DNA from: Solirubrobacterales bacterium
GTDB lineage: Bacteria > Actinomycetota > Thermoleophilia > Solirubrobacterales > 70-9
Reading direction: 5' to 3'
DNA: 32,187 nt
Assembly (NCBI GenBank): GCA_035634215.1
Contig: DASQDJ010000257.1
Coordinates: 1-32,187, forward strand
Part shown: positions 1 through 32,187 of the stretch, in pieces
How positions within the stretch are numbered: the stretch's first letter is position 1
How the letters are laid out: the number at the start of each line of letters is the position of its first letter
Program-made: the position numbers and the translations under genes
Notes under the pieces: model-generated
What the model was told of the DNA's origin: nothing
The model's input: the letters and a program-made list of their open reading frames with translations, nothing else
Databases searched by the model: none

Positions 1-72
1 AAGGTTCTGCTCGAACGACGGGGTCCTCAACCGCCTGGCGGCGCGTCCGGACCGGCTCGATAGGCTCAGCCG

Positions 73-1815
73 ATGCGGCTTCTCGGCAGGGCGACCGTTT
101 GCCTCCTCGTCGCGCTCGGGGCCGTGGTTGCCCTGGGCGCCGCCCCGCCGGCGGAGGAGGACGACCCGCGTTGCCGGGGGCGGAGCGCGGAGAACGTCGG
201 CCCCGACGGCGACGACGACCTGCGTGGAACCGACGAGCGCGACGTGATCTGGGCCGGGCTCGGTGATGACCGCGTCCACAGCGCGCTCGGCAACGACCTC
301 GTCTGCGGCGGGCCCGGAACCGACCTGCTGCACGGGGGCCGCGGGAACGACACCGTGGACGGCGGCCCGGGCGACGCGGACCAGGCGATCGGCGACCTCG
401 GCGACGACACGGTGCTCGGCGGCAACGGCGAGTTCGACGAGGCGGCCGGCAGCCTCGGCATCGACCGCGTCAGCGGCGGGCCCGGCAGCTTCGACCTCGT
501 CCACGGCGACTACGGCTACGACCGCATGGACGGCGGGCCGGGCGGCGACGACATCGCCTCCTTCGCCACCGACGTCGCCAGCGCCGGCGGCGCCGGTGTC
601 TGGGTCTCGCTCGCGCGCCACAAAGCGCGCGGTGACGGCCACGACCGCCTCTATCGCTTCGAGGACCTCGAGGGCTCGGCCTTTCGCGACGTGCTGATCG
701 GGGACGGGCGCGCCAACGTGATCGACGGCGGCCCGGGCGACGACCGGCTGCGAGGTGGCGGCGGCGCCGACGAACTGCGCGGAGCGCAGGGAGTGGACGG
801 CTGCCAGGGGGCCAAAGGCCGCAGCTTCTCCTGTGGCAAGGAGCCGGCGCCGAAAGCGTCCGTCTACATAGAGGTCGACCTCACGCACGGCGGCGGCGGT
901 GGGCTCAACATCGTCGGCGGCACCGGCAACGACGCGCTGGTCGTGGCTTTCGACGAAGCCTCGTCCAGCTTCGGCGTCACCGCGAAAGGCGCGATCGCGA
1001 TCGGCCCCGGCTGTGTGCGGGCCAGCGCCACCCAGGTCTCCTGCGTGGCCGACCCCGCCCGCTGGTTCACGGCCGACCTCGGCCCCGGCAACGACAAGCT
1101 GCGTGTCTTCGGCTCGTTGGAGGGCGCCGAGAACGTGCGGATCGCCGGCGGGAAAGGAAACGACACGCTCCGCGGCGGCCCCGAGGACGACCTGATCGAG
1201 TCCGGCCCGGGGGCCGACCGCCTTTACGGGGAAGCCGGCTCCGACGGCCTGGTCGGCGGCCTGCCGGGCCCCACCTTCATCTACGGCGGCGAGGACGGCG
1301 ACCTGATGGCCGCGGGCGGCGGCTGCGCCGGCGGGGCGATCGTCGGCGGCCCCGGGCGAGACGACGCCTCCTTCGCCGAGACCCAGGCCCATCCCGGCCT
1401 TCTGATCATCTCCTTCCCCCAGGACAAAGCCTGGATCGACGTCGTGCGCGGCTGCGACTCAGTCCGCCTCGACGACTCCAACGAGGACATGGAGGGCTCC
1501 TTCGACTGGGACGTCCTGATCGGCGACAGCGGCCCCAACGCGATGCTTGGCCAGCCGGGCAGCGACGAGTACTACGGCAACGGCGGCGAGGACATCATCG
1601 ACGCCCGCGACGGCTTCCGCGACTTCGTCATCCAGTGCGGCGAGGGGCGTTACGTGCGCCCGCCCAAGGCCGGGCCGAAAGCCAAACCCCGCCCGCCGGT
1701 GCTGATCGGCACGCCGGCCGGCCGCGCCCTCATGGATCCGTTCGATCCGGCCCCGCTCCTCTGTGCCGAGGAGAAGCACGGCGAGCCGGTGCCGGGCTTG
1801 AACAACAGCGGCTGA
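73..1815 (+). CDS. Secreted calcium-binding repeat protein (hemolysin/RTX-type GGxGxD repeats)
   Basis: 580-aa ORF with high GC3. Signal-like N-terminus MRLLGRATVCLLVALGAVVALGAAPP. Many tandem Gly/Asp nonapeptide motifs, e.g. GNDLVCGGPGTDLLHGGRGNDTVDGGPGDAD and GGKGNDTLRGGPEDDLIESGPGADRLYGEAGSD. Confidence 0.75.
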   Translation: MRLLGRATVCLLVALGAVVALGAAPPAEEDDPRCRGRSAENVGPDGDDDLRGTDERDVIWAGLGDDRVHSALGNDLVCGGPGTDLLHGGRGNDTVDGGPGDADQAIGDLGDDTVLGGNGEFDEAAGSLGIDRVSGGPGSFDLVHGDYGYDRMDGGPGGDDIASFATDVASAGGAGVWVSLARHKARGDGHDRLYRFEDLEGSAFRDVLIGDGRANVIDGGPGDDRLRGGGGADELRGAQGVDGCQGAKGRSFSCGKEPAPKASVYIEVDLTHGGGGGLNIVGGTGNDALVVAFDEASSSFGVTAKGAIAIGPGCVRASATQVSCVADPARWFTADLGPGNDKLRVFGSLEGAENVRIAGGKGNDTLRGGPEDDLIESGPGADRLYGEAGSDGLVGGLPGPTFIYGGEDGDLMAAGGGCAGGAIVGGPGRDDASFAETQAHPGLLIISFPQDKAWIDVVRGCDSVRLDDSNEDMEGSFDWDVLIGDSGPNAMLGQPGSDEYYGNGGEDIIDARDGFRDFVIQCGEGRYVRPPKAGPKAKPRPPVLIGTPAGRALMDPFDPAPLLCAEEKHGEPVPGLNNSG

Positions 1816-2002
1816 GGCGCCCCCCGGCCGACGCCGGCTCGCCGGACGCTCCACCGTCTCTCGCCGCGCGCAAATTGCGCGTCACGTGCGCGTCGCGATC
1901 TGTCAGCCTCCTCGTCGTGGCCGGCTATGCGCTACACCGATACGACATCAATCCGTCTCGGGCATCTGCCCGTCTCGACCACTGAACGTCCGAGGTTCCC
2001 AA

Positions 2003-3139
2003 GTGCCGAAGAGAGATCCCACCGTGCCGCCCTTCACGATTGACGAGCTGGAACCGGTCAAGTTCCTGCAGAGAGGCGCGATGGGGTTCGTGTGGCGCTA
2101 CCGGCAGTTCTCGCGGGCGGCCGGCGCGGCCCGCCATACGCGAACGCCGCTGGGCTACGTCGCCGTCAAGTGCGTGGAGGTCTCCGAGTACACCCGTTCC
2201 ACCATCCAGCACGCCTACAGCGAGGCAAGGGCCCAGCGCCAGGGCGCTGGCAACGGCAACGTCGTGGCTCTCCACGACGTGCTTGTCGTCGCTGACGACC
2301 TGATCGCCCTCGTGATGGAGGAGGTCGAGGGCGGCAGGACCCTCGCGGACGAAATCGACGCCGCCCGCCGCCGCCGCGGCAAGCTATCGGCCGAGACGAT
2401 CGCTCGCTGGGGCGAGGAAATCTCCAATGGCCTGCAGTCCTTTCATTCGCCGTCGGCACGCGGGAATGCCCTTGCCCACCGCGACATCGCCCCCCAAAAC
2501 GTTCTCCTGACCCGCGAGGGAAGGGTGAAATTGGGCGACATGGGGATCGCCACCGTGGTCGGCGACACGGCGCTCGGCCCGACCGATCCGGCGCCTGTCA
2601 TGGGCCGTGTCATCCGGATGGCGCCCGAGCAGTACTACGGCGACGGCGAATGGGGGACGGCGGTCGATTATTGGGCGCTTGGCCTGATCGTCTTCGAGCT
2701 GGCGACCAGCACGCCGCTGGAGCATTTTTGCGCCGAGCGGGTCCCGAAGATGACGCCGTCTCCCGAGTACTCCCGCGCCATCGGCGACGCCGTCAGGCGG
2801 CAGGCCCGCCAGCACCCGACGATGCACCCGGAGTTGCGCGACCTCGTCACCGAGCTTGTCGTCAACGACCCGGCCAAGCGGGCCGGCGCCGGACGTCTCC
2901 GCGAGGCGCGGACCCGCATCGCTTCCGGTCGGATCCAGGACTTCGGCGATTGCACGACCGTCCCGACGGCAACGCCCGAGCGACAGGAAGAGCCGTCTCG
3001 ATGGCTGGCCGAGGGCGAGATCGACCAACTGCGGGAGAGCCTCCGGTCGTCTCCGGAAACCGGCAGCAGCGGGGCGTTCGAGCGGCTGGTCGGACGGCGG
3101 CGCGCCGAGCGCCACCAAGCCCACGAGGAGGAACCTTGA
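2003..3139 (+). CDS. Hanks-type protein kinase, soluble, atypical catalytic motifs
   Basis: Kinase motifs in order: degenerate G-loop RGAMGFVW, VAVK lysine, catalytic loop HRDIAPQNVLL, DMG in place of DFG (KLGDMGIA), MAPEQ. No TM segment. Start placed at GTG 2003, preceded by GAGG at 1992-1995. The track ORF start at 1886 looks like a spurious extension. Confidence 0.85.
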   Translation: MPKRDPTVPPFTIDELEPVKFLQRGAMGFVWRYRQFSRAAGAARHTRTPLGYVAVKCVEVSEYTRSTIQHAYSEARAQRQGAGNGNVVALHDVLVVADDLIALVMEEVEGGRTLADEIDAARRRRGKLSAETIARWGEEISNGLQSFHSPSARGNALAHRDIAPQNVLLTREGRVKLGDMGIATVVGDTALGPTDPAPVMGRVIRMAPEQYYGDGEWGTAVDYWALGLIVFELATSTPLEHFCAERVPKMTPSPEYSRAIGDAVRRQARQHPTMHPELRDLVTELVVNDPAKRAGAGRLREARTRIASGRIQDFGDCTTVPTATPERQEEPSRWLAEGEIDQLRESLRSSPETGSSGAFERLVGRRRAERHQAHEEEP

Positions 3140-4134
3140 TCCCCAGCGCGCTCAACAGGAGATCCCGGTTCGAGGACGGCCGCCCCACCGGCCCGCAGGG
3201 TTTCCTGAGCCCGGCGGAGACCGGCGGCGTTCACGTGCCGGAGCGGTTCGGAAACCAGGTGGCAAGCCACCTGATCCTGAACATGCTGAACCCGCCCGGA
3301 CTCACGGTGCCGCTGATGCTGGCGGTCCACGGCCCGCCGGGGGAGGGCAAGACCCTGCAGTGCCGCAAGGTGTTCGAGGCGATGGGAGTGGAGGCCGTGG
3401 CTCCCCCGGCCGAGGCCTTCGAGAGCAAGGCGGCCGGCGAGGCCCAGCGGGCGCTACTCGCGACCTACCAGAAGGCAGGCGAAGCGAACTCGGAGATCGA
3501 CGCCGCTTCACGCCGGCGCGGCGCGGCGGGCCCCCCTTATCTCGAGGCGCTGTTCGTCAACGACCTCGATCAGCGCATCGGGCGCAAGGACGGCGCGATC
3601 CAGCAGACGGTCAACACGCAGCTGATCTCGGCGAGCTTGATGGAGCTCGCCGACAACCCCCGGTACGTCGGCGGGCGGCCGGTGCCGCGAGTGCCGATCG
3701 TGATCACCGCGAACGACCTGACCGCGATTCACCCGCCGCTGTACCGCGACGGACGGATGAGGCGGTTTCTCTGGAAGCCGACCTTCGAGGAGCGGGCGCA
3801 GACCCTCGCGGCGATGTACCCCGAGGCCGAACTCGACGCCAAGCGCGCCGCGACCTTGATGCGCCTGGCCGGCTATTCAGATGAAGCTCCGAGCGAGGGC
3901 CCCGGCTTGGCGCCGAGCACCGCCACCTTCGCGGCTATCAAGGTGCTGCTATACGAGCGGGCCGTCCTGGACCTGATGCGGACCTATGGCCCGTCGGGAG
4001 TCCTGGCGGCGATCCGGCTTGGCGAGGTCGACCCCGTCGCCATCCAGCCGAACCTCTCCTACGAGGCGTTGCTCGTGGCGTTGGAGGAACTGCGGGAATC
4101 CCACCTGCTCGAGGACCACCTGCGGGCAGGGTGA
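3136..4134 (+). CDS. AAA+ ATPase, Rubisco-activase-like clade
   Basis: Walker A GPPGEGKT (3331-3354) and Walker B LFVNDLD. Extended similarity to Rubisco activase as I recall it (KTLQCRKVFEAMGV; QTVNTQLISASLMELADNP; RVPIVITANDLTAIHPPLYRDGRMRRFLWKPTFEER). TTG start at 3136 overlaps the kinase TGA (TTGA) and follows a strong SD, GAGGAGG, at 3125-3131. The upstream part of track ORF 2650..4134 is off-frame overlap with the kinase. Confidence 0.85.
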   Translation: MIPSALNRRSRFEDGRPTGPQGFLSPAETGGVHVPERFGNQVASHLILNMLNPPGLTVPLMLAVHGPPGEGKTLQCRKVFEAMGVEAVAPPAEAFESKAAGEAQRALLATYQKAGEANSEIDAASRRRGAAGPPYLEALFVNDLDQRIGRKDGAIQQTVNTQLISASLMELADNPRYVGGRPVPRVPIVITANDLTAIHPPLYRDGRMRRFLWKPTFEERAQTLAAMYPEAELDAKRAATLMRLAGYSDEAPSEGPGLAPSTATFAAIKVLLYERAVLDLMRTYGPSGVLAAIRLGEVDPVAIQPNLSYEALLVALEELRESHLLEDHLRAG

Positions 4135-4145
4135 AGGAGAGAACC

Positions 4146-4718
4146 GTGGCCGAGACCTACACCTACACCGAGACGTACACCTACACCCGCTCGGAGCTGA
4201 TCACCGACCTCATCGTCGGCGCCTTCGAGCACGTCCTTCGCCAGCTCGGCTCCACCTCGACGTTGCCGGCGGACGGCATCGAAGAGACGCTGAAGCTCGG
4301 CTGGCTGCGGCAGGTCTCGGTGGTGGCGAGCAGCAAGCGCGACGACGGCTCCTCGGACTGGCACATCGCCCTCACGGCGGAGATCGACGCGGAGACGCAC
4401 GTCGCCCGCCTCGCGGTCGCGGCCGAACGCACCATCGCCTTGCCGAAGGAGCGCGCCGACGACATCGCCGACCAACTCGCCTATTACGGCCAAATGTTCG
4501 TCAAAGTCGTCAAGCGCCACCGCCGCCCGAACTGGCGAATCGGCTGGTGGATCACGCCCACGAGCGCCGGCGCCGCGAACCGGCCTCGCTTCAACGAGCT
4601 GACCGGCACCCACCGGGCGACGACGCACCGGGCCAACCCTCAGAAACTCGGTCGCTTCAGTCCCGACGAGATCGACGAGGCCAGCTTCGGAATCGAGGTG
4701 TACGACGATGAGGTCTGA
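4146..4718 (+). CDS. Hypothetical protein, possible bacterial HORMA-domain (Cap7-like) protein
   Basis: High-GC3 ORF. SD AAGGAGA (4135-4141) precedes GTG 4146; an alternative GTG at 4131 overlaps the ATPase stop as GTGA. The N-terminus VAETYTYTETYTYTRSELITDLIVGAFEHVL resembles the (T/S)Y(S/T)YT...TY.T strand plus helix at the start of bacterial HORMA proteins as I remember them. The functional call is tentative. Confidence 0.6.
   Translation: MAETYTYTETYTYTRSELITDLIVGAFEHVLRQLGSTSTLPADGIEETLKLGWLRQVSVVASSKRDDGSSDWHIALTAEIDAETHVARLAVAAERTIALPKERADDIADQLAYYGQMFVKVVKRHRRPNWRIGWWITPTSAGAANRPRFNELTGTHRATTHRANPQKLGRFSPDEIDEASFGIEVYDDEV
4152..4187 (+). repeat. 18-bp in-frame tandem duplication (2 copies, 17/18 identical) encoding (ETYTYT)x2
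   Basis: GAGACCTACACCTACACC (4152-4169) followed directly by GAGACGTACACCTACACC (4170-4187). Confidence 0.95.
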
Positions 4719-5361
4719 GCGCGCTGCAGATCGATTCGAGTCGGGAGCGGTCGAGCCGACGCCGACCGTCAACCTGATCCTGCCCGACGGCTCCACCTGC
4801 TCGATTCCACTCGAGGAGCGCATCACTTCGTTCGGGCGGCATCCGCACAGCACCGTGGTGATCGACGATCCCACTGTGTCCTCGACCCATTTGACGTTGG
4901 AGAGGGTCGGCGGCCAGATCAAGGTGCGTGACGAGTCCTCGTACGGCACCCGGCTGCAGGGCGCCCTCCTCGTGTCGGAACGCTCGATCAAGGTCCACCA
5001 CGGGCAATCGATCACCTTTGGCGGCGACGACCAGGGTCGCTACCAGCTGGTGGTCCGCGATCCGTCCGAGCACGTGCCGACGGAGCCCCCTCGCCATCGA
5101 CCGGACCGCATTCGCCTTCCGGCTCCCCTGCAACGCATCGCGGAGGCGCTCGTGTACCAGTACGTCGAGCGAGTCGGGCCGGCGCCCCGGGCGGCGAGCG
5201 TCGAGGAGATCGCGGAGCGGCTGGAGGTCCATCCCGCGACGATCCGGCGGGGCCTTCACGACCTCGAGTCGATCCTCAAGATCGATGCCGATCTACGCGG
5301 CCCCAAGCGCCAGCAGGCCCTCGCCGAGCGCATCCTGCTGACCGACGCCCACCGATCGTAG
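4708..5361 (+). CDS. FHA-domain protein with C-terminal helix-turn-helix (putative phosphothreonine-dependent DNA-binding regulator)
   Basis: FHA signature: FGR...VVIDDPTVSSTHLTLERVGGQIKVRDESSYGTRLQG. C-terminal wHTH-like ASVEEIAERLEVHPATIRRGLHDLESIL. ATG 4708 overlaps the preceding gene by 11 nt. Confidence 0.85.
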   Translation: MRSERAADRFESGAVEPTPTVNLILPDGSTCSIPLEERITSFGRHPHSTVVIDDPTVSSTHLTLERVGGQIKVRDESSYGTRLQGALLVSERSIKVHHGQSITFGGDDQGRYQLVVRDPSEHVPTEPPRHRPDRIRLPAPLQRIAEALVYQYVERVGPAPRAASVEEIAERLEVHPATIRRGLHDLESILKIDADLRGPKRQQALAERILLTDAHRS

Positions 5362-5380
5362 GCCGGGTAGGCTTGGCGGC

Positions 5381-5584
5381 GTGAGCCGTCCCCCCAGCGA
5401 CGACGAGGCGGTGGCGATCGCCGCGGCGATCCAGCGCTTCCTCGCCGAGACCTCGGCGCCGGCGGGTGGCGAGCCGCGCCAGCGGACCAGTCCCTGGCAC
5501 CGGGCCGCCCTGCTGGAGGGGGTCGGCAAGCGCGTGACGCTCGAGGACCTGGAAGGCGAAGGAGGAGGCAGATGGCCGTCGTGA
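5381..5584 (+). CDS. Small hypothetical protein (67 aa)
   Basis: Very high GC3 across the ORF. GTG start. Overlaps the next gene by 13 nt. The DDEAVAIAAAIQRFLAE...W motif is vaguely like small OadG/AccE-type subunits, but this is not supported beyond that. Confidence 0.5.
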   Translation: MSRPPSDDEAVAIAAAIQRFLAETSAPAGGEPRQRTSPWHRAALLEGVGKRVTLEDLEGEGGGRWPS

Positions 5585-5781
5585 AGATCATCGAGCTGGT
5601 CGGCAGCTCCAAGACGTCGACCGACGACGCGGCGCGGCAGGCGCTCGCGCAGGCGCAGGGCACCCTGCGCAACATTCGCGCCGTCGACATCGTCTCGACC
5701 GGGATCCGCGGCGAGAACCTCGACGAGTACCGCGCACATGTGCGGGTCGCCTTCCTGGTCGAGGGCACGGAGGTCGACTGA
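5572..5781 (+). CDS. Dodecin-family flavin-binding protein
   Basis: 69 aa. KIIELVGSSKTSTDDAARQALAQAQGTLRNIRAVDIV...EYRAHVRVAF matches the dodecin pattern. Strong SD GAAGGAGGAGG upstream. Confidence 0.85.
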   Translation: MAVVKIIELVGSSKTSTDDAARQALAQAQGTLRNIRAVDIVSTGIRGENLDEYRAHVRVAFLVEGTEVD

Positions 5782-6176
5782 TGGCCGACGAGGCGACCGG
5801 CGGCGAGACGAAGGAAGTGACGCGCGAGGAGGCGCGGCGGTTGGTCGAGGAAGGCGCGCAGCTGGTCGACGTCCGGGCCGACCACGAGTGGGACGCCGGC
5901 CGCATCCCCGGCGCCAGGCACGTGCCGCTCGCCGAGCTGAACGAGCGCACCGGGGAGATCGCCCAGGACCGGCCGGTCGTCCTCTACTGCCGGGGCGGGA
6001 CCCGCTCGACGATGGCGGCGGAGGCCCTCGCGGCCGCGGGCTACGACGCCGCGAAGCTGACGGACGGCATCGTCGGCTGGGAGGAGGAGGGCCTGCCACT
6101 CGAGCCGGAGGGTGGCTACGCGGCCGAGTCTGGCCAGGCGGCGGCGGTCCTCGAGGCACGGAAGAAGCCCTCGTAG
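5781..6176 (+). CDS. Rhodanese-domain sulfurtransferase
   Basis: VDVRADHEWDAGRIPGARHVPL plus active-site loop YCRGGTRS. The ATG overlaps the dodecin stop (TGATG). Confidence 0.9.
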   Translation: MADEATGGETKEVTREEARRLVEEGAQLVDVRADHEWDAGRIPGARHVPLAELNERTGEIAQDRPVVLYCRGGTRSTMAAEALAAAGYDAAKLTDGIVGWEEEGLPLEPEGGYAAESGQAAAVLEARKKPS

Positions 6177-6251
6177 CCGGGTCTCCGCCCGCGCTCGTCT
6201 CGTCGCTCGAAACTTAAATACCCAAATCCCTGTCAGGTTTTGCTATTTTCT

Positions 6252-6269
6252 CTAGCTCCATGGAGCTAG
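6252..6269. promoter_or_regulatory. Perfect 18-bp palindrome centred on the sulfite reductase start codon
   Basis: CTAGCTCCA|TGGAGCTAG; the ATG at 6260-6262 sits at the dyad. The upstream region is unusually AT-rich and lacks an SD. Confidence 0.4.
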
Positions 6270-8101
6270 TGGTCGACCAAGGCAAGCAGCAGCGGGGGAA
6301 GGGCCGCGCCGGCACCCTCGACAACCCGGAGACCTACGACAACGTCCCGGGCCACATCATCCCGATCATCGAGCGCGAGTTCGACGACTTCGACAACGAA
6401 GCCGGGAAGTTCCTCGCCGGGGCGATGGCCGAAGACCAGTTCATCGGCTTCCGCCTCAAACAGGGCGTGTACGGGCAGCGCCAGCCCGACGTCCAGATGC
6501 TGCGGATCAAGCTTCCGTTCGGCGGCGTCTCACCGGAGCAGATGGAGGCCTTCGCCAGCGTCGTAGAGCAGTACGCGCCGCTCGTCAAAGGCCACATCAC
6601 GACCCGGCAGAACATCCAGATCCACCACGTGCCGCTGCCCGACGCTGCCAAGGCGATCCGCGAGCTCTCCGACGCCGGCCTCTCCTCGCGCGAGGGCTGC
6701 GGCAACACGATCCGCAACGTCACCGGCGACCCGTGGGCGGGCGTCGCCGCCGACGAGGTCTTCGACCCGACGCCCTACGCCGGCGCCTACGTCCGCTACT
6801 TCGTGCGGCACCCGACCACGCAGCTGATGCCGCGCAAGATCAAGACTTCATTCACCGGCTCCGACGCCGACCGGGCGATCAGCGGCATCCACGACATCGC
6901 CTTCCTCGCCCGCGAGCGCGACGGCGTGCGCGGCTTCGAGATCCGGGTCGGCGGCGGCACCTCGATCATGGCCCGCATCGCCCCGACCCTCTACGAGTTC
7001 GTCGAGGCTGACAACGGCGACTACCTCAAGGTCGCCGAGGCGGCGCTGCGCATCTTCGACCGCCAGGAGTGGCTGCGCGTCAACCGGGCCCGCGCCCGGA
7101 TCAAGGTGCTGATCGACAAGATCGGCATCGACGCCTTCCGCGAGCAGGTCGAGGAGGAGCTGCGGGGCGAGTGGGTCGCCGAGCGCGACTTCAGCGCCGA
7201 GCTGGTCGAGCGCCTCCGCTACGACCACGACGAGGAGGCCAACGCGCCGGCGCCGCCGGTCGCGCCCGCCTCGCCCAACGGGGAGCGCTCCGAGTTCGAG
7301 CGCTTCCTCGAGGCCAACGTGCAGGCGCAGCGCCAGGAGGGCTTCTCGACGGTCGAGGTCAAGGTCGAGCGCGGCGACCTGACGCCGGAGCAGTTCCGCG
7401 GCCTCGCCGCGATCATGCGCGAGTACACGGGTGGCTACGCCCGCAGCACCGTGCAGCAGAACCTCGTCCTGCGCTGGGTGCGTAACGAGGCGCTCTTCGA
7501 CGTCTGGCAGCGGCTCGGCGAGCTCGGCCTCGACGAGGCCGGGCCGCGCGAGGTCTCAGACGTCGTCAGCTGCCCCGGCACCGACAGCTGCAAACTCGGC
7601 ATCACCAGCTCGATGGGCCTCAACCGGGCGATCAAGGAGCGGGTCCAGTCGATGGAGATCTCCGACGAGCTGACCAAGCGCATCCACATCAAGATGAGCG
7701 GCTGCCCGAACGGCTGCTCGCAGCACCACATCGCCAACATCGGCTTCTACGGCGCCTCGCTGAAAGTCGGCGGCCGCCAGATGCCCGCCTACATCCCGCA
7801 CGTCGGCGGCAACTACGAGGGCGGCGAGGTGATCTTCGGCAAGCGGCTGAAATCGCGGCTGCCGGCCAAACGCGTCCCCGAGGCGGTCGAGCGCTGGCTG
7901 CGGCTCTACGAGGCCGAGCGCGCCGACGGCGAGGAGTTCAACGCCTTCGCCGAGCGGACCGGCGCCGAGACCTTCGAAGCCGCGATCAAGGACCTGACCC
8001 TGCCGGCCGAGTTCAGCCTCGAGACGATGCAGCAGTTCATCGACTGGCAACGCTCCAGCCCCTACAAGGTCGAGCGCGGCGAGGGGGAGTGCGCGATCTG
8101 A
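6260..8101 (+). CDS. sir: Ferredoxin-dependent sulfite reductase (nitrite/sulfite reductase family, siroheme/4Fe-4S)
   Basis: 613 aa. Cluster-ligand motifs SCPGTDSCKLGIT and SGCPNGCSQHHIANIGFYG. NiR/SiR ferredoxin-like repeats. Located in the sulfate-assimilation operon. Confidence 0.9.
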   Translation: MELVVDQGKQQRGKGRAGTLDNPETYDNVPGHIIPIIEREFDDFDNEAGKFLAGAMAEDQFIGFRLKQGVYGQRQPDVQMLRIKLPFGGVSPEQMEAFASVVEQYAPLVKGHITTRQNIQIHHVPLPDAAKAIRELSDAGLSSREGCGNTIRNVTGDPWAGVAADEVFDPTPYAGAYVRYFVRHPTTQLMPRKIKTSFTGSDADRAISGIHDIAFLARERDGVRGFEIRVGGGTSIMARIAPTLYEFVEADNGDYLKVAEAALRIFDRQEWLRVNRARARIKVLIDKIGIDAFREQVEEELRGEWVAERDFSAELVERLRYDHDEEANAPAPPVAPASPNGERSEFERFLEANVQAQRQEGFSTVEVKVERGDLTPEQFRGLAAIMREYTGGYARSTVQQNLVLRWVRNEALFDVWQRLGELGLDEAGPREVSDVVSCPGTDSCKLGITSSMGLNRAIKERVQSMEISDELTKRIHIKMSGCPNGCSQHHIANIGFYGASLKVGGRQMPAYIPHVGGNYEGGEVIFGKRLKSRLPAKRVPEAVERWLRLYEAERADGEEFNAFAERTGAETFEAAIKDLTLPAEFSLETMQQFIDWQRSSPYKVERGEGECAI

Positions 8102-8796
8102 TGAACCCCGTCGCCACCCCCACAGAGATCGACGCCGAGGCGATTGCCGCCGAGCTGGAGGAGAAGAGCGCCGGCGAGGCGATCGAGTGGATGTTCGAGA
8201 CCTTCGGCGAGCGCCACTACATCGCCTGCTCGTTCCAGAAGACGAGCTCGGTGACCGCGCACCTGGCCGCGCGGATCAATCCCGAGGCCCGCTTCTTCTA
8301 TCTGGATACCGACGTTCTCTTCCCGGAGACCTACGAGACGCGCGACCGGCTCGCCGAGCATCTCGGCGTCGAGTTCGACCGCTTCCACAACCTGACGCTG
8401 GCCGAGCAGGCCGAGCGGCATGGCGACGAGCTGTGGAAGCGCGACCCCGACGCCTGCTGCGGGCTGCGCAAGGTCGAGCCGATGCGGAGGGCGCTTTCTT
8501 CCGTAGACTGCTGGCTCGCCGGCGTCCGCCGCGAGGACTCAGCCAGCCGCGCCAAGACCCCCAAGTTCGCCTGGGACAAGCGGTTCGAGTTGTGGAAGCT
8601 GAACCCGATCGCGGACTGGACCGAGCGCGACGTCTGGAACTACATCCGTGAGCACCACCTCCCGTACAACCCGCTCCACGACCACGGCTACCCGTCGATC
8701 GGCTGCACGCACTGCACCAAGCCGGTCGTCGCGGGCGGCTCGGCGCGCGACGGCCGCTGGGTCGGCCTCGCCAAGACGGAGTGCGGGCTCAACTAG
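8101..8796 (+). CDS. cysH: Adenosine 5'-phosphosulfate (APS) reductase, Fe-S type
   Basis: PAPS/APS reductase fold (IACSFQKTSSV, C-terminal ECGLN). Carries the CC (DACCGLRKV) and CxxC (GCTHCT) cysteine pairs typical of the Fe-S APS-reductase subclass. ATG 8101 overlaps the sir stop (TGATG); an alternative GTG lies at 8089. Confidence 0.9.
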   Translation: MNPVATPTEIDAEAIAAELEEKSAGEAIEWMFETFGERHYIACSFQKTSSVTAHLAARINPEARFFYLDTDVLFPETYETRDRLAEHLGVEFDRFHNLTLAEQAERHGDELWKRDPDACCGLRKVEPMRRALSSVDCWLAGVRREDSASRAKTPKFAWDKRFELWKLNPIADWTERDVWNYIREHHLPYNPLHDHGYPSIGCTHCTKPVVAGGSARDGRWVGLAKTECGLN

Positions 8797-8878
8797 CGCA
8801 GTCGCTCCGGCTCGCTTCCAGTAGAAGACCTAGTCCCCCGACGACCACGTCCCCCCGAACGATTGGTGAAACGACTTC

Positions 8879-9955
8879 ATGACCGAGACCATGGCTGAGC
8901 TGTCCCTGACCCTCTCTGAGCGCCACACCGCCGACTTCGAGATGATCGGCAACGGCGGCTTCGCGCCGCTGACCGGCTTCCAGGGCGCCGCCGACTGGGA
9001 GCGCGTCTGTGCCGAGATGCGGACCGCCGACGGCGATTACTGGCCGATCCCGATCACCCTGGCCACCGACCTCGATTGCTCGGTCGGCGACGTTGTCGCC
9101 CTCTCCAGCGACGAAGGCAAGCCGCTGGGACGGATCACGGTCGAGGAGATCTTCGAGCGTGACGTCAAGCGCGAGGCCGAGCTGGTCTACCGCACGACCG
9201 ACGAGGCGCACCCGGGCGTGGCGGCGATCTACGAGGAGGGGGCGCGCTGCATCGCCGGCCCGGTCGAGGTCGACGCGCTGCCCGACCACGAAGAGGCGTT
9301 CATGAAGCGCTACCTGACCGCCGAGGAGTCGCGCAAGGCGTTCGCCGAGCGCGGCTGGAAGCGCGTGGTCGCCTTCCAGACCCGCAACCCGATCCACCGC
9401 GCCCACGAGTACCTCACCAAGGCGGCGCTGGAGATCACCGACGGCCTCTTCATCCACCCGCTGATCGGCAAGACCAAGGCCGGCGACATCCCGGCCGACG
9501 TGCGGATGCGCTGCTACGAGGTCCTGATGGAGAAGTACTACCCCCAGGACCGGGTCATCCTCGGCGTCTTCCCCTCGAAGATGCACTACGCCGGCCCGCG
9601 GGAGGCGATCCTGCACGCGATCGCGCGGCGCAACTACGGCGCCACCCACTTCATCGTCGGACGTGACCATGCCGGTGTCGGCGACTACTACGGCACCTAC
9701 GACGCGCAGCACATCTTCGACGAGGTGGACACGAAGGAGCTCGGCATCGAGCCGCTCTTCTTCGAGCACAGCTTCTGGTGCAACGAGTGCGAGGGAATGG
9801 CGTCGGGCAAGACCTGCCCGCACGGCAACGAGGCGCACGTGTTCCTGAGCGGCACCAAGGTGCGCGAGATGCTCGGCAACGGCGAAAGGCCGCCGCAGGA
9901 GTTCTCGCGCAACGAGGTCGCCGACATCCTGATCGACGCTTACAAGGAGGACTGA
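8879..9955 (+). CDS. sat: Sulfate adenylyltransferase (ATP sulfurylase, homo-oligomeric type)
   Basis: QTRNPIHRAHEYL and GRDHAGVG motifs; about 358 aa. Confidence 0.9.
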   Translation: MTETMAELSLTLSERHTADFEMIGNGGFAPLTGFQGAADWERVCAEMRTADGDYWPIPITLATDLDCSVGDVVALSSDEGKPLGRITVEEIFERDVKREAELVYRTTDEAHPGVAAIYEEGARCIAGPVEVDALPDHEEAFMKRYLTAEESRKAFAERGWKRVVAFQTRNPIHRAHEYLTKAALEITDGLFIHPLIGKTKAGDIPADVRMRCYEVLMEKYYPQDRVILGVFPSKMHYAGPREAILHAIARRNYGATHFIVGRDHAGVGDYYGTYDAQHIFDEVDTKELGIEPLFFEHSFWCNECEGMASGKTCPHGNEAHVFLSGTKVREMLGNGERPPQEFSRNEVADILIDAYKED

Positions 9956-9962
9956 CGTAGCG

Positions 9963-10514
9963 ATGGCCGACAAGGGATTCACCCTCTGGTTCACCGGGCT
10001 CTCCGGGGCCGGCAAGACGACCATCTCCGGGATCCTGGAGAAGGAGCTGCGCGAGCGCGGCTCGAAGCTCGAGATCCTCGACGGCGACGTCGTGCGCGAA
10101 AACCTCTCCAAGGGGCTCGGCTTCTCCAAAGAGGACCGCGACACCAACGTGCGCCGCATCGCCTTCGTCGCCGACCTGCTCAGCCGCAACGGCGTGCCGG
10201 TGATCACCGCCGCGATCTCCCCCTACAAGGAGATTCGCGACGAGGCCCGCGAGACGATGGGCGACCGCTTCATCGAGGTGTACGTGAAGGCGTCGGTCGA
10301 CACCTGCGCCGACCGCGACGTCAAGGGCCTCTACAAGAAAGCCTTCGCCGGCGAGATCAAGGAATTCACCGGCGTCTCGGATCCCTACGAGGCCCCCGAG
10401 AACCCCGAGGTCGTCTGCGACACCGAAAGCGAAACCCCTGAGGAGTCGGCGCAGAAGCTGATTGCCTACCTCGAGCAGCGCGACCTGCTGCCGGCGGCAC
10501 CAGTAGCCGCTTAG
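9963..10514 (+). CDS. cysC: Adenylylsulfate (APS) kinase
   Basis: FTLWFTGLSGAGKTTI P-loop, LDGDVVR, and family-typical length of 183 aa. Confidence 0.95.
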   Translation: MADKGFTLWFTGLSGAGKTTISGILEKELRERGSKLEILDGDVVRENLSKGLGFSKEDRDTNVRRIAFVADLLSRNGVPVITAAISPYKEIRDEARETMGDRFIEVYVKASVDTCADRDVKGLYKKAFAGEIKEFTGVSDPYEAPENPEVVCDTESETPEESAQKLIAYLEQRDLLPAAPVAA

Positions 10515-10527
10515 ACCACGTCCCTGA

Positions 10528-10555
10528 CACGGCCAGGGCTCGAGCCCTGGCCGTG
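10528..10555 (+). terminator. Perfect 28-nt palindrome (12-bp stem, 4-nt loop) after cysC
   Basis: CACGGCCAGGGC tcga GCCCTGGCCGTG, 14 nt downstream of the cysC stop. No U-tract, which is common in high-GC actinobacteria. Confidence 0.6.
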
Positions 10556-10690
10556 ATCGCGCGCCCTGCGCGCCATTTGCTCCACGCACCGATTCGCGCG
10601 GGCGCCAATCCGAGCGCTGCCGATTTGCAGGCAAAATCGGCAATCCGCCGCCGCAAATCCAGGCCGTCGGTTTAAATACCGCAGGTTTTG

Positions 10691-10720
10691 TTGACTGGTA
10701 CGCGGTCGACCCCTTATTCC
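10691..10720 (+). promoter_or_regulatory. Candidate sigma-70-like promoter for the first small secreted paralog
   Basis: TTGACT-N18-TATTCC. A similar arrangement (TTGAAC-N17-TATCTC) lies upstream of the second paralog. Confidence 0.3.
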
Positions 10721-10787
10721 TCTTGACGCGCCCCAGGGGTGGGGCGTGGCGCTCACCAAGCGTCTACTTCAAGAGAAGGGAACCACG

Positions 10788-11441
10788 ATGAGCATGAAGC
10801 TCAAGGTCCTCGGTCTGGGGATCCTTGCCGTCATGGCAACGAGTGCGTTCACGGTGATGAACGCCTCGGCCCAAGATCAGCCAAACAGTCATTTCACGTC
10901 AGAGGCTGAACACGTAATCATCAAAGGGAAAGACGCTTTCGGCAGCGGACATTCCTTGCAATTCAAAGGATCGGGCGATCCGATCAGCTGCACAGACGCG
11001 ACGTATCACGGCACAATAGTCGAGTCGGACAAAACAACTCAGGCTATTCAGGTCAGGCCCCACTACACACAATGCGCCACAACGAGCGGCACCTGGGGCT
11101 CAGTAACCGTCCATGTCCCGACCGGCTGTGGGACAAACGTGTATGAATTCACAAGCGGTAATCCTGGCACAATTCACGTTAACTGCCAGATTACGATTAC
11201 ACATCCGAACTGCACCATCCGGGTGCCTGTTCAGACACGAAACGGCGCGACCTATACACAGGTCACCGAACAGGGCAAACACGCCATTACACTCCATGTA
11301 AACGCTCCTGAAATTACAACCCACTACGAGTCTGGCATCTGTGTCTTCTTGGGCACAAGCCACACCTCGACCATGACGGGCAACGCCACAGTCTGGGGTG
11401 AGAACCAAGCGGGAGGCCGAGTCGGCATCACAGCGACATAA
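10788..11441 (+). CDS. Small secreted six-cysteine protein, paralog 1 (unknown function)
   Basis: ATG 10788 follows GAGAAGGGAA. Signal peptide MSMKLKVLGLGILAVMATSAFTVMNASA. Six Cys conserved with the 18337..19005 paralog. Markedly lower GC and A/T-ending codons. Confidence 0.8.
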   Translation: MSMKLKVLGLGILAVMATSAFTVMNASAQDQPNSHFTSEAEHVIIKGKDAFGSGHSLQFKGSGDPISCTDATYHGTIVESDKTTQAIQVRPHYTQCATTSGTWGSVTVHVPTGCGTNVYEFTSGNPGTIHVNCQITITHPNCTIRVPVQTRNGATYTQVTEQGKHAITLHVNAPEITTHYESGICVFLGTSHTSTMTGNATVWGENQAGGRVGITAT

Positions 11442-11459
11442 GGGCATCTCTGAATGACG

Positions 11460-11495
11460 GCCGTCGGGCCCGGTCCTCAGATCGGGCCCGACGGC
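11460..11495 (+). terminator. Hairpin (perfect 12-bp stem, 12-nt loop) after paralog 1
   Basis: GCCGTCGGGCCC ggtcctcagatc GGGCCCGACGGC. Confidence 0.55.
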
Positions 11496-11497
11496 TA

Positions 11498-11526
11498 TTG
11501 ACGTTGAGAACATCAGGTGATACCGT
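11498..11526 (+). promoter_or_regulatory. Candidate promoter for the two giant secreted-protein genes
   Basis: TTGACG-N17-TACCGT immediately after the hairpin, about 70 nt upstream of ATG 11595. Confidence 0.3.
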
Positions 11527-11594
11527 GTCCATACTTTGGGGGTACCGATTGCGGCCGCTTCGCAGCGTCGCCGCTTTTAGGGAGGAAAAGGACG

Positions 11595-14500
11595 ATGGGA
11601 ACTTCCGCCAAGAGGGCGCTCCGGATCGGAACGATGGCGCTGGCGGTCGTCACGCTAGTCATCGCTCTGAGCAGCCCAGCCTCGGCGGCTGCGCCCGACC
11701 TTCTTTTGCGCGTCCCACAGGAGGACGGGCTACCAAAATTTGGCGGCGGTGCGGGGCAGACGAACAACCCCCGCGGTGTCGCTGGAAACCCGGCCACTGG
11801 TCACTTCTACGTCTCCGAGTTAGAAAACGCGCGCGTCAGCGAGTACACCGCCTGGGGTCTTTTCGTGCGGGCCTGGGGATGGAACGTAGCCCCCGACGGA
11901 ACTCCGGGCGACACGTCAAGCGACGAATTGGAGACGTGCGGCCCGCCTCAGCCGGAAGCAGAACCCTCCCCGGATCTTTGTCAAGCGGGGAATGCAGGCC
12001 CTGGTAAGGGCCAGCTCGACTGGCCGATGGGCCTCGCGGTCGACCCCAGCGGCGACGTCTACGTGTTTGAGTTCTTCAACCGACGCGTCCAGAAATTCAG
12101 CTCGTCGGGGGAGTTCCTGCTGATGTTCGGCGCCGACGTCAACCAGACCAAAGTTGGCGAAGGGGCCTCCGGAGCGCAACGGAACGTCTGCACGGACGCG
12201 TCCGGCGACACCTGTCAGGCGGGCACTTCCGGTGAAGGCACAAGTCAACTTGACGCGACCCTCGGCGATTACATCGACTACTCCCCGGCCGAAGGCGGAA
12301 CGATCCTGGTCGGAGACAAAGGCGGCATCCAGGTCTTCGATACCAACGGCATCCACAAAAAAACCATCCTCTTCTCGGGCGCGCTGTCTGCGCTGGCCGG
12401 CAAACAGGTCAATGGCCTCGACGTCGACAAAGACGCGAATATCTACATCACTCTCGACGCCACCGAAGACGTCTACAAGCTCTCACCGACTGGGGTGCCG
12501 CTCGACCCGGGCAAACCGGGCAGCTCGAGCTTCAAAGCGGAGGAGCCGCTTGGAGTCGCGGTGGATGTGGAGGGCAGCGTCTACGCGATTGACGATCCGG
12601 AAGGCTTCGTCGGAGCGCCCCCTTATGTCCTCAAATACAGCGCGGCGGGTGCGAAGCTGGTGCCGACAGCGGCAGAAGAAGGAGCCGGCACGCCGTTTCC
12701 GGAAAGGTCGTCGGGTGCGCGCCTTACCGCAATCGCGACGAACATCTGCTCGGGCAGCGAGGCACCCGGCAACCTCTACGTCGGCTTCTTCAACGCCGGC
12801 TCCCCGCCTCACGTCAGCTACGTCGACGCATACGGCACCGCTCCGATTGGCTGCGAATTGCCGCCGCCGAACCCGCCGGTAGTGGGCGAGCAGTTCGCGA
12901 CCTTCGTTGGGAGCGAAGAGGCGACGCTGCGGGCGCTGATCAACCCTTGGTTCTTCCCCGACACCACCTACTACGTCGAATATGGGGTCGCCCCGTGCTC
13001 GACGGGCGGTTGCACCAATAAAGCGCCCGTTCCGCCGGCACTCCTGACCCAGAGATCCGTCAAAGCCTTCGTCTCAACGGCCGACGTGATCCTTGAGGGC
13101 CTTGCACCCGGCACGACTTACCACTACCGCTTCGTCGCGGACAGCTCCGGTGGCGAGCAGGTGCACGGCATCGATCCGGACGGAGAGGGCCCGCTGAAAG
13201 CGGATCTTGAAAACGGCATGGAAGGAACCTTCAGGACCCCCGTCGCGGGTGAGCCGCCGGAACCATGCTCCAACGACCCCTTCCGCATCGGACCTGGCGC
13301 CGACCTTCCCGATTGCCGCGCCTACGAGATGGTCTCGCCCCTCGACAAAGGCAACGCCGACGTGGCACTTGGGATCGGCAGGAATAACGTCCGCTACCGA
13401 CTCTTCGAAGTGAACAAGAGCGCTTTGTCGGGCGAGCGGTTCACCTTTACCGCAGCCACGGCTTTCGGTGACGCGGAGAGCGCCGCATTCTCCTCTCAGT
13501 ACCTCGCGGAGCGAGACGGGGACGGCTGGACGAGCAAAGGAATTTCGCCGCCGCGCACCGAACCGGGGCTGCCGGTGGACCTGGTCTTTGGCGCCGAATT
13601 CCATGGCTTCAGCGAGGATCTGTGTCGCGGCTGGCTGCGCCTTTACTCGGTTGCGCCCCTGACGGTCGACGCGATCGAAAAGTTCCCCAACCTCTACAGG
13701 CGCGACAACTGTCTTCCATCGCCCAATTACACCGCGCTGACGACAAAAGAACCACCGAACCGATCGGCCGAGGAATACGACAGGCTGTTAATCGACGGCT
13801 TCTCGGCGGACGGAAGCCACGCAATTTTCACCGCCCCCGACACGCTCCATCCCGAAGCACCTACGCCGAAAGCCGGCGAGGAGGTTCTTTACGAGCATGT
13901 GCCGGGCGACCTGCGCTTCGTCTGCTACCTGCCGACTGGGGAGCCGAGCCCGGAAGCCTGCTCGGCGGGGACCAAGGCGGTGCCGGGCTCCTCGAACTTT
14001 TCGCCGTTGAAGAACGCGATCTCCGCTGACGGCTCGCGGATCTTCTGGACCGCCTATACGACCAATGAGATCAACGATAGCCAGCCCGGCCGCATCTTCG
14101 TGCGGATCGATGGACAGGAAACCGTCGCCATTTCGGATGCGGTGCCGTCTTCGGGCCGTGCTTTCTTCTGGACCGCTGCGGACGACGGCTCAAAGGCAAT
14201 TTTCTCGTTCGTCTCGGGTGATCGGAGCGGCGAGCTCTACGAGTTCGACGTCGACACCGAAACGCCGACGCTGATCGCCGAGGGGGTCGAGGGCCCGATG
14301 GGGGCGAGCGAGGACGCCTCGCGCCTCTACTTCGCCTCGACTGAGGACTTGGACGATGATGGCCCGGGCAGCGCCGGCGCCCACAACCTCTACTTCTACG
14401 AAGCTAATCCGGGTGGGGGGCCCGGGACCTATCAGTTCGTCATGGCGCTGGCAGATGCCGATGTCGGGTCGATGAATCCGAGCGCCCAGGGCGGGGCGAC

Positions 14501-15341
14501 GAGGCCGGTGGATCTTTTGCCGCCTATGCGCGCCGCTCGCGTCACCCCAGACGGGCTGCATGTCACCTTCATGTCGAAGGCGAGCCCGGCGCCAAGTGGA
14601 TACGACAACCGCGACATCGACAGCGGTCAAGCCGCCGCCGAGGTCTACCGATACGACGCCGCGGCCGGCGATCTTCATTGCGTCTCGTGCAACCCGACCG
14701 GGGCGAGGCCGGCCGCGGTTCTCGCTGAAGCCGTCATGACCGCCGCCCGCATCCAGGGCTGGGAAGCAAATCAACATGCTCCCAGGGTGATCACTGACGA
14801 CGGCTCGCGCGTCTTCTTCGAAAGCCACGAGGCGCTCGTCCCATCAGACTCCAACGGCACCTGGGACGTCTATCAGTGGGAGGAGCCCGGCAAAGGCACC
14901 TGCACCACCGCCACCCCCACCTACACCGACACGACCGGCGGCTGCGTGGACCTCCTCTCCTCCGGCCAGAGCGCCGCGCGCTCCCTGTTCCTGGACGCCG
15001 ACCCCTCCGGCAACAACGTCTTCCTCGCCACCCAGAGCTCCCTGGTCGGTCAGGACTACGGCCTGAACGACGTCTACGTCGCCCGCGTCGGCGGCGGCTT
15101 CCCCGAGCCCGTGCCGCCGGGCGATTGCGAAGGGGCCGCCTGCCAGGGCCCGGCGCCGGCGCCCCCGGTGAGGACGCCCGCCAGCGAGTCCTTCCAGGGC
15201 CCCGGCAACGAGACCGATAAACCGAAAGCCCGCAGATGCCCGAAAGGCAAGCGCCGCGTCACCCGCAAAGGCAAAGCGCGCTGCGTGAAGAAGCGCAAAG
15301 CCAGCAAACAGCGCAGCGGCCAGAGAGGGGGCCGGCGATGA
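11595..15341 (+). CDS. Large secreted multidomain protein: NHL-repeat beta-propeller, FN3-like domain, PD40/TolB-like repeats, basic Cys-containing C-terminal tail
   Basis: ATG 11595 follows GGGAGGAAAAGG. Signal peptide MGTSAKRALRIGTMALAVVTLVIALSSPASAAAP. NHL blades, e.g. GQLDWPMGLAVDPSGDVYVFEFFNRRVQKFSSSGEFLLMFG. FN3-like ATLRALINPWFFPDTTYYVEYG...LAPGTTYHYRFVA. PD40-like ISADGSRIFWTAY, TPDGLHVTFMS, TDDGSRVFFES...WDVYQW. Tail RRCPKGKRRVTRKGKARCVKKRKASKQRSGQRGGRR. Confidence 0.8.
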   Translation: MGTSAKRALRIGTMALAVVTLVIALSSPASAAAPDLLLRVPQEDGLPKFGGGAGQTNNPRGVAGNPATGHFYVSELENARVSEYTAWGLFVRAWGWNVAPDGTPGDTSSDELETCGPPQPEAEPSPDLCQAGNAGPGKGQLDWPMGLAVDPSGDVYVFEFFNRRVQKFSSSGEFLLMFGADVNQTKVGEGASGAQRNVCTDASGDTCQAGTSGEGTSQLDATLGDYIDYSPAEGGTILVGDKGGIQVFDTNGIHKKTILFSGALSALAGKQVNGLDVDKDANIYITLDATEDVYKLSPTGVPLDPGKPGSSSFKAEEPLGVAVDVEGSVYAIDDPEGFVGAPPYVLKYSAAGAKLVPTAAEEGAGTPFPERSSGARLTAIATNICSGSEAPGNLYVGFFNAGSPPHVSYVDAYGTAPIGCELPPPNPPVVGEQFATFVGSEEATLRALINPWFFPDTTYYVEYGVAPCSTGGCTNKAPVPPALLTQRSVKAFVSTADVILEGLAPGTTYHYRFVADSSGGEQVHGIDPDGEGPLKADLENGMEGTFRTPVAGEPPEPCSNDPFRIGPGADLPDCRAYEMVSPLDKGNADVALGIGRNNVRYRLFEVNKSALSGERFTFTAATAFGDAESAAFSSQYLAERDGDGWTSKGISPPRTEPGLPVDLVFGAEFHGFSEDLCRGWLRLYSVAPLTVDAIEKFPNLYRRDNCLPSPNYTALTTKEPPNRSAEEYDRLLIDGFSADGSHAIFTAPDTLHPEAPTPKAGEEVLYEHVPGDLRFVCYLPTGEPSPEACSAGTKAVPGSSNFSPLKNAISADGSRIFWTAYTTNEINDSQPGRIFVRIDGQETVAISDAVPSSGRAFFWTAADDGSKAIFSFVSGDRSGELYEFDVDTETPTLIAEGVEGPMGASEDASRLYFASTEDLDDDGPGSAGAHNLYFYEANPGGGPGTYQFVMALADADVGSMNPSAQGGATRPVDLLPPMRAARVTPDGLHVTFMSKASPAPSGYDNRDIDSGQAAAEVYRYDAAAGDLHCVSCNPTGARPAAVLAEAVMTAARIQGWEANQHAPRVITDDGSRVFFESHEALVPSDSNGTWDVYQWEEPGKGTCTTATPTYTDTTGGCVDLLSSGQSAARSLFLDADPSGNNVFLATQSSLVGQDYGLNDVYVARVGGGFPEPVPPGDCEGAACQGPAPAPPVRTPASESFQGPGNETDKPKARRCPKGKRRVTRKGKARCVKKRKASKQRSGQRGGRR

Positions 15342-18175
15342 GCCGCGCCCGCTCACTCGCCCTCGGCCTGCTCTCCCTGATGGCGTGCCTCGCCCTGGCG
15401 CCAGCGTCGGCCTCGGCTGACTTCGGCCTCTCAGACATCTCGGTCTCCTTCACCGAAGCCGACGGCTCGCAGGCCCGCAAAGCCGGCTCTCACCCCTTCC
15501 AGATGACGACCACCTTCAAGGTCAACACGGTCGAGCACCCCGACAAACCCGGCGTGCAGGTGGTAGACGGCGCCCTGCGCAACCTCGACGTCACCCTGCC
15601 GGCCGGCTTCGCGGGCAACCCGACCGCCGCGCCCAGGTGCGAGACGATCGACTTCCTCACCCTCGAGGTCCTCGTCCCCGCCTGCGCGGACGCCACCGCG
15701 GTCGGCACCCTGCGCGTGGAAGTCGGCGGCGCGACCGGCATAGTCGGCGAAGAAACCGTCCCCGTCTACAGCCTCCTGCCCTCCCCGGGCGTCGCCGCCA
15801 AGCTCGGCTTCTACGTCGCCGAGCTGCCGGTCACCATCGACATCAGCCCCGCCCAAACCTCCCCCTACAACGTCGTCGCCTCGCTTCGCAACACCTCCCA
15901 GATCGCCGAAGTGCTGGGCTCTGAATTCACGATCTGGGGCAACCCCTCTGACCCCCGCCACAACGCCGAGCGCGGCGAGTGCGTGCGCACCCCGGCCGCC
16001 GACCTCTGCCCCACCGACGCCCCCGCCAAACCGCTGATCACCCTGCCGCGCTCCTGCGAGGGTCCCCTGACGACGACATTCCACGCCGTCTCATGGTGGT
16101 CGGGGAGCCGCTTCGACCCCGGCCCGCCGGCGAGCTTCCACCACTCCGAGCAGACCCCCGGCATGATCGACTGCTCGGGGCTCGGCCTCTCGGCCGACCT
16201 GCAGGTTCGCCCGACCTCCGCCCAGGCCGAGTCGGCCTCGGGCCTTGAAGCCGACCTCCTGGTCACCGACGAGGACGTAAACGAGCCCTCCGGGCGCGTT
16301 GACTCCGACGTCTCCGCGGTGGTGGTCGAACTGCCCGAGGGCGTGACCGCCAACCCCTCCTTCGCCGCCGGGCTCGCCACCTGCTCCTCGGCGCAGCTGG
16401 CCGCAGAGACGCTCACCTCCGCGCCGGGGCAGGGCTGCCCGCTCGCCTCCAAGATCGGCACCGTCGAAGCAACCACCCCGATCCTCGAGGACACCGTCCT
16501 CAGGGGCGCCCTCTACATCGCCCCCCAGGACGACCCCGACTCCCCCGGTCAGGAGAACCCCTTCGACTCGCTGCTCGCCATGCACCTGGTCGTCAAGGAC
16601 CCGACCCTGGGCCTCCTGGTCCGCCAGTCGGGCCTGATCGAACCCAACCGCGCCACCGGGCAGCTGATCTCGATCTTCGACGAGCTGCCGCCCTTCCCGC
16701 TCGGCGAGGTCCGCCTGCGCCTCAGGGAGGGCGCCAGGAGCCCCCTGATCACCCCGCCTCGCTGCGGGCCCCACACCACCTTCTCTGAGCTCTTTCCCTC
16801 CGCGGACCCCGAAGAGCCGCTGGAGGTGCCCTCCACCTTCCAGATCACCTCAGGCGTCGGCGGAGGCCCCTGCCCGAGCGGGGCGCCCTTTGACCCCGGC
16901 TTCTCGGCCGGCACTGCCTTAAACAACGCCGGCTCCTTCTCGCCCTTCCACATGCGGCTGACCCGCCGAGACGCAGATCAGGACCTGACCCGCTTCGATG
17001 CGGTCCTGCCCCCCGGCGTGCTCGCCAAGCTGGCCGGGGTCTCCAAATGCCCCGACGCCGCGATCGCCGCCGCCAAGGCAAAGAGCGGCAAAGCCGAGCT
17101 CGCCCAGCCCTCCTGCCCGGCCAACTCGCGGATCGGCGGCGTCTGGGGGGGAGCGGGGGTCGGCACCGACCTCACCTACGTGCCCGGCTCGCTCTACCTG
17201 GCCGGCCCGGTCGGCAAAGCCCCCCTCTCTGTCGTCGGCGTCGTCCCCGCCGTCGCCGGCCCCTTCGACGTCGGCACCGTGGTCGTGCGCCAGGCGCTTC
17301 GGGTCAACCCCCGCAGCGCCACCGCGGAAGTCGACGGCGCCTCCTCAGACCCGATCCCCCACATCCTCGAAGGCATCCCGCTGAAGGTCAGAGACATCCG
17401 CGTCGACGTCGACCGGCCCGGCTTCACCCTGAACCCGACCAGCTGCGATGCCTCCCAGACCCTCGCCGACATCTGGGGTGGCGGGACCAACGTCTTCAGC
17501 CTCGCCGACGACTCCCCGGTGCGGCGCGCCTCGCGCTTCCAGGCCGCCAACTGCTCGCGGCTCGGCTTTGAGCCGCGCCTGGCCATCAAGCTGCGTGGCG
17601 GCACCAAGCGAGGCGCCCACCCGGCCCTCACCGCCACCTACAGGCCGAGGCCCGGCGACGCCAACCTCGCCTCGGTCGCCACCCGCCTGCCCCGCTCGGC
17701 CTTCCTCGACCAAGCCCACATCCGCACGATCTGCACCCGCGTTCAGTTCGCCGCCGACGCCTGCCCGGCCGCATCGATCTACGGCACCGCGACGGCGACC
17801 ACGCCGCTGCTGGACGAGCCCCTCTCAGGCCCCGTCTACCTCAGATCCTCCGACAACGAGCTGCCCGACATGGTCCTCGACCTGCACGGCATCGTCGACG
17901 TCGAGGTCTCAGCCCGCATCGACTCGGTAAAGGGCGGCATCAGGGCCTCCTTCACCGACGCCCCCGACGCGCCGGTCACCGAGGTCGTCCTGCGGATGCA
18001 GGGCGGCAAGAAGGGACTCGTCGTCAACAGCACGAACCTCTGCGCGAGGCGCAACCGCGCGCGGGTCGTGCTGGGGGCACAGAGCGGGAAGAGCCTCAGG
18101 CTGCGGCCGGTGGTGCGGCCGAGCGGGTGCAAAGGTCGGGGCGGGAAGGGCCGCAAAGGCGGCAAAGGCCGCTAG
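15338..18175 (+). CDS. Large secreted protein of unknown function with basic Gly/Lys/Arg C-terminal tail
   Basis: ATG 15338 overlaps the upstream stop (ATGA). Signal peptide MSRARSLALGLLSLMACLALAPASASA. 945 aa with no domain I can name. Ends in RPSGCKGRGGKGRKGGKGR. Confidence 0.75.
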   Translation: MSRARSLALGLLSLMACLALAPASASADFGLSDISVSFTEADGSQARKAGSHPFQMTTTFKVNTVEHPDKPGVQVVDGALRNLDVTLPAGFAGNPTAAPRCETIDFLTLEVLVPACADATAVGTLRVEVGGATGIVGEETVPVYSLLPSPGVAAKLGFYVAELPVTIDISPAQTSPYNVVASLRNTSQIAEVLGSEFTIWGNPSDPRHNAERGECVRTPAADLCPTDAPAKPLITLPRSCEGPLTTTFHAVSWWSGSRFDPGPPASFHHSEQTPGMIDCSGLGLSADLQVRPTSAQAESASGLEADLLVTDEDVNEPSGRVDSDVSAVVVELPEGVTANPSFAAGLATCSSAQLAAETLTSAPGQGCPLASKIGTVEATTPILEDTVLRGALYIAPQDDPDSPGQENPFDSLLAMHLVVKDPTLGLLVRQSGLIEPNRATGQLISIFDELPPFPLGEVRLRLREGARSPLITPPRCGPHTTFSELFPSADPEEPLEVPSTFQITSGVGGGPCPSGAPFDPGFSAGTALNNAGSFSPFHMRLTRRDADQDLTRFDAVLPPGVLAKLAGVSKCPDAAIAAAKAKSGKAELAQPSCPANSRIGGVWGGAGVGTDLTYVPGSLYLAGPVGKAPLSVVGVVPAVAGPFDVGTVVVRQALRVNPRSATAEVDGASSDPIPHILEGIPLKVRDIRVDVDRPGFTLNPTSCDASQTLADIWGGGTNVFSLADDSPVRRASRFQAANCSRLGFEPRLAIKLRGGTKRGAHPALTATYRPRPGDANLASVATRLPRSAFLDQAHIRTICTRVQFAADACPAASIYGTATATTPLLDEPLSGPVYLRSSDNELPDMVLDLHGIVDVEVSARIDSVKGGIRASFTDAPDAPVTEVVLRMQGGKKGLVVNSTNLCARRNRARVVLGAQSGKSLRLRPVVRPSGCKGRGGKGRKGGKGR

Positions 18176-18183
18176 CCGAAGGC

Positions 18184-18209
18184 CCGCGCGCGCCGTTCTG
18201 CGCGCGCGG
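18184..18209 (+). terminator. GC-only hairpin (10-bp stem, 6-nt loop) after the second giant gene
   Basis: CCGCGCGCGC cgttct GCGCGCGCGG, 9 nt after the stop. Confidence 0.55.
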
Positions 18210-18272
18210 CCGATCCTCCCACCTGCTTTGCGGGCCTTTCCGGAGCCTTAACCGAGAACCAAGCGTTTTCGC

Positions 18273-18301
18273 TTGAACACAGAGATCCTCGGGCGTATCT
18301 C
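18273..18301 (+). promoter_or_regulatory. Candidate promoter for the second small secreted paralog
   Basis: TTGAAC-N17-TATCTC. RBS GGGAAGGGGAG lies before ATG 18337. Confidence 0.3.
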
Positions 18302-18336
18302 CCCCGCACCCGCGCAAACTAGGGAAGGGGAGCAAG

Positions 18337-19005
18337 ATGAGCCTGAAGCTGAAGGTCTTCAGCCTGGGCGTCCTCGCCGTTGTGGCGGCGAGCGCTTTGG
18401 CGGTGGTGAATGCTGGGGCGGTGACGCCACCCGGGAGTCATTTCCTGTCTCACTCGGCGGAGCATCACCTCGTCATCAAAGGGACAGATGGCTTCGGAAC
18501 TGGTCACGCCATGAAGTTCCGCGGGGAATCGGGAGAAGCCATTACCTGCACACACTCGACGTACCACGGCACACTGACTGGGTCGGCTGCCACAACAACC
18601 CAAGCTTTCCAGGTCAGACCCCACTACACAAAATGCGCTACAGAAGGCGGCAGCTGGGGTTCGGTAACCATACATGTGCCGGCCGCGTGTGGAACAAACG
18701 TGATCGAATTCACAAGCGGCAATCCGGGCACAGTCCACGTCAATTGTCAGATTACGATCACACATCCCAATTGCACGATTCGCGTACCCGTGCAGACATC
18801 ATCGGGAGCCACGTATACACCGTTTGCTGAAAGCAATGCGTCAGCCTTGACAATTGACGTCTCCGGCCAGGAAGAACTCACAAGTCACTACGAGGCCGGG
18901 ATCTGCGTCTTTCTAGGTACAGCTCATAAGCACAAATTGGAAGGCCAGGCTACATTCTGGGGTGAGCACACATCAGGTAGCCGAGTGGGCATCACACACA
19001 CATAA
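18337..19005 (+). CDS. Small secreted six-cysteine protein, paralog 2 (unknown function)
   Basis: Signal peptide MSLKLKVFSLGVLAVVAASALAVVNAGA. Roughly 60% identical by eye to 10788..11441, with an almost invariant core EFTSGNPGT(I/V)HVNCQITITHPNCTIRVPVQT. Lower GC than its surroundings. Confidence 0.8.
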   Translation: MSLKLKVFSLGVLAVVAASALAVVNAGAVTPPGSHFLSHSAEHHLVIKGTDGFGTGHAMKFRGESGEAITCTHSTYHGTLTGSAATTTQAFQVRPHYTKCATEGGSWGSVTIHVPAACGTNVIEFTSGNPGTVHVNCQITITHPNCTIRVPVQTSSGATYTPFAESNASALTIDVSGQEELTSHYEAGICVFLGTAHKHKLEGQATFWGEHTSGSRVGITHT

Positions 19006-19021
19006 TCCAAGAGATAAGTGA

Positions 19022-19828
19022 CTACGGCCTGGCCGGCACCCGCGGCTCGGCCAGGCCGTAGGTCTCGTAGGCGCCGAACGTCGCGAAGGTCTTGTGCGTG
19101 GGGCCGTGGTAGTCGGAGGACGCGGTAGGGACAAGCCCCCGCTCGTCGCACAGGGCCAGCAGGTGCTCCGTCTGGTCCTTGGAGTGGGTCGGGTAGAAGG
19201 CCTCGACGCCGTCGACCGGCAGGGCGCGGATCAGCTCCTCGACCTTGGCCGGCTCGGAGATGTCCCAGTAGGGATGGGCGACGACCGGGACGCCGGCGGC
19301 CTCCCTAATCACCTCGACAGCCTGCTCGGCGGTCGGCCAGCGGCGTGGCACGAACGCCTTGGCGCCCGGCACTAGATACTCCTCGAAGAAAGGCCCGAGG
19401 TCGCCGCTCGCCCCCGCGGCCCGGGCGATGTGCGGTCGCCCGATTGAGAGGGCGTCGCCCGCCTCGCGAACAGCGTCGTCGATCGTCAGCTCGAAGCCCT
19501 CGCGGCGCAGGTTCTCGATGATCTCTTCGGCGCGCGCGACCCGTTCGCGCTGCGCCCGCTCGCAGGCCGGCGCAATCCGCTCCAAATCGACCCAGTAGCC
19601 GCAGACGTGCAGGTCTTCGGCGTACTCGTGCACGCACGACATCTCGATCGCCGGCACCAGCTCGACGCCAAGCCGCGCCGCCGCCTCCGCCGCCTCCTCG
19701 ACGCCGGCGATCGCGTCGTGGTCGGTCAGGGCCAGCGTGGTGACACCGGCCTCGTAGGCTTCGGCGACCACCGCGGCGGGCGCCAGTTGGCCGTCGGAGA
19801 CGGTCGAGTGGCTCTGCAGCTCGATCAT
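19022..19828 (-). CDS. PHP-domain metal-dependent phosphoesterase (TrpH/YciV-like)
   Basis: MIELQSHSTVSDGQLAPAAVVAEAYEAGVTTLALTDHDAIAGV and a later AHPYW...SDYHG; typical PHP histidine/aspartate motifs. Confidence 0.8.
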   Translation of the reverse strand: MIELQSHSTVSDGQLAPAAVVAEAYEAGVTTLALTDHDAIAGVEEAAEAAARLGVELVPAIEMSCVHEYAEDLHVCGYWVDLERIAPACERAQRERVARAEEIIENLRREGFELTIDDAVREAGDALSIGRPHIARAAGASGDLGPFFEEYLVPGAKAFVPRRWPTAEQAVEVIREAAGVPVVAHPYWDISEPAKVEELIRALPVDGVEAFYPTHSKDQTEHLLALCDERGLVPTASSDYHGPTHKTFATFGAYETYGLAEPRVPARP

Positions 19829-19905
19829 GGGGTGGGGAACCCTAGCTGGGCGCCTGCTGGCGGCGAGACCCGCCGGCCGCCCGCCTTAATAGAGTGCCGC
19901 GTCCG

Positions 19906-21681
19906 ATGTTCGAGAAAGTCCTGATTGCCAACCGCGGCGAGATCGCGATCCGGGTCGCCCGCACCCTCAAGGAGATGGGGATCGGCTCGGTCGCCGTCTA
20001 CTCCGAGATCGACCGCGACGCCCCGCACGTGCGCGAGGCCGACGAGGCTTTCCTGATCGGCCCGGCGGTCCCGGCCGAGAGCTACCTGAACATCGCGAAG
20101 ATCGTCGAGACCGCCCAGCAGGTCGGCGCCCAGGCGATCCACCCTGGCTACGGCTTCCTCGCCGAGAATGCCGACTTCGCCCGGGCCTGCGCCGAGGCCG
20201 ACGTCGTCTTCATCGGCCCACCGCCGGAGGCGATCGAAGCAATGGGCTCCAAGACGCGGGCCCGCGAGATCATGGCCGAGGCCGGCGTCCCGATCGTCCC
20301 CGGCGCCACGGAGCCGGCCGCGGACCTCGATGCCGCGAGGCAGCAGGCCGACGAGGCCGGCTACCCGGTCGCCTGCAAGGCCGCCGGCGGCGGCGGCGGC
20401 AAGGGCTTCCGCGTCGCGATGACGCCCGACGACCTCCAGGACGCCTACGAGGGCGCCTCTCGCGAAGGCGAGAAGTTCTTCTCCGACCCGCGCGTCTACG
20501 TCGAGCGCTACCTCGAGGACCCGCGCCACGTCGAGGTTCAGGTGCTCGCCGACTCGCACGGCAACGTCATCCACCTCGGCGAGCGCGACTGCTCGCTGCA
20601 GCGGCGCCACCAGAAGGTCGTCGAGGAGGCGCCCGGCCCGCACGTCGACGAGGAGATGCGCGAGCGGATCGGCAAGATCGCGACCGACGCCGCCGAGGCG
20701 GTCGGCTACCGCGGCGCCGGCACGATCGAGGGGATGCAGGTCGGCGACGAGTACTTCTTCCTCGAGATGAACACCCGCGTCCAGGTCGAGCACTGCGTGA
20801 CCGAGATGGTCACCGGAATCGACATCGTCCGCGAGCAGGTCCTCGTCGCCGCGGGGGAGCCGCTCTCGATCTCCCAGGACGACATAGAGCTTCGCGGCCA
20901 CGCGATCGAGTGCCGGATCAACGCCGAGGCGGCGCACAAGAACTACGCGCCGGCGCCCGGCGCGATCACCAGCTACCGCGAGCCGGCCGGTCCTGGCGTG
21001 CGCGTCGACTCCGGAGTCGAGGCCGTCTCCGAAGTGACGCCGATGTACGACCCGATGGTGGCGAAGCTGATCGTCTGGGACGTCGACCGCGATCACGCCA
21101 CCCGTCGCATGCTGCGAGCGCTCGACGAGTACGAGGTCGGCGGGCTCACCACCCTGATCCCCTTCCACAAGGCGATCCTCGCCACCGAGCAATGGGCGCG
21201 CGGCGAGACCTGTCGCGACCTGATGGAAGACAAGGAGTGGCTGAAGACCACCGCGCCGGCCGACGAGGCACCGCCGGCCCCCAGCGATGACGGGCAGGGC
21301 GAGCTGGTCGCCCGCGACTACAAGGTCGAGGTCTCCGGCAAGCTCTTCGAGGTCAAGGTGATGGGCGAGGCAGTCGGCGCGATCGCCGCGGGTAACCCAG
21401 CCGCGGCAGGTGGCGGCCGCAAACCGCCGAAGCGCGAGCGCAAGGCGGGCGCCGCCGCCAGCGCCTCGAGCGAGTCCCTCCCATCCCCCTTGCAGGGCAC
21501 CGTGCTCAAGGTGGCGGTCGAGGAGGGCGCCGAGGTCTCAGAGGGCGACCTGATCTGCGTGATCGAGGCGATGAAGATGGAGAACGAGATCACGGCCCAC
21601 CGCTCGGGCAAGGTCACCTCGCTCAACGTCGCCGAAGGCGCAGCGGTTTCTTCAGGGGATGTCCTAGCGGTCATCGAGTAG
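19906..21681 (+). CDS. Acetyl/propionyl-CoA carboxylase alpha subunit (biotin carboxylase + BCCP domains)
   Basis: MFEKVLIANRGEIAIRVARTLKEMGI, ATP-grasp core, and C-terminal biotinylation motif IEAMKMENEI. ATG 19906 preferred over GTG 19894. Confidence 0.9.
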   Translation: MFEKVLIANRGEIAIRVARTLKEMGIGSVAVYSEIDRDAPHVREADEAFLIGPAVPAESYLNIAKIVETAQQVGAQAIHPGYGFLAENADFARACAEADVVFIGPPPEAIEAMGSKTRAREIMAEAGVPIVPGATEPAADLDAARQQADEAGYPVACKAAGGGGGKGFRVAMTPDDLQDAYEGASREGEKFFSDPRVYVERYLEDPRHVEVQVLADSHGNVIHLGERDCSLQRRHQKVVEEAPGPHVDEEMRERIGKIATDAAEAVGYRGAGTIEGMQVGDEYFFLEMNTRVQVEHCVTEMVTGIDIVREQVLVAAGEPLSISQDDIELRGHAIECRINAEAAHKNYAPAPGAITSYREPAGPGVRVDSGVEAVSEVTPMYDPMVAKLIVWDVDRDHATRRMLRALDEYEVGGLTTLIPFHKAILATEQWARGETCRDLMEDKEWLKTTAPADEAPPAPSDDGQGELVARDYKVEVSGKLFEVKVMGEAVGAIAAGNPAAAGGGRKPPKRERKAGAAASASSESLPSPLQGTVLKVAVEEGAEVSEGDLICVIEAMKMENEITAHRSGKVTSLNVAEGAAVSSGDVLAVIE

Positions 21682-21767
21682 GGACCGGTAGTCCCTCGAA
21701 CGGGCGGATACTCAAAACGCCGGCCTAATTATGCCGGCGTTTGTCCGGGCGAGGGACTACCGGTCCC
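21681..21767. terminator. Nested inverted repeats between convergent genes (probable bidirectional terminator)
   Basis: Outer perfect 18-bp arms GGGACCGGTAGTCCCTCG (21681-21698) / CGAGGGACTACCGGTCCC (21750-21767). Inner perfect 10-bp stem AAACGCCGGC (21715-21724) / GCCGGCGTTT (21733-21742) with an 8-nt AT-rich loop. Confidence 0.6.
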
Positions 21768-23635
21768 TACCTACCCCGTTCCCGTTCGCGCCGCGCTTTT
21801 TCGCGCTCGCGTTCCCGTTCGCGCACTTCGCGCTGTTTCTGCGCCTGCAGCCGCTGGAACTCGACTCGGGTCAGCGGCAGTTTGGGCGTGACTTCGCTAC
21901 AGACCGAGCCCGTGCAGTCGATCAGCCGCTTCATCTGCCGGTGCAGGAAGTTGCGGATCGGGAAGAAGTTCGGGACCTTGTGCAGCGAGTTGAGCTCGTG
22001 GGGGTCGCGGTTGATGTTGTAGAGCTCCTTCTCGCCGGTCGGCCAGGCGATGTACTTGTAGGGGCCGAGCCTGATGCCCGCGTAGTCCTTGGGCGGCGCC
22101 AGCAGCGAGGCGGTCGCCTTCGGCCCGCTCGCCGACGCCCTCGCCCCGCTCGCGGAGGAGTGCCTCGCGCCGGACGCGCCCGCTGCCTCGGCGCCCTCTT
22201 CGGGCACCGCCCCGCCGGCTTCGACGTCGCTCGTCTCGACGAAGGACTCGAAGAGGATCGGACGGCGGCTGCGAAGTTCGGGGTCTTCCATGTACGGGAC
22301 TAGCGAGCGCCCGTCGATGCTCTTGGTGGCCGTCGCCCCTGCCAGCTGCAGGAGGGTGGGCGCGATGTCGATGTTGGCCACCAGCTCGCCGGTCGAGCTG
22401 TCCGGTTTGATCCCCGGGCCCCGGATCAGGAACGGCATGTGGGTGGCCGGCTCGTAGGCGAGGAACTTGCCGCCCAGCAGGCGGTGCTCGCCGAAGAAGA
22501 AGCCGTTGTCGGAGGTGAAGAGGACGTAGGTGTTGCGCAGCCGGCCCATCGCGCCGAGCGTGTCGATGATCCGTTTGACGCCGTCGTCGACCCCGCGCAG
22601 CGACTCCAGCTGCTTTTGCCAGTAGACGCGGTAGGTGCGCTTCTCGTTCGGCGTCAGGTGCGGCGCGTCGCGGATGAAGCGCGGCTTGTCGGTCACGTTG
22701 CCCTCGTCCAGCCCCTCGGAGCGATTGTGCGGCAGCTGGTCGCCGCGGAACCAGTCGTAGTGGCGCGGCGCCGGCTCCGGCCCGGCCGGCCGGCGGAAGT
22801 CGCCGTGCGGGGCGGTGTAGTCGAGCTGGACGAAGAAGGGCTGTTCGGCCGGGGTCGCGAACATCTCGTTGCTGGCGATTTCGGTCAGCTTGTCGGTCGC
22901 GTAATTGCAGGGGAGCCCGTTGGCCGGCGCGAAGGGGCAGCCGAAGTCGTCGCGGACCGTGTATTCGCGCGATTCCCAGGAGCCCGGGTCGCCGACCGGC
23001 CCGAGGATCTGGCCGTTCACGTTCAGCTTGTAGCCGTAGTAGTAGTGCGTGGTGTCGGATTCCGGAATCGAGTACCAGGCGCTCCAGCCAGGCGCGACCT
23101 CCAGCCCGGTGCTGTACGGCTCGTCGCCGTAGCCGTTGAGGAACTTGCCGACGTGGATGGTGCGGTAGCCCGCCGCCTGCAGCCAGACCGCGAGGTTGTG
23201 CTGCATCGCGCCGCGGAAGCTGAAGCCCAGGAAGCCGCCGTTGGGCTGGACGTTCCCCTTCACGTTGTGGCTGTGCGCGTAGCGGCCGGTCAGCAGGCTC
23301 ACCCGCGACGGGCAGCAGAGGGGGTAAGGCACGTAGTAGCGGTTGAACGTCATGCCTTTCTTGGCGATCAGGTCGAGCGTGTTGGGCATCGCCCGCGTCT
23401 CGCCCGCCCCCGGGAAGGTCTGGAACGTCGCGTAGAGGCTGTCCAGCGTCTGGTCGTCGGTCTGGATGACGACGAAGCTGGGGGCTTCGCCGGCCGTGCG
23501 CGGCGGCGGGATCGGGCCGGCGGCGCTGCGCGCCGGAGCCAGCCAGAGGCAGAGCGCGCAGAGCAGGGCCAGCAGCCCCGCGACGATCGGGAGCCGCGCG
23601 GACGCTGACGTGCGGATGTCGCTCGTTGGGCGCAT
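21767..23635 (-). CDS. Secreted sulfatase (formylglycine-dependent, arylsulfatase family)
   Basis: Signal-like N-terminus. CxPSR motif LCCPSRVSLLTGRY. Sulfatase core (FTSDNGFFFGEH). Unusual charged tail QKQREVREREREREKARRERERGR. Confidence 0.85.
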   Translation of the reverse strand: MRPTSDIRTSASARLPIVAGLLALLCALCLWLAPARSAAGPIPPPRTAGEAPSFVVIQTDDQTLDSLYATFQTFPGAGETRAMPNTLDLIAKKGMTFNRYYVPYPLCCPSRVSLLTGRYAHSHNVKGNVQPNGGFLGFSFRGAMQHNLAVWLQAAGYRTIHVGKFLNGYGDEPYSTGLEVAPGWSAWYSIPESDTTHYYYGYKLNVNGQILGPVGDPGSWESREYTVRDDFGCPFAPANGLPCNYATDKLTEIASNEMFATPAEQPFFVQLDYTAPHGDFRRPAGPEPAPRHYDWFRGDQLPHNRSEGLDEGNVTDKPRFIRDAPHLTPNEKRTYRVYWQKQLESLRGVDDGVKRIIDTLGAMGRLRNTYVLFTSDNGFFFGEHRLLGGKFLAYEPATHMPFLIRGPGIKPDSSTGELVANIDIAPTLLQLAGATATKSIDGRSLVPYMEDPELRSRRPILFESFVETSDVEAGGAVPEEGAEAAGASGARHSSASGARASASGPKATASLLAPPKDYAGIRLGPYKYIAWPTGEKELYNINRDPHELNSLHKVPNFFPIRNFLHRQMKRLIDCTGSVCSEVTPKLPLTRVEFQRLQAQKQREVREREREREKARRERERGR

Positions 23636-23725
23636 CTAGAAAGTTGCCGGGCCTGCCAGCCGGTTCGGCCTGCTCAAAAGACCAACCCTCACCGGCCTGC
23701 TGAGTTGCGAAACGCTAGAGAACGA

Positions 23726-24421
23726 CTAGGACGCGCCGAGCTTTTTCGCCGCGTCGCGGAAGTTTTTCACCGTCGCGGCGGGGGCTTTGCGCCCTTCGAG
23801 TTTCTCGTTGTGCCGGTTGACCCAGATCACCGGCACGTTCATTTTCAGCAGCGGCGCCACGTCCGTCGTGTAGCTGGAGCCGATGTGGACCCAGCCTTTC
23901 TTGCTGCCGATCCGGCGCGCGCACTCTTTGAAGTGGGTCGGGTCCGGCTTGTAGCTGCGCACCTGCTGGGCGGTGACGACGAGGTCGAGTTCGGTCCGCA
24001 GGTGGCGGCGGGAGATCCCCAGCAGCTTGTCGTCGATGTTGGAGACGATCCCGATCTCGTAGCGTTTTCCGAGCCGGTCCATCGCCGCGTTCGCCTCGCG
24101 GAAGGGCAGCCAGTAGGCGACGCTGTCGGGCAGGAACTGGGCCCGCGAAGGCTCGATCTCCCAGCCCACCTCGCGCGCCACGTTGACGATCGTGCGGCGC
24201 AGCACCTCGGCGTAGAGTTCGTAGGAGCCGGCCATGATTTCGGCCTGCACTTCGAAGAAGCGCTCCATGAAGGGCCCCTCCTCGAAGCTGAAGCCGTCCT
24301 TCTCCGCCTCTTTCCGGCAGGCCTCGAGGATCCCCTTCTCCCAATCGATCAGGGTGCCGTAGCAATCGGCGGTCACCCATTTGATGGTTTTGAGGGCTGG
24401 AAGGGGCATCGGGCGCGGCAT
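23726..24421 (-). CDS. HAD-superfamily hydrolase (2-haloacid dehalogenase-like subfamily)
   Basis: Motif I TADCYGTLIDWE; later VSNID and KPDPTHF. Start placed at ATG 24421 (MPRPMPLPALKTIKW); the longer track ORF N-terminus is Arg-rich and implausible. Confidence 0.75.
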   Translation of the reverse strand: MPRPMPLPALKTIKWVTADCYGTLIDWEKGILEACRKEAEKDGFSFEEGPFMERFFEVQAEIMAGSYELYAEVLRRTIVNVAREVGWEIEPSRAQFLPDSVAYWLPFREANAAMDRLGKRYEIGIVSNIDDKLLGISRRHLRTELDLVVTAQQVRSYKPDPTHFKECARRIGSKKGWVHIGSSYTTDVAPLLKMNVPVIWVNRHNEKLEGRKAPAATVKNFRDAAKKLGAS

Positions 24422-24533
24422 CTTATGGGAAGCGGCCCGCGGCGAGCCTCGTCGCCGTTCCCCTGCCGCGGAGCCCGCCCCGCAGCCGGTTGGATAGGCT
24501 GCCCGCCGCGCTCGGCAGGAGCGCCGATTCCAC

Positions 24534-25697
24534 ATGGACCTCCTCGAGTACCAGGGCAAGCAGCTGTTCGCCGCGCACGGAATCGCCGTGCCAAGCGGCG
24601 AGGTCGCGAAGACCGTGGACGAGGCCGTCGCGGCGGCGGAGCGGATCGGCTACCCCTGCGCGATCAAGGCCCAGGTCCTGATCGGCGGGCGTGGCAAGGC
24701 CGGCGGAATCAAGATCGCCGCCGACGCCGAGGAGGCGCGCGCGCATGCCGACGCGATCCTCGGAATGGACATCGTCGGGCCGCATGGCGAGGGCCCGTTC
24801 CGGGTCGACCAGGTCTGGATCGAGGGCGGCTCGGACATCGCCGAGGAGTACTACGCCTCGATCATCCTCGACCGCGGCGAGAAGAAGCTGCTGGCGATGG
24901 TCTCGGCGAAAGGCGGCATGGACATCGAGGCGGTCGCCGCCGAGGACCCCAAAGCTCTGGTCAAGCGCCACATCGACCCGACCCGCGAGTTCGACGCCGC
25001 GACGGCGCGCTCGATCGTCGCCGACGCCGGTCTGGCCGAGGACGCGCTCGACCAGGCCGCCGCCGTGCTGGTGAAGCTGGCCGAGGTGGCGCGCGAGGAG
25101 GACGCGACCCTGATCGAGGTCAACCCGCTGATCGTCACCGCCGACCGCGACGTCGTCGCCCTCGACTCCAAGGTGACGATCGACGGCAACGCCCTCTTCC
25201 GCCACCAGGACCTGGCCGAGATCGCCGACACCGTCGACGATCCGCAGGAGCAGATGGCGAAGGAGAAGGGCCTCACCTACGTCAAGCTCGACGGCAACGT
25301 CGGGATCCTCGCCAACGGCGCCGGCCTCTGCATGTCGACGCTCGACGTCGTCGCGCAGGCGGGCGGCGCTCCGGCCAACTTCCTCGACGCCGGCGGCGGC
25401 TCGAAAGCCGAGGCGATCGTCGACGCGCTGACCGTGATCTCCTCCGACCAGAAGGTCACCGCGATCCTCTTCAACATCTTCGGCGGGATCACCCGCTGCG
25501 ACGAGATCGCCAAGGGCATCGTCGAGGCATCCGGCCAGCTCGACCTCGGCGTGCCGCTGGTCGTGCGGCTCGACGGGACGAACTCCGAGGAGGGGCTGGC
25601 GATCCTTGCCGAGGCCGACCTGCCCAACCTGCACCAGGAGAAGACGATGCTGGGCGCCGCGAAGCGCGTCGTCGAGCTGGCGGAGGCGAGTGGCTGA
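24534..25697 (+). CDS. sucC: Succinyl-CoA synthetase beta subunit
   Basis: MDLLEYQGKQLFAAHGIAVP, ATP-grasp domain, GNVGILANGAGLCMSTLD. Confidence 0.95.
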   Translation: MDLLEYQGKQLFAAHGIAVPSGEVAKTVDEAVAAAERIGYPCAIKAQVLIGGRGKAGGIKIAADAEEARAHADAILGMDIVGPHGEGPFRVDQVWIEGGSDIAEEYYASIILDRGEKKLLAMVSAKGGMDIEAVAAEDPKALVKRHIDPTREFDAATARSIVADAGLAEDALDQAAAVLVKLAEVAREEDATLIEVNPLIVTADRDVVALDSKVTIDGNALFRHQDLAEIADTVDDPQEQMAKEKGLTYVKLDGNVGILANGAGLCMSTLDVVAQAGGAPANFLDAGGGSKAEAIVDALTVISSDQKVTAILFNIFGGITRCDEIAKGIVEASGQLDLGVPLVVRLDGTNSEEGLAILAEADLPNLHQEKTMLGAAKRVVELAEASG

Positions 25698-26569
25698 TGT
25701 CGATAATCGTCGGCAACGAGACCAAGCTCGTCGTCTCCGGGCTGACTGGTCGCGAGGGCTCTTTCCACGGGCTGCGCAACCGCGCCTACGGGACCGACCT
25801 CGTCGCGGGAGTCACGCCCGGCAAGGGTGGCCAGGACGTCGAGGGGGTGCCGATCTACGACTCGATCCGCGAGGCGGTCGAGAAGGAGGGCGCCAACACC
25901 TCGATGATCTTCGTGCCGGCCCGCTTCGCCGCGCCCGCGATCGACGAGGCGATCGAGTCGGGGGTCGAGACGGTGATCGCGATCACCGAGGGCATCCCCG
26001 TGCTCGACATGCTGAAGACGTATTGGAAGGCGCAAGAGGCGGGCGTGCGGCTGATCGGGCCGAACTGCCCCGGCGTGCTCTCGCCCGGCAAGGCCAACGT
26101 CGGCATCATCCCGGCCCAGTTCTTCGACCCCGGCAAGATCGGCGTCGTCTCCAAGTCGGGCACGCTGACCTACCAGATCGGCAACGAGCTGAAGCAGGCG
26201 GGCGAGGGGAACTCCTCGATCGTCGGCATCGGCGGCGACCCGATCGTCGGCTCGGACTTCATCGACATCCTCAAGCTCTACGAGGCTGACCCCGAGACCG
26301 AGCTGATCGTGATGGTCGGCGAGATCGGCGGCGACGCCGAGGAGCGTGCCGCCGAGTTCATCGCGTCCGAGATCTCCAAGCCGGTCGTCGCCTACATCGC
26401 CGGCTTCACGGCGCCGCCCGGCAAGCAGATGGGCCACGCCGGCGCGATCATCTCCGGCTCGTCGGGCACCGCGCAGGCCAAGAAGGAGGCGCTGGAGGAG
26501 AAGGGCGTCCGGGTCGGCGAAAGCCCCACCGAGACGGCGCGGATCGCGGTCGAGACGCTGCGCGGCTAG
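25697..26569 (+). CDS. sucD: Succinyl-CoA synthetase alpha subunit
   Basis: MSIIVGNETKLVVSGLTGREGSFH..., SKSGTLTYQ, GHAGAIISG (phosphohistidine loop). The ATG overlaps the sucC stop (TGATG). This is the last 290 codons of track ORF 23705..26569. Confidence 0.95.
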   Translation: MSIIVGNETKLVVSGLTGREGSFHGLRNRAYGTDLVAGVTPGKGGQDVEGVPIYDSIREAVEKEGANTSMIFVPARFAAPAIDEAIESGVETVIAITEGIPVLDMLKTYWKAQEAGVRLIGPNCPGVLSPGKANVGIIPAQFFDPGKIGVVSKSGTLTYQIGNELKQAGEGNSSIVGIGGDPIVGSDFIDILKLYEADPETELIVMVGEIGGDAEERAAEFIASEISKPVVAYIAGFTAPPGKQMGHAGAIISGSSGTAQAKKEALEEKGVRVGESPTETARIAVETLRG

Positions 26570-26582
26570 GTCCGCGCTACCG

Positions 26583-27800
26583 CTAGAACCGCTTCGGTCG
26601 GAGCGTCAGGCCGCGGACGATCGCTTCCATCCCCTCGAAGGAGCCGTAGGGGTTTGCGGTTTCGATGAAGTCCGGGGCGGGGGGAGCGTTGACGACGATT
26701 CTCACCCCACCGACGTCGACCCACGCGGTGAACGCCCGCGGCTCGTCCTTCGGGCAGCGCCTGAAGTCCTCTTTGTAGCCGCCGAAGATCGTCGCGGTTC
26801 GATCTGGCAGGGCGATCGTCCTCGTCCGGGTGCACTTCCAGGTGGTGATCGCGCGGGCGGTCTTGGAACGGGCGAAAACGGGCCACGTCTCCGGGGTCCA
26901 GGTCTTGAGCCAAATGGTCGCGTAGTGGACTTCCAGCGGGGCGGTCGGGCCTTCGGGGAGAAACCCAGTCGTTTCCGCGATCGGCTTGCCGGTGAACCCG
27001 GATCTGTAGAGCCGGTTCTCCGGCAGTCCCCGGCCCGGCCGGAAGTTGCGTCCCAGCCAATAGACGGGGAGGTCGATCGCCGGGTCGTCGAGCCCGACTT
27101 CGCCGTCGAAGCGTTCGGCGCGCGTGTAGCGGGTCGGCTTGCGTATGTGCGCCTGCTGGAGGCGGGCGAGCTCCGCCGCCATGCGGTCCGCCTGCGAGTA
27201 GGAATCGGCGACGGCCTCGACCACGGCCAGCGTGTTGCCCGACCGCCAGACGAGGAAGGACGCGGCGCGACCCGCCTGCCTGAGGTATCCCGACGTCGGG
27301 GCGTGGAAGAGCCTGGTGGCCCGGCCGACCCGCTCACTGGGCCGGACCTCGCGCGGCGGATCGTCACGCCCGATGATTTCGGGGGCCACCGCCCAGCCGG
27401 CGTCGGCTGCCGCGTCGCTTCCCAGGGCCATAACGCCCGTTCCCGCAAGGGCAGGGCTCGGGGTTTGGCCCGGCAGGGAGTAGAGCCGCGAGTAGGCGTC
27501 GATGCAGCCCTTCGGGCGATAGCGAACGATGAACCTCGCCAGCCTGGGCGGGGTGTCGTCGGGGTTCGTCAGGTGCGAGCAGAAGATCCTCTCGTCCTCC
27601 GACTCCTGGAGGTCGAAATTGACGTAGCCGAGCGGCAGGTCGCTCAGCCGCAGGATCAGCCGGGTCTGATCCGGGCCCTTCCGAGGGGCGGCATCCGCTC
27701 CCATCGAGGCGATCGTCGCGAGGCCGGCGGCCAGGCCGAGAAGGCCTAGGGCTGCCCCTATGGCGATCCGTCGCCCCCGCTCCTCTAGCGTCCTTGCCAT
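26583..27800 (-). CDS. Secreted/membrane-anchored hypothetical protein
   Basis: ATG at 27800 (MARTLEERGRRIAIGAALGLLGLAAGLATIASMGADAAP), followed by 405 aa of non-repetitive sequence. The rest of the 804-aa track ORF is antisense to the aminotransferase. Confidence 0.65.
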   Translation of the reverse strand: MARTLEERGRRIAIGAALGLLGLAAGLATIASMGADAAPRKGPDQTRLILRLSDLPLGYVNFDLQESEDERIFCSHLTNPDDTPPRLARFIVRYRPKGCIDAYSRLYSLPGQTPSPALAGTGVMALGSDAAADAGWAVAPEIIGRDDPPREVRPSERVGRATRLFHAPTSGYLRQAGRAASFLVWRSGNTLAVVEAVADSYSQADRMAAELARLQQAHIRKPTRYTRAERFDGEVGLDDPAIDLPVYWLGRNFRPGRGLPENRLYRSGFTGKPIAETTGFLPEGPTAPLEVHYATIWLKTWTPETWPVFARSKTARAITTWKCTRTRTIALPDRTATIFGGYKEDFRRCPKDEPRAFTAWVDVGGVRIVVNAPPAPDFIETANPYGSFEGMEAIVRGLTLRPKRF

Positions 27801-27863
27801 CGGTCTGAGCCTACGCCCGGCAGCGGCCGTTCGCCGACCGACCGTTGCTAGGCTCGGCTCACG

Positions 27864-28967
27864 ATGGCCACGGACACGATCTCCTTCGCTCGCGGCGCCC
27901 CCAGCGCCGACATCCTGCCCAAGGACGCGGTGCGCGACGCGGCCGCCGCGGCGCTCTCGGAGGATTGGCAGAAAGCTCTCTCCTACGGAACCGGCATCGG
28001 CCATCCGGGCCTCTGCCAGTGGGTCGCGGAGCGGCACGGCGGGCTGGACGCCGGCCAGGTAATGATCGCCAACGGCTCGCTGGAGGCCGGCTGGATGCTC
28101 TTCGAGCACCTGCTCGAGCCGGGCGACCGGGTGATCGTCGAGCAGCCGACCTACGACCGCACCCTCTTGATGCTGCAACGGCTCGGGGTCGAGCTGGTGC
28201 CGGTGGCCCTGGAGGCCGACGGCATCGACGTCGGCGCGGTCGAGGCGGCGCTGGGCGACGGCCCGGTCAAGCTCGCCCACGTCATCCCCAACTTCCACAA
28301 CCCGGCGGGCTGCACGCTCTCGGCCGAGAAGCGGGTCCGCCTGGTCGAGCTGGCCGCCGAGCACGGCTTTTGGCTCTTCGAGGACGACCCCTACCGCGAG
28401 CTGCCCTTCGAGGGAGAGCCGCTGGAGACGATGCTCTCGATCGACAAGGCGGGCCGCGTCGTCCACGCCTCCTCCTTCTCGAAGACGGTCAGCCCGGGCG
28501 TCCGGGTCGGCTACCTGGCCGGGCCCGCGGAGGAGATCGCCAAGCTCGCCAAACGCGCCAACGAGACCTACATCTCGCCCAACATGCTGGCCGAGGCGGT
28601 CGTGCTGGAGCTGTGCCGCTCCGGCGGGCTCGACGCCAACATCGAGTTCGTGCGCGGCGCCCTGCGCGACCGGCGCGACGCCCTGGTCGACGCGCTGCGC
28701 GACCAGATCCCCGAGGCCGAGTTCGTCGTCCCGGCCGGCGGCTACTTCCTCTGGCTCGACCTCGCGGAGGGCACGGACACGACGGTGCTCCTCGCCGAGG
28801 CGAAGGGCGAGGGCGTCGCCTTCGTCGCCGGCCCCGACTTCATGATCGACGGGGGTGCCAACAGCTTGCGTCTTTCCTTCGCGAGCGTCCCGCCCGACCG
28901 CATTCCCGAGGGCGTTGCGCGTATCGCTCGCTCTCTGGAGCGAGTCCGAACCGGCTCGCCCGCGTAG
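27864..28967 (+). CDS. PLP-dependent aminotransferase, class I/II fold
   Basis: ISFARGAPSADILP, NFHNPAGCTLS, and the SSFSKTVSPGVRVGY PLP-lysine motif; 367 aa. Confidence 0.85.
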   Translation: MATDTISFARGAPSADILPKDAVRDAAAAALSEDWQKALSYGTGIGHPGLCQWVAERHGGLDAGQVMIANGSLEAGWMLFEHLLEPGDRVIVEQPTYDRTLLMLQRLGVELVPVALEADGIDVGAVEAALGDGPVKLAHVIPNFHNPAGCTLSAEKRVRLVELAAEHGFWLFEDDPYRELPFEGEPLETMLSIDKAGRVVHASSFSKTVSPGVRVGYLAGPAEEIAKLAKRANETYISPNMLAEAVVLELCRSGGLDANIEFVRGALRDRRDALVDALRDQIPEAEFVVPAGGYFLWLDLAEGTDTTVLLAEAKGEGVAFVAGPDFMIDGGANSLRLSFASVPPDRIPEGVARIARSLERVRTGSPA

Positions 28968-28973
28968 CCGACT

Positions 28974-28997
28974 TTGACCCCCCTGGAAGGGGGTCAA
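28974..28997. terminator. Hairpin between convergent genes (9-bp stem, 6-nt loop)
   Basis: TTGACCCCC ctggaa GGGGGTCAA. Confidence 0.5.
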
Positions 28998-29009
28998 GGT
29001 CCGAAGCGC

Positions 29010-29723
29010 TCAGCGGCCGTAGCGATCCTGCGAGAGCACGAGCTGCTCCGGGATAGCGGCGCGCGGCGGTGGCGCCGGGTCGGCCCGCACCGAGACGGTC
29101 TCGGCGACGCTGCGCGAGACGTGGTGGGCGCCGTCGCTCGAGGCGATCGTCACGCCGTCGTCGTCTGAGCTATCGACCTTGCCCTCCAGCCCCGGGTGAA
29201 GGCCCGCGTCCTTGAGGTAGTGGAGCAGCTCCTCCGCCTCGTTCTCGAAGCGCAGCACGACGACGTCGGCGCCGACCTCGACGTCGGCGAGCAGCGAGCC
29301 GCGCTCGCGCGCCCCCTCGACGATCGGGTGGCCGTGCGGGCAGGTCGTCGCGTCCCCGATCGCCGCTCGCATCCGCTCCTCCAGCACCGGTGACATCGCG
29401 TGCTCGATCCGCTCGGCCTCCTCGTGGACCTCGTCCCAGGGGATCCCCAGCACGTCGGTCAGAAAGCGCTCGATCATCCGGTGGCGGCGCACGATGTAGC
29501 TGGCGTGCTCGCGCCCGGACCCGGTGAAGGCGAGCGACTTGTCGGGGTTGCGCTCGACGTAGCCGTCGTCGACGAGGCGGCCGATCATCTCGTGGACGGT
29601 CGGCGGCGAGAGCTGCATCGCGCGGGCGATGTTGGCGCCCGTCATCGGCAGCCCGGCCTCCTCGAGCCAGAACATGATCTCCAGGTACTCCTGCTCGGCG
29701 ACGGTCGCGCTCTCCTGCGACAA
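29010..29723 (-). CDS. DtxR/IdeR/MntR-family metal-dependent transcriptional regulator with C-terminal FeoA/SH3-like domain
   Basis: EQEYLEIMFWLEE...ANIARAMQLSPPTVHEMIGRLVDDGYV, RRHRMIERFLTDVLGIPWDEVHEEAERIEHAMSP, CPHGHPI. Confidence 0.9.
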   Translation of the reverse strand: MSQESATVAEQEYLEIMFWLEEAGLPMTGANIARAMQLSPPTVHEMIGRLVDDGYVERNPDKSLAFTGSGREHASYIVRRHRMIERFLTDVLGIPWDEVHEEAERIEHAMSPVLEERMRAAIGDATTCPHGHPIVEGARERGSLLADVEVGADVVVLRFENEAEELLHYLKDAGLHPGLEGKVDSSDDDGVTIASSDGAHHVSRSVAETVSVRADPAPPPRAAIPEQLVLSQDRYGR

Positions 29724-29782
29724 GCGGCTCTCCTCTCAGCGGTCGGGGACGAGGCCGATACTAGAGATCGGCGGACCGCCGC

Positions 29783-30595
29783 TCAGCGTTCCGCCAGGCT
29801 GGAGACGACGGCCTCGTAGAAGCCGTCGCCCATCGCCCCTTCGGTGACCGTGACGTTGTCCCAGGCGGCGAGCGCGGCGCGCAGACCGGGGTCACGCTGG
29901 GGGCCGTTCGCGACGACGAAGAAGCGGCCGACCGCGGCGGCCACCTCCAGGTCCTCGACCGAGTCGCCGACCGCGATGCAGTCGGCCGGGTCGTAGCCGC
30001 GGGCGCGGGCGTGGGCGGCGGCCCCGTTCGCCTTGCTGACCAGCTTCGGGACGAGGTGGTAGGCGTGGGCGGGCTCGCCCGTCGAGGCGAGCGGGCGGTT
30101 GATCGCCCCGTTGTCGAGGAAGCGCAGGTCGTCGTGGCCCTCCTCGGCCAGCAGCGCGTTGACCTCGTCCACGGAGACCGCGCCGCGAAAGAGGTGGGAG
30201 AGGACGCGGCCGTGGTGCCAGGGCGAGTGGTATTCGATCCGCTCGGGGAAGCGCTCGAAGAGCAGCCTGGGGATGCCGCGCGCCTCGATCTTCTCGTAGA
30301 CGGTGCCGTCGTCGTCGGGGACGAGGTCGCCGGTCAGCAGCGTCGTCTCACCGTCGATCGCGAAGGCGCAGCCGGCCTCGTATATGTAGGAGGCCTGGCC
30401 CATCAGGCGGGCGGCCTCGTGGACCTGCGGCTCGCGGCGGCCGGACATGATCACCACCTCGACGCCGGCCCGGTGGCAGGCCTGCAACCCACGCGCCTGT
30501 GCCAGCGAGAAGCCACCGTCGGCGTCGCGGAAGAGCGAGCTGCCCTTGCCGAGCAGGGTGCCGTCGAGGTCCACGTAGACGCTTCGCAGGGCCAT
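29783..30595 (-). CDS. HAD-superfamily hydrolase, subfamily IIB (Cof-like phosphatase)
   Basis: Start at ATG 30595 (MALRSVYVDLDGTLLGK). VVIMSGR; C-terminal AVGDSVEDLE motif. Confidence 0.8.
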   Translation of the reverse strand: MALRSVYVDLDGTLLGKGSSLFRDADGGFSLAQARGLQACHRAGVEVVIMSGRREPQVHEAARLMGQASYIYEAGCAFAIDGETTLLTGDLVPDDDGTVYEKIEARGIPRLLFERFPERIEYHSPWHHGRVLSHLFRGAVSVDEVNALLAEEGHDDLRFLDNGAINRPLASTGEPAHAYHLVPKLVSKANGAAAHARARGYDPADCIAVGDSVEDLEVAAAVGRFFVVANGPQRDPGLRAALAAWDNVTVTEGAMGDGFYEAVVSSLAER

Positions 30596-30729
30596 GGTGC
30601 GGCTCGCTACGGTAGCCAGATGAACCAATGCACGGGGCTGCGGGTCCTGTCGCGGAGAGGGGCCTCGCCGTCCTCGCAAGCTGCGGGCGGCGACCCCCGT
30701 CTCCACGCCACCCGCAGAGGATGCGCTCG

Positions 30730-31644
30730 ATGATCTGGCGACTGGCGGGCCGTCAGCTGAGCTTGGATCAGCCCATTGCCGCGGGAATCGTCAACGTCAC
30801 GGCCGACTCGATGTTCGAGGGGGCCCGCAGCGGCACGCCGGAGCAGGCGGTCGCCGACGGTCGGGCGCTGGCCGGGGCCGGCTTCGACATGCTCGACGTC
30901 GGCGCGGTCGCGGCGCGCAGCGGCCCGCCCGTGGCGGCGGAGCGGGAGGCGGCGGCGCTCGTGCCAGCGATCGAGGGCCTGACCAGGGTGGCCCTGGGCG
31001 GCGATGACGAGAGCGACGACGCCGGCACCGGCGTCCCGATCTCCGCCGACACGTTCTCGCCCGAGGTGGCTCGGCGCGCCCTGGCGGCCGGGGCCGTCGC
31101 GATCAACGACATCTCGGGCGGCTGCGAGGAGATGTTTGGGCTTGTCGCGGAGAGCGGCTGCGGCTACGTCCTCATGCACATCGAGGGCCCGCCACGGGTC
31201 GACCGGCCTCCGCGCGACTACGGCGACGTTGTCGATCACCTCAAAGCCTGGTTCGAGGGGAGAATCGAGCAAGCTCGGAGCCTTGGGGTGGACGAGGAGC
31301 AGATCGCGATCGACCCCGGCCTCGACTTCGACAAGACGACCGAGCAGGATCTGGAGATCCTGCGGCGGCTGCCCGAGCTGCGCGAGCTGGGCAGGCCGCT
31401 CTACGTCTCTCTTTCGCGCAAGGACCTCGTCGGCGCCGTGCTGGCCGGATCGTGGGAGGAGCGCCTGCCGGCGAGTGAGCGCGAGTGGGGCACCGTCGCC
31501 GCGGTTGCGCTCGCGGTGCGCGGTGGCGCCGACGTGCTGCGCATTCACGACCGCAGCTCGCTGCAGGCGGTGCGAGTTTCTGGCGCGATCCGGACGTCGC
31601 CAGACCAGGACGCAGAGAGGCTGGCAAGGGGAGCGCACACGTAG
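30730..31644 (+). CDS. folP: Dihydropteroate synthase family protein (stand-alone, possibly FolP2-like paralog)
   Basis: [76 protein letters not shown] 30730 is 9 nt after GAGG; an alternative ATG lies at 30721. Confidence 0.8.
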
Positions 31645-31679
31645 TGCGTGACCCGCAGCCAGCCGACCGAGGACGCCGT

Positions 31680-32187
31680 ATGGCGACGTCCGGGGCCGCC
31701 AGCCTGCTGGAGCATCCGTGGTCGATCGCCATCGACCCCGCCCGCCGCGACGAGCGGATCGTCGCCGAGTCCTCGGAGCAGGAGCGGCCCGCCCGCCCGG
31801 TCGCCCTGCCGCGCTCGCTCGACCCGGGCCTCGTCGACGCCCTGCGCCGCGGTGGGATCGAGCGCCTCTACTCGCACCAGCGGGAAGCGTTCGAGATCGC
31901 CGCGAGCTCGAACCTCGTCCTGACCAGCGGCACCGCCTCGGGCAAGAGCCTCGCCTTCAACCTGCCGGTCCTCGACGGGATCGCCCGCGACGCCAAGCGC
32001 CGCGCCCTCGATCTCTATCCGACCAAGGCGCTCGCGCAGGACCAGGCGCGCAAGCTCGCCGCGCTGCGCCCGCCCAACCTGCGCGAGGCGATCTACGACG
32101 GCGACACGCCGCGCGAGGAGCGGCCGGCGATCCGCCGTCGCTCCAACCTCGTCCTCACCAACCCCGACATGCTTCACGTCGGCGTCC
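31680..32187 (+). CDS. DEAD/DEAH-box (DEXH) helicase, Lhr/MrfA-like, 5' partial (runs off the window)
   Basis: The open frame from ATG 31680 (alternative GTG 31644) reads ...[36 protein letters not shown]...[11 protein letters not shown]. These are motifs Q, I and Ia. Not listed in the ORF track because no stop is reached. Confidence 0.8.

Follow-up and report, generated by a model that had tools for sequence, protein, structure and literature searches.

The locus described here raises the question of what a bacterial operon achieves by encoding a protein kinase, an AAA+ ATPase, a HORMA-like protein and a phosphothreonine reader fused to a DNA-binding domain. Based on analyses of the window (the whole stretch of 32,187 nucleotides) and comparisons to related loci, we propose, at a confidence that we put midway between doubt and conviction, that the four genes form an autoregulated signalling operon, at the centre of which a HORMA/AAA+ conformational switch would gate the kinase and be read by the FHA-HTH protein. 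A first-pass annotation had described four same-strand, tightly packed genes for a soluble Hanks-type kinase, an AAA+ protein of Rubisco-activase rather than Trip13 type, a HORMA-like protein and an FHA-HTH fusion. Direct reading of the sequence confirms the packing and the overlaps, and all four assignments are upheld by the searches described below. [quoted passage not shown]

At the kinase/AAA+ junction, the AAA+ gene starts with a TTG that runs into the kinase TGA stop within TTGA (3136-3139). A GTGA is present at 4131-4134, and AAGGAGA (4134-4140) is followed by GTG 4146; of these start alternatives for gene 3, left side by side in the first-pass annotation, GTG 4146 is the better one, since all seven homologues are 190 aa long and align from this codon. 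Similarly, GTG 2003 is supported as the kinase start because kinase homologues begin with MPKRDP. The ATG of the FHA-HTH gene lies at 4708, 11 nt before the gene 3 stop (4716-4718), and the resulting 11-nt overlap is kept in 5/5 full close loci.

Features of the four-gene cassette and its upstream region, in coordinates of the window.
Feature	Position	Strand	Description
Kinase gene	2003-3139	+	Soluble Hanks-type Ser/Thr kinase, 378 aa; proposed regulated-enzyme slot
AAA+ gene	3136-4134	+	Green-type Rubisco-activase family ATPase, 332 aa; proposed HORMA remodeller
Gene 3	4146-4718	+	HORMA-fold protein (predicted), 190 aa, sequence orphan
FHA-HTH gene	4708-5361	+	217 aa; proposed phospho-dependent transcription factor
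Palindrome GCGCAAATTGCGC	1868-1880	.	Arms GCGCAA/TTGCGC around one base; candidate FHA-HTH operator
Hexamer CAGCCT	1904-1909	+	Fixed 23 nt after palindrome; possible -10-like element
Kinase C-terminal tail motif SGAFERLVGRRRAERH	3068-3115	+	Candidate docking/closure motif for HORMA protein
Alternating Thr tail TYTYTETYTYTR	4155-4190	+	Proposed handle threaded into AAA+ pore

The kinase matches the Pkinase family (E 6e-28) and carries the catalytic motifs VAVK (53-56), HRDIAPQN (159-166), DMG (179-181) and APE (207-209). The second protein, an AAA ATPase (PF00004, E 1e-12), clearly belongs to the Rubisco-activase (Rca) family as judged by its sequence, with the Nostoc Rca-like 6z1d as best PDB sequence match (E 1.4e-38), and tobacco Rca 3t15 (1.6e-33) and Arabidopsis Rca 4w5w (2e-32) among further matches. 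Its Walker A (GPPGEGKT), Walker B (NDLD) and arginine finger (RDGRMRR) motifs are intact, and pore loops 1 (ESKAAGE) and 2 (IQQTVNTQ) align with those of Rca. A Trip13-like identity was rejected, as the PDB sequence search returned no TRIP13/Pch2 chain at E 0.01.

Gene 3 is predicted to fold as a HORMA domain, an assignment supported by the fold and accompanied by a weak sequence match to PADLOC. In a Foldseek search against the PDB, the best 50 matches of its AlphaFold2 model (pLDDT 91.4, pTM 0.85) are all HORMA proteins from five subfamilies (probability 0.66 to 1.00), including HTP-2 (E 2.5e-5), REV7, Mad2, Atg13/101 and P. aeruginosa HORMA2. It is very improbable, in our estimate, that the protein is instead a substrate or cofactor of the AAA+ with no relation to HORMA proteins, and that a model resting on eight close sequences reached a similar alpha/beta sandwich by chance. 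Such a coincidence would fit the moderate superpositions (TM ~0.5, rmsd 5-7 Å), the lack of any Pfam or NCBIfam match, Pfam HORMA included, and the failure of the gene 3 family profile to find a HORMA chain among PDB sequences. A distant relative, P0025, gave a low-confidence model with CheX/CheC-like folds among its lower matches; however, REV7 and Mad2 still make up the first 20 matches of this independent model. Furthermore, in PADLOC the gene 3 family matches CBASS HORMA and no other family (4/11 members, best E 3.8e-4), and a partner AAA+ of the N-terminus-threading kind is what would be expected for a HORMA protein.

The cassette is very rare. Only 7 homologues of gene 3 were found among 5.8 billion proteins, and a single cluster among 1.84 billion representatives, and about nine kinase-type loci were identified in total. 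The order kinase-AAA+-gene 3-FHA recurs in every other kinase-type locus with enough DNA to judge, namely L001, L002, L004, L005, L006 and the distant L007, and is kept in part in the incomplete L003 and L019; proteins of the conserved loci are 58-77% identical to those of the window, and the flanking contexts are of at least four different kinds. The four genes thus co-occur elsewhere, and the arrangement, put forward as a candidate new one in the first-pass annotation, is absent from Pfam, NCBIfam, the PADLOC models and the searched literature. In agreement with that annotation, neither a CD-NTase or nuclease nor a phospholipase or membrane effector was found in or beside the cassette.

More common than the kinase form is a three-gene form, in which a small protein replaces the kinase and the neighbourhood is sometimes mobile-element or defence-like. 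The HORMA-like gene lies directly 3' of the AAA+ gene in 22 loci and the window, i.e. in all with enough downstream DNA, and the AAA+/HORMA pair is the conserved core of this wider family. The third partner varies, whereas the AAA+/HORMA adjacency does not, an argument for the two proteins working on one another.

How they might do so is suggested by the HORMA-like N-terminus. All 15 HORMA-like N-termini examined start with an alternating T-x-T pattern, and T4, T6, T10, T12, T14 and R15 are invariant among close gene 3 homologues; in the gene 3 model, pLDDT is below 50 for residues 1-5 and averages 59 over the first 10. In published structures, Nostoc Rca draws the N-terminal tail of RbcL into its pore, where the alternating small residues Ala4, Thr6, Thr8 and Thr10 fit into pockets formed by pore loops 1 and 2 (10.1101/2020.05.16.099382), and in CBASS the HORMA N-terminus is held by Pch2 at its alternating residues Ser3, Ser5, Thr7 and Ala9 (10.1101/694695). 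By analogy to these tails, we propose that the Thr tail serves as the threading handle for the AAA+. It is not primarily a phospho-acceptor, since the kinase-less three-gene relatives carry it too.

Conserved elements are also present in the remaining parts of the cassette. The G-F-E-R-L-V-G residues of the kinase tail are invariant in six close kinases, with a preceding 40-60-residue linker that varies, and the distant L007 kinase ends in the related AFFDYIENG; the motif is a candidate docking or closure peptide for the HORMA protein. The FHA-HTH protein has an FHA domain (E 1.5e-11) at approximately residues 40-105 (nt 4825-5022), with invariant phosphothreonine-binding residues G43, R44, S58 and H61 and a Tyr in place of the usual Asn of NGT, as well as a helix-turn-helix at approximately residues 163-187 (nt 5194-5268), where several weak HTH family matches, below cut-offs, cover residues 157-195. 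Among NCBIfam models, that of the FHA-HTH regulator EspM comes closest, but the protein scores 33 bits where the cut-off is 550 and is thus not a member.

When the upstream regions of six loci are compared, a palindrome overlapping the promoter region stands out as the only well-conserved block, the rest being unalignable. The window, L001, L002, L004, L005 and L006 each carry one exact copy of the 13-mer, the other 21 loci carry none, and L019 has a copy with one mismatch approximately 110 nt upstream of the kinase, so that a cassette-specific palindrome is found upstream in 7/7 kinase-type loci that include upstream DNA. It is a candidate binding site of the FHA-HTH protein. The hexamer that follows reads CAGACT, CACACT or CACTGT in other loci, as seen from the upstream alignment and the L019 sequence. 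Its reading as a -10-like element is tentative, because a consensus sigma-70 scan found no promoter.

Starting from the documented gene order, domain identities, HORMA fold, Rubisco-activase-family membership and conserved motifs, we infer who binds whom, the direction of each step and the joint operation of the four parts as a switch, in the following scheme. The HORMA-fold protein would act as a sensor or adaptor that in its closed state binds a short peptide, most likely the kinase C-terminal tail motif or a foreign or stress-exposed peptide, and holds the kinase active. The AAA+ hexamer would then thread the Thr-x-Thr tail through its pore, unfold or open the HORMA protein and dismantle the complex, thereby setting the threshold and resetting the switch. 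The active kinase may generate phosphothreonine sites on itself, the HORMA protein or the regulator. These would be read by the FHA domain, changing FHA-HTH occupancy of the operator palindrome and perhaps of other sites. No effector or phosphatase is encoded by the cassette, and autoregulation is the output proposed here.

The same switch mechanism could operate with a different biological role and different kinase targets in an anti-phage or abortive-infection system, which we consider possible but rather unlikely. Here the HORMA protein would recognise a phage peptide, the kinase would be the effector acting on host or phage proteins, the AAA+ would keep the system off and the FHA-HTH protein would control operon expression alone. 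The kinases Stk2 and PD-T4-6 are thought to stop infection by phosphorylating many proteins, and CapW or CapH/CapP provide expression control in CBASS. The best PADLOC matches of our kinase are indeed the defence kinases mad6 (E 9e-38) and PD-T4-6, but these matches reflect generic kinase-domain similarity, and the AAA+ and FHA-HTH proteins match no PADLOC defence model. The patchy, rare distribution, with flanks that differ at 58-68% identity, would suit an immune function, as would the position of the cassette at a variable spot, which is occupied in other loci by TetR genes and a PIN/RHH toxin-antitoxin pair, the patatin gene and PIN toxin just upstream of the cassette in L004, and the location of three-gene relatives alongside a KAP NTPase, TatD DNase and IS110 in L014 and alongside a TrwC relaxase, ParA and integrase in L015. 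In contrast, the neighbours in the window are housekeeping genes (sulfate assimilation, dodecin, acyl-CoA carboxylase), the cassette GC3 is only slightly below theirs, and searches of phage and plasmid collections gave no matches. The first-pass annotation had called for a survey of neighbourhoods for conserved order and nearby defence islands; the former is borne out, and mobile-element or defence-like surroundings are seen at some loci. Still, all bacterial HORMA/AAA+ modules established so far serve immunity (10.1101/694695).

The L007 cassette sits among FHA proteins and a fused FtsW/RodA-family/transpeptidase protein, a cluster that looks like growth control and speaks against defence. 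It would better suit an ordinary actinobacterial kinase/FHA pair of the PknH-EmbR type with a housekeeping role, e.g. in envelope growth or stress response, in which the AAA+ and HORMA-like proteins form a static adaptor/chaperone pair and the latter stays in a single state, as Atg101 and p31comet do. EmbR and EspM are established actinobacterial precedents for a kinase acting with an FHA-linked DNA-binding regulator, and EspM is the nearest NCBIfam model; the location is chromosomal and, in three loci, syntenic. Moreover, some HORMA proteins, such as HORMA1, do not switch (10.1101/694695). However, the strict AAA+/HORMA pairing and the threading-type tail in all members are hard to explain without active remodelling, and the family occurs much too rarely and patchily to have a core housekeeping function, so that we judge such a pair improbable.

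Among known systems, type III CBASS likewise combines HORMA (Cap7/Cap8), AAA+ (Cap6) and a signalling enzyme in one operon, and the N-terminus of the cassette HORMA protein has alternating small residues, like the CBASS tail held by Pch2. In CBASS, the closed HORMA protein activates the CD-NTase and the AAA+ takes the complex apart (10.1101/694695), a logic that the switch proposed here likely shares. The cassette differs in its Rubisco-activase-family rather than Trip13/Pch2 AAA+, in its Hanks kinase in place of a CD-NTase, in lacking a nucleotide second messenger and an effector, with the FHA-HTH protein as output, and in a HORMA protein missed by Pfam models and weakly matched by the PADLOC CBASS HORMA. 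With Rubisco activase, the AAA+ shares approximately 40-49% identity over a ~200-residue AAA+ core, pore loops 1 (ES..AGE/D) and 2 (QxT[VI]N[TR]Q), Walker B NDLD and arginine fingers RxGRM, and the alternating-Thr tail threaded by Rca is of the same kind as that of the HORMA-like proteins. Nevertheless, neither the window nor any related locus contains a Rubisco or CBB gene, the partner being a HORMA protein; the SSUL domain and the plant-type N-domain are missing; and in the kinase-type subfamily Gln takes the place of Tyr116, a pore loop 2 residue that is critical for Rca function.

In mycobacterial systems of the PknH-EmbR/EspM type, the FHA domain reads kinase-made phosphothreonine and thereby controls transcription, and a Hanks kinase is similarly coupled to an FHA-DNA-binding fusion. 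Neither has a HORMA protein or AAA+, and EmbR has a SARP/BTAD DNA-binding part and a C-terminal FHA, unlike the FHA-HTH protein. All four kinds of player, i.e. HORMA protein, AAA+ remodeller, kinase and FHA reader, are found together in the eukaryotic meiotic axis of Hop1/HORMAD, Pch2/TRIP13, Mec1/Tel1 and Mek1, where Mek1 reads the phosphorylated HORMA-bound complex; Trip13/Pch2 also opens other HORMA proteins and takes their complexes apart. The cassette kinase is Hanks-type instead of a PIKK, its FHA protein a transcription factor instead of a kinase, and its AAA+ not Trip13. The resemblance would be one of logic, implying no common descent of the whole set.

Based on conserved gene order, sequence profiles and a predicted structure, we class the four plus-strand genes listed in the table as a putative HORMA/AAA+ switch in a new form. 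Their tight packing, as claimed by the first-pass annotation, was confirmed by reading the junctions in the sequence. For the third gene, two starts had been offered, within the GTGA or at GTG 4146; the latter is the better one, since all seven homologues are 190 aa long and align from there. Likewise, GTG 2003 is supported as the kinase start because the homologues open with MPKRDP, favoring a product of 378 aa, whereas the deposited annotation has 371 aa and begins seven codons further 3' (2003-2024). A consensus scan for promoters and terminators gave nothing useful.

Coordinates of the cassette, its junctions and the related loci discussed in the text
Locus	Feature	Coordinates	Strand	Remark
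Window	Palindrome	1868-1880
Window	Kinase gene	2003-3139	+
Window	AAA+ gene	3136-4134	+
Window	HORMA-like gene (gene 3)	4146-4718	+	190 aa
Window	FHA-HTH gene (gene 4)	4708-5361	+
Window	Kinase stop / AAA+ start overlap	TTGA 3136-3139	+	Read from sequence
Window	AAA+ / gene 3 junction	GTGA 4131-4134, then AAGGAGA, then GTG 4146	+	Read from sequence
Window	Gene 3 / FHA-HTH overlap	ATG 4708, 11 nt ahead of gene 3 stop 4716-4718	+
Window	Site of variable insertions	5362-5580		No insertion
Window	Segment breaking synteny	10746-19005		Lower G+C
Window	ORF with repeats	11517-15341		1274 aa
Window	ORF with GC skew	15236-18175		979 aa
L001	Insertion	11221-14840
L004	Genes upstream of cassette	299-4164
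L005	Insertion	5387-7050
L007	Cassette with preceding genes	828-9111
L012	Three-gene form	5435-7364		Small protein, Rca-like AAA+, HORMA-like
L018	Three-gene form	746-2820		Small protein, Rca-like AAA+, HORMA-like
L021	Three-gene form	2002-3979		Small protein, Rca-like AAA+, HORMA-like
L014	Three-gene form with neighbors	663-11060
L015	Three-gene form with neighbors	949-14531

The product of the third gene is a near-orphan, with seven homologues among 5.8 billion proteins, and when 1.84 billion cluster representatives were searched exhaustively with an HMMER profile, one true cluster came up, the family's own. It has no Pfam match at E 1 or better and no NCBIfam family, and a profile of the wider family found no HORMA chains among the PDB sequences. 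As these searches gave no HORMA match, the assignment rests on the fold. An AlphaFold2 model built from eight sequences is confident (mean pLDDT 91.4, pTM 0.85), and its PDB matches assign it to the HORMA core fold, in which three helices pack against a beta-sheet and a beta-hairpin region lies at the C-terminus. The earlier suggestion of a HORMA-like protein was borne out when this model was compared to the PDB using Foldseek, where all 50 best matches are HORMA proteins (best E 2.5e-5, probabilities 0.66-1.00, TM-scores about 0.5), among them REV7, Mad2, HORMAD1, Atg13/Atg101, P. aeruginosa CBASS HORMA2 and, from C. elegans, HTP-1/2 and HIM-3. The sole PADLOC family matched by any family member is CBASS HORMA; 4 of 11 members hit it (best E 3.8e-4), and the match is limited to the first 43 residues. 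Such thin sequence support points in the same direction as the fold. Hence, a HORMA fold is well supported by the model. The model of a HORMA-like protein from a distant three-gene relative is of low confidence (pLDDT 58.6), and its first 20 matches, REV7 and Mad2, lend weak support only. Ahead of helix A, Thr alternates with other residues in each of the 15 HORMA-like N-termini examined; the tail is TYTYTETYTYTR in the window and TKTTTRTATLTR, TRTRTTTKTRTRTETRT or TFTHTISSTITKTR in other proteins. In the gene 3 model, pLDDT is below 50 for residues 1-5 and averages 59 over the first ten.

The AAA+ protein (Pfam AAA domain, E 1e-12) had been described as Rubisco-activase-like rather than Trip13-like, and this description holds. 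Its best matches among sequences of solved structures are Rubisco activases (Rca), namely Nostoc Rca-like 6z1d (E 1.4e-38), tobacco Rca 3t15 (1.6e-33) and Arabidopsis Rca (2e-32). Generic AAA+ proteins of the classic clade come next, none better than E 1e-8, and at E <=0.01 the PDB sequences yielded no TRIP13/Pch2 chain. The alignment with Rca extends through Walker A, Walker B (NDLD), the arginine fingers (RxGRM), pore loop 1 (ES..AGE) and pore loop 2 (QxT[VI]N[TR]Q). Tyr116 of pore loop 2, critical in Rca, is replaced by Gln in the window subfamily and is Tyr or Phe in several relatives. The protein has no domain beyond the AAA+ lid, neither SSUL nor a plant N-domain, no match in PADLOC, and no match in the phage and plasmid collections. 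A true Rubisco activase was considered and rejected, as the RbcL signature motif is absent from the window and from all 26 related loci, and the obligate neighbor is the HORMA-like gene.

Searching genome and metagenome collections by means of the AAA+ alignment recovered 15 more loci, with HORMA-like neighbors called by profiles built in this analysis. In every locus with enough downstream DNA, a HORMA-like gene lies directly 3' of the AAA+ gene, and the conserved core is therefore the pair of Rca-like AAA+ and HORMA-like protein. Most of the distant loci lack the kinase and FHA genes and encode upstream a small protein of ~170-220 aa instead, with a hydrophobic N-terminal helix, a Pro-rich linker and a conserved C-terminal helix, for which neither Pfam nor PADLOC gave a match. 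Judged from gene content, the upstream slot is thus exchangeable, taken by either the small protein or the kinase. The three-gene form (L009-L018, L020-L026) is commoner than the kinase form and spans several phyla, with assemblies from Solirubrobacteraceae, Microtetraspora, Micromonospora, Acidobacteriia and Dehalococcoidia. In some loci its neighbors are of mobile-element or defense type: L014 has a KAP NTPase, a TatD DNase, a Holliday-junction-type endonuclease and IS110, and L015 has a TrwC relaxase, ParA and a phage-type integrase.

In the four-gene form, the first gene product is a Hanks-type Ser/Thr protein kinase by profile (Pfam Pkinase, E 6e-28, 98 bits against a cut-off of 31.7) and by its catalytic motifs, VAVK, HRDxxxxN, DMG and APE, all of which are found. 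Beyond a variable linker of 40-60 residues, the C-terminus carries an invariant G-x-F-E-R-L-V-G followed by a basic run, and the distant kinase of L007 ends in AFFDYIENG. HORMA closure motifs are short conserved hydrophobic motifs in flexible tails, and by this resemblance the kinase tail motif represents the best candidate HORMA docking site, possibly acting as a closure motif. The fourth gene product contains an FHA domain, as indicated by profile (Pfam, E 1.5e-11, 45 bits against a cut-off of 20.7) and by the invariant phosphothreonine-binding residues G43, R44, S58 and H61 of the Gly-Arg and Ser-x-x-His motifs; the conserved FHA Asn is replaced by Tyr. Residues 157-195 match many HTH families, all below their cut-offs. 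The NCBIfam equivalog EspM scores 32.9 bits against a cut-off of 550 and matches the FHA part only, so the protein is not assigned to EspM.

The upstream regions of six loci are otherwise unalignable and have in common the palindrome GCGCRAATTGCGC, with a CAGACT-like hexamer at a fixed distance 3' of it. Every kinase-type locus has a single copy of the exact 13-mer, which is absent from the 21 other loci; the truncated L019 has a copy with one mismatch. The palindrome is a cassette-specific cis element and, in the simplest reading, the operator of the FHA-HTH protein.

The four genes co-occur in other genomes, with the order kinase, AAA+, HORMA-like and FHA-HTH found in all five longer contigs with close homologues (58-77% identity), each also preserving the 11-nt overlap between the last two genes. 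The truncated L003 and L019 keep the order for the part they contain. The cassettes of the window, L001 and L005 are preceded by an RTX-repeat gene and followed by genes for dodecin, rhodanese and sulfate assimilation; L002, L004 and L006 lie in unrelated contexts. Variable insertions separate cassette and dodecin in L001 and L005. The insertion site precedes a conserved 64-67-aa ORF and dodecin; it is occupied by a 435-aa TetR-type gene in L005 and by two TetR-type genes, a DSBA gene and a PIN/RHH toxin-antitoxin pair in L001. In L004, alone among the loci, a patatin-like phospholipase gene lies directly upstream of the putative operator and kinase, with a PIN-domain toxin pair further upstream. 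The cassette has a GC3 of 0.85-0.92 against 0.92-0.96 for its neighbors, a difference too small to argue for horizontal transfer by composition. Further downstream, the window contains a segment of lower G+C, with values of 0.60-0.66 in the ranges 10-15 kb and 18-19 kb compared to about 0.70. It breaks synteny with L001, where a PHP-domain gene directly follows the APS kinase gene. One of the very long ORFs in this segment has weak NHL and beta-propeller repeats; the other has no Pfam match and a strongly negative GC skew.

A more divergent arrangement is found in L007, where the AAA+ protein is 39% identical to that of the window and the genes encode a kinase, the AAA+ protein, a 238-aa HORMA-like protein and an FHA protein without HTH, the latter with a hydrophobic, basic C-terminal segment. 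This cassette directly follows genes for three further FHA proteins and a fused FtsW/RodA-family and transpeptidase protein, a neighborhood that recalls the actinobacterial fhaA-fhaB-pstP-rodA-pbpA-pknA-pknB growth cluster.

Two structural precedents bear on how the core pair may work. A cryo-EM structure of Nostoc Rca bound to Rubisco shows the N-terminal tail of RbcL (SYAQTKTQTK) inside the pore, where its small residues Ala4, Thr6, Thr8 and Thr10 occupy one pocket after another between pore loops 1 and 2 (10.1101/2020.05.16.099382). CBASS Pch2 holds the HORMA N-terminus via the alternating Ser3, Ser5, Thr7 and Ala9, and this grip inactivates the CD-NTase:HORMA complex (10.1101/694695). Because the alternating Thr tail resembles both, we infer that the Rca-like AAA+ protein threads the HORMA tail, by analogy doing the job of Trip13. 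We propose that the HORMA protein would assemble with the Hanks kinase and thereby activate it, that the AAA+ protein would pull the HORMA N-terminal tail and take the complex apart, and that the FHA-HTH factor would read the resulting phosphothreonines and alter transcription from the palindromic site.

An autoregulated signaling operon of this kind, combining HORMA-kinase activation, AAA+ disassembly and FHA-HTH readout, is the best supported reading, and we give it an even chance of being right. The same switch could serve immunity, with another biological role and other kinase targets, as suggested by the CBASS precedent, the patchy distribution of the cassette, its place in a variable island and the proximity of three-gene relatives to mobile elements; however, the housekeeping neighborhood in the window, the lack of an effector, the L007 context and the empty searches of phage and plasmid collections speak against it, and we regard this role as possible but rather unlikely. 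That the HORMA-like protein does not switch and is a static adaptor is improbable, because the AAA+/HORMA pairing is strict. Least credible is that gene 3 does not encode a HORMA protein at all, given the unanimous fold matches.

Returning to the signaling operon, its ATPase may also bear on the origin of Rca. Identity between true Rubisco activases and the HORMA-associated ATPases is 37-49% in a 199-column alignment of the AAA+ core, and between subgroups of the latter it is 32-50%. A neighbor-joining tree, rooted with an FtsH AAA domain and crude in that it combines a distance method, a distant root and a short alignment, places Rca among the proteins of the three-gene branch. Only 2 of 300 bootstrap replicates united all HORMA-associated ATPases in a clade without Rca, whereas 82% bootstrap support was obtained for a split with the kinase-type proteins and those of L018, L014 and L009 on one side. 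The position inside the family and the similar identity levels raise the possibility that green-type Rca was recruited from a HORMA-remodeller family. Taken jointly, the cassette could represent a second, independent bacterial HORMA/AAA+ lineage with an Rca-family ATPase, Rca being a recruited HORMA remodeller, the alternating-Thr tail of RbcL mimicking a HORMA handle, and one branch being wired so that the switch gates a Ser/Thr kinase with an FHA transcription factor as the readout. On this reading, threading might in addition be blocked by phosphorylation of the Thr tail, which would lock the switch on. We regard this composite reading as possible but unlikely.

HORMA proteins and their AAA+ remodellers form a central signaling device of eukaryotes. 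To our knowledge, bacterial HORMA/AAA+ pairs have until now been confined to CBASS immunity, where a nucleotide cyclase is always present and the ATPase is always Trip13. The operon proposed here would be such a device with another ATPase family, wired to protein phosphorylation and transcription, and bacterial regulation by HORMA switches would in that case be more general and modular than thought. It would also provide a simple four-protein system for studying HORMA control of a kinase. The tie between Rubisco activase and a non-photosynthetic, HORMA-associated family with a defined partner makes both the origin of the activase and N-terminal threading testable.

In conclusion, no combination of HORMA with an Rca-like AAA+ protein, or of HORMA with kinase and FHA, was found in Pfam, NCBIfam, PADLOC or the literature searched, in agreement with the initial view of the arrangement as undescribed. 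Type III CBASS resembles the cassette in its proposed working, but three of the defining features of CBASS, a CD-NTase, a Trip13-family ATPase (Cap6) and a second-messenger-activated effector, are missing from the cassette. The absences first noted from the sequence stand: no CD-NTase was detected among the four proteins by Pfam, NCBIfam or PADLOC, nor among the flanking genes by Pfam and reading, and the window cassette and its direct neighbors encode no nuclease, phospholipase or membrane effector. CapK/CapS, a kinase and repressor pair controlling immune operons, was rejected as a relative because its kinase is of anti-sigma type with a STAS substrate. PknH-EmbR and EspM follow a similar kinase and FHA-HTH logic, although the window proteins are not members. 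Green-type Rubisco activase has the AAA+ core, pore loops and arginine fingers in common with the window ATPase, which lacks the Rubisco link. If the joint reading is true, a prokaryotic circuit of HORMA, AAA+, kinase and FHA proteins would follow the same logic as the meiotic Hop1/Pch2/Mec1/Mek1 axis.

Follow-up and report, generated by a model that had tools for sequence, protein, structure and literature searches.

What does an ATPase of the Rubisco activase (Rca) family act on when it is encoded between a Ser/Thr kinase and a HORMA protein? This question is raised by a locus in the window, i.e., the whole stretch of 32,187 nucleotides that was analyzed in this study. Pfam searches with about 30 ORFs of the window yielded no Rubisco, cbb or carboxysome genes, as had been claimed in a previous sequence-only reading of this DNA, and the regions flanking 17 related loci were also devoid of Rubisco and carboxysome genes. 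Around the locus lie sulfate assimilation genes as well as genes for an RTX-like protein and for dodecin. The data presented here favor, with a probability of roughly 0.6, the idea that the kinase, the Rca-like AAA+ ATPase, the HORMA protein and an FHA-HTH protein constitute one signaling cassette built around a HORMA switch, with the ATPase as its reset motor. The features on which this idea is based are compiled in Table 1.

Table 1. Positions of the cassette genes and of the sequence features discussed in the text (numbering of the window).
Feature	Position	Strand	Basis
Ser/Thr protein kinase, 378 aa from GTG 2003	1886..3139	+	Pfam Pkinase, E 8.4e-28
Rubisco-activase-like AAA+ ATPase, 332 aa	3136..4134	+	phmmer against PDB, Foldseek, PF00004 (E 1e-12), tree
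Walker A GPPGEGKT, residues 66-73, Lys72	3331..3354	+	conservation in alignments
Pore loop 1 equivalent ESKAAG, residues 96-101	3421..3438	+	phmmer alignment to 6z1d
Walker B LFVNDLD (Asp143), then pore loop 2 (Q146-N160)	3550..3621	+	phmmer alignment
Sensor-1 Asn193	3712-3714	+	conserved in alignments
Arginine-finger box RDGRMRR, Arg204 and Arg207	3745..3765	+	aligns with Rca RDGRMEKF
HORMA-fold protein, 190 aa	4146..4718	+	AF2 model and Foldseek
18-bp tandem duplication, ETYTYT twice	4150..4187	+	TRF: 2.1 copies, 95% match
FHA protein with C-terminal HTH, 217 aa	4708..5361	+	Pfam FHA, E 1.5e-11, residues 40-105

An AAA+ ATPase of the Rubisco activase family

The ORF of the ATPase, read from a TTG codon, includes all sequence blocks in which a likeness to Rca had originally been noticed. 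This TTG is the likely start of the protein, as it overlaps the stop codon of the kinase gene (cTTGA) and as homologues have the same N-terminal extension. The best matches of the protein in the PDB (phmmer) were Rca from Nostoc (6z1d, E 1.4e-38), with tobacco Rca (3t15) at E 1.6e-33 and Arabidopsis Rca (4w5w) at E 2e-32, while the top non-Rca AAA+ protein reached an E-value of 2.8e-8. The identity to Rca over the AAA+ module is 35-43%. In line with this, the top eight Foldseek matches of an AF2 model of the ATPase (pLDDT 85) were all Rca chains (E 5e-19 to 1e-13, TM 0.80-0.84), followed by proteasome, AFG2 and p97 structures at E-values of about 1e-8 and a TM of about 0.5. A specific relationship to green-type Rca is thereby confirmed on the level of sequence and fold, and the Rca strings cited in the previous reading agree with the tobacco and Arabidopsis proteins in the phmmer alignments. 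PDB phmmer, Foldseek, NCBIfam and PADLOC searches, in which Rca, CbbX and Trip13/Cap6 were the candidate families, favored Rca; the ATPase is a member of the Rca sequence and structure family and not of the TRIP13/Cap6 or CbbX families.

Nevertheless, the protein is not a canonical Rca. Its only Pfam match is PF00004, and PF21228 (RuBisCO_activase_AAA_helical), which is matched by many of its relatives, was not detected at E ≤ 0.1, although the fold of its helical subdomain still fits Rca in the Foldseek comparison. Pfam also revealed neither the plant N-domain nor an SSUL domain (PF00101), the latter being present in cyanobacterial homologues, and the first 30 N-terminal residues are disordered in the AF2 model and unrelated. 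In a neighbor-joining tree of 176 sequences, the ATPase and 137 short bacterial proteins are separated from 38 canonical sequences with 95% bootstrap support. This short clan of bacterial proteins (about 290 aa) is set apart from plant and cyanobacterial Rca and exceeds the canonical clade in size and diversity, with members from Actinobacteria, Chloroflexota, Acidobacteria and metagenomes. The previous designation of the protein as an RCA-clade remodeller thus holds for the family and fails for the clade, as the protein lies outside of the canonical Rca branch. A scan of GTDB genomes yielded no close relative of the ATPase (best identity: 42%), and no relatives were found in a plasmid collection (tblastn) or among IMG/VR viral contigs.

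The residues expected for ATP hydrolysis are intact, as judged from the alignments: the Lys of Walker A, the Asp of Walker B, the Asn of sensor-1 and the two arginine fingers are all present. Lys72, Asp143, Asp145, Asn193, Arg204 and Arg207 are all invariant in two alignments (A3 and A7); in a more diverse one (A4), Asp145 and Arg204 are nearly invariant and the other four invariant. Within the Walker A motif, Gly66, Gly69, Gly71 and Lys72 are invariant in all three alignments and Glu70 in A3 and A7. Asp143, Gln162, Arg204 and Arg207 correspond to Asp102, Gln121, Arg169 and Arg172 of Nostoc Rca (NosRca), respectively. The ESKAAG motif aligns with ESPDAG, the pore loop 1 (PL1) of NosRca as defined by Flecken et al. 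(bioRxiv 10.1101/2020.05.16.099382). In pore loop 2 (PL2) Gln157 (IQQTVN) stands at the site of a tyrosine (Tyr116 in NosRca, Tyr188 in NtRca) that is essential in plant Rca (bioRxiv 10.1101/2020.05.16.099382). This tyrosine is present in 77 of the 138 short-clan sequences and in 20 of the 38 canonical-side sequences. Judging from the alignment, the glutamine could point to a modified or weakened pore in the subclade of the window protein, while most of the short clan has kept the tyrosine.

A conserved gene pair and a threonine-rich tail

The four genes of the cassette overlap or abut in the order kinase, AAA+, HORMA and FHA-HTH. The longest kinase ORF begins at 1886, but GTG 2003 is the likely start, with a GAGG 7 nt upstream and homologues that begin with MPKRDP. 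The kinase contains the motifs VAVK, HRDIAPQN, DMG and APE, and its stop codon (TGA, 3137-3139) lies within the overlap with the ATPase gene. For the HORMA gene, the longest ORF begins at GTG 4131 and the likely start is GTG 4146, downstream of AAGGAG at 4134-4139; homologues are also 190 aa long. The FHA-HTH gene overlaps the end of the HORMA gene by 11 nt. Its product is EspM-like (NCBIfam, E 3e-8), has the conserved FHA residues Gly43-Arg44, Ser58 and His61, and matches HTH_11, HTH_30 and a DeoR-type HTH in Pfam at residues 157-195. A promoter and terminator scan of positions 1700-5700 yielded nothing informative.

The 190-aa neighbor of the ATPase has a HORMA fold, as judged from its AF2 model (pLDDT 89, pTM 0.83); this fold is characterized by a core of three helices and a beta-sheet and by a safety-belt hairpin at the C-terminus. 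The model gave only HORMA proteins among the top 50 Foldseek matches in the PDB (best E 1.7e-5, TM about 0.5), including HTP-2, REV7, MAD2, ATG13/101 and the CBASS protein HORMA2 (E 7e-3). PADLOC returned a weak HORMA match (E 0.0055) that covers the N-terminal 40 residues of the window protein only, and no match for three HORMA relatives tested. With a clear kinase domain on one side and this fold on the other, the proposed coupling of the ATPase to a kinase and a HORMA-like gene proved to be correct.

The gene pair is not confined to the window. In all of 17 distinct short-clan loci, which have different flanks and GC contents of about 35-70%, a HORMA-family gene lies directly downstream of the ATPase gene and often overlaps its stop codon, whereas none of five canonical-side loci has a HORMA gene in this position. 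The 17 loci include Pimelobacter simplex, Micromonospora, Microtetraspora, Anaerolineales and Acidobacteriia. As a HORMA gene directly follows the Rca-like ATPase gene in the window and in each of the 17 related loci examined, the ATPase most likely resets a HORMA switch rather than repairing Rubisco. It could be argued that the protein is a genuine activase, that the genes for its Rubisco lie at another site of the genome and that its neighbors are coincidental or regulatory. Its strong and specific likeness to Rca, which covers the entire AAA+ module and thus also the helical subdomain, would fit with this, and so would the PF21228 matches of many short-clan relatives. However, this explanation is most improbable: the ATPase belongs to a well-separated clan (95% bootstrap), is devoid of N-domain and SSUL/PF00101, has Gln at the essential PL2 Tyr site and, unlike these relatives, does not match PF21228 itself. 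Rubisco genes are absent from the window, short-clan relatives occur in Pimelobacter, Gordonia, Dietzia and Rhodococcus, which are known as heterotrophs, and the cross-phylum operon linkage to HORMA genes would be left unexplained.

The kinase and FHA genes are less widespread than the gene pair. A kinase gene precedes the ATPase gene in four further loci (L001, L002, L003 and L015), and three of them (L001, L002 and the distant L003, with 39% identity) exhibit the full set of kinase, AAA+, HORMA and FHA genes, with the FHA-HTH gene in the same position and with unrelated flanks. The commoner form has three genes, namely a gene for a small protein (gene-1), AAA+ and HORMA, and most relatives (architecture B) contain neither kinase nor FHA. 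The link to the kinase is therefore specific to a small subclade, in which an unrelated kinase replaces gene-1 while the HORMA gene is invariant. A candidate homology between the conserved C-tail of the kinase (S.WL..EEL..LR...GAFERLVG) and the C-terminus of gene-1 was rejected (HMM search against five sequences, E about 0.2). A closure-motif partner of the HORMA protein was not found.

A possible handle for the ATPase is found at the very N-terminus of the HORMA protein. The tandem duplication listed in Table 1 encodes a tail with alternating threonines (MAETYTYTETYTYTR). Across the HORMA family, Thr or Ser occupies 108 of 125 residues at the alternating positions of this tail, as opposed to 13 of 123 at the interleaved positions. 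NosRca grips the N-terminus of RbcL via the alternating small residues Ala4, Thr6, Thr8 and Thr10 between PL1 and PL2 (bioRxiv 10.1101/2020.05.16.099382). In CBASS, Pch2 grips the N-terminus of HORMA, which has conserved Ser/Thr at alternate positions, and a CBASS HORMA protein without its N-terminus is not reset (Ye et al., bioRxiv 10.1101/694695). The suggestion that the 190-aa neighbor is the client of the ATPase gains support from the pairing in 17 of 17 loci together with the alternating Thr/Ser tail. As most relatives lack kinase and FHA, the Thr-rich tail is not primarily a target of these two proteins.

In TRIP13/Pch2 systems, substrates are positioned via adaptors (bioRxiv 10.1101/694695). 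By analogy, the HORMA protein could be a docking adaptor, as p31comet or CdnC are for TRIP13/Pch2, and the actual client of the ATPase would then be the kinase, the FHA-HTH protein or gene-1. This fits with the observation that the ATPase gene also has a constant partner on its upstream side, be it the kinase gene or gene-1. Yet, such an arrangement appears improbable, as the feature conserved in both architectures is the Thr/Ser tail of HORMA, which combines the handle known from CBASS with the pattern recognized by the Rca pore. Moreover, the upstream gene is exchanged between the architectures while HORMA stays, and the N-termini of the gene-1 proteins are hydrophobic and not Thr-alternating.

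A proposed HORMA switch with an Rca-like reset motor

In the favored cassette model, with the HORMA protein as client, the HORMA protein would toggle between an open and a closed state. Closed on a partner peptide, it would engage the Ser/Thr kinase, which would then deposit phosphothreonine marks, and the FHA-HTH protein would read these marks and change transcription. The Rca-like ATPase, presumably as a hexamer, would act as the reset enzyme. It would hold the HORMA tail within the central pore, where the side chains of the alternating threonines would fit into pockets formed between PL1 and PL2, and an ATP-driven pull on the tail would partly unfold HORMA and dissolve the complex. The ATPase would thus be a functional analog of TRIP13/Pch2 that stems from the Rubisco activase motor family, and not a Rubisco repair enzyme. 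The biological role of the cassette might lie in stress signaling or anti-phage defense.

The defense role deserves separate consideration. The cassette and the three-gene form might represent an anti-phage or abortive-infection system like type III CBASS, in which HORMA would detect a peptide of the phage, the kinase or gene-1 would serve as effector and the Rca-like ATPase would curb autoimmunity. CBASS immunity is the only bacterial setting known so far for modules of HORMA and AAA+, the cassette turns up in unrelated surroundings, and several related loci have conspicuous neighbors: L028 adjoins a ThsB-type TIR gene, DUF4407 and TPR-S, a patatin gene lies near L026, a PIN toxin gene adjoins L025 and a STAND-LuxR gene adjoins L011. 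In addition, the best PADLOC matches of the kinase are the defense kinases mad6 (1e-37) and PD-T4-6 (4e-29). These matches reflect generic kinase-domain similarity, however, and apart from the weak HORMA match PADLOC returned nothing for AAA+, HORMA or gene-1. The searched viral contigs and plasmids contained no relatives. The cassette of the window also lies among housekeeping genes, and its output protein is a transcription factor and not a toxin. A role in defense is therefore rather unlikely, albeit clearly less so than the docking-adaptor arrangement. It concerns the biological role of the cassette and is compatible with the reset mechanism.

With regard to evolution, the ATPase had been described as recruited to a different client. 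The non-Rubisco context and the pairing with HORMA agree with a different client, but the recruitment may have run in the other direction. Midpoint rooting, the only rooting applied to the AAA+ tree, and the diversity of the short clan suggest that Rubisco activase may be derived from the HORMA-linked family. A more far-reaching scenario, which is tentative and less likely than not, is that cyanobacterial and plant Rca descend from HORMA-remodelling ATPases that formed an ancient family widespread among bacteria. The taste of the pore for alternating Thr and small residues would then have been inherited from HORMA tails and later used on the RbcL N-terminus (A-x-T-x-T-x-T), and both forms of the cassette would represent a second, TRIP13-independent bacterial lineage of HORMA signaling or immunity. 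Through the present analysis, Rca acquires numerous relatives outside of photosynthesis, and its source, like that of RbcL N-terminal threading, becomes the subject of a concrete and testable idea.

Comparison with known remodellers and kinase systems

With known Rca proteins (6z1d, 6z1f, 3t15 and 4w5w) the ATPase shares Walker A and B, sensor-1, the RDGRM arginine-finger box and the non-canonical motifs of PL1 (ES..AG) and PL2 (Q.TVN.Q), and the likely handle on the HORMA tail, with small or Thr residues in alternation, resembles the N-terminus of RbcL to which NosRca binds. It differs from them by its clan, by the missing N-domain and SSUL, by the Gln that replaces the PL2 Tyr in its subclade and by its location in a HORMA/kinase/FHA-HTH operon that has no Rubisco or carboxysome genes nearby. 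CbbX and CbbQO are AAA+ ATPases as well, and they too exert a pull on a terminal peptide of the protein that they remodel. The ATPase exhibits no specific similarity to them (NCBIfam: only weak matches to CDC48, CdvC and PAN), and cbb genes are absent from its neighborhood.

Close functional parallels are the eukaryotic TRIP13-MAD2/HORMAD systems and type III CBASS, in which TRIP13/Pch2 (Cap6) is encoded together with HORMA proteins (Cap7/Cap8). As in the window, HORMA of CBASS forms an operon pair with a classic-clade AAA+ ATPase, the HORMA N-terminus has alternating Ser/Thr, an enzyme gene adjoins the pair (CD-NTase there, kinase here), and the ATPase role as reset enzyme and attenuator corresponds to that predicted for the window. 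In contrast, no TRIP13/Cap6 match of the ATPase was found in PADLOC, among 44 PDB phmmer hits or in the Foldseek top 50, its HORMA neighbor is only distantly related to CBASS HORMA2 (fold E 7e-3), and the cassette includes neither a CD-NTase (SMODS) nor a nucleotide-activated effector; none of the related loci contained a CD-NTase either. The signal would instead be phosphothreonine, read by the FHA-HTH protein.

HORMA switches that are reset by an AAA+ ATPase are central to eukaryotic checkpoints and bacterial CBASS immunity, and to our knowledge the motor is TRIP13/Pch2 in all described cases. A full-text search of the published literature revealed no account of a pairing of an Rca-like ATPase with HORMA and no paper in which the whole words "HORMA" and "Rubisco activase" occur together; an Rca-family motor in place of TRIP13 beside HORMA thus seems not to have been described before. 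If the proposed reset function is true, a second motor, unrelated on the family level, would imply more than one origin or rewiring of the HORMA-plus-unfoldase design, and the reading of alternating Ser/Thr tails by pore loops could be compared between two natural systems.

Pairs of a Hanks-type kinase and an FHA protein, such as those with EspM-type FHA-HTH or OdhI/GarA, resemble the window in that a Ser/Thr kinase is encoded with an FHA protein, which in the window carries an HTH. We know of no such pair in which genes for a HORMA protein and an AAA+ remodeller separate the kinase gene from the FHA gene. A HORMA switch that is wired to Ser/Thr phosphorylation and an FHA-HTH factor would, if true, be a new wiring in bacteria, and one that recalls the eukaryotic logic of HORMAD, kinase and FHA in Hop1-Mek1.

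An ATPase of the Rubisco activase superfamily

The AAA+ ATPase is, by sequence and by fold, a member of the Rubisco activase (Rca) superfamily. All blocks quoted for it in the sequence-only reading were found in its translation, and the likeness to Rca claimed there proved to be specific in a PDB sequence search and in a Foldseek search with the predicted structure. Among all PDB chains the three best sequence matches were Rca from Nostoc (6z1d, E = 1.4e-38), tobacco (3t15, 1.6e-33) and Arabidopsis (4w5w, 2e-32), whereas non-Rca AAA+ proteins (VAT, AFG2, proteasome Rpt, p97) first appeared at 2.8e-8. As the alignment with Arabidopsis Rca extends to residue 313, the helical subdomain is covered too. 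For the AF2 model (pLDDT 85, pTM 0.83) eight Rca chains ranked first in the PDB (E = 5e-19 to 1e-13, TM 0.80-0.84), with non-Rca structures at about 1e-8 (TM about 0.5) and TRIP13 absent from the top 50 structural matches. Pfam assigned the generic PF00004 only, NCBIfam gave only weak matches to CDC48, CdvC and PAN, and PADLOC gave none for this protein.

Pore loop 1 (PL1) is of the Rca type (ESKAAG compared with ESPDAG in Nostoc Rca, NosRca), and the framework of pore loop 2 (PL2) is kept (QRIGRKDGAIQQTVN), with Gln162 retained as the counterpart of NosRca Gln121. The position of NosRca Tyr116 is Gln157 in the subclade of the window ATPase; most of the bacterial Rca-like group to which it belongs (the short clan) retain the tyrosine. 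In NosRca, the conserved Tyr116 of PL2 makes no peptide contact and is hydrogen-bonded to Gln121 of the neighbouring subunit, and the small side chains of Ala4, Thr6, Thr8 and Thr10 in RbcL's N-terminal peptide, which lies in the pore, fill successive PL1/PL2 pockets (Flecken et al., bioRxiv 10.1101/2020.05.16.099382).

The four-gene cassette and its surroundings

The ATPase gene lies among overlapping or abutting genes for a kinase, a HORMA protein and an FHA-HTH protein (see table). Its TTG start codon overlaps the stop of the kinase gene (cTTGA), and its short N-terminal extension is also present in homologues. All kinase homologues start at MPKRDP, which corresponds to the GTG at 2003 with a GAGG box, 117 nt inside the longest ORF; the 39 preceding residues (1886-2002) are probably not translated. 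A conserved motif at the kinase C-terminus (GAFERLVG..RARRH) is a candidate interaction peptide; an HMM comparison of the kinase C-tail with the C-terminus of gene-1 from related loci (see below) gave no significant match.

Features of the window and of related loci on other contigs or genomes (L handles)
Feature	Location	Strand	Details
RTX-type calcium-binding repeat protein	window 73-1815		580 aa; HemolysinCabind E 1e-22; upstream of cassette
Hanks-type Ser/Thr kinase	window ORF 1886-3139, likely start GTG 2003	+	Pkinase E 8e-28; catalytic motifs kept
Rca-like AAA+ ATPase	window 3136-4134	+	332 aa (translation)
HORMA-fold protein	window 4146-4718	+	190 aa; GTG start after AAGGAG box
Tandem duplication	window 4150-4187		18 bp; 2.1 copies, 95% match; encodes ETYTYT twice
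FHA + helix-turn-helix protein	window 4708-5361	+	217 aa
Dodecin, rhodanese, then complete assimilatory sulfate-reduction cluster	window 5572-10514		ferredoxin-type sulfite reductase, PAPS/APS reductase, sulfate adenylyltransferase, APS kinase
Three apparently secreted proteins	window 10746-18175		231, 1274 (one NHL repeat) and 979 aa (no Pfam match); GC 0.60-0.66 vs ~0.70 elsewhere
Genes directly upstream of cassette	L003 928-9211		three more FHA proteins; fused FtsW/RodA-transpeptidase gene
Short SSUL-less Rca-like gene and flanks	L010 5473-7530		Leptolyngbya MAG; RsbW-like HATPase_c_2 anti-sigma kinase and PD40 beta-propeller genes
gene-1	L024 3495-4010		
gene-1	L025 3444-4004		
Genes after three-gene cassette	L028 4115-5834		ThsB-type TIR gene, TPR-S protein; DUF4407 before cassette

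The 190-aa protein had no sequence match in Pfam or the PDB. The label "HORMA-like" which it had been given is nevertheless right, since its confident AF2 model (pLDDT 89, pTM 0.83) matches HORMA proteins throughout the best 50 Foldseek matches (HTP-1/2, REV7, MAD2, ATG13/101, HIM-3 and the CBASS HORMA2 6p8u among them).

Pfam scans of approximately 30 window ORFs revealed no Rubisco, cbb or carboxysome genes, in line with what had been read from the sequence. Outside the cassette, the window encodes the RTX-like protein, dodecin, rhodanese, the sulfate-assimilation cluster, large secreted proteins and housekeeping enzymes. Within the sulfate cluster, the sulfite reductase was confirmed by Pfam, and the other three genes were assigned from translations and the PAPS_reduct annotation in the syntenic metagenomic contig L002, where TetR, DsbA and a PIN/RHH toxin-antitoxin pair separate the cluster from the cassette. 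L002 also shares the RTX gene upstream of the cassette, which L001 does not. The region of secreted proteins, two of which (1274 and 979 aa) carry Lys/Arg/Gly-rich C-terminal tails, may be a horizontally acquired island; GC skew at 15-18 kb is strongly negative (-0.17 to -0.21).

Relatives of the ATPase and a possible origin of Rca

An exhaustive profile-free search yielded 387 cluster representatives at E < 1e-10. When the AAA+ cores of 176 sequences (184 columns) were compared by neighbour joining with 100 bootstraps, 38 canonical sequences, comprising plant Rca, cyanobacterial Rca-like proteins with the C-terminal SSUL domain (PF00101) and two short forms of cyanobacterial or uncultured origin, separated with 95% support from 138 short ones (median 292 aa), among which the window ATPase falls. 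The proposed Rca relationship is specific, with the ATPase itself outside the canonical Rca clade. Rubisco activase proper was rejected as an identity on clade, accessory domains, the PL2 tyrosine and the gene context in the window and in related loci. Sources of the short clan include Pimelobacter simplex, Gordonia iterans, Dietzia maris, Rhodococcus, Rhodoglobus, Micromonospora and Microtetraspora as well as Anaerolineales, Dehalococcoidia, Chloroflexota and Acidobacteriia.

When genes downstream of the ATPases were scored with an HMM made from the window HORMA family, a family member directly followed the ATPase in all 17 distinct short-clan loci with downstream sequence, compared with none of five canonical-side loci; L022 has a divergent HORMA candidate at the same position. 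Together with the non-Rubisco context, this essentially supports the suggestion of an Rca-related remodeller with another client. Literature searches found no description of this pairing, nor, within the library searched, any paper co-mentioning "HORMA" and "Rubisco activase" as whole words.

Most loci have three genes: gene-1, ATPase and HORMA. Gene-1 (150-220 aa; a hydrophobic or amphipathic N-terminal helix, then coiled-coil-like sequence) lies directly upstream of the ATPase in L007, L009, L011-L014, L017, L019, L021 and L023-L030. It has no Pfam or PADLOC match and could be an effector or a partner bearing a closure motif. The kinase/FHA-HTH architecture is rare and derived, with gene-1 replaced. 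Its four genes recur in the metagenomic contigs L001 and L002 (63-65% identity, flanks entirely different in one) and in L003 at just 39% identity, and the partial contig L015 has the kinase followed by the AAA+ gene. In L003 the FHA protein downstream of HORMA lacks the HTH, and the upstream genes resemble the actinobacterial fhaA-fhaB-rodA-pbpA-pknAB cell-wall signalling cluster. The L010 gene, on the canonical side and without a HORMA gene, may represent another non-Rubisco context of the family. The surroundings of L028 look like a defence island.

The short clan is taxonomically broader and more diverse than the canonical clan (mean p-distance 0.60 vs 0.42), and under query-biased sampling the midpoint root lies inside it (split 21 vs 155). 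This weakly suggests, as a hypothesis, that a HORMA-remodelling ATPase gave rise to Rubisco activase, which kept the preference for alternating-Thr N-terminal tails. For the question of where Rubisco activase came from, the cassette is unexpectedly relevant.

A putative HORMA switch

The HORMA family shares the N-terminal tail M-x-x-T-x-T-x-T-x-T-x-T-x-T-R; across 21 members, Thr/Ser occupies 108 of 125 alternating positions compared with 13 of 123 interleaved ones. In the window protein the tail reads MAETYTYTETYTYTR, and the 18-bp duplication indicates that a recent repeat expansion has lengthened it. As Thr-rich tails also occur in loci without kinase or FHA genes, their primary role appears to be that of a handle for the ATPase; the window tail could additionally be phosphorylated. 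In the CBASS CdnC:HORMA:Pch2 system, the Pch2/TRIP13 pore holds the threaded HORMA N-terminus, in which every second residue is a conserved Ser/Thr, and resetting fails when HORMA has no tail (Ye et al., bioRxiv 10.1101/694695). The simplest reading is a TRIP13-like resetting by an Rca-family motor, in which the Rca-like hexamer would thread the HORMA tail and so reset the switch. The ATPase would resemble TRIP13/Pch2 in its mode of work but does not belong to that family.

A role in defence would be compatible with such resetting, and CBASS is a precedent; moreover, the cassette flanks vary, and neighbours elsewhere include a ThsB-type TIR (L028), a patatin (L026), a PIN toxin (L025) and a STAND-LuxR gene (L011). 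Defence nevertheless appears rather unlikely, given that PADLOC had no match for the ATPase or gene-1 and just a weak one for HORMA, relatives were not found on plasmids or viral contigs, the window flanks are housekeeping genes and the output is a transcription factor.

In type III CBASS, a CD-NTase encoded beside HORMA and Pch2 is activated by closed HORMA, and also acts as the adaptor docking HORMA on the ATPase. The window cassette lacks a CD-NTase and is therefore not CBASS. As a Ser/Thr kinase takes the place of the CD-NTase and the product of the last gene combines a phosphothreonine reader with a DNA-binding domain, we propose by analogy a circuit in which closed HORMA would activate or scaffold the kinase, phosphothreonine would recruit the FHA-HTH regulator and alter transcription, and the ATPase would hold or switch the system off. 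The cassette would follow the known design of a HORMA and AAA+ switch, but with a motor from another family and another signalling output.

Follow-up and report, generated by a model that had tools for sequence, protein, structure and literature searches.

A predicted HORMA-domain protein of uncultured Solirubrobacterales and its gene neighbours: a protein kinase, an AAA+ ATPase of the Rubisco activase type and an FHA-HTH regulator

Background

HORMA domains, small modules that bind peptides, toggle between two folded states. In the eukaryotic meiotic checkpoint, which comprises Hop1/HORMAD, Pch2/TRIP13, Mec1-Tel1 (ATR/ATM) and the FHA domain of Mek1/CHK2, the AAA+ ATPase remodels the HORMA protein via its N-terminus, the kinase phosphorylates threonines, and the FHA domain reads the phospho-threonines, for which FHA domains are specific. 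Hanks-type kinases and FHA readers are likewise found in Actinomycetota (PknB/PknG with GarA/OdhI; EspM). To our knowledge, none of the known kinase/FHA pairs includes a HORMA protein or an AAA+ ATPase.

All bacterial HORMA proteins in the literature that we searched belong to CD-NTase/Trip13 (CBASS) operons (including 10.1101/694695), and from this linkage comes the idea that the HORMA-TRIP13 modules of eukaryotes derive from nucleotide-signalling immunity. In CBASS, a ladder of His residues in Pch2 hydrogen-bonds Ser/Thr at alternate positions of the HORMA N-terminus, a pattern conserved to residue 17, and HORMA protein lacking residues 1-12 escapes disassembly (10.1101/694695). In the Rubisco activase (Rca) of Nostoc (NosRca), residues Ala4, Thr6, Thr8 and Thr10 of RbcL sit one after another in a series of pockets, with the bulky residues between them pointing toward the channel; a Tyr in PL2 (Tyr116 in NosRca, Tyr188 in tobacco) is functionally essential (10.1101/2020.05.16.099382).

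Results and discussion

Four genes kept together in seven loci

The window, i.e. the whole stretch of 32,187 nucleotides of Solirubrobacterales DNA that was analysed (contig DASQDJ010000257.1), carries on its forward strand four successive genes, encoding a Hanks-type Ser/Thr protein kinase (2003..3139), an Rca-type AAA+ ATPase (3136..4134), the HORMA-domain protein (4146..4718) and an FHA-HTH transcription regulator (4708..5361). This order was constant in seven complete metagenome loci of Solirubrobacterales (the window, L001, L002, L084, L085, L086 and L087), which lie in at least five different flanking contexts. The HORMA and FHA genes overlapped by 11 nt in all seven, and the kinase and AAA+ genes by 4 nt in the window, L001, L084 and L086, the TTG start of the AAA+ gene in the window overlapping the kinase stop codon. 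The cassette is an autonomous, translationally coupled four-gene operon of uncultured Solirubrobacterales in which the HORMA gene is third, with the kinase and AAA+ genes upstream and the FHA gene downstream; these neighbours are the ones that an earlier reading of this DNA, made from the sequence only, had named. The cassette lacks any obvious gene for an input sensor or an effector.

The cassette proved to be very rare. When 1.84 billion representatives were searched exhaustively with an HMM, the HORMA family turned out to be confined to one 50%-identity cluster; two candidates from this search (P0009 and P0010) were rejected as repeat-protein artefacts. Seven relatives of the HORMA protein and about ten of the AAA+ ATPase were retrieved, largely from the same contigs, and there were about ten occurrences of the cassette, all in uncultured Solirubrobacterales. 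Metagenome contigs from JGI added one partial locus (L088). No HORMA relative or cassette was detected in 185,579 GTDB species-representative genomes, closely related MAGs included; IMG/VR viral contigs contained no HORMA relatives, and PLSDB plasmids contained relatives of neither the HORMA nor the AAA+ protein. From the varied genomic contexts and the absence from GTDB genomes, it follows that the cassette behaves as an accessory module. In the literature, we found no description of a HORMA cassette with a kinase, a Rubisco activase or an FHA protein, and the combination of HORMA protein, kinase, Rca-type AAA+ ATPase and FHA transcription factor was, within the literature searched, not previously described.

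A HORMA fold almost beyond the reach of sequence profiles

The HORMA ORF is exactly one reading frame, running from GTG at 4146 to TGA at 4716-4718 and encoding 190 aa; an AGGAG resembling a Shine-Dalgarno sequence lies at 4137-4141. As all homologues are 190-192 aa long, with starts equivalent to GTG 4146, translation was taken to begin there and not at the upstream GTG 4131. The size of about 190 aa, which the sequence-only reading had found to fit its proposal of a bacterial HORMA protein, holds for the entire family.

The proposal gained its main support from structure prediction. The AlphaFold2 (AF2) model of the protein, computed from an alignment of eight sequences, was confident (pLDDT 91.4, pTM 0.85), and all of its best 50 matches in the PDB, as determined with Foldseek, were HORMA proteins (best E 2.5e-5, probability 1.0). 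The matches represented five eukaryotic HORMA families and one bacterial one, among them HTP-2, REV7, Mad2, Atg13/101 and HORMA2 of P. aeruginosa (6p8u_B), and included no other fold, so that in this comparison the model resembles HORMA proteins alone. TM-scores were 0.45-0.57, with rmsd of 5-7 Å. In a library of viral structures, the best match was again a HORMA domain, that of Atg13. By these structural matches, the model has the HORMA superfamily core of helices alpha-A, alpha-B and alpha-C on a beta-sheet. Its residues 10-14 form an ordered beta-1, and residues 165-171 and 179-186 a C-terminal hairpin; by our reading, its secondary-structure elements follow, up to beta-5, the order to be expected of the E. 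coli HORMA protein from its sequence.

Sequence comparisons gave a much fainter signal. For the window protein, a Pfam scan returned no match at E <= 1, an NCBIfam scan no significant match and BLASTP against the E. coli HORMA none either; neither the protein nor the family profile found a match among PDB sequences. The PADLOC HORMA model PDLC00883 matched five of the eight family members (best E 3.8e-4), with residues 1-43 aligned to profile positions 1-43. Pfam bacHORMA_1 (PF18138) matched four of the eight at sub-threshold level (best E 0.057), short of its gathering score, and hhalign aligned residues 8-58 of the family with residues 12-66 of a set of 32 bacHORMA_1 proteins (P = 0.007, probability 5%). 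Similarity to HORMA profiles is weak but colinear, and the two outcomes that would have spoken against the HORMA idea, no profile or structural similarity or an unrelated predicted fold, were not encountered. We conclude that the predicted structure and the profiles support the product of ORF 4146-4718 as a genuine HORMA-domain protein of a very rare, sequence-isolated clade. As far as can be judged from both, it is a sequence orphan among HORMA proteins and distant kin of the CBASS bacHORMA_1 family.

An AAA+ ATPase of the Rubisco activase type

The 332-aa AAA+ protein (PF00004, E 1.3e-12) belongs by sequence to the green-type Rca family. In a PDB search at E <= 0.01, the top three matches were Rubisco activases (1e-38 to 2e-32), the best being Rca of Nostoc (6z1d, E 1.3e-38) and of tobacco (3t15, 1.5e-33), followed by VAT, AFG2, Rpt and Cdc48; TRIP13/Pch2 was absent from the matches at this threshold. 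Across the AAA+ core, the protein has 41% identity with NosRca, and it shares with green-type Rca (6z1d/6z1f; plant 3t15 and 4w5w) the non-canonical PL1, a near-identical PL2 region (IQQTVNTQL versus TQYTVNTQL) and the Arg fingers, which, like Walker A and Walker B, are intact and conserved. An AF2 model of this protein, based on nine sequences, reached a pLDDT of only 45.8 and was discarded.

There are also clear differences from green-type Rca. The cassette protein lacks SSUL and the plant N-domain, and the PL2 Tyr position is occupied by Gln, or by His in L002 (seven proteins compared). Neither RbcL nor any other Rubisco gene was present in the window or in related loci, the host lineage is a non-photosynthetic one of Actinomycetota, and the gene is coupled to those for the HORMA protein, the kinase and the FHA protein. 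A role as true Rubisco activase was rejected on the grounds of the missing Rubisco gene, the lost PL2 Tyr and the strict coupling to HORMA. We infer instead that this ATPase is a remodeller of the HORMA protein; the AAA+ protein that the sequence-only reading took for a remodeller next to the HORMA gene is indeed encoded there, but it is Rubisco-activase-like, not Trip13-like.

The N-terminal Thr/Ser ladder

The HORMA protein begins with MAETYTYTETYTYTRSELITDLIVGAFEHVLRQLG, as had been read from the sequence, with six Thr, four Tyr and one Glu in residues 4-14. From residue 4 to residue 16, every other residue is Thr or Ser (T4, T6, T8, T10, T12, T14 and S16, in the series T-Y-T-Y-T-E-T-Y-T-Y-T-R-S encoded at 4155..4193 of the forward strand), and this is the sole Thr-x ladder of at least six in any frame across the window. 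T4, T6, T10, T12, T14 and S16 are invariant among homologues of 58-68% overall identity, while the ladder Thr codons vary synonymously among loci (ACC, ACA, ACG or ACT); it is thus the protein that is under selection, and the ladder is not a DNA repeat artefact. The alternation is also genuinely a HORMA trait, as the (T/S)Y(S/T)YT pattern that the sequence-only reading ascribed to such proteins had implied: the HORMA protein of E. coli MS115-1 (PDB 6p8v) begins with SSYSYTVAETQTFSVT, the bacHORMA_1 consensus N-terminus is MMSYSYTxxETxTFTxTHARH, and in CBASS Cap7 and the cassette protein the alternate-Ser/Thr N-terminus leads directly into helix alpha-A.

Since CBASS Pch2 and NosRca both hold N-termini that alternate in small or Ser/Thr residues, the ladder is best read as a handle for the AAA+ pore. 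The N-terminus of the Rca substrate alternates small (Thr/Ala) and bulky residues in the same manner, and the first five residues of the HORMA model had pLDDT below 50, for which reason they are predicted to be flexible.

A phospho-acceptor role is possible as well. It might even be the main one. The Thr/Tyr cluster, which the sequence-only reading had alternatively taken for a phospho-acceptor of the adjacent kinase to which the downstream FHA domain docks, would then be phosphorylated at several sites by that kinase and, in this form, be bound by the FHA domain of the regulator. Such a role could accompany AAA+ engagement or replace it; phosphorylation might, for instance, block threading or keep beta-1 from forming. 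At every locus, the HORMA gene lies between a kinase gene and an FHA gene, the GR and SxxH residues that bind phospho-threonine are conserved in the FHA domain, residues 1-9 of the HORMA model are flexible and accessible, and the conserved ladder positions 4-14 hold Thr only, whereas CBASS bacHORMA_1 proteins carry Ser at the first ones. However, the idea is weakened by CBASS HORMA proteins, which share the alternating Ser/Thr pattern with no kinase or FHA partner and for a structural reason, namely Pch2 pore-loop contacts, and the family of the partner AAA+ ATPase has pore pockets for alternate Thr or Ala. As the Tyr positions vary (Y, H or F), phosphorylation of Tyr is unlikely, and the catalytic loop of the kinase is atypical. 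We thus regard phosphorylation as unlikely to be the main purpose of the ladder, and keep to the handle for the AAA+ pore in what follows.

Kinase, regulator and a candidate operator

The kinase (about 378 aa; Pkinase, E 8e-28) probably starts at GTG 2003, although its longest ORF begins at 1886. Motifs VAVK, HRD, DMG and APE are conserved in the seven-locus alignment. When aligned to NEK2, PAK4 and PknB, the catalytic loop reads HRDIAPQN, an unusual sequence, and the activity of the kinase is uncertain because the catalytic-loop Lys is absent. The C-terminal tail (peptide …GAFERLVGRRRAERH) is variable except for the invariant GAFERLVG at its end. Conservation within an otherwise variable tail is what makes this peptide a candidate closure motif or docking peptide for the HORMA protein, which is at present a guess.

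The regulator (217 aa; FHA, E 1.5e-11; HTH_11 and HTH_30) has the architecture of EspM, an FHA domain with a C-terminal HTH, and matches NCBIfam EspM over its FHA region (E 3e-8), but it scores far under the equivalog cut-off. The linker between FHA and HTH has a PT(E/Q)xP motif as a conceivable phosphorylation site. The regulator is the presumed output of the cassette. Upstream of the kinase gene, at 1868..1880, lies a perfect 13-mer palindrome, GCGCAAATTGCGC, without any other exact match in the window. The same palindrome precedes the kinase gene in L001, L002, L084, L085 and L086, and in L087 with one mismatch, which suggests it as a candidate operator of the cassette.

Relation to CBASS

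Among described systems, type III CBASS offers the closest counterpart of the HORMA protein. Its Cap7 (PF18138) shares with the cassette protein the HORMA fold at 170-190 aa, a weak colinear similarity across beta-1, alpha-A, alpha-B and beta-4, and a gene adjoining that of a classic-clade AAA+ ATPase, in that case Trip13/Pch2-like Cap6. Unlike type III CBASS operons, in which a CD-NTase and an effector accompany the Trip13/Pch2-like ATPase, the cassette surrounds its HORMA protein with a Hanks-type kinase, an FHA-HTH regulator and an ATPase of Rca type; unlike Cap7, its HORMA protein falls below the Pfam threshold and forms a single 50%-identity cluster.

The HORMA protein could still be a Cap7-type component of a degenerate or unusual CBASS, or an anti-phage sensor with its effector encoded elsewhere. 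Its only sequence matches are CBASS HORMA models of PADLOC and Pfam, the cassette behaves like an accessory module, a gene for patatin, a CBASS effector type, is located directly upstream in L084, and the best PADLOC matches of the kinase are the defence kinases mad6 and PD-T4-6. On the other hand, none of the seven cassettes contained a CD-NTase or SMODS gene, nor a conserved nuclease, phospholipase or other effector, and apart from the HTH the cassette encodes no domain of an output type. The AAA+ protein, besides not being Trip13-like, had no PADLOC match, the FHA-HTH protein no PADLOC CBASS match, and the kinase scored 54 bits against the NCBIfam MAD6 cut-off of 460. Furthermore, no relatives were detected on the IMG/VR viral contigs or the PLSDB plasmids. 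We therefore consider a defence system of this kind improbable, and the Cap7 identity proposed from the sequence, as distinct from the HORMA fold, was not upheld. CapK/CapS-type regulation was rejected too, as it involves different families (an anti-sigma-factor-type kinase and a STAS domain).

That the HORMA likeness itself is spurious, produced by an over-confident model or a generic alpha/beta sandwich in what would be a small adaptor or kinase substrate, is very hard to believe: the empty Pfam, NCBIfam and PDB sequence searches, the TM-scores of just about 0.5 and the shallow alignment behind the model would allow it, but the exclusively HORMA matches in the PDB and the Atg13 match in the viral library, the independent profiles that agree on family and colinear position, the fitting secondary-structure order and the AAA+ gene next door, as for every known bacterial HORMA, all contradict it.

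A model of the cassette as a signalling circuit

Taken jointly, it is rather probable that the protein is a HORMA domain within an autonomous kinase/Rca-type AAA+/HORMA/FHA-HTH operon whose handle, kinase-activation and transcription steps work as follows. The closed, peptide-bound HORMA protein would bind and activate the kinase, which would stand in the place that CD-NTase has in CBASS, and the peptide that the HORMA protein closes on or docks to may be GAFERLVG of the kinase tail. Phospho-threonine made by the kinase would be read by the regulator through its FHA domain, and this would alter binding of the FHA-HTH protein to GCGCAAATTGCGC and possibly other sites, in which case the output of the cassette would be transcriptional. 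The AAA+ hexamer would thread the flexible Thr ladder through its pore, so that alpha-A is unfolded and the HORMA protein is reset or disassembled, mirroring the action of Pch2/Trip13 on CBASS HORMA and of Rca on the alternating small/bulky N-terminus of RbcL.

It is tempting, if still tentative, to go further and regard the cassette as a self-contained circuit with logic like that of a eukaryotic checkpoint, leading from HORMA closure on a peptide cue to the kinase and on to the FHA-HTH regulator, with the Rca-type AAA+ ATPase performing the reset. The phospho-threonine might then be located on the HORMA ladder itself, and the Rca-type ATPase would have been recruited independently of Trip13. 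The cassette and the meiotic checkpoint share four kinds of parts (HORMA, AAA+, kinase and FHA), but the kinase of the cassette is Hanks-type and not a PIKK, its FHA domain is fused to an HTH and not to a kinase, and its ATPase is of Rca type. The two are alike in their logic alone, and common descent of the pathways is not indicated.

Conclusions

In the cassette, the HORMA switch appears coupled to another class of enzyme, a protein kinase, and to another output, an FHA-HTH transcription factor, and paired with another AAA+ lineage, that of Rca, while the N-terminal handle of alternating Thr, of a kind known to be held by AAA+ proteins of either lineage, has been retained. If the circuit reading is true, this would be the first bacterial HORMA pathway beyond nucleotide second-messenger immunity, and the HORMA protein would be the first substrate of an Rca-family motor other than Rubisco. 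With enzyme, output and AAA+ lineage all different and the handle kept, the cassette therefore offers a compact four-protein test system in which to ask how HORMA conformation controls a kinase, whether Rca-family motors remodel clients other than Rubisco, and whether the Ser/Thr ladder may be a general recognition code for AAA+ proteins.

A predicted HORMA protein at 4146-4718

The region 4146-4718 is one exact ORF with a GTG start and a TGA stop, encoding 190 aa and preceded by an AGGAG site at 4137-4141. Because all homologues are 190-192 aa long and their first residues are equivalent, the start was placed at 4146 and not at the GTG at 4131. The Thr/Tyr-dense N-terminal run quoted in the sequence-only reading matches the sequence, and forms a ladder, T4 Y T6 Y T8 E T10 Y T12 Y T14 R S16, with Thr/Ser at alternate residues 4-16 (window 4155-4193). 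No other Thr ladder of such length was found in any frame of the window. T4, T6, T10, T12, T14 and S16 are invariant across all homologues at an overall identity of only 58-68%, and the Tyr positions are variable (Y, H or F). As the Thr codons differ synonymously from locus to locus, selection acts at the protein level, and the ACCTACACC repeat does not stem from an artefact in the DNA.

No significant family was found for the protein in Pfam or NCBIfam, and PDB sequence searches returned nothing significant. An AlphaFold2 model, although built from an input of only eight sequences, was confident, with a mean pLDDT of 91.4 and a pTM of 0.85; residues 1-5 alone were under pLDDT 50. All of the top 50 Foldseek matches in PDB were HORMA proteins (best E 2.5e-5, probability 1.0, TM ~0.45-0.57): C. 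elegans HTP-1/2 and HIM-3, REV7, Mad2, Atg13/Atg101 and HORMAD1 on the eukaryotic side, and P. aeruginosa HORMA2 (6p8u_B) on the bacterial side. In a viral structure library, the best match was Atg13 HORMA.

Independently of the structure, sequence profiles point weakly in the same direction. The PADLOC HORMA model PDLC00883 aligned residues 1-43 with profile positions 1-43 (E 0.003) and matched five of eight family members (best E 3.8e-4); Pfam bacHORMA_1 matched four of eight, all sub-threshold. For a profile-profile comparison, relatives of E. coli MS115-1 HORMA, whose sequence was confirmed to be identical to PDB 6p8v chain H, were collected and aligned (32 members). Residues 8-58 of the new family were paired with bacHORMA_1 12-66 (P = 0.007, low probability), an alignment that runs from the strand through helix alpha-A and the following helix into the beginning of the first core strand. 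The suggestion that this ORF encodes a HORMA protein is thus supported by the model, the Foldseek matches and the weak sequence profiles, and we consider the predicted fold assignment sound. By Pfam criteria the protein is not a member of bacHORMA_1; we regard it as a sequence orphan that is distantly related to the one-HORMA family of CBASS.

Organization and surroundings of the cassette

The HORMA gene is the third of four forward-strand genes, the others encoding a Hanks-type kinase (2003-3139; Pkinase, 8e-28), an AAA+ ATPase (3136-4134; PF00004) and, in last place, an FHA-HTH protein (4708-5361; FHA 1.5e-11, HTH_11, HTH_30). This order was constant in all seven complete loci, i.e. the window and the metagenomic loci L001, L002, L084, L085, L086 and L087. 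Translation of the genes is coupled. The TTG start of the AAA+ gene at 3136 overlaps the kinase stop in the window, and in all loci the end of the HORMA gene and the start of the FHA gene overlap by 11 nt.

Since the flanks vary from locus to locus, the cassette can be regarded as autonomous. It is flanked by genes for an RTX protein and sulfate assimilation in the window and L001, by DUF3817 in L085 and by the pst/PhoU region in L087; the context of L002 is unlike that of the other loci. In L086 an RTX gene lies upstream, and the short contig stops before any sulfate-assimilation genes. The RTX/HemolysinCabind repeat gene directly 5' of the cassette in three of the seven loci (window 73-1815, L001 3964-5658, L086 133-1860) probably reflects synteny of close relatives rather than membership of the module. 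In L084 alone, a patatin-like phospholipase gene (3097-4164) is located immediately 5' of the kinase gene. Patatins are a common CBASS effector type; across the seven loci, the patatin gene is not conserved with the cassette.

On the 3' side, window 5381-10514 contains a 67-aa ORF and genes for dodecin, rhodanese, sulfite reductase, PAPS reductase, sulfate adenylyltransferase and APS kinase, which make up a sulfur-assimilation cluster. In L001, TetR, DsbA and PIN/RHH genes, missing from the window, separate the cassette from the sulfur cluster. Further downstream, paralogous genes at 10746-11441 and 18337-19005 (63% identical, ~225-aa products with hydrophobic, signal-peptide-like N-termini; no Pfam family in the first copy, the one scanned) bracket two very large genes, 11517-15341 (1274 aa) and 15236-18175 (979 aa). 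Neither large gene has an informative Pfam domain, the 1274-aa one showing a weak NHL repeat. Because GC falls to 0.60-0.66 in two stretches, 10-15 kb and 18-19 kb, the bracketed region may be an acquired island. GC skew is strongly negative at 15001-18000 (-0.17 to -0.21), limited to the region of the 979-aa gene, and near zero over the remainder of the window.

A Rubisco activase-type ATPase and its probable handle

Judged by its sequence, window 3136-4134 encodes a green-type Rubisco-activase (Rca) homologue in a Solirubrobacterales genome. Its best PDB relative was Nostoc Rca-like 6z1d (E 1.3e-38; 41% identity over 193 aligned positions), followed by the Rubisco activases of tobacco (3t15, E 1.5e-33) and Arabidopsis (4w5w, E 1.9e-32). 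Given these relatives, a Trip13 identity was rejected; no TRIP13/Pch2 entries appeared in the PDB search at E <= 0.01. The ATPase keeps Walker A (GxxGEGKT), Walker B (NDLD), sensor-1 and the RDGRMRRF arginine fingers. Its non-canonical PL1 and its PL2 motif are clearly Rca-like (IQQTVNTQL vs Rca TQYTVNTQL), with the Rca-essential PL2 Tyr replaced by Gln, or by His in L002. About ten relatives were retrieved, most of them on contigs carrying the HORMA family, and no Rubisco gene was found in the window or related loci. An AF2 model of the ATPase (pLDDT 45.8) was set aside.

In CBASS, pore-loop-2 His residues of Pch2 form a ladder that hydrogen-bonds alternate Ser/Thr side chains of the HORMA N-terminus, the alternating pattern is conserved up to residue 17, and disassembly of the HORMA protein fails when its residues 1-12 are removed (10.1101/694695). 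In the complex of Rubisco with Nostoc Rca, the closest solved homologue of the cassette ATPase, the RbcL N-terminus occupies the pore, with Ala4, Thr6, Thr8 and Thr10 in successive PL1/PL2 pockets and bulky alternate residues toward the channel, and its truncation abolishes activation (10.1101/2020.05.16.099382). The HORMA ladder comprises 13 residues (4-16), seven Thr/Ser alternating with bulky residues, and leads directly into helix alpha-A; the first residues of the protein are predicted to be flexible. As the two precedents converge, the ladder is best read, by analogy, as a handle for the AAA+ protein: an Rca-type hexamer would thread it and partly unfold the HORMA protein, leading to reset. 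The sequence-only reading had also offered the ladder itself as a phospho-acceptor cluster and FHA docking site. While compatible with the circuit proposed below, this proposal is weakened by the presence of the same ladder in CBASS HORMAs, which have no kinase.

Kinase, FHA-HTH protein and a proposed circuit

The kinase retains the VAVK lysine, HRD and APE, with DMG instead of DFG. Its catalytic loop reads HRD-[IV]-A-P-x-N (HRD-I-A-P-Q-N near residue 160 in the window; HHD in L086), the Lys of HRDxKxxN being Ala in all seven loci, as checked by alignment with NEK2 and PAK4; for this reason, kinase activity is only putative. The variable, Pro-rich C-terminal tail ends in an invariant G[AS]FERLVG and a basic patch. 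Closure motifs of bacterial HORMAs are short hydrophobic peptides, e.g. EVMEFNP and HAAILFT, and by analogy G[AS]FERLVG is a candidate for such a motif. The FHA-HTH protein retains the pThr-binding GR and SxxH residues, and an invariant DPxE..PT[EQ]xP occurs in its linker.

The palindrome GCGCRAATTGCGC was found 5' of the kinase gene in all seven loci, at 1868-1880 in the window (its sole exact copy there), L001 5713-5725, L002 5737-5749, L084 4188-4200, L085 664-676 and L086 1893-1905, and with one mismatch in L087. Perfect and AT-centred within ~70% GC DNA, the palindrome (GCGCAAATTGCGC) makes a good candidate for the operator of the FHA-HTH protein.

Beyond fold, context and conservation, we infer the following circuit. 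The closed-state HORMA protein would activate or scaffold the kinase, the FHA-HTH factor would read pThr and alter transcription at the palindrome, and the AAA+ protein would reset the HORMA switch.

Distribution and relation to known systems

A word-indexed search of 5.8 billion clusters yielded seven HORMA homologues. When 1.84 billion representatives of 50%-identity clusters were searched exhaustively with a profile, one cluster of the family emerged, two further matches being dismissed as repeat-protein artefacts. Relatives were absent from 185,579 GTDB species genomes and from the viral contigs and plasmids searched; JGI metagenomes contributed one additional partial copy. The host belongs to a lineage of uncultured Solirubrobacterales (Thermoleophilia); its SucC shares 84-93% identity with the SucC proteins of the nine closest MAGs of the order.

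In the searchable papers, every bacterial HORMA protein described is accompanied by a Trip13-like ATPase and encoded in a CD-NTase operon; none of these papers mentions HORMA alongside a kinase and an FHA protein, or alongside an ATPase of Rca type. The cassette would work as a HORMA/AAA+ switch of the known kind. It contains no CD-NTase, effector or Trip13, leaving the Cap7/CBASS label unsupported, and it differs from CBASS in the lineage of its AAA+ protein and in the output paired with HORMA. To the eukaryotic Hop1-Pch2-Mec1/Tel1-Mek1(FHA) module it is similar in logic only. Tempered by the rarity of the family and by a mechanism that is so far inferred, the interest of the cassette to specialists is still fairly high.

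Follow-up and report, generated by a model that had tools for sequence, protein, structure and literature searches.

The window, that is, the whole stretch of 32,187 nucleotides that was analysed, carries a block of four open reading frames on the + strand between cysC (stop at 10514) and a convergent PHP gene. These frames are referred to below as small A, big1, big2 and small B. The original prediction had placed here four same-strand genes in the order small gene, 1248-aa protein, 945-aa protein, small gene, and both the reading frames and their coordinates were verified. The features are the following.

10526..10573, + strand: terminator-like hairpins 3′ of cysC (-39.3 kcal/mol, z -4.7)
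10691..10720, + strand: putative promoter-like element 5′ of small A (TTGACT, 17-18 nt, TATTCC)
10788..11441, + strand: small A, 217 aa, secreted, all-beta
11459..11496, + strand: hairpin between small A and big1 (-42.8 kcal/mol, z -5.85)
11595..15341, + strand: big1, 1248 aa, secreted
15111..15338, + strand: C-terminal tail of big1, with CEGxxC, a Pro-rich linker, then RRCPKGKRRVTRKGKARCVKKRK
15338..15341, + strand: ATGA in which the big1 stop and the big2 start overlap, coupling their translation
15338..18175, + strand: big2, 945 aa, secreted
18178..18240, + strand: weak GC-rich hairpin 3′ of big2 (-32.6 kcal/mol, z -2.3)
18273..18301, + strand: putative promoter-like element 5′ of small B (TTGAAC, 17 nt, TATCTC)
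18337..19005, + strand: small B, 222 aa, paralog of small A
19022..19059, no strand assigned: hairpin at the right edge (-37.7 kcal/mol, z -5.3), overlapping the 3′ end of PHP
19022-19828, - strand: PHP gene, convergent

Three transcription units, set apart by hairpins, can be distinguished in the block, the hairpins 3′ of cysC being its left edge. The hairpin that follows small A has 16-nt arms with 94% complementarity. It had been claimed that each small gene possesses its own promoter and hairpin. The hairpins are present (z -5.85 and -5.3). As for the promoters, a scan with the strict sigma-70 consensus gave no match at the block, but a TTGAC/TTGAA-N17-TATnnn element 5′ of the small genes is kept in orthologous loci. 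In L001, L079 and L002, TTGAC...TATnnn is found in register 5′ of the upstream small gene, and CTTAACCGAGA.CCAAGCGTTT.CGCTTGAAC...GGGCGTAT is common to the regions upstream of small B in the window and of the downstream small gene in L079. The ATGA proposed to couple the two giant genes is present, and the announced absence of integrase, tRNA and sortase/LPXTG signal from the block was confirmed. An Rfam search of the block gave no match. The sole tRNA of the window is a tRNA-Pro at 23444-23529.

The block represents a single copy of a cassette that has not been described, is repeated many times and is almost confined to soil Solirubrobacterales. At least 587 big2 loci occur in species-representative genomes, nearly all of them Solirubrobacterales MAGs. 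At least eight of these loci lie on one chromosome (CAVYPC010000002.1), and several other genomes have 3-5. Homologs of big1 (3021), of big2 (757) and of the small family (2623 clusters at 50% identity) are almost all assigned to Solirubrobacterales or carry no taxon name. A literature search found nothing relevant to the cassette.

A neighbourhood check showed that the genes do travel together. big1 is adjacent to and followed by big2 in all 80 related loci, and a 4-nt overlap is present at 67 of 74 junctions in related loci; this pair, coupled in translation, forms the invariant core of the cassette. Members of the small family stand co-oriented beside the pair in 32 of the 80 loci. The symmetric small-big1-big2-small arrangement, noted in the prediction, was met again in at least 12 loci belonging to different genomes; it is one variant of the cassette and not its defining unit. 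Depending on the locus, the pair is accompanied by 1-5 small genes, by a multi-domain small fusion, by an unrelated collagen-like protein, or by no detectable partner, the partner genes being co-oriented with the pair and placed upstream and/or downstream of it. In about one quarter of the loci no partner gene is found within 6 kb, so that the partner may be dispensable. The collagen-like partner of sister cassettes has G-X-Y repeats of the collagen type (Pfam Collagen, up to 1e-14) and a C-terminal globular head, and its N-terminal hydrophobic segment could serve as a membrane anchor or be cleaved off as a signal peptide. Neither known heads nor the small family showed any detected homology to this head, and collagen G-X-Y repeats are absent from the four proteins of the window.

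The genomic site is itself variable. In close relatives, with flanks 80-97% identical, the cysC–PHP interval is empty, contains NHL-only genes, or contains different cassettes. In some relatives with an empty site, cysC and PHP are 60-220 nt apart, and the closest relative has a different cassette at this position. The block is a variable insertion within a conserved housekeeping context, and the nearest relatives of the window cassette are located at another genomic site. A composite transposon or an integrase-mediated island was considered and rejected: besides the paralogous small genes there are no repeats within the block, and neither flanking repeats nor an integrase nor a tRNA was found.

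Base composition had been read as a sign of acquisition. GC3 values are 0.63 for small A, 0.61 for small B, 0.79 for big1 and 0.92 for big2. In 11 neighbours with well-supported frames GC3 ranges from 0.82 to 0.96, the sulfate-assimilation genes, PHP, ACC, sulfatase, DtxR and HAD being at 0.92-0.96. A composition check established that the climb from the small genes to big1 and then to big2 is a real deviation, located at synonymous sites. Its interpretation did not hold. The small family has a median GC3 of 0.63, versus 0.84 for big2, and is low in every genome examined. Low GC3 in the small genes therefore does not point to recent acquisition, and recent horizontal transfer was ruled out as the source of the composition. 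GC3 follows evolutionary rate, the small genes evolving fastest, big1 at an intermediate rate and big2 slowest. Relative to L001 and L079, identities are 54-56% for the small proteins, 65-68% for big1 and 75-76% for big2; in the VEQ41 MAG, big1 and big2 are 74% and 93% identical to those of the window. Such a family-wide drop in the fastest-evolving component makes the cassette a clean natural system in which to ask how GC3 is maintained in high-GC genomes.

In this context, one may envisage a recently acquired island, brought in by a mobile element from a donor of lower GC, with a composition reflecting a transfer scar and with genes devoid of joint function. The low GC and GC3, the empty cysC–PHP sites among relatives, the different location of the closest cassette relatives and the presence of a TrwC relaxase near the L001 cassette would agree with such an origin. 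However, no integrase, transposase, tRNA target or flanking repeat is present, tblastn against plasmid and phage records gave no match to the cassette, and neither PHROGs nor PADLOC families matched the four proteins. In addition, the GC3 of big2 is that of the host itself, homologs are found almost only within a single order, the small genes are low in GC3 as a family, and linkage is conserved down to the 4-nt overlaps. Contradicted by the family-wide GC3 and by the conserved overlaps, a recent island is largely refuted and appears very unlikely.

All four proteins carry the Sec-type signal peptides that had been proposed: each has a single hydrophobic segment, located at the N-terminus and followed by an SPase I site of the AxA type. 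Known retention signals were then looked for in the four proteins. The last 60 residues contain no LPXTG-like motif, a C-terminal hydrophobic or transmembrane segment is absent, the first 40 residues have no lipobox ([LVI][ASTVI][GAS]C), and the signal-peptide consensus of big2 has no conserved Cys. Regular expressions for the pilin motif (YPKN), the E-box and the class III signal peptide (G|F/M-T-L-x-E) were negative. No SLH or other S-layer or cell-wall-binding domain matched in Pfam or NCBIfam at E <= 0.1, and the window genes that were scanned include no sortase family member. Models based on a thioester, a lipoprotein, a type IV pilin or LPXTG were set aside, the motif searches being all negative.

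The two small paralogs of the block share 63% identity (BLASTP E 8e-94). Their description as Cys-rich holds in the sense of six (nearly) invariant Cys per ~190 mature residues; small A has a signal peptide at positions 1-28, six conserved Cys and a Thr content of 17%. The AF2 model of small A has a pLDDT of 88.6. Foldseek searches with it of the PDB and BFVD gave best E-values of 0.1 and 0.02, which are not significant, with a very weak and likewise non-significant fold resemblance to lectins. The small proteins belong to no Pfam or NCBIfam family, the family profile found nothing meaningful among PDB sequences, and hhalign detected no relationship to big2 or to the head of the collagen-like protein. 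Within the family, conservation peaks in the signal peptide (0.77, versus 0.51-0.68 in the mature part). The signal-peptide codons of small A and small B nevertheless differ synonymously, which rules out a conserved 5′ cassette at the DNA level, serving recombinational switching. Small paralogs of one cassette are mutual nearest relatives, with 49-89% identity versus 30-56% between cassettes; the pairs of L002 (89%) and L032 (86%) are recent ones. Tandem arrays of up to five small genes exist, as well as tandem fusions of 2-4 small domains.

Considering these properties, the small proteins could be imagined as effectors, toxins or lectin-like bacteriocins, for which big1 and big2 would form a delivery, receptor or immunity scaffold, the whole being a competition or kin-recognition module. 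Their fast, cassette-specific diversification in arrays of up to five would suit this role, as would the faint lectin resemblance and the strong conservation of the signal peptide, which is also the case in some variable secreted families. On the other hand, no toxin or immunity family matched in Pfam or NCBIfam and no family matched in PADLOC, the collagen-like fibril protein that takes the place of the small protein in sister cassettes is a structural and not a toxic component, and the multi-domain small fusions look stalk-like. A module of this kind is thus quite improbable.

big1 may be divided as follows.

aa 1-31: signal peptide
~aa 32-420: NHL beta-propeller region
~aa 421-555: FN3-like
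~aa 556-1172: conserved core, probably a propeller, PD40-like
aa 1173-1248: Pro-rich linker and cationic Cys-loop tail

The proposed NHL propeller was confirmed by Pfam (NHL, 3e-7) and by profile comparison with NHL domains of the PDB (up to 4e-40), the matches including the NHL domains of TRIM71, Thin and PknD. With 5-7 matched stretches, residues ~32-420 correspond to an NHL-repeat six-bladed propeller, an assignment that concerns one domain and not the system. Outside the NHL part, the big1 profile had no match among PDB sequences. The FN3-like domain is weakly indicated. The PD40-like repeats fare similarly: a second propeller of this type in the conserved core is weakly supported, by a weak SGL match and by PF07676 as precomputed in a few homologs. 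The body of big1 is acidic (pI 4.4, net charge -79) and its tail is basic (+17); in 50 homologs the last 50 residues have a median net charge of +20. In the tail, three Cys (C1178, C1183, C1215) are invariant and a fourth (C1230) nearly so, RRCPKGKRRVTRKGKARCVKKRK being a polycationic disulfide-loop motif. This motif is retained in the big1 of L082, a tblastn match to the window big1 that is only 28% identical to it. The conservation profile of big1 is flatter than that of big2, with a maximum at aa 1001-1172, and the N-terminal part is the least conserved across cassettes.

Propellers of the NHL and PD40 types are common as ligand-binding or catalytic scaffolds. The proteins might be free in the medium, as soluble complexes that bind or scavenge or as enzymes, the propellers of big1 binding or processing a different substrate in each cassette. 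The absence of a covalent anchor signal and the variability of the big1 N-terminal part are in favour of this possibility. Against it stand the lack of any catalytic domain detected in the components by Pfam or NCBIfam and the strictly conserved polycationic tails on very acidic proteins, hard to understand if these were freely soluble; the N-terminal segment of the collagen-like partner could be a membrane anchor or a signal peptide, and the fibril-type architecture suggests cell association. Soluble complexes are thus considered unlikely.

For big2, no domain had been recognised, in agreement with the absence of a Pfam, NCBIfam or PDB sequence match. The AF2 model (pLDDT 86, pTM 0.75) depicts big2 as a chain of Ig-like beta-sandwich domains resembling adhesin stalks. 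Foldseek matches of this model include the Ig-like domains of PrgB (3e-11), integrin alpha legs, AgI/II C-domains and Saf/CFA pilins. Matches to TEP1, A2ML1 and C3 are of low probability and of the generic beta-sandwich kind, and the CxEQ thioester motif is absent; an alpha-2-macroglobulin/TEP-like protein was rejected on these grounds. Conservation climbs steadily from the N-terminus to the C-terminal half. big2 has 18 invariant Cys and ends, like big1, with a cationic loop and tail (C902...C931 plus KGRGGKGRKGGKGR). The net charge is -28 for the body and +15 for the tail, the charge of the latter being conserved. The small protein, big2, the core of big1 and the cationic Cys-loop tails are without annotated family or solved relative.

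Both big proteins thus combine strongly acidic bodies with conserved polycationic Cys-loop C-termini. Basic wall-binding regions are known in the S-layer proteins of Lactobacillus, in archaea such proteins are built as strings of Ig-like domains, the S-layer of Sulfolobales consists of a SlaA canopy and a SlaB stalk, and Campylobacter fetus has 8-9 sap paralogs. In a coat of this type, big1 and big2 would form a lattice canopy held on the wall by the basic tails, the small or collagen-like protein would be an accessory or a stalk, and the paralogs would account for coat variation. The predicted Ig-like domains, the charge distribution, the coupling of two genes and the many paralogs per genome are all compatible with this model. 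Yet no SLH or known anchoring domain was found, big1 and the small genes lack the codon usage typical of very highly expressed genes, and at least eight full-length, highly divergent and independently promoted cassettes would be unusual for an S-layer. An S-layer is therefore regarded as improbable. The likeness to sap and to SlaA/SlaB lies in several divergent paralogous loci per genome, Ig-like blocks and a canopy-plus-partner logic. The cassette differs from such systems by its lack of SLH or known anchoring domains, and neither an invertible promoter nor a 5′ cassette conserved at the DNA level was observed, the signal peptide being conserved as protein and not as DNA.

More generally, the dedicated extracellular assembly of the original prediction (an adhesin, a surface layer or a scaffold) is plausible, given how big2 is predicted to fold and how charge is distributed along the two big proteins. 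Our favoured but tentative reading, held with somewhat less than even confidence, is that the block is a copy of a lineage-specific, multi-copy cassette encoding a heteromeric extracellular surface structure, namely an envelope-tethered fibril or adhesin. big1 and big2, co-translated from overlapping genes and both secreted by a Sec-type pathway, would form an equimolar complex. This complex would be attached to the membrane or to anionic polymers of the envelope through non-covalent binding of the cationic tails, with the variable N-termini facing outwards. The small proteins, separately transcribed and evolving fastest, would be cognate partners that bind or extend the scaffold, a role that the collagen-like fibril protein would fill in sister cassettes. 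The 2-4-domain fusions would suggest bead-like arrays of the small domain. With several divergent cassettes per genome and a putative whole-cassette exchange at hot spots between housekeeping genes, the organisms could dispose of a repertoire of surface specificities, for adhesion or ligand binding or for evasion of phages and predators. A surface fibre has however to be reconciled with the missing recognised anchors (LPXTG, SLH, lipobox, transmembrane segment), which leaves retention to the cationic tails, with the low GC3 of the small genes, which is not what would be expected of major subunits produced at a high level in a high-GC organism, and with the quarter or so of the loci that lack a partner within 6 kb.

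The closest structural parallels to such a fibre are PrgB of Enterococcus and the streptococcal antigen I/II proteins, whose Ig-like stalks give the best matches to the big2 model (8beg_B, E 3e-11; 4tsh, 6e3f, 4z23 and 4ofq, probability 0.97-1.0). Like them, big2 is Sec-secreted, elongated and multi-domain, and would be located at the surface. Unlike them, it has no LPXTG/sortase signal, shows no sequence homology to these adhesins, uses 18 invariant Cys instead of isopeptide bonds, is obligately paired with a propeller protein by gene overlap, and has a polycationic Cys loop as its C-terminus. Sortase pilus operons also have a small, separately expressed subunit gene adjoining large adhesin-like genes, and big2 has weak fold matches to pilins (Saf, CFA/I); the cassette nevertheless differs from these operons by the absence of sortase signal, pilin motif and E-box, with no sortase among the window genes scanned, and by a small protein without a pilin-like fold match. 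In sister cassettes, the collagen-like protein, with its N-terminal segment and globular head, has the layout of BclA of the Bacillus exosporium, also comparable to streptococcal Scl1/2. Here, however, the window has no collagen-like gene, the sister head has no detected homology to known heads, and BclA and Scl have no known link to a pair of the big1/big2 type. Finally, the pneumococcal cps locus (dexB–aliA) is likewise a variable surface locus replaced between conserved flanks, a mechanism of replacement that may also apply at cysC–PHP. The cassette differs in encoding proteins and not polysaccharide synthesis, and in being present at many loci per genome.

If the cassettes do specify variable surface fibres, they would define attachment, partner recognition or phage escape in their carriers, and would add a sortase-independent display of large proteins on the actinobacterial envelope. 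It is tempting to go further and to imagine a so far unrecognised kind of modular, exchangeable surface-recognition system of soil Actinomycetota, in which a Cys-loop-tethered big1-big2 scaffold would display cassette-specific, fast-diversifying partners of new fold or collagen-like fibrils, with at least eight alternative cassettes per genome of ~2.5-3 Mb and swapping of whole cassettes at hot spots. This extended proposal is rather doubtful. Were it true, it would serve kin or partner recognition, or evasion of phages and predators, and a dedicated step of export or processing would account for the unusual conservation of the partners' signal peptides. Solirubrobacterales are abundant in soil and mostly uncultured, and their genomes of ~2.5-3 Mb spend several percent of their coding capacity on copies of the cassette.

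The 8.5-kb interval between cysC and a PHP-domain gene holds four genes on the forward strand, as the original prediction had it:

9963-10514: cysC, left neighbour of the interval
10788-11441, + strand: small A, 217 aa
11595-15341, + strand: big1, 1248 aa
15338-18175, + strand: big2, 945 aa
18337-19005, + strand: small B, 222 aa
19022-19828, minus strand: PHP-domain gene, convergent right neighbour

Small A and small B are indeed paralogous (63% identity), the proposed translational coupling of big1 and big2 is found as an ATGA overlap, and each of the four proteins has one hydrophobic segment, N-terminal and followed by an AxA-type site, in agreement with the Sec-type signal peptides expected. 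No LPXTG, lipobox, thioester motif or C-terminal TM segment was found in these proteins. Both flanks consist of ordinary housekeeping genes, with sulfite reductase, PAPS reductase, ATP sulfurylase and APS kinase upstream, and the PHP gene and acyl-CoA carboxylase (ACC) downstream. Strong hairpins are located 3′ of cysC, small A and small B, with a weaker one 3′ of big2, and TTGAC/TTGAA-N17-TAT elements are conserved 5′ of the small genes. Together, these features suggest three transcription units, small A, big1-big2 and small B. A TTTGC(A/G)GG motif is also conserved 5′ of the promoter-like element (window 10615-10640 and 18227-18245), about 70 nt upstream of it for small A and about 40 nt for small B, as well as in the related loci L001, L002 and L079 (alignment of the regions upstream of small genes). 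It could be a regulator-binding site.

In 80 related cassette loci, every flank of sufficient length shows big1 immediately 5′ of big2 and in the same orientation. Of 74 junctions, 67 have an ATGA or GTGA overlap of the two genes; the coupled pair forms the invariant core of the cassette. With the window big1 as tblastn query, often only residues ~427-1248 align, the N-terminal NHL part being absent or diverged past detection in such loci. Only the pair is seen in about 20 loci, and it is duplicated in tandem in L015, L022, L026, L034, L039 and L064. The small family occurs in 32 of the 80 loci, nearly always co-oriented, with one to five copies placed 5′ of big1, 3′ of big2 or both; its domain is also found as two-, three- and four-domain fusions behind a single signal peptide. 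At least 12 loci share the small-big1-big2-small order of the window (e.g. L002/L007, L079, L062, L006, L028, L032) and the big1-big2 linkage is conserved, so that the genes can be said to travel together, although the four-gene symmetry is not what defines the unit. In many sister cassettes, the place of the small protein is taken by a different neighbouring protein, which is collagen-like (~27-39 loci; 5′ of big1 in L008, L020, L024-L027, L036, L037, L050, L053 and L077). This partner has a conserved N-terminal hydrophobic anchor or signal (MLSPLRNRFGIPGVISVIALVFAM.GGAYAA), a collagen run of 7-26 G-X-Y triplets (Pfam Collagen up to 1e-14) and a C-terminal head of ~150 aa ending in GTWAVTA(P/EEE), which a profile comparison found unrelated to the small family. 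The cassette is made of a translationally coupled core pair and of exchangeable, fast-evolving partner genes.

The corresponding sites in relatives were located by searching for the PHP protein, and the flanking genes were then mapped. The ACC-PHP...cysC-sat-cysH-SiR context is kept at 78-97% identity and the PHP-cysC interval is variable. In L101 nothing occupies it (60 nt, with one bidirectional terminator); in L147, L145 and L126 it is short (150-220 nt), and in L087, L095, L098, L119 and L149 it is 1-3 kb long and carries short NHL-repeat-only ORFs, without big2, which may be remnants, or else NHL genes in their own right. The closest relative, L082 (cysC 96%, sat 97%, PHP 89%), has another cassette there (big1 28%, big2 37% identity), with a collagen-like partner downstream (10887-11603, minus strand). 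The cassettes nearest to that of the window (L001 and L079; big2 75-76%) are located between an FeS-assembly gene and fxsA. Since its content varies, and no integrase, transposase, tRNA or flanking repeat was found within the block, the interval behaves as a replacement hot spot, for which the simplest mechanism of exchange would be recombination in the conserved flanks. The cassette most like the window's has, just 5′ of it, a gene for a TrwC-type relaxase and HTH genes (L001:1-2614 and 4268-4722); the same hot spot may serve an integrative or conjugative element.

The GC gradient initially noticed across the block is real and far beyond local spread. GC over the small genes is 0.58-0.61 vs a background of ~0.70, and the shift is located at synonymous sites, GC3 being 0.63 in small A, 0.61 in small B, 0.79 in big1 and 0.92 in big2, as compared to 0.92-0.96 in the sulfate-assimilation, PHP, ACC, sulfatase, DtxR and HAD genes. 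Acquisition, which had been put forward as a possible cause, is not supported in the form of a recent event. The small genes have a low GC3 in every genome examined (the median over 58 of them is 0.63, as compared to 0.82 for big1 and 0.84 for big2), so that the trait belongs to the family as such and does not record a recent transfer. Together with the conservation of the 4-nt big1/big2 overlap (67/74 junctions), this largely refutes the view of the block as a plain genomic island. Plausibly, GC-biased gene conversion, or selection, would be weaker at loci that have diverged too far to recombine with conspecific alleles; targeting by an AT-binding silencer is another possibility.

Divergence parallels the GC3 gradient. 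Between the window and L001/L079, identity is 54-56% for the small proteins, 65-68% for big1 and 75-76% for big2; with the VEQ41 MAG, it reaches 74% for big1 and 93% for big2. Small paralogs flanking one cassette are mutual nearest relatives (49-89% identity vs 30-56% between cassettes), a pattern that indicates either concerted evolution or co-evolution with the big pair to which they belong. The signal peptide is, unusually, the most conserved segment of the small family (0.77 vs 0.51-0.68 in the mature protein), MS.KLKVLGLGLLAVMATSAFAV.NASA (window 10788-10871 and 18337-18420; residues 1-28 of the small-family alignment). Its codons show synonymous differences between small A and small B; the constraint therefore bears on the signal peptide itself, at the protein and not the DNA level. 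Such conservation hints at a dedicated export or processing route, or at a retained anchor.

Among scored candidates, 757 homologs of big2 were found, with several on single contigs and the source-named ones all from Solirubrobacterales MAGs; the big1 core has 3021. An exhaustive HMM search gave 2623 clusters of the small family at 50% identity, 1059 of them with E <= 1e-10. All three families are unannotated. One genome per species was scanned, which gave at least 587 loci of big2, nearly all of them from Solirubrobacterales, with at least eight on the 2.84-Mb contig CAVYPC010000002.1 and three to five in each of several other assemblies, including complete 2.5-2.9-Mb chromosomes. No match to the block was found in plasmids, phages, PHROGs or PADLOC. 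The block is a conserved, lineage-specific, multi-copy secreted-protein cassette in a replacement hot spot. Two cassette loci on short contigs were binned to other phyla (L038, Candidatus Dormiibacterota MAG; L061, Gemmatimonadales MAG), more likely through mis-binning than true spread.

The big2 model, a chain of beta-sandwich domains, is confident (pLDDT 86, pTM 0.75). Its Foldseek matches, PrgB Ig-like stalks (3e-11) and further antigen I/II C-domains, integrin alpha legs, Saf and CFA/I pilins and MG domains, are generic adhesin stalk folds. The small protein also gives a confident model (pLDDT 88.6), an all-beta domain whose strands are long and which has no significant match in PDB or BFVD. 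In big1, the predicted NHL propeller is confirmed at the N-terminus, and it is the only recognisable part; the FN3-like domain and PD40-like repeats also proposed are weakly supported. The big1 body is very acidic (pI 4.4, net charge -79) and its tail carries +17, with a CEGxxC, a Pro-rich linker and RRCxKGxRRVxRxGKxRCxKK, a layout kept in L082 big1 despite only 28% identity. Big2 has 18 invariant Cys, a body of -28 and a Cys-loop tail of +15. These tail charges are conserved (50-57 homologs). In big2, conservation climbs steadily on going from the N-terminus into the C-terminal half; in big1 it is flatter, with a maximum at residues 1001-1172, in the C-terminal part of the core.

We rate the cassette among secreted surface-protein assemblies. 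In the best reading, which as a whole deserves rather less than even confidence, big1 and big2 would associate in equimolar amounts, and the cationic tails of this complex would tether it to anionic envelope components, with the variable N-terminal ends pointing outwards. As cognate partner subunits it would have the small proteins or, in sister cassettes, the collagen-like fibrils, and the paralog repertoire would diversify surface specificity. An S-layer-like coat, soluble binding or enzyme complexes, and an effector-plus-scaffold module are rival readings. In its working, the cassette would most resemble Gram-positive fibrillar adhesins, pili and collagen-like surface hairs. It differs from sortase/LPXTG systems and SLH S-layers, and its proteins from lipoproteins, type IV pilins and thioester proteins, in lacking the feature that defines each. 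It has a small but real chance of being a distinct, modular surface-recognition system.

Elsewhere in the window, a 580-aa protein with RTX calcium-binding nonapeptide repeats (73-1815; Pfam 1e-22) is followed by a cluster of Ser/Thr kinase, AAA ATPase and FHA-domain genes (1886-5361). A tRNA-Pro (GGG) at 23444-23529 overlaps the 5′ end of the long sulfatase ORF (21767-23635, minus strand), whose true start is probably internal to the called ORF. Finally, the 954-aa ORF at 23705-26569 has a GC1 of 0.83 and a GC3 of 0.64, and Pfam CoA-ligase matches only residues 672-946; most of it is probably not the true frame, and 23.7-25.7 kb is likely occupied by other genes.
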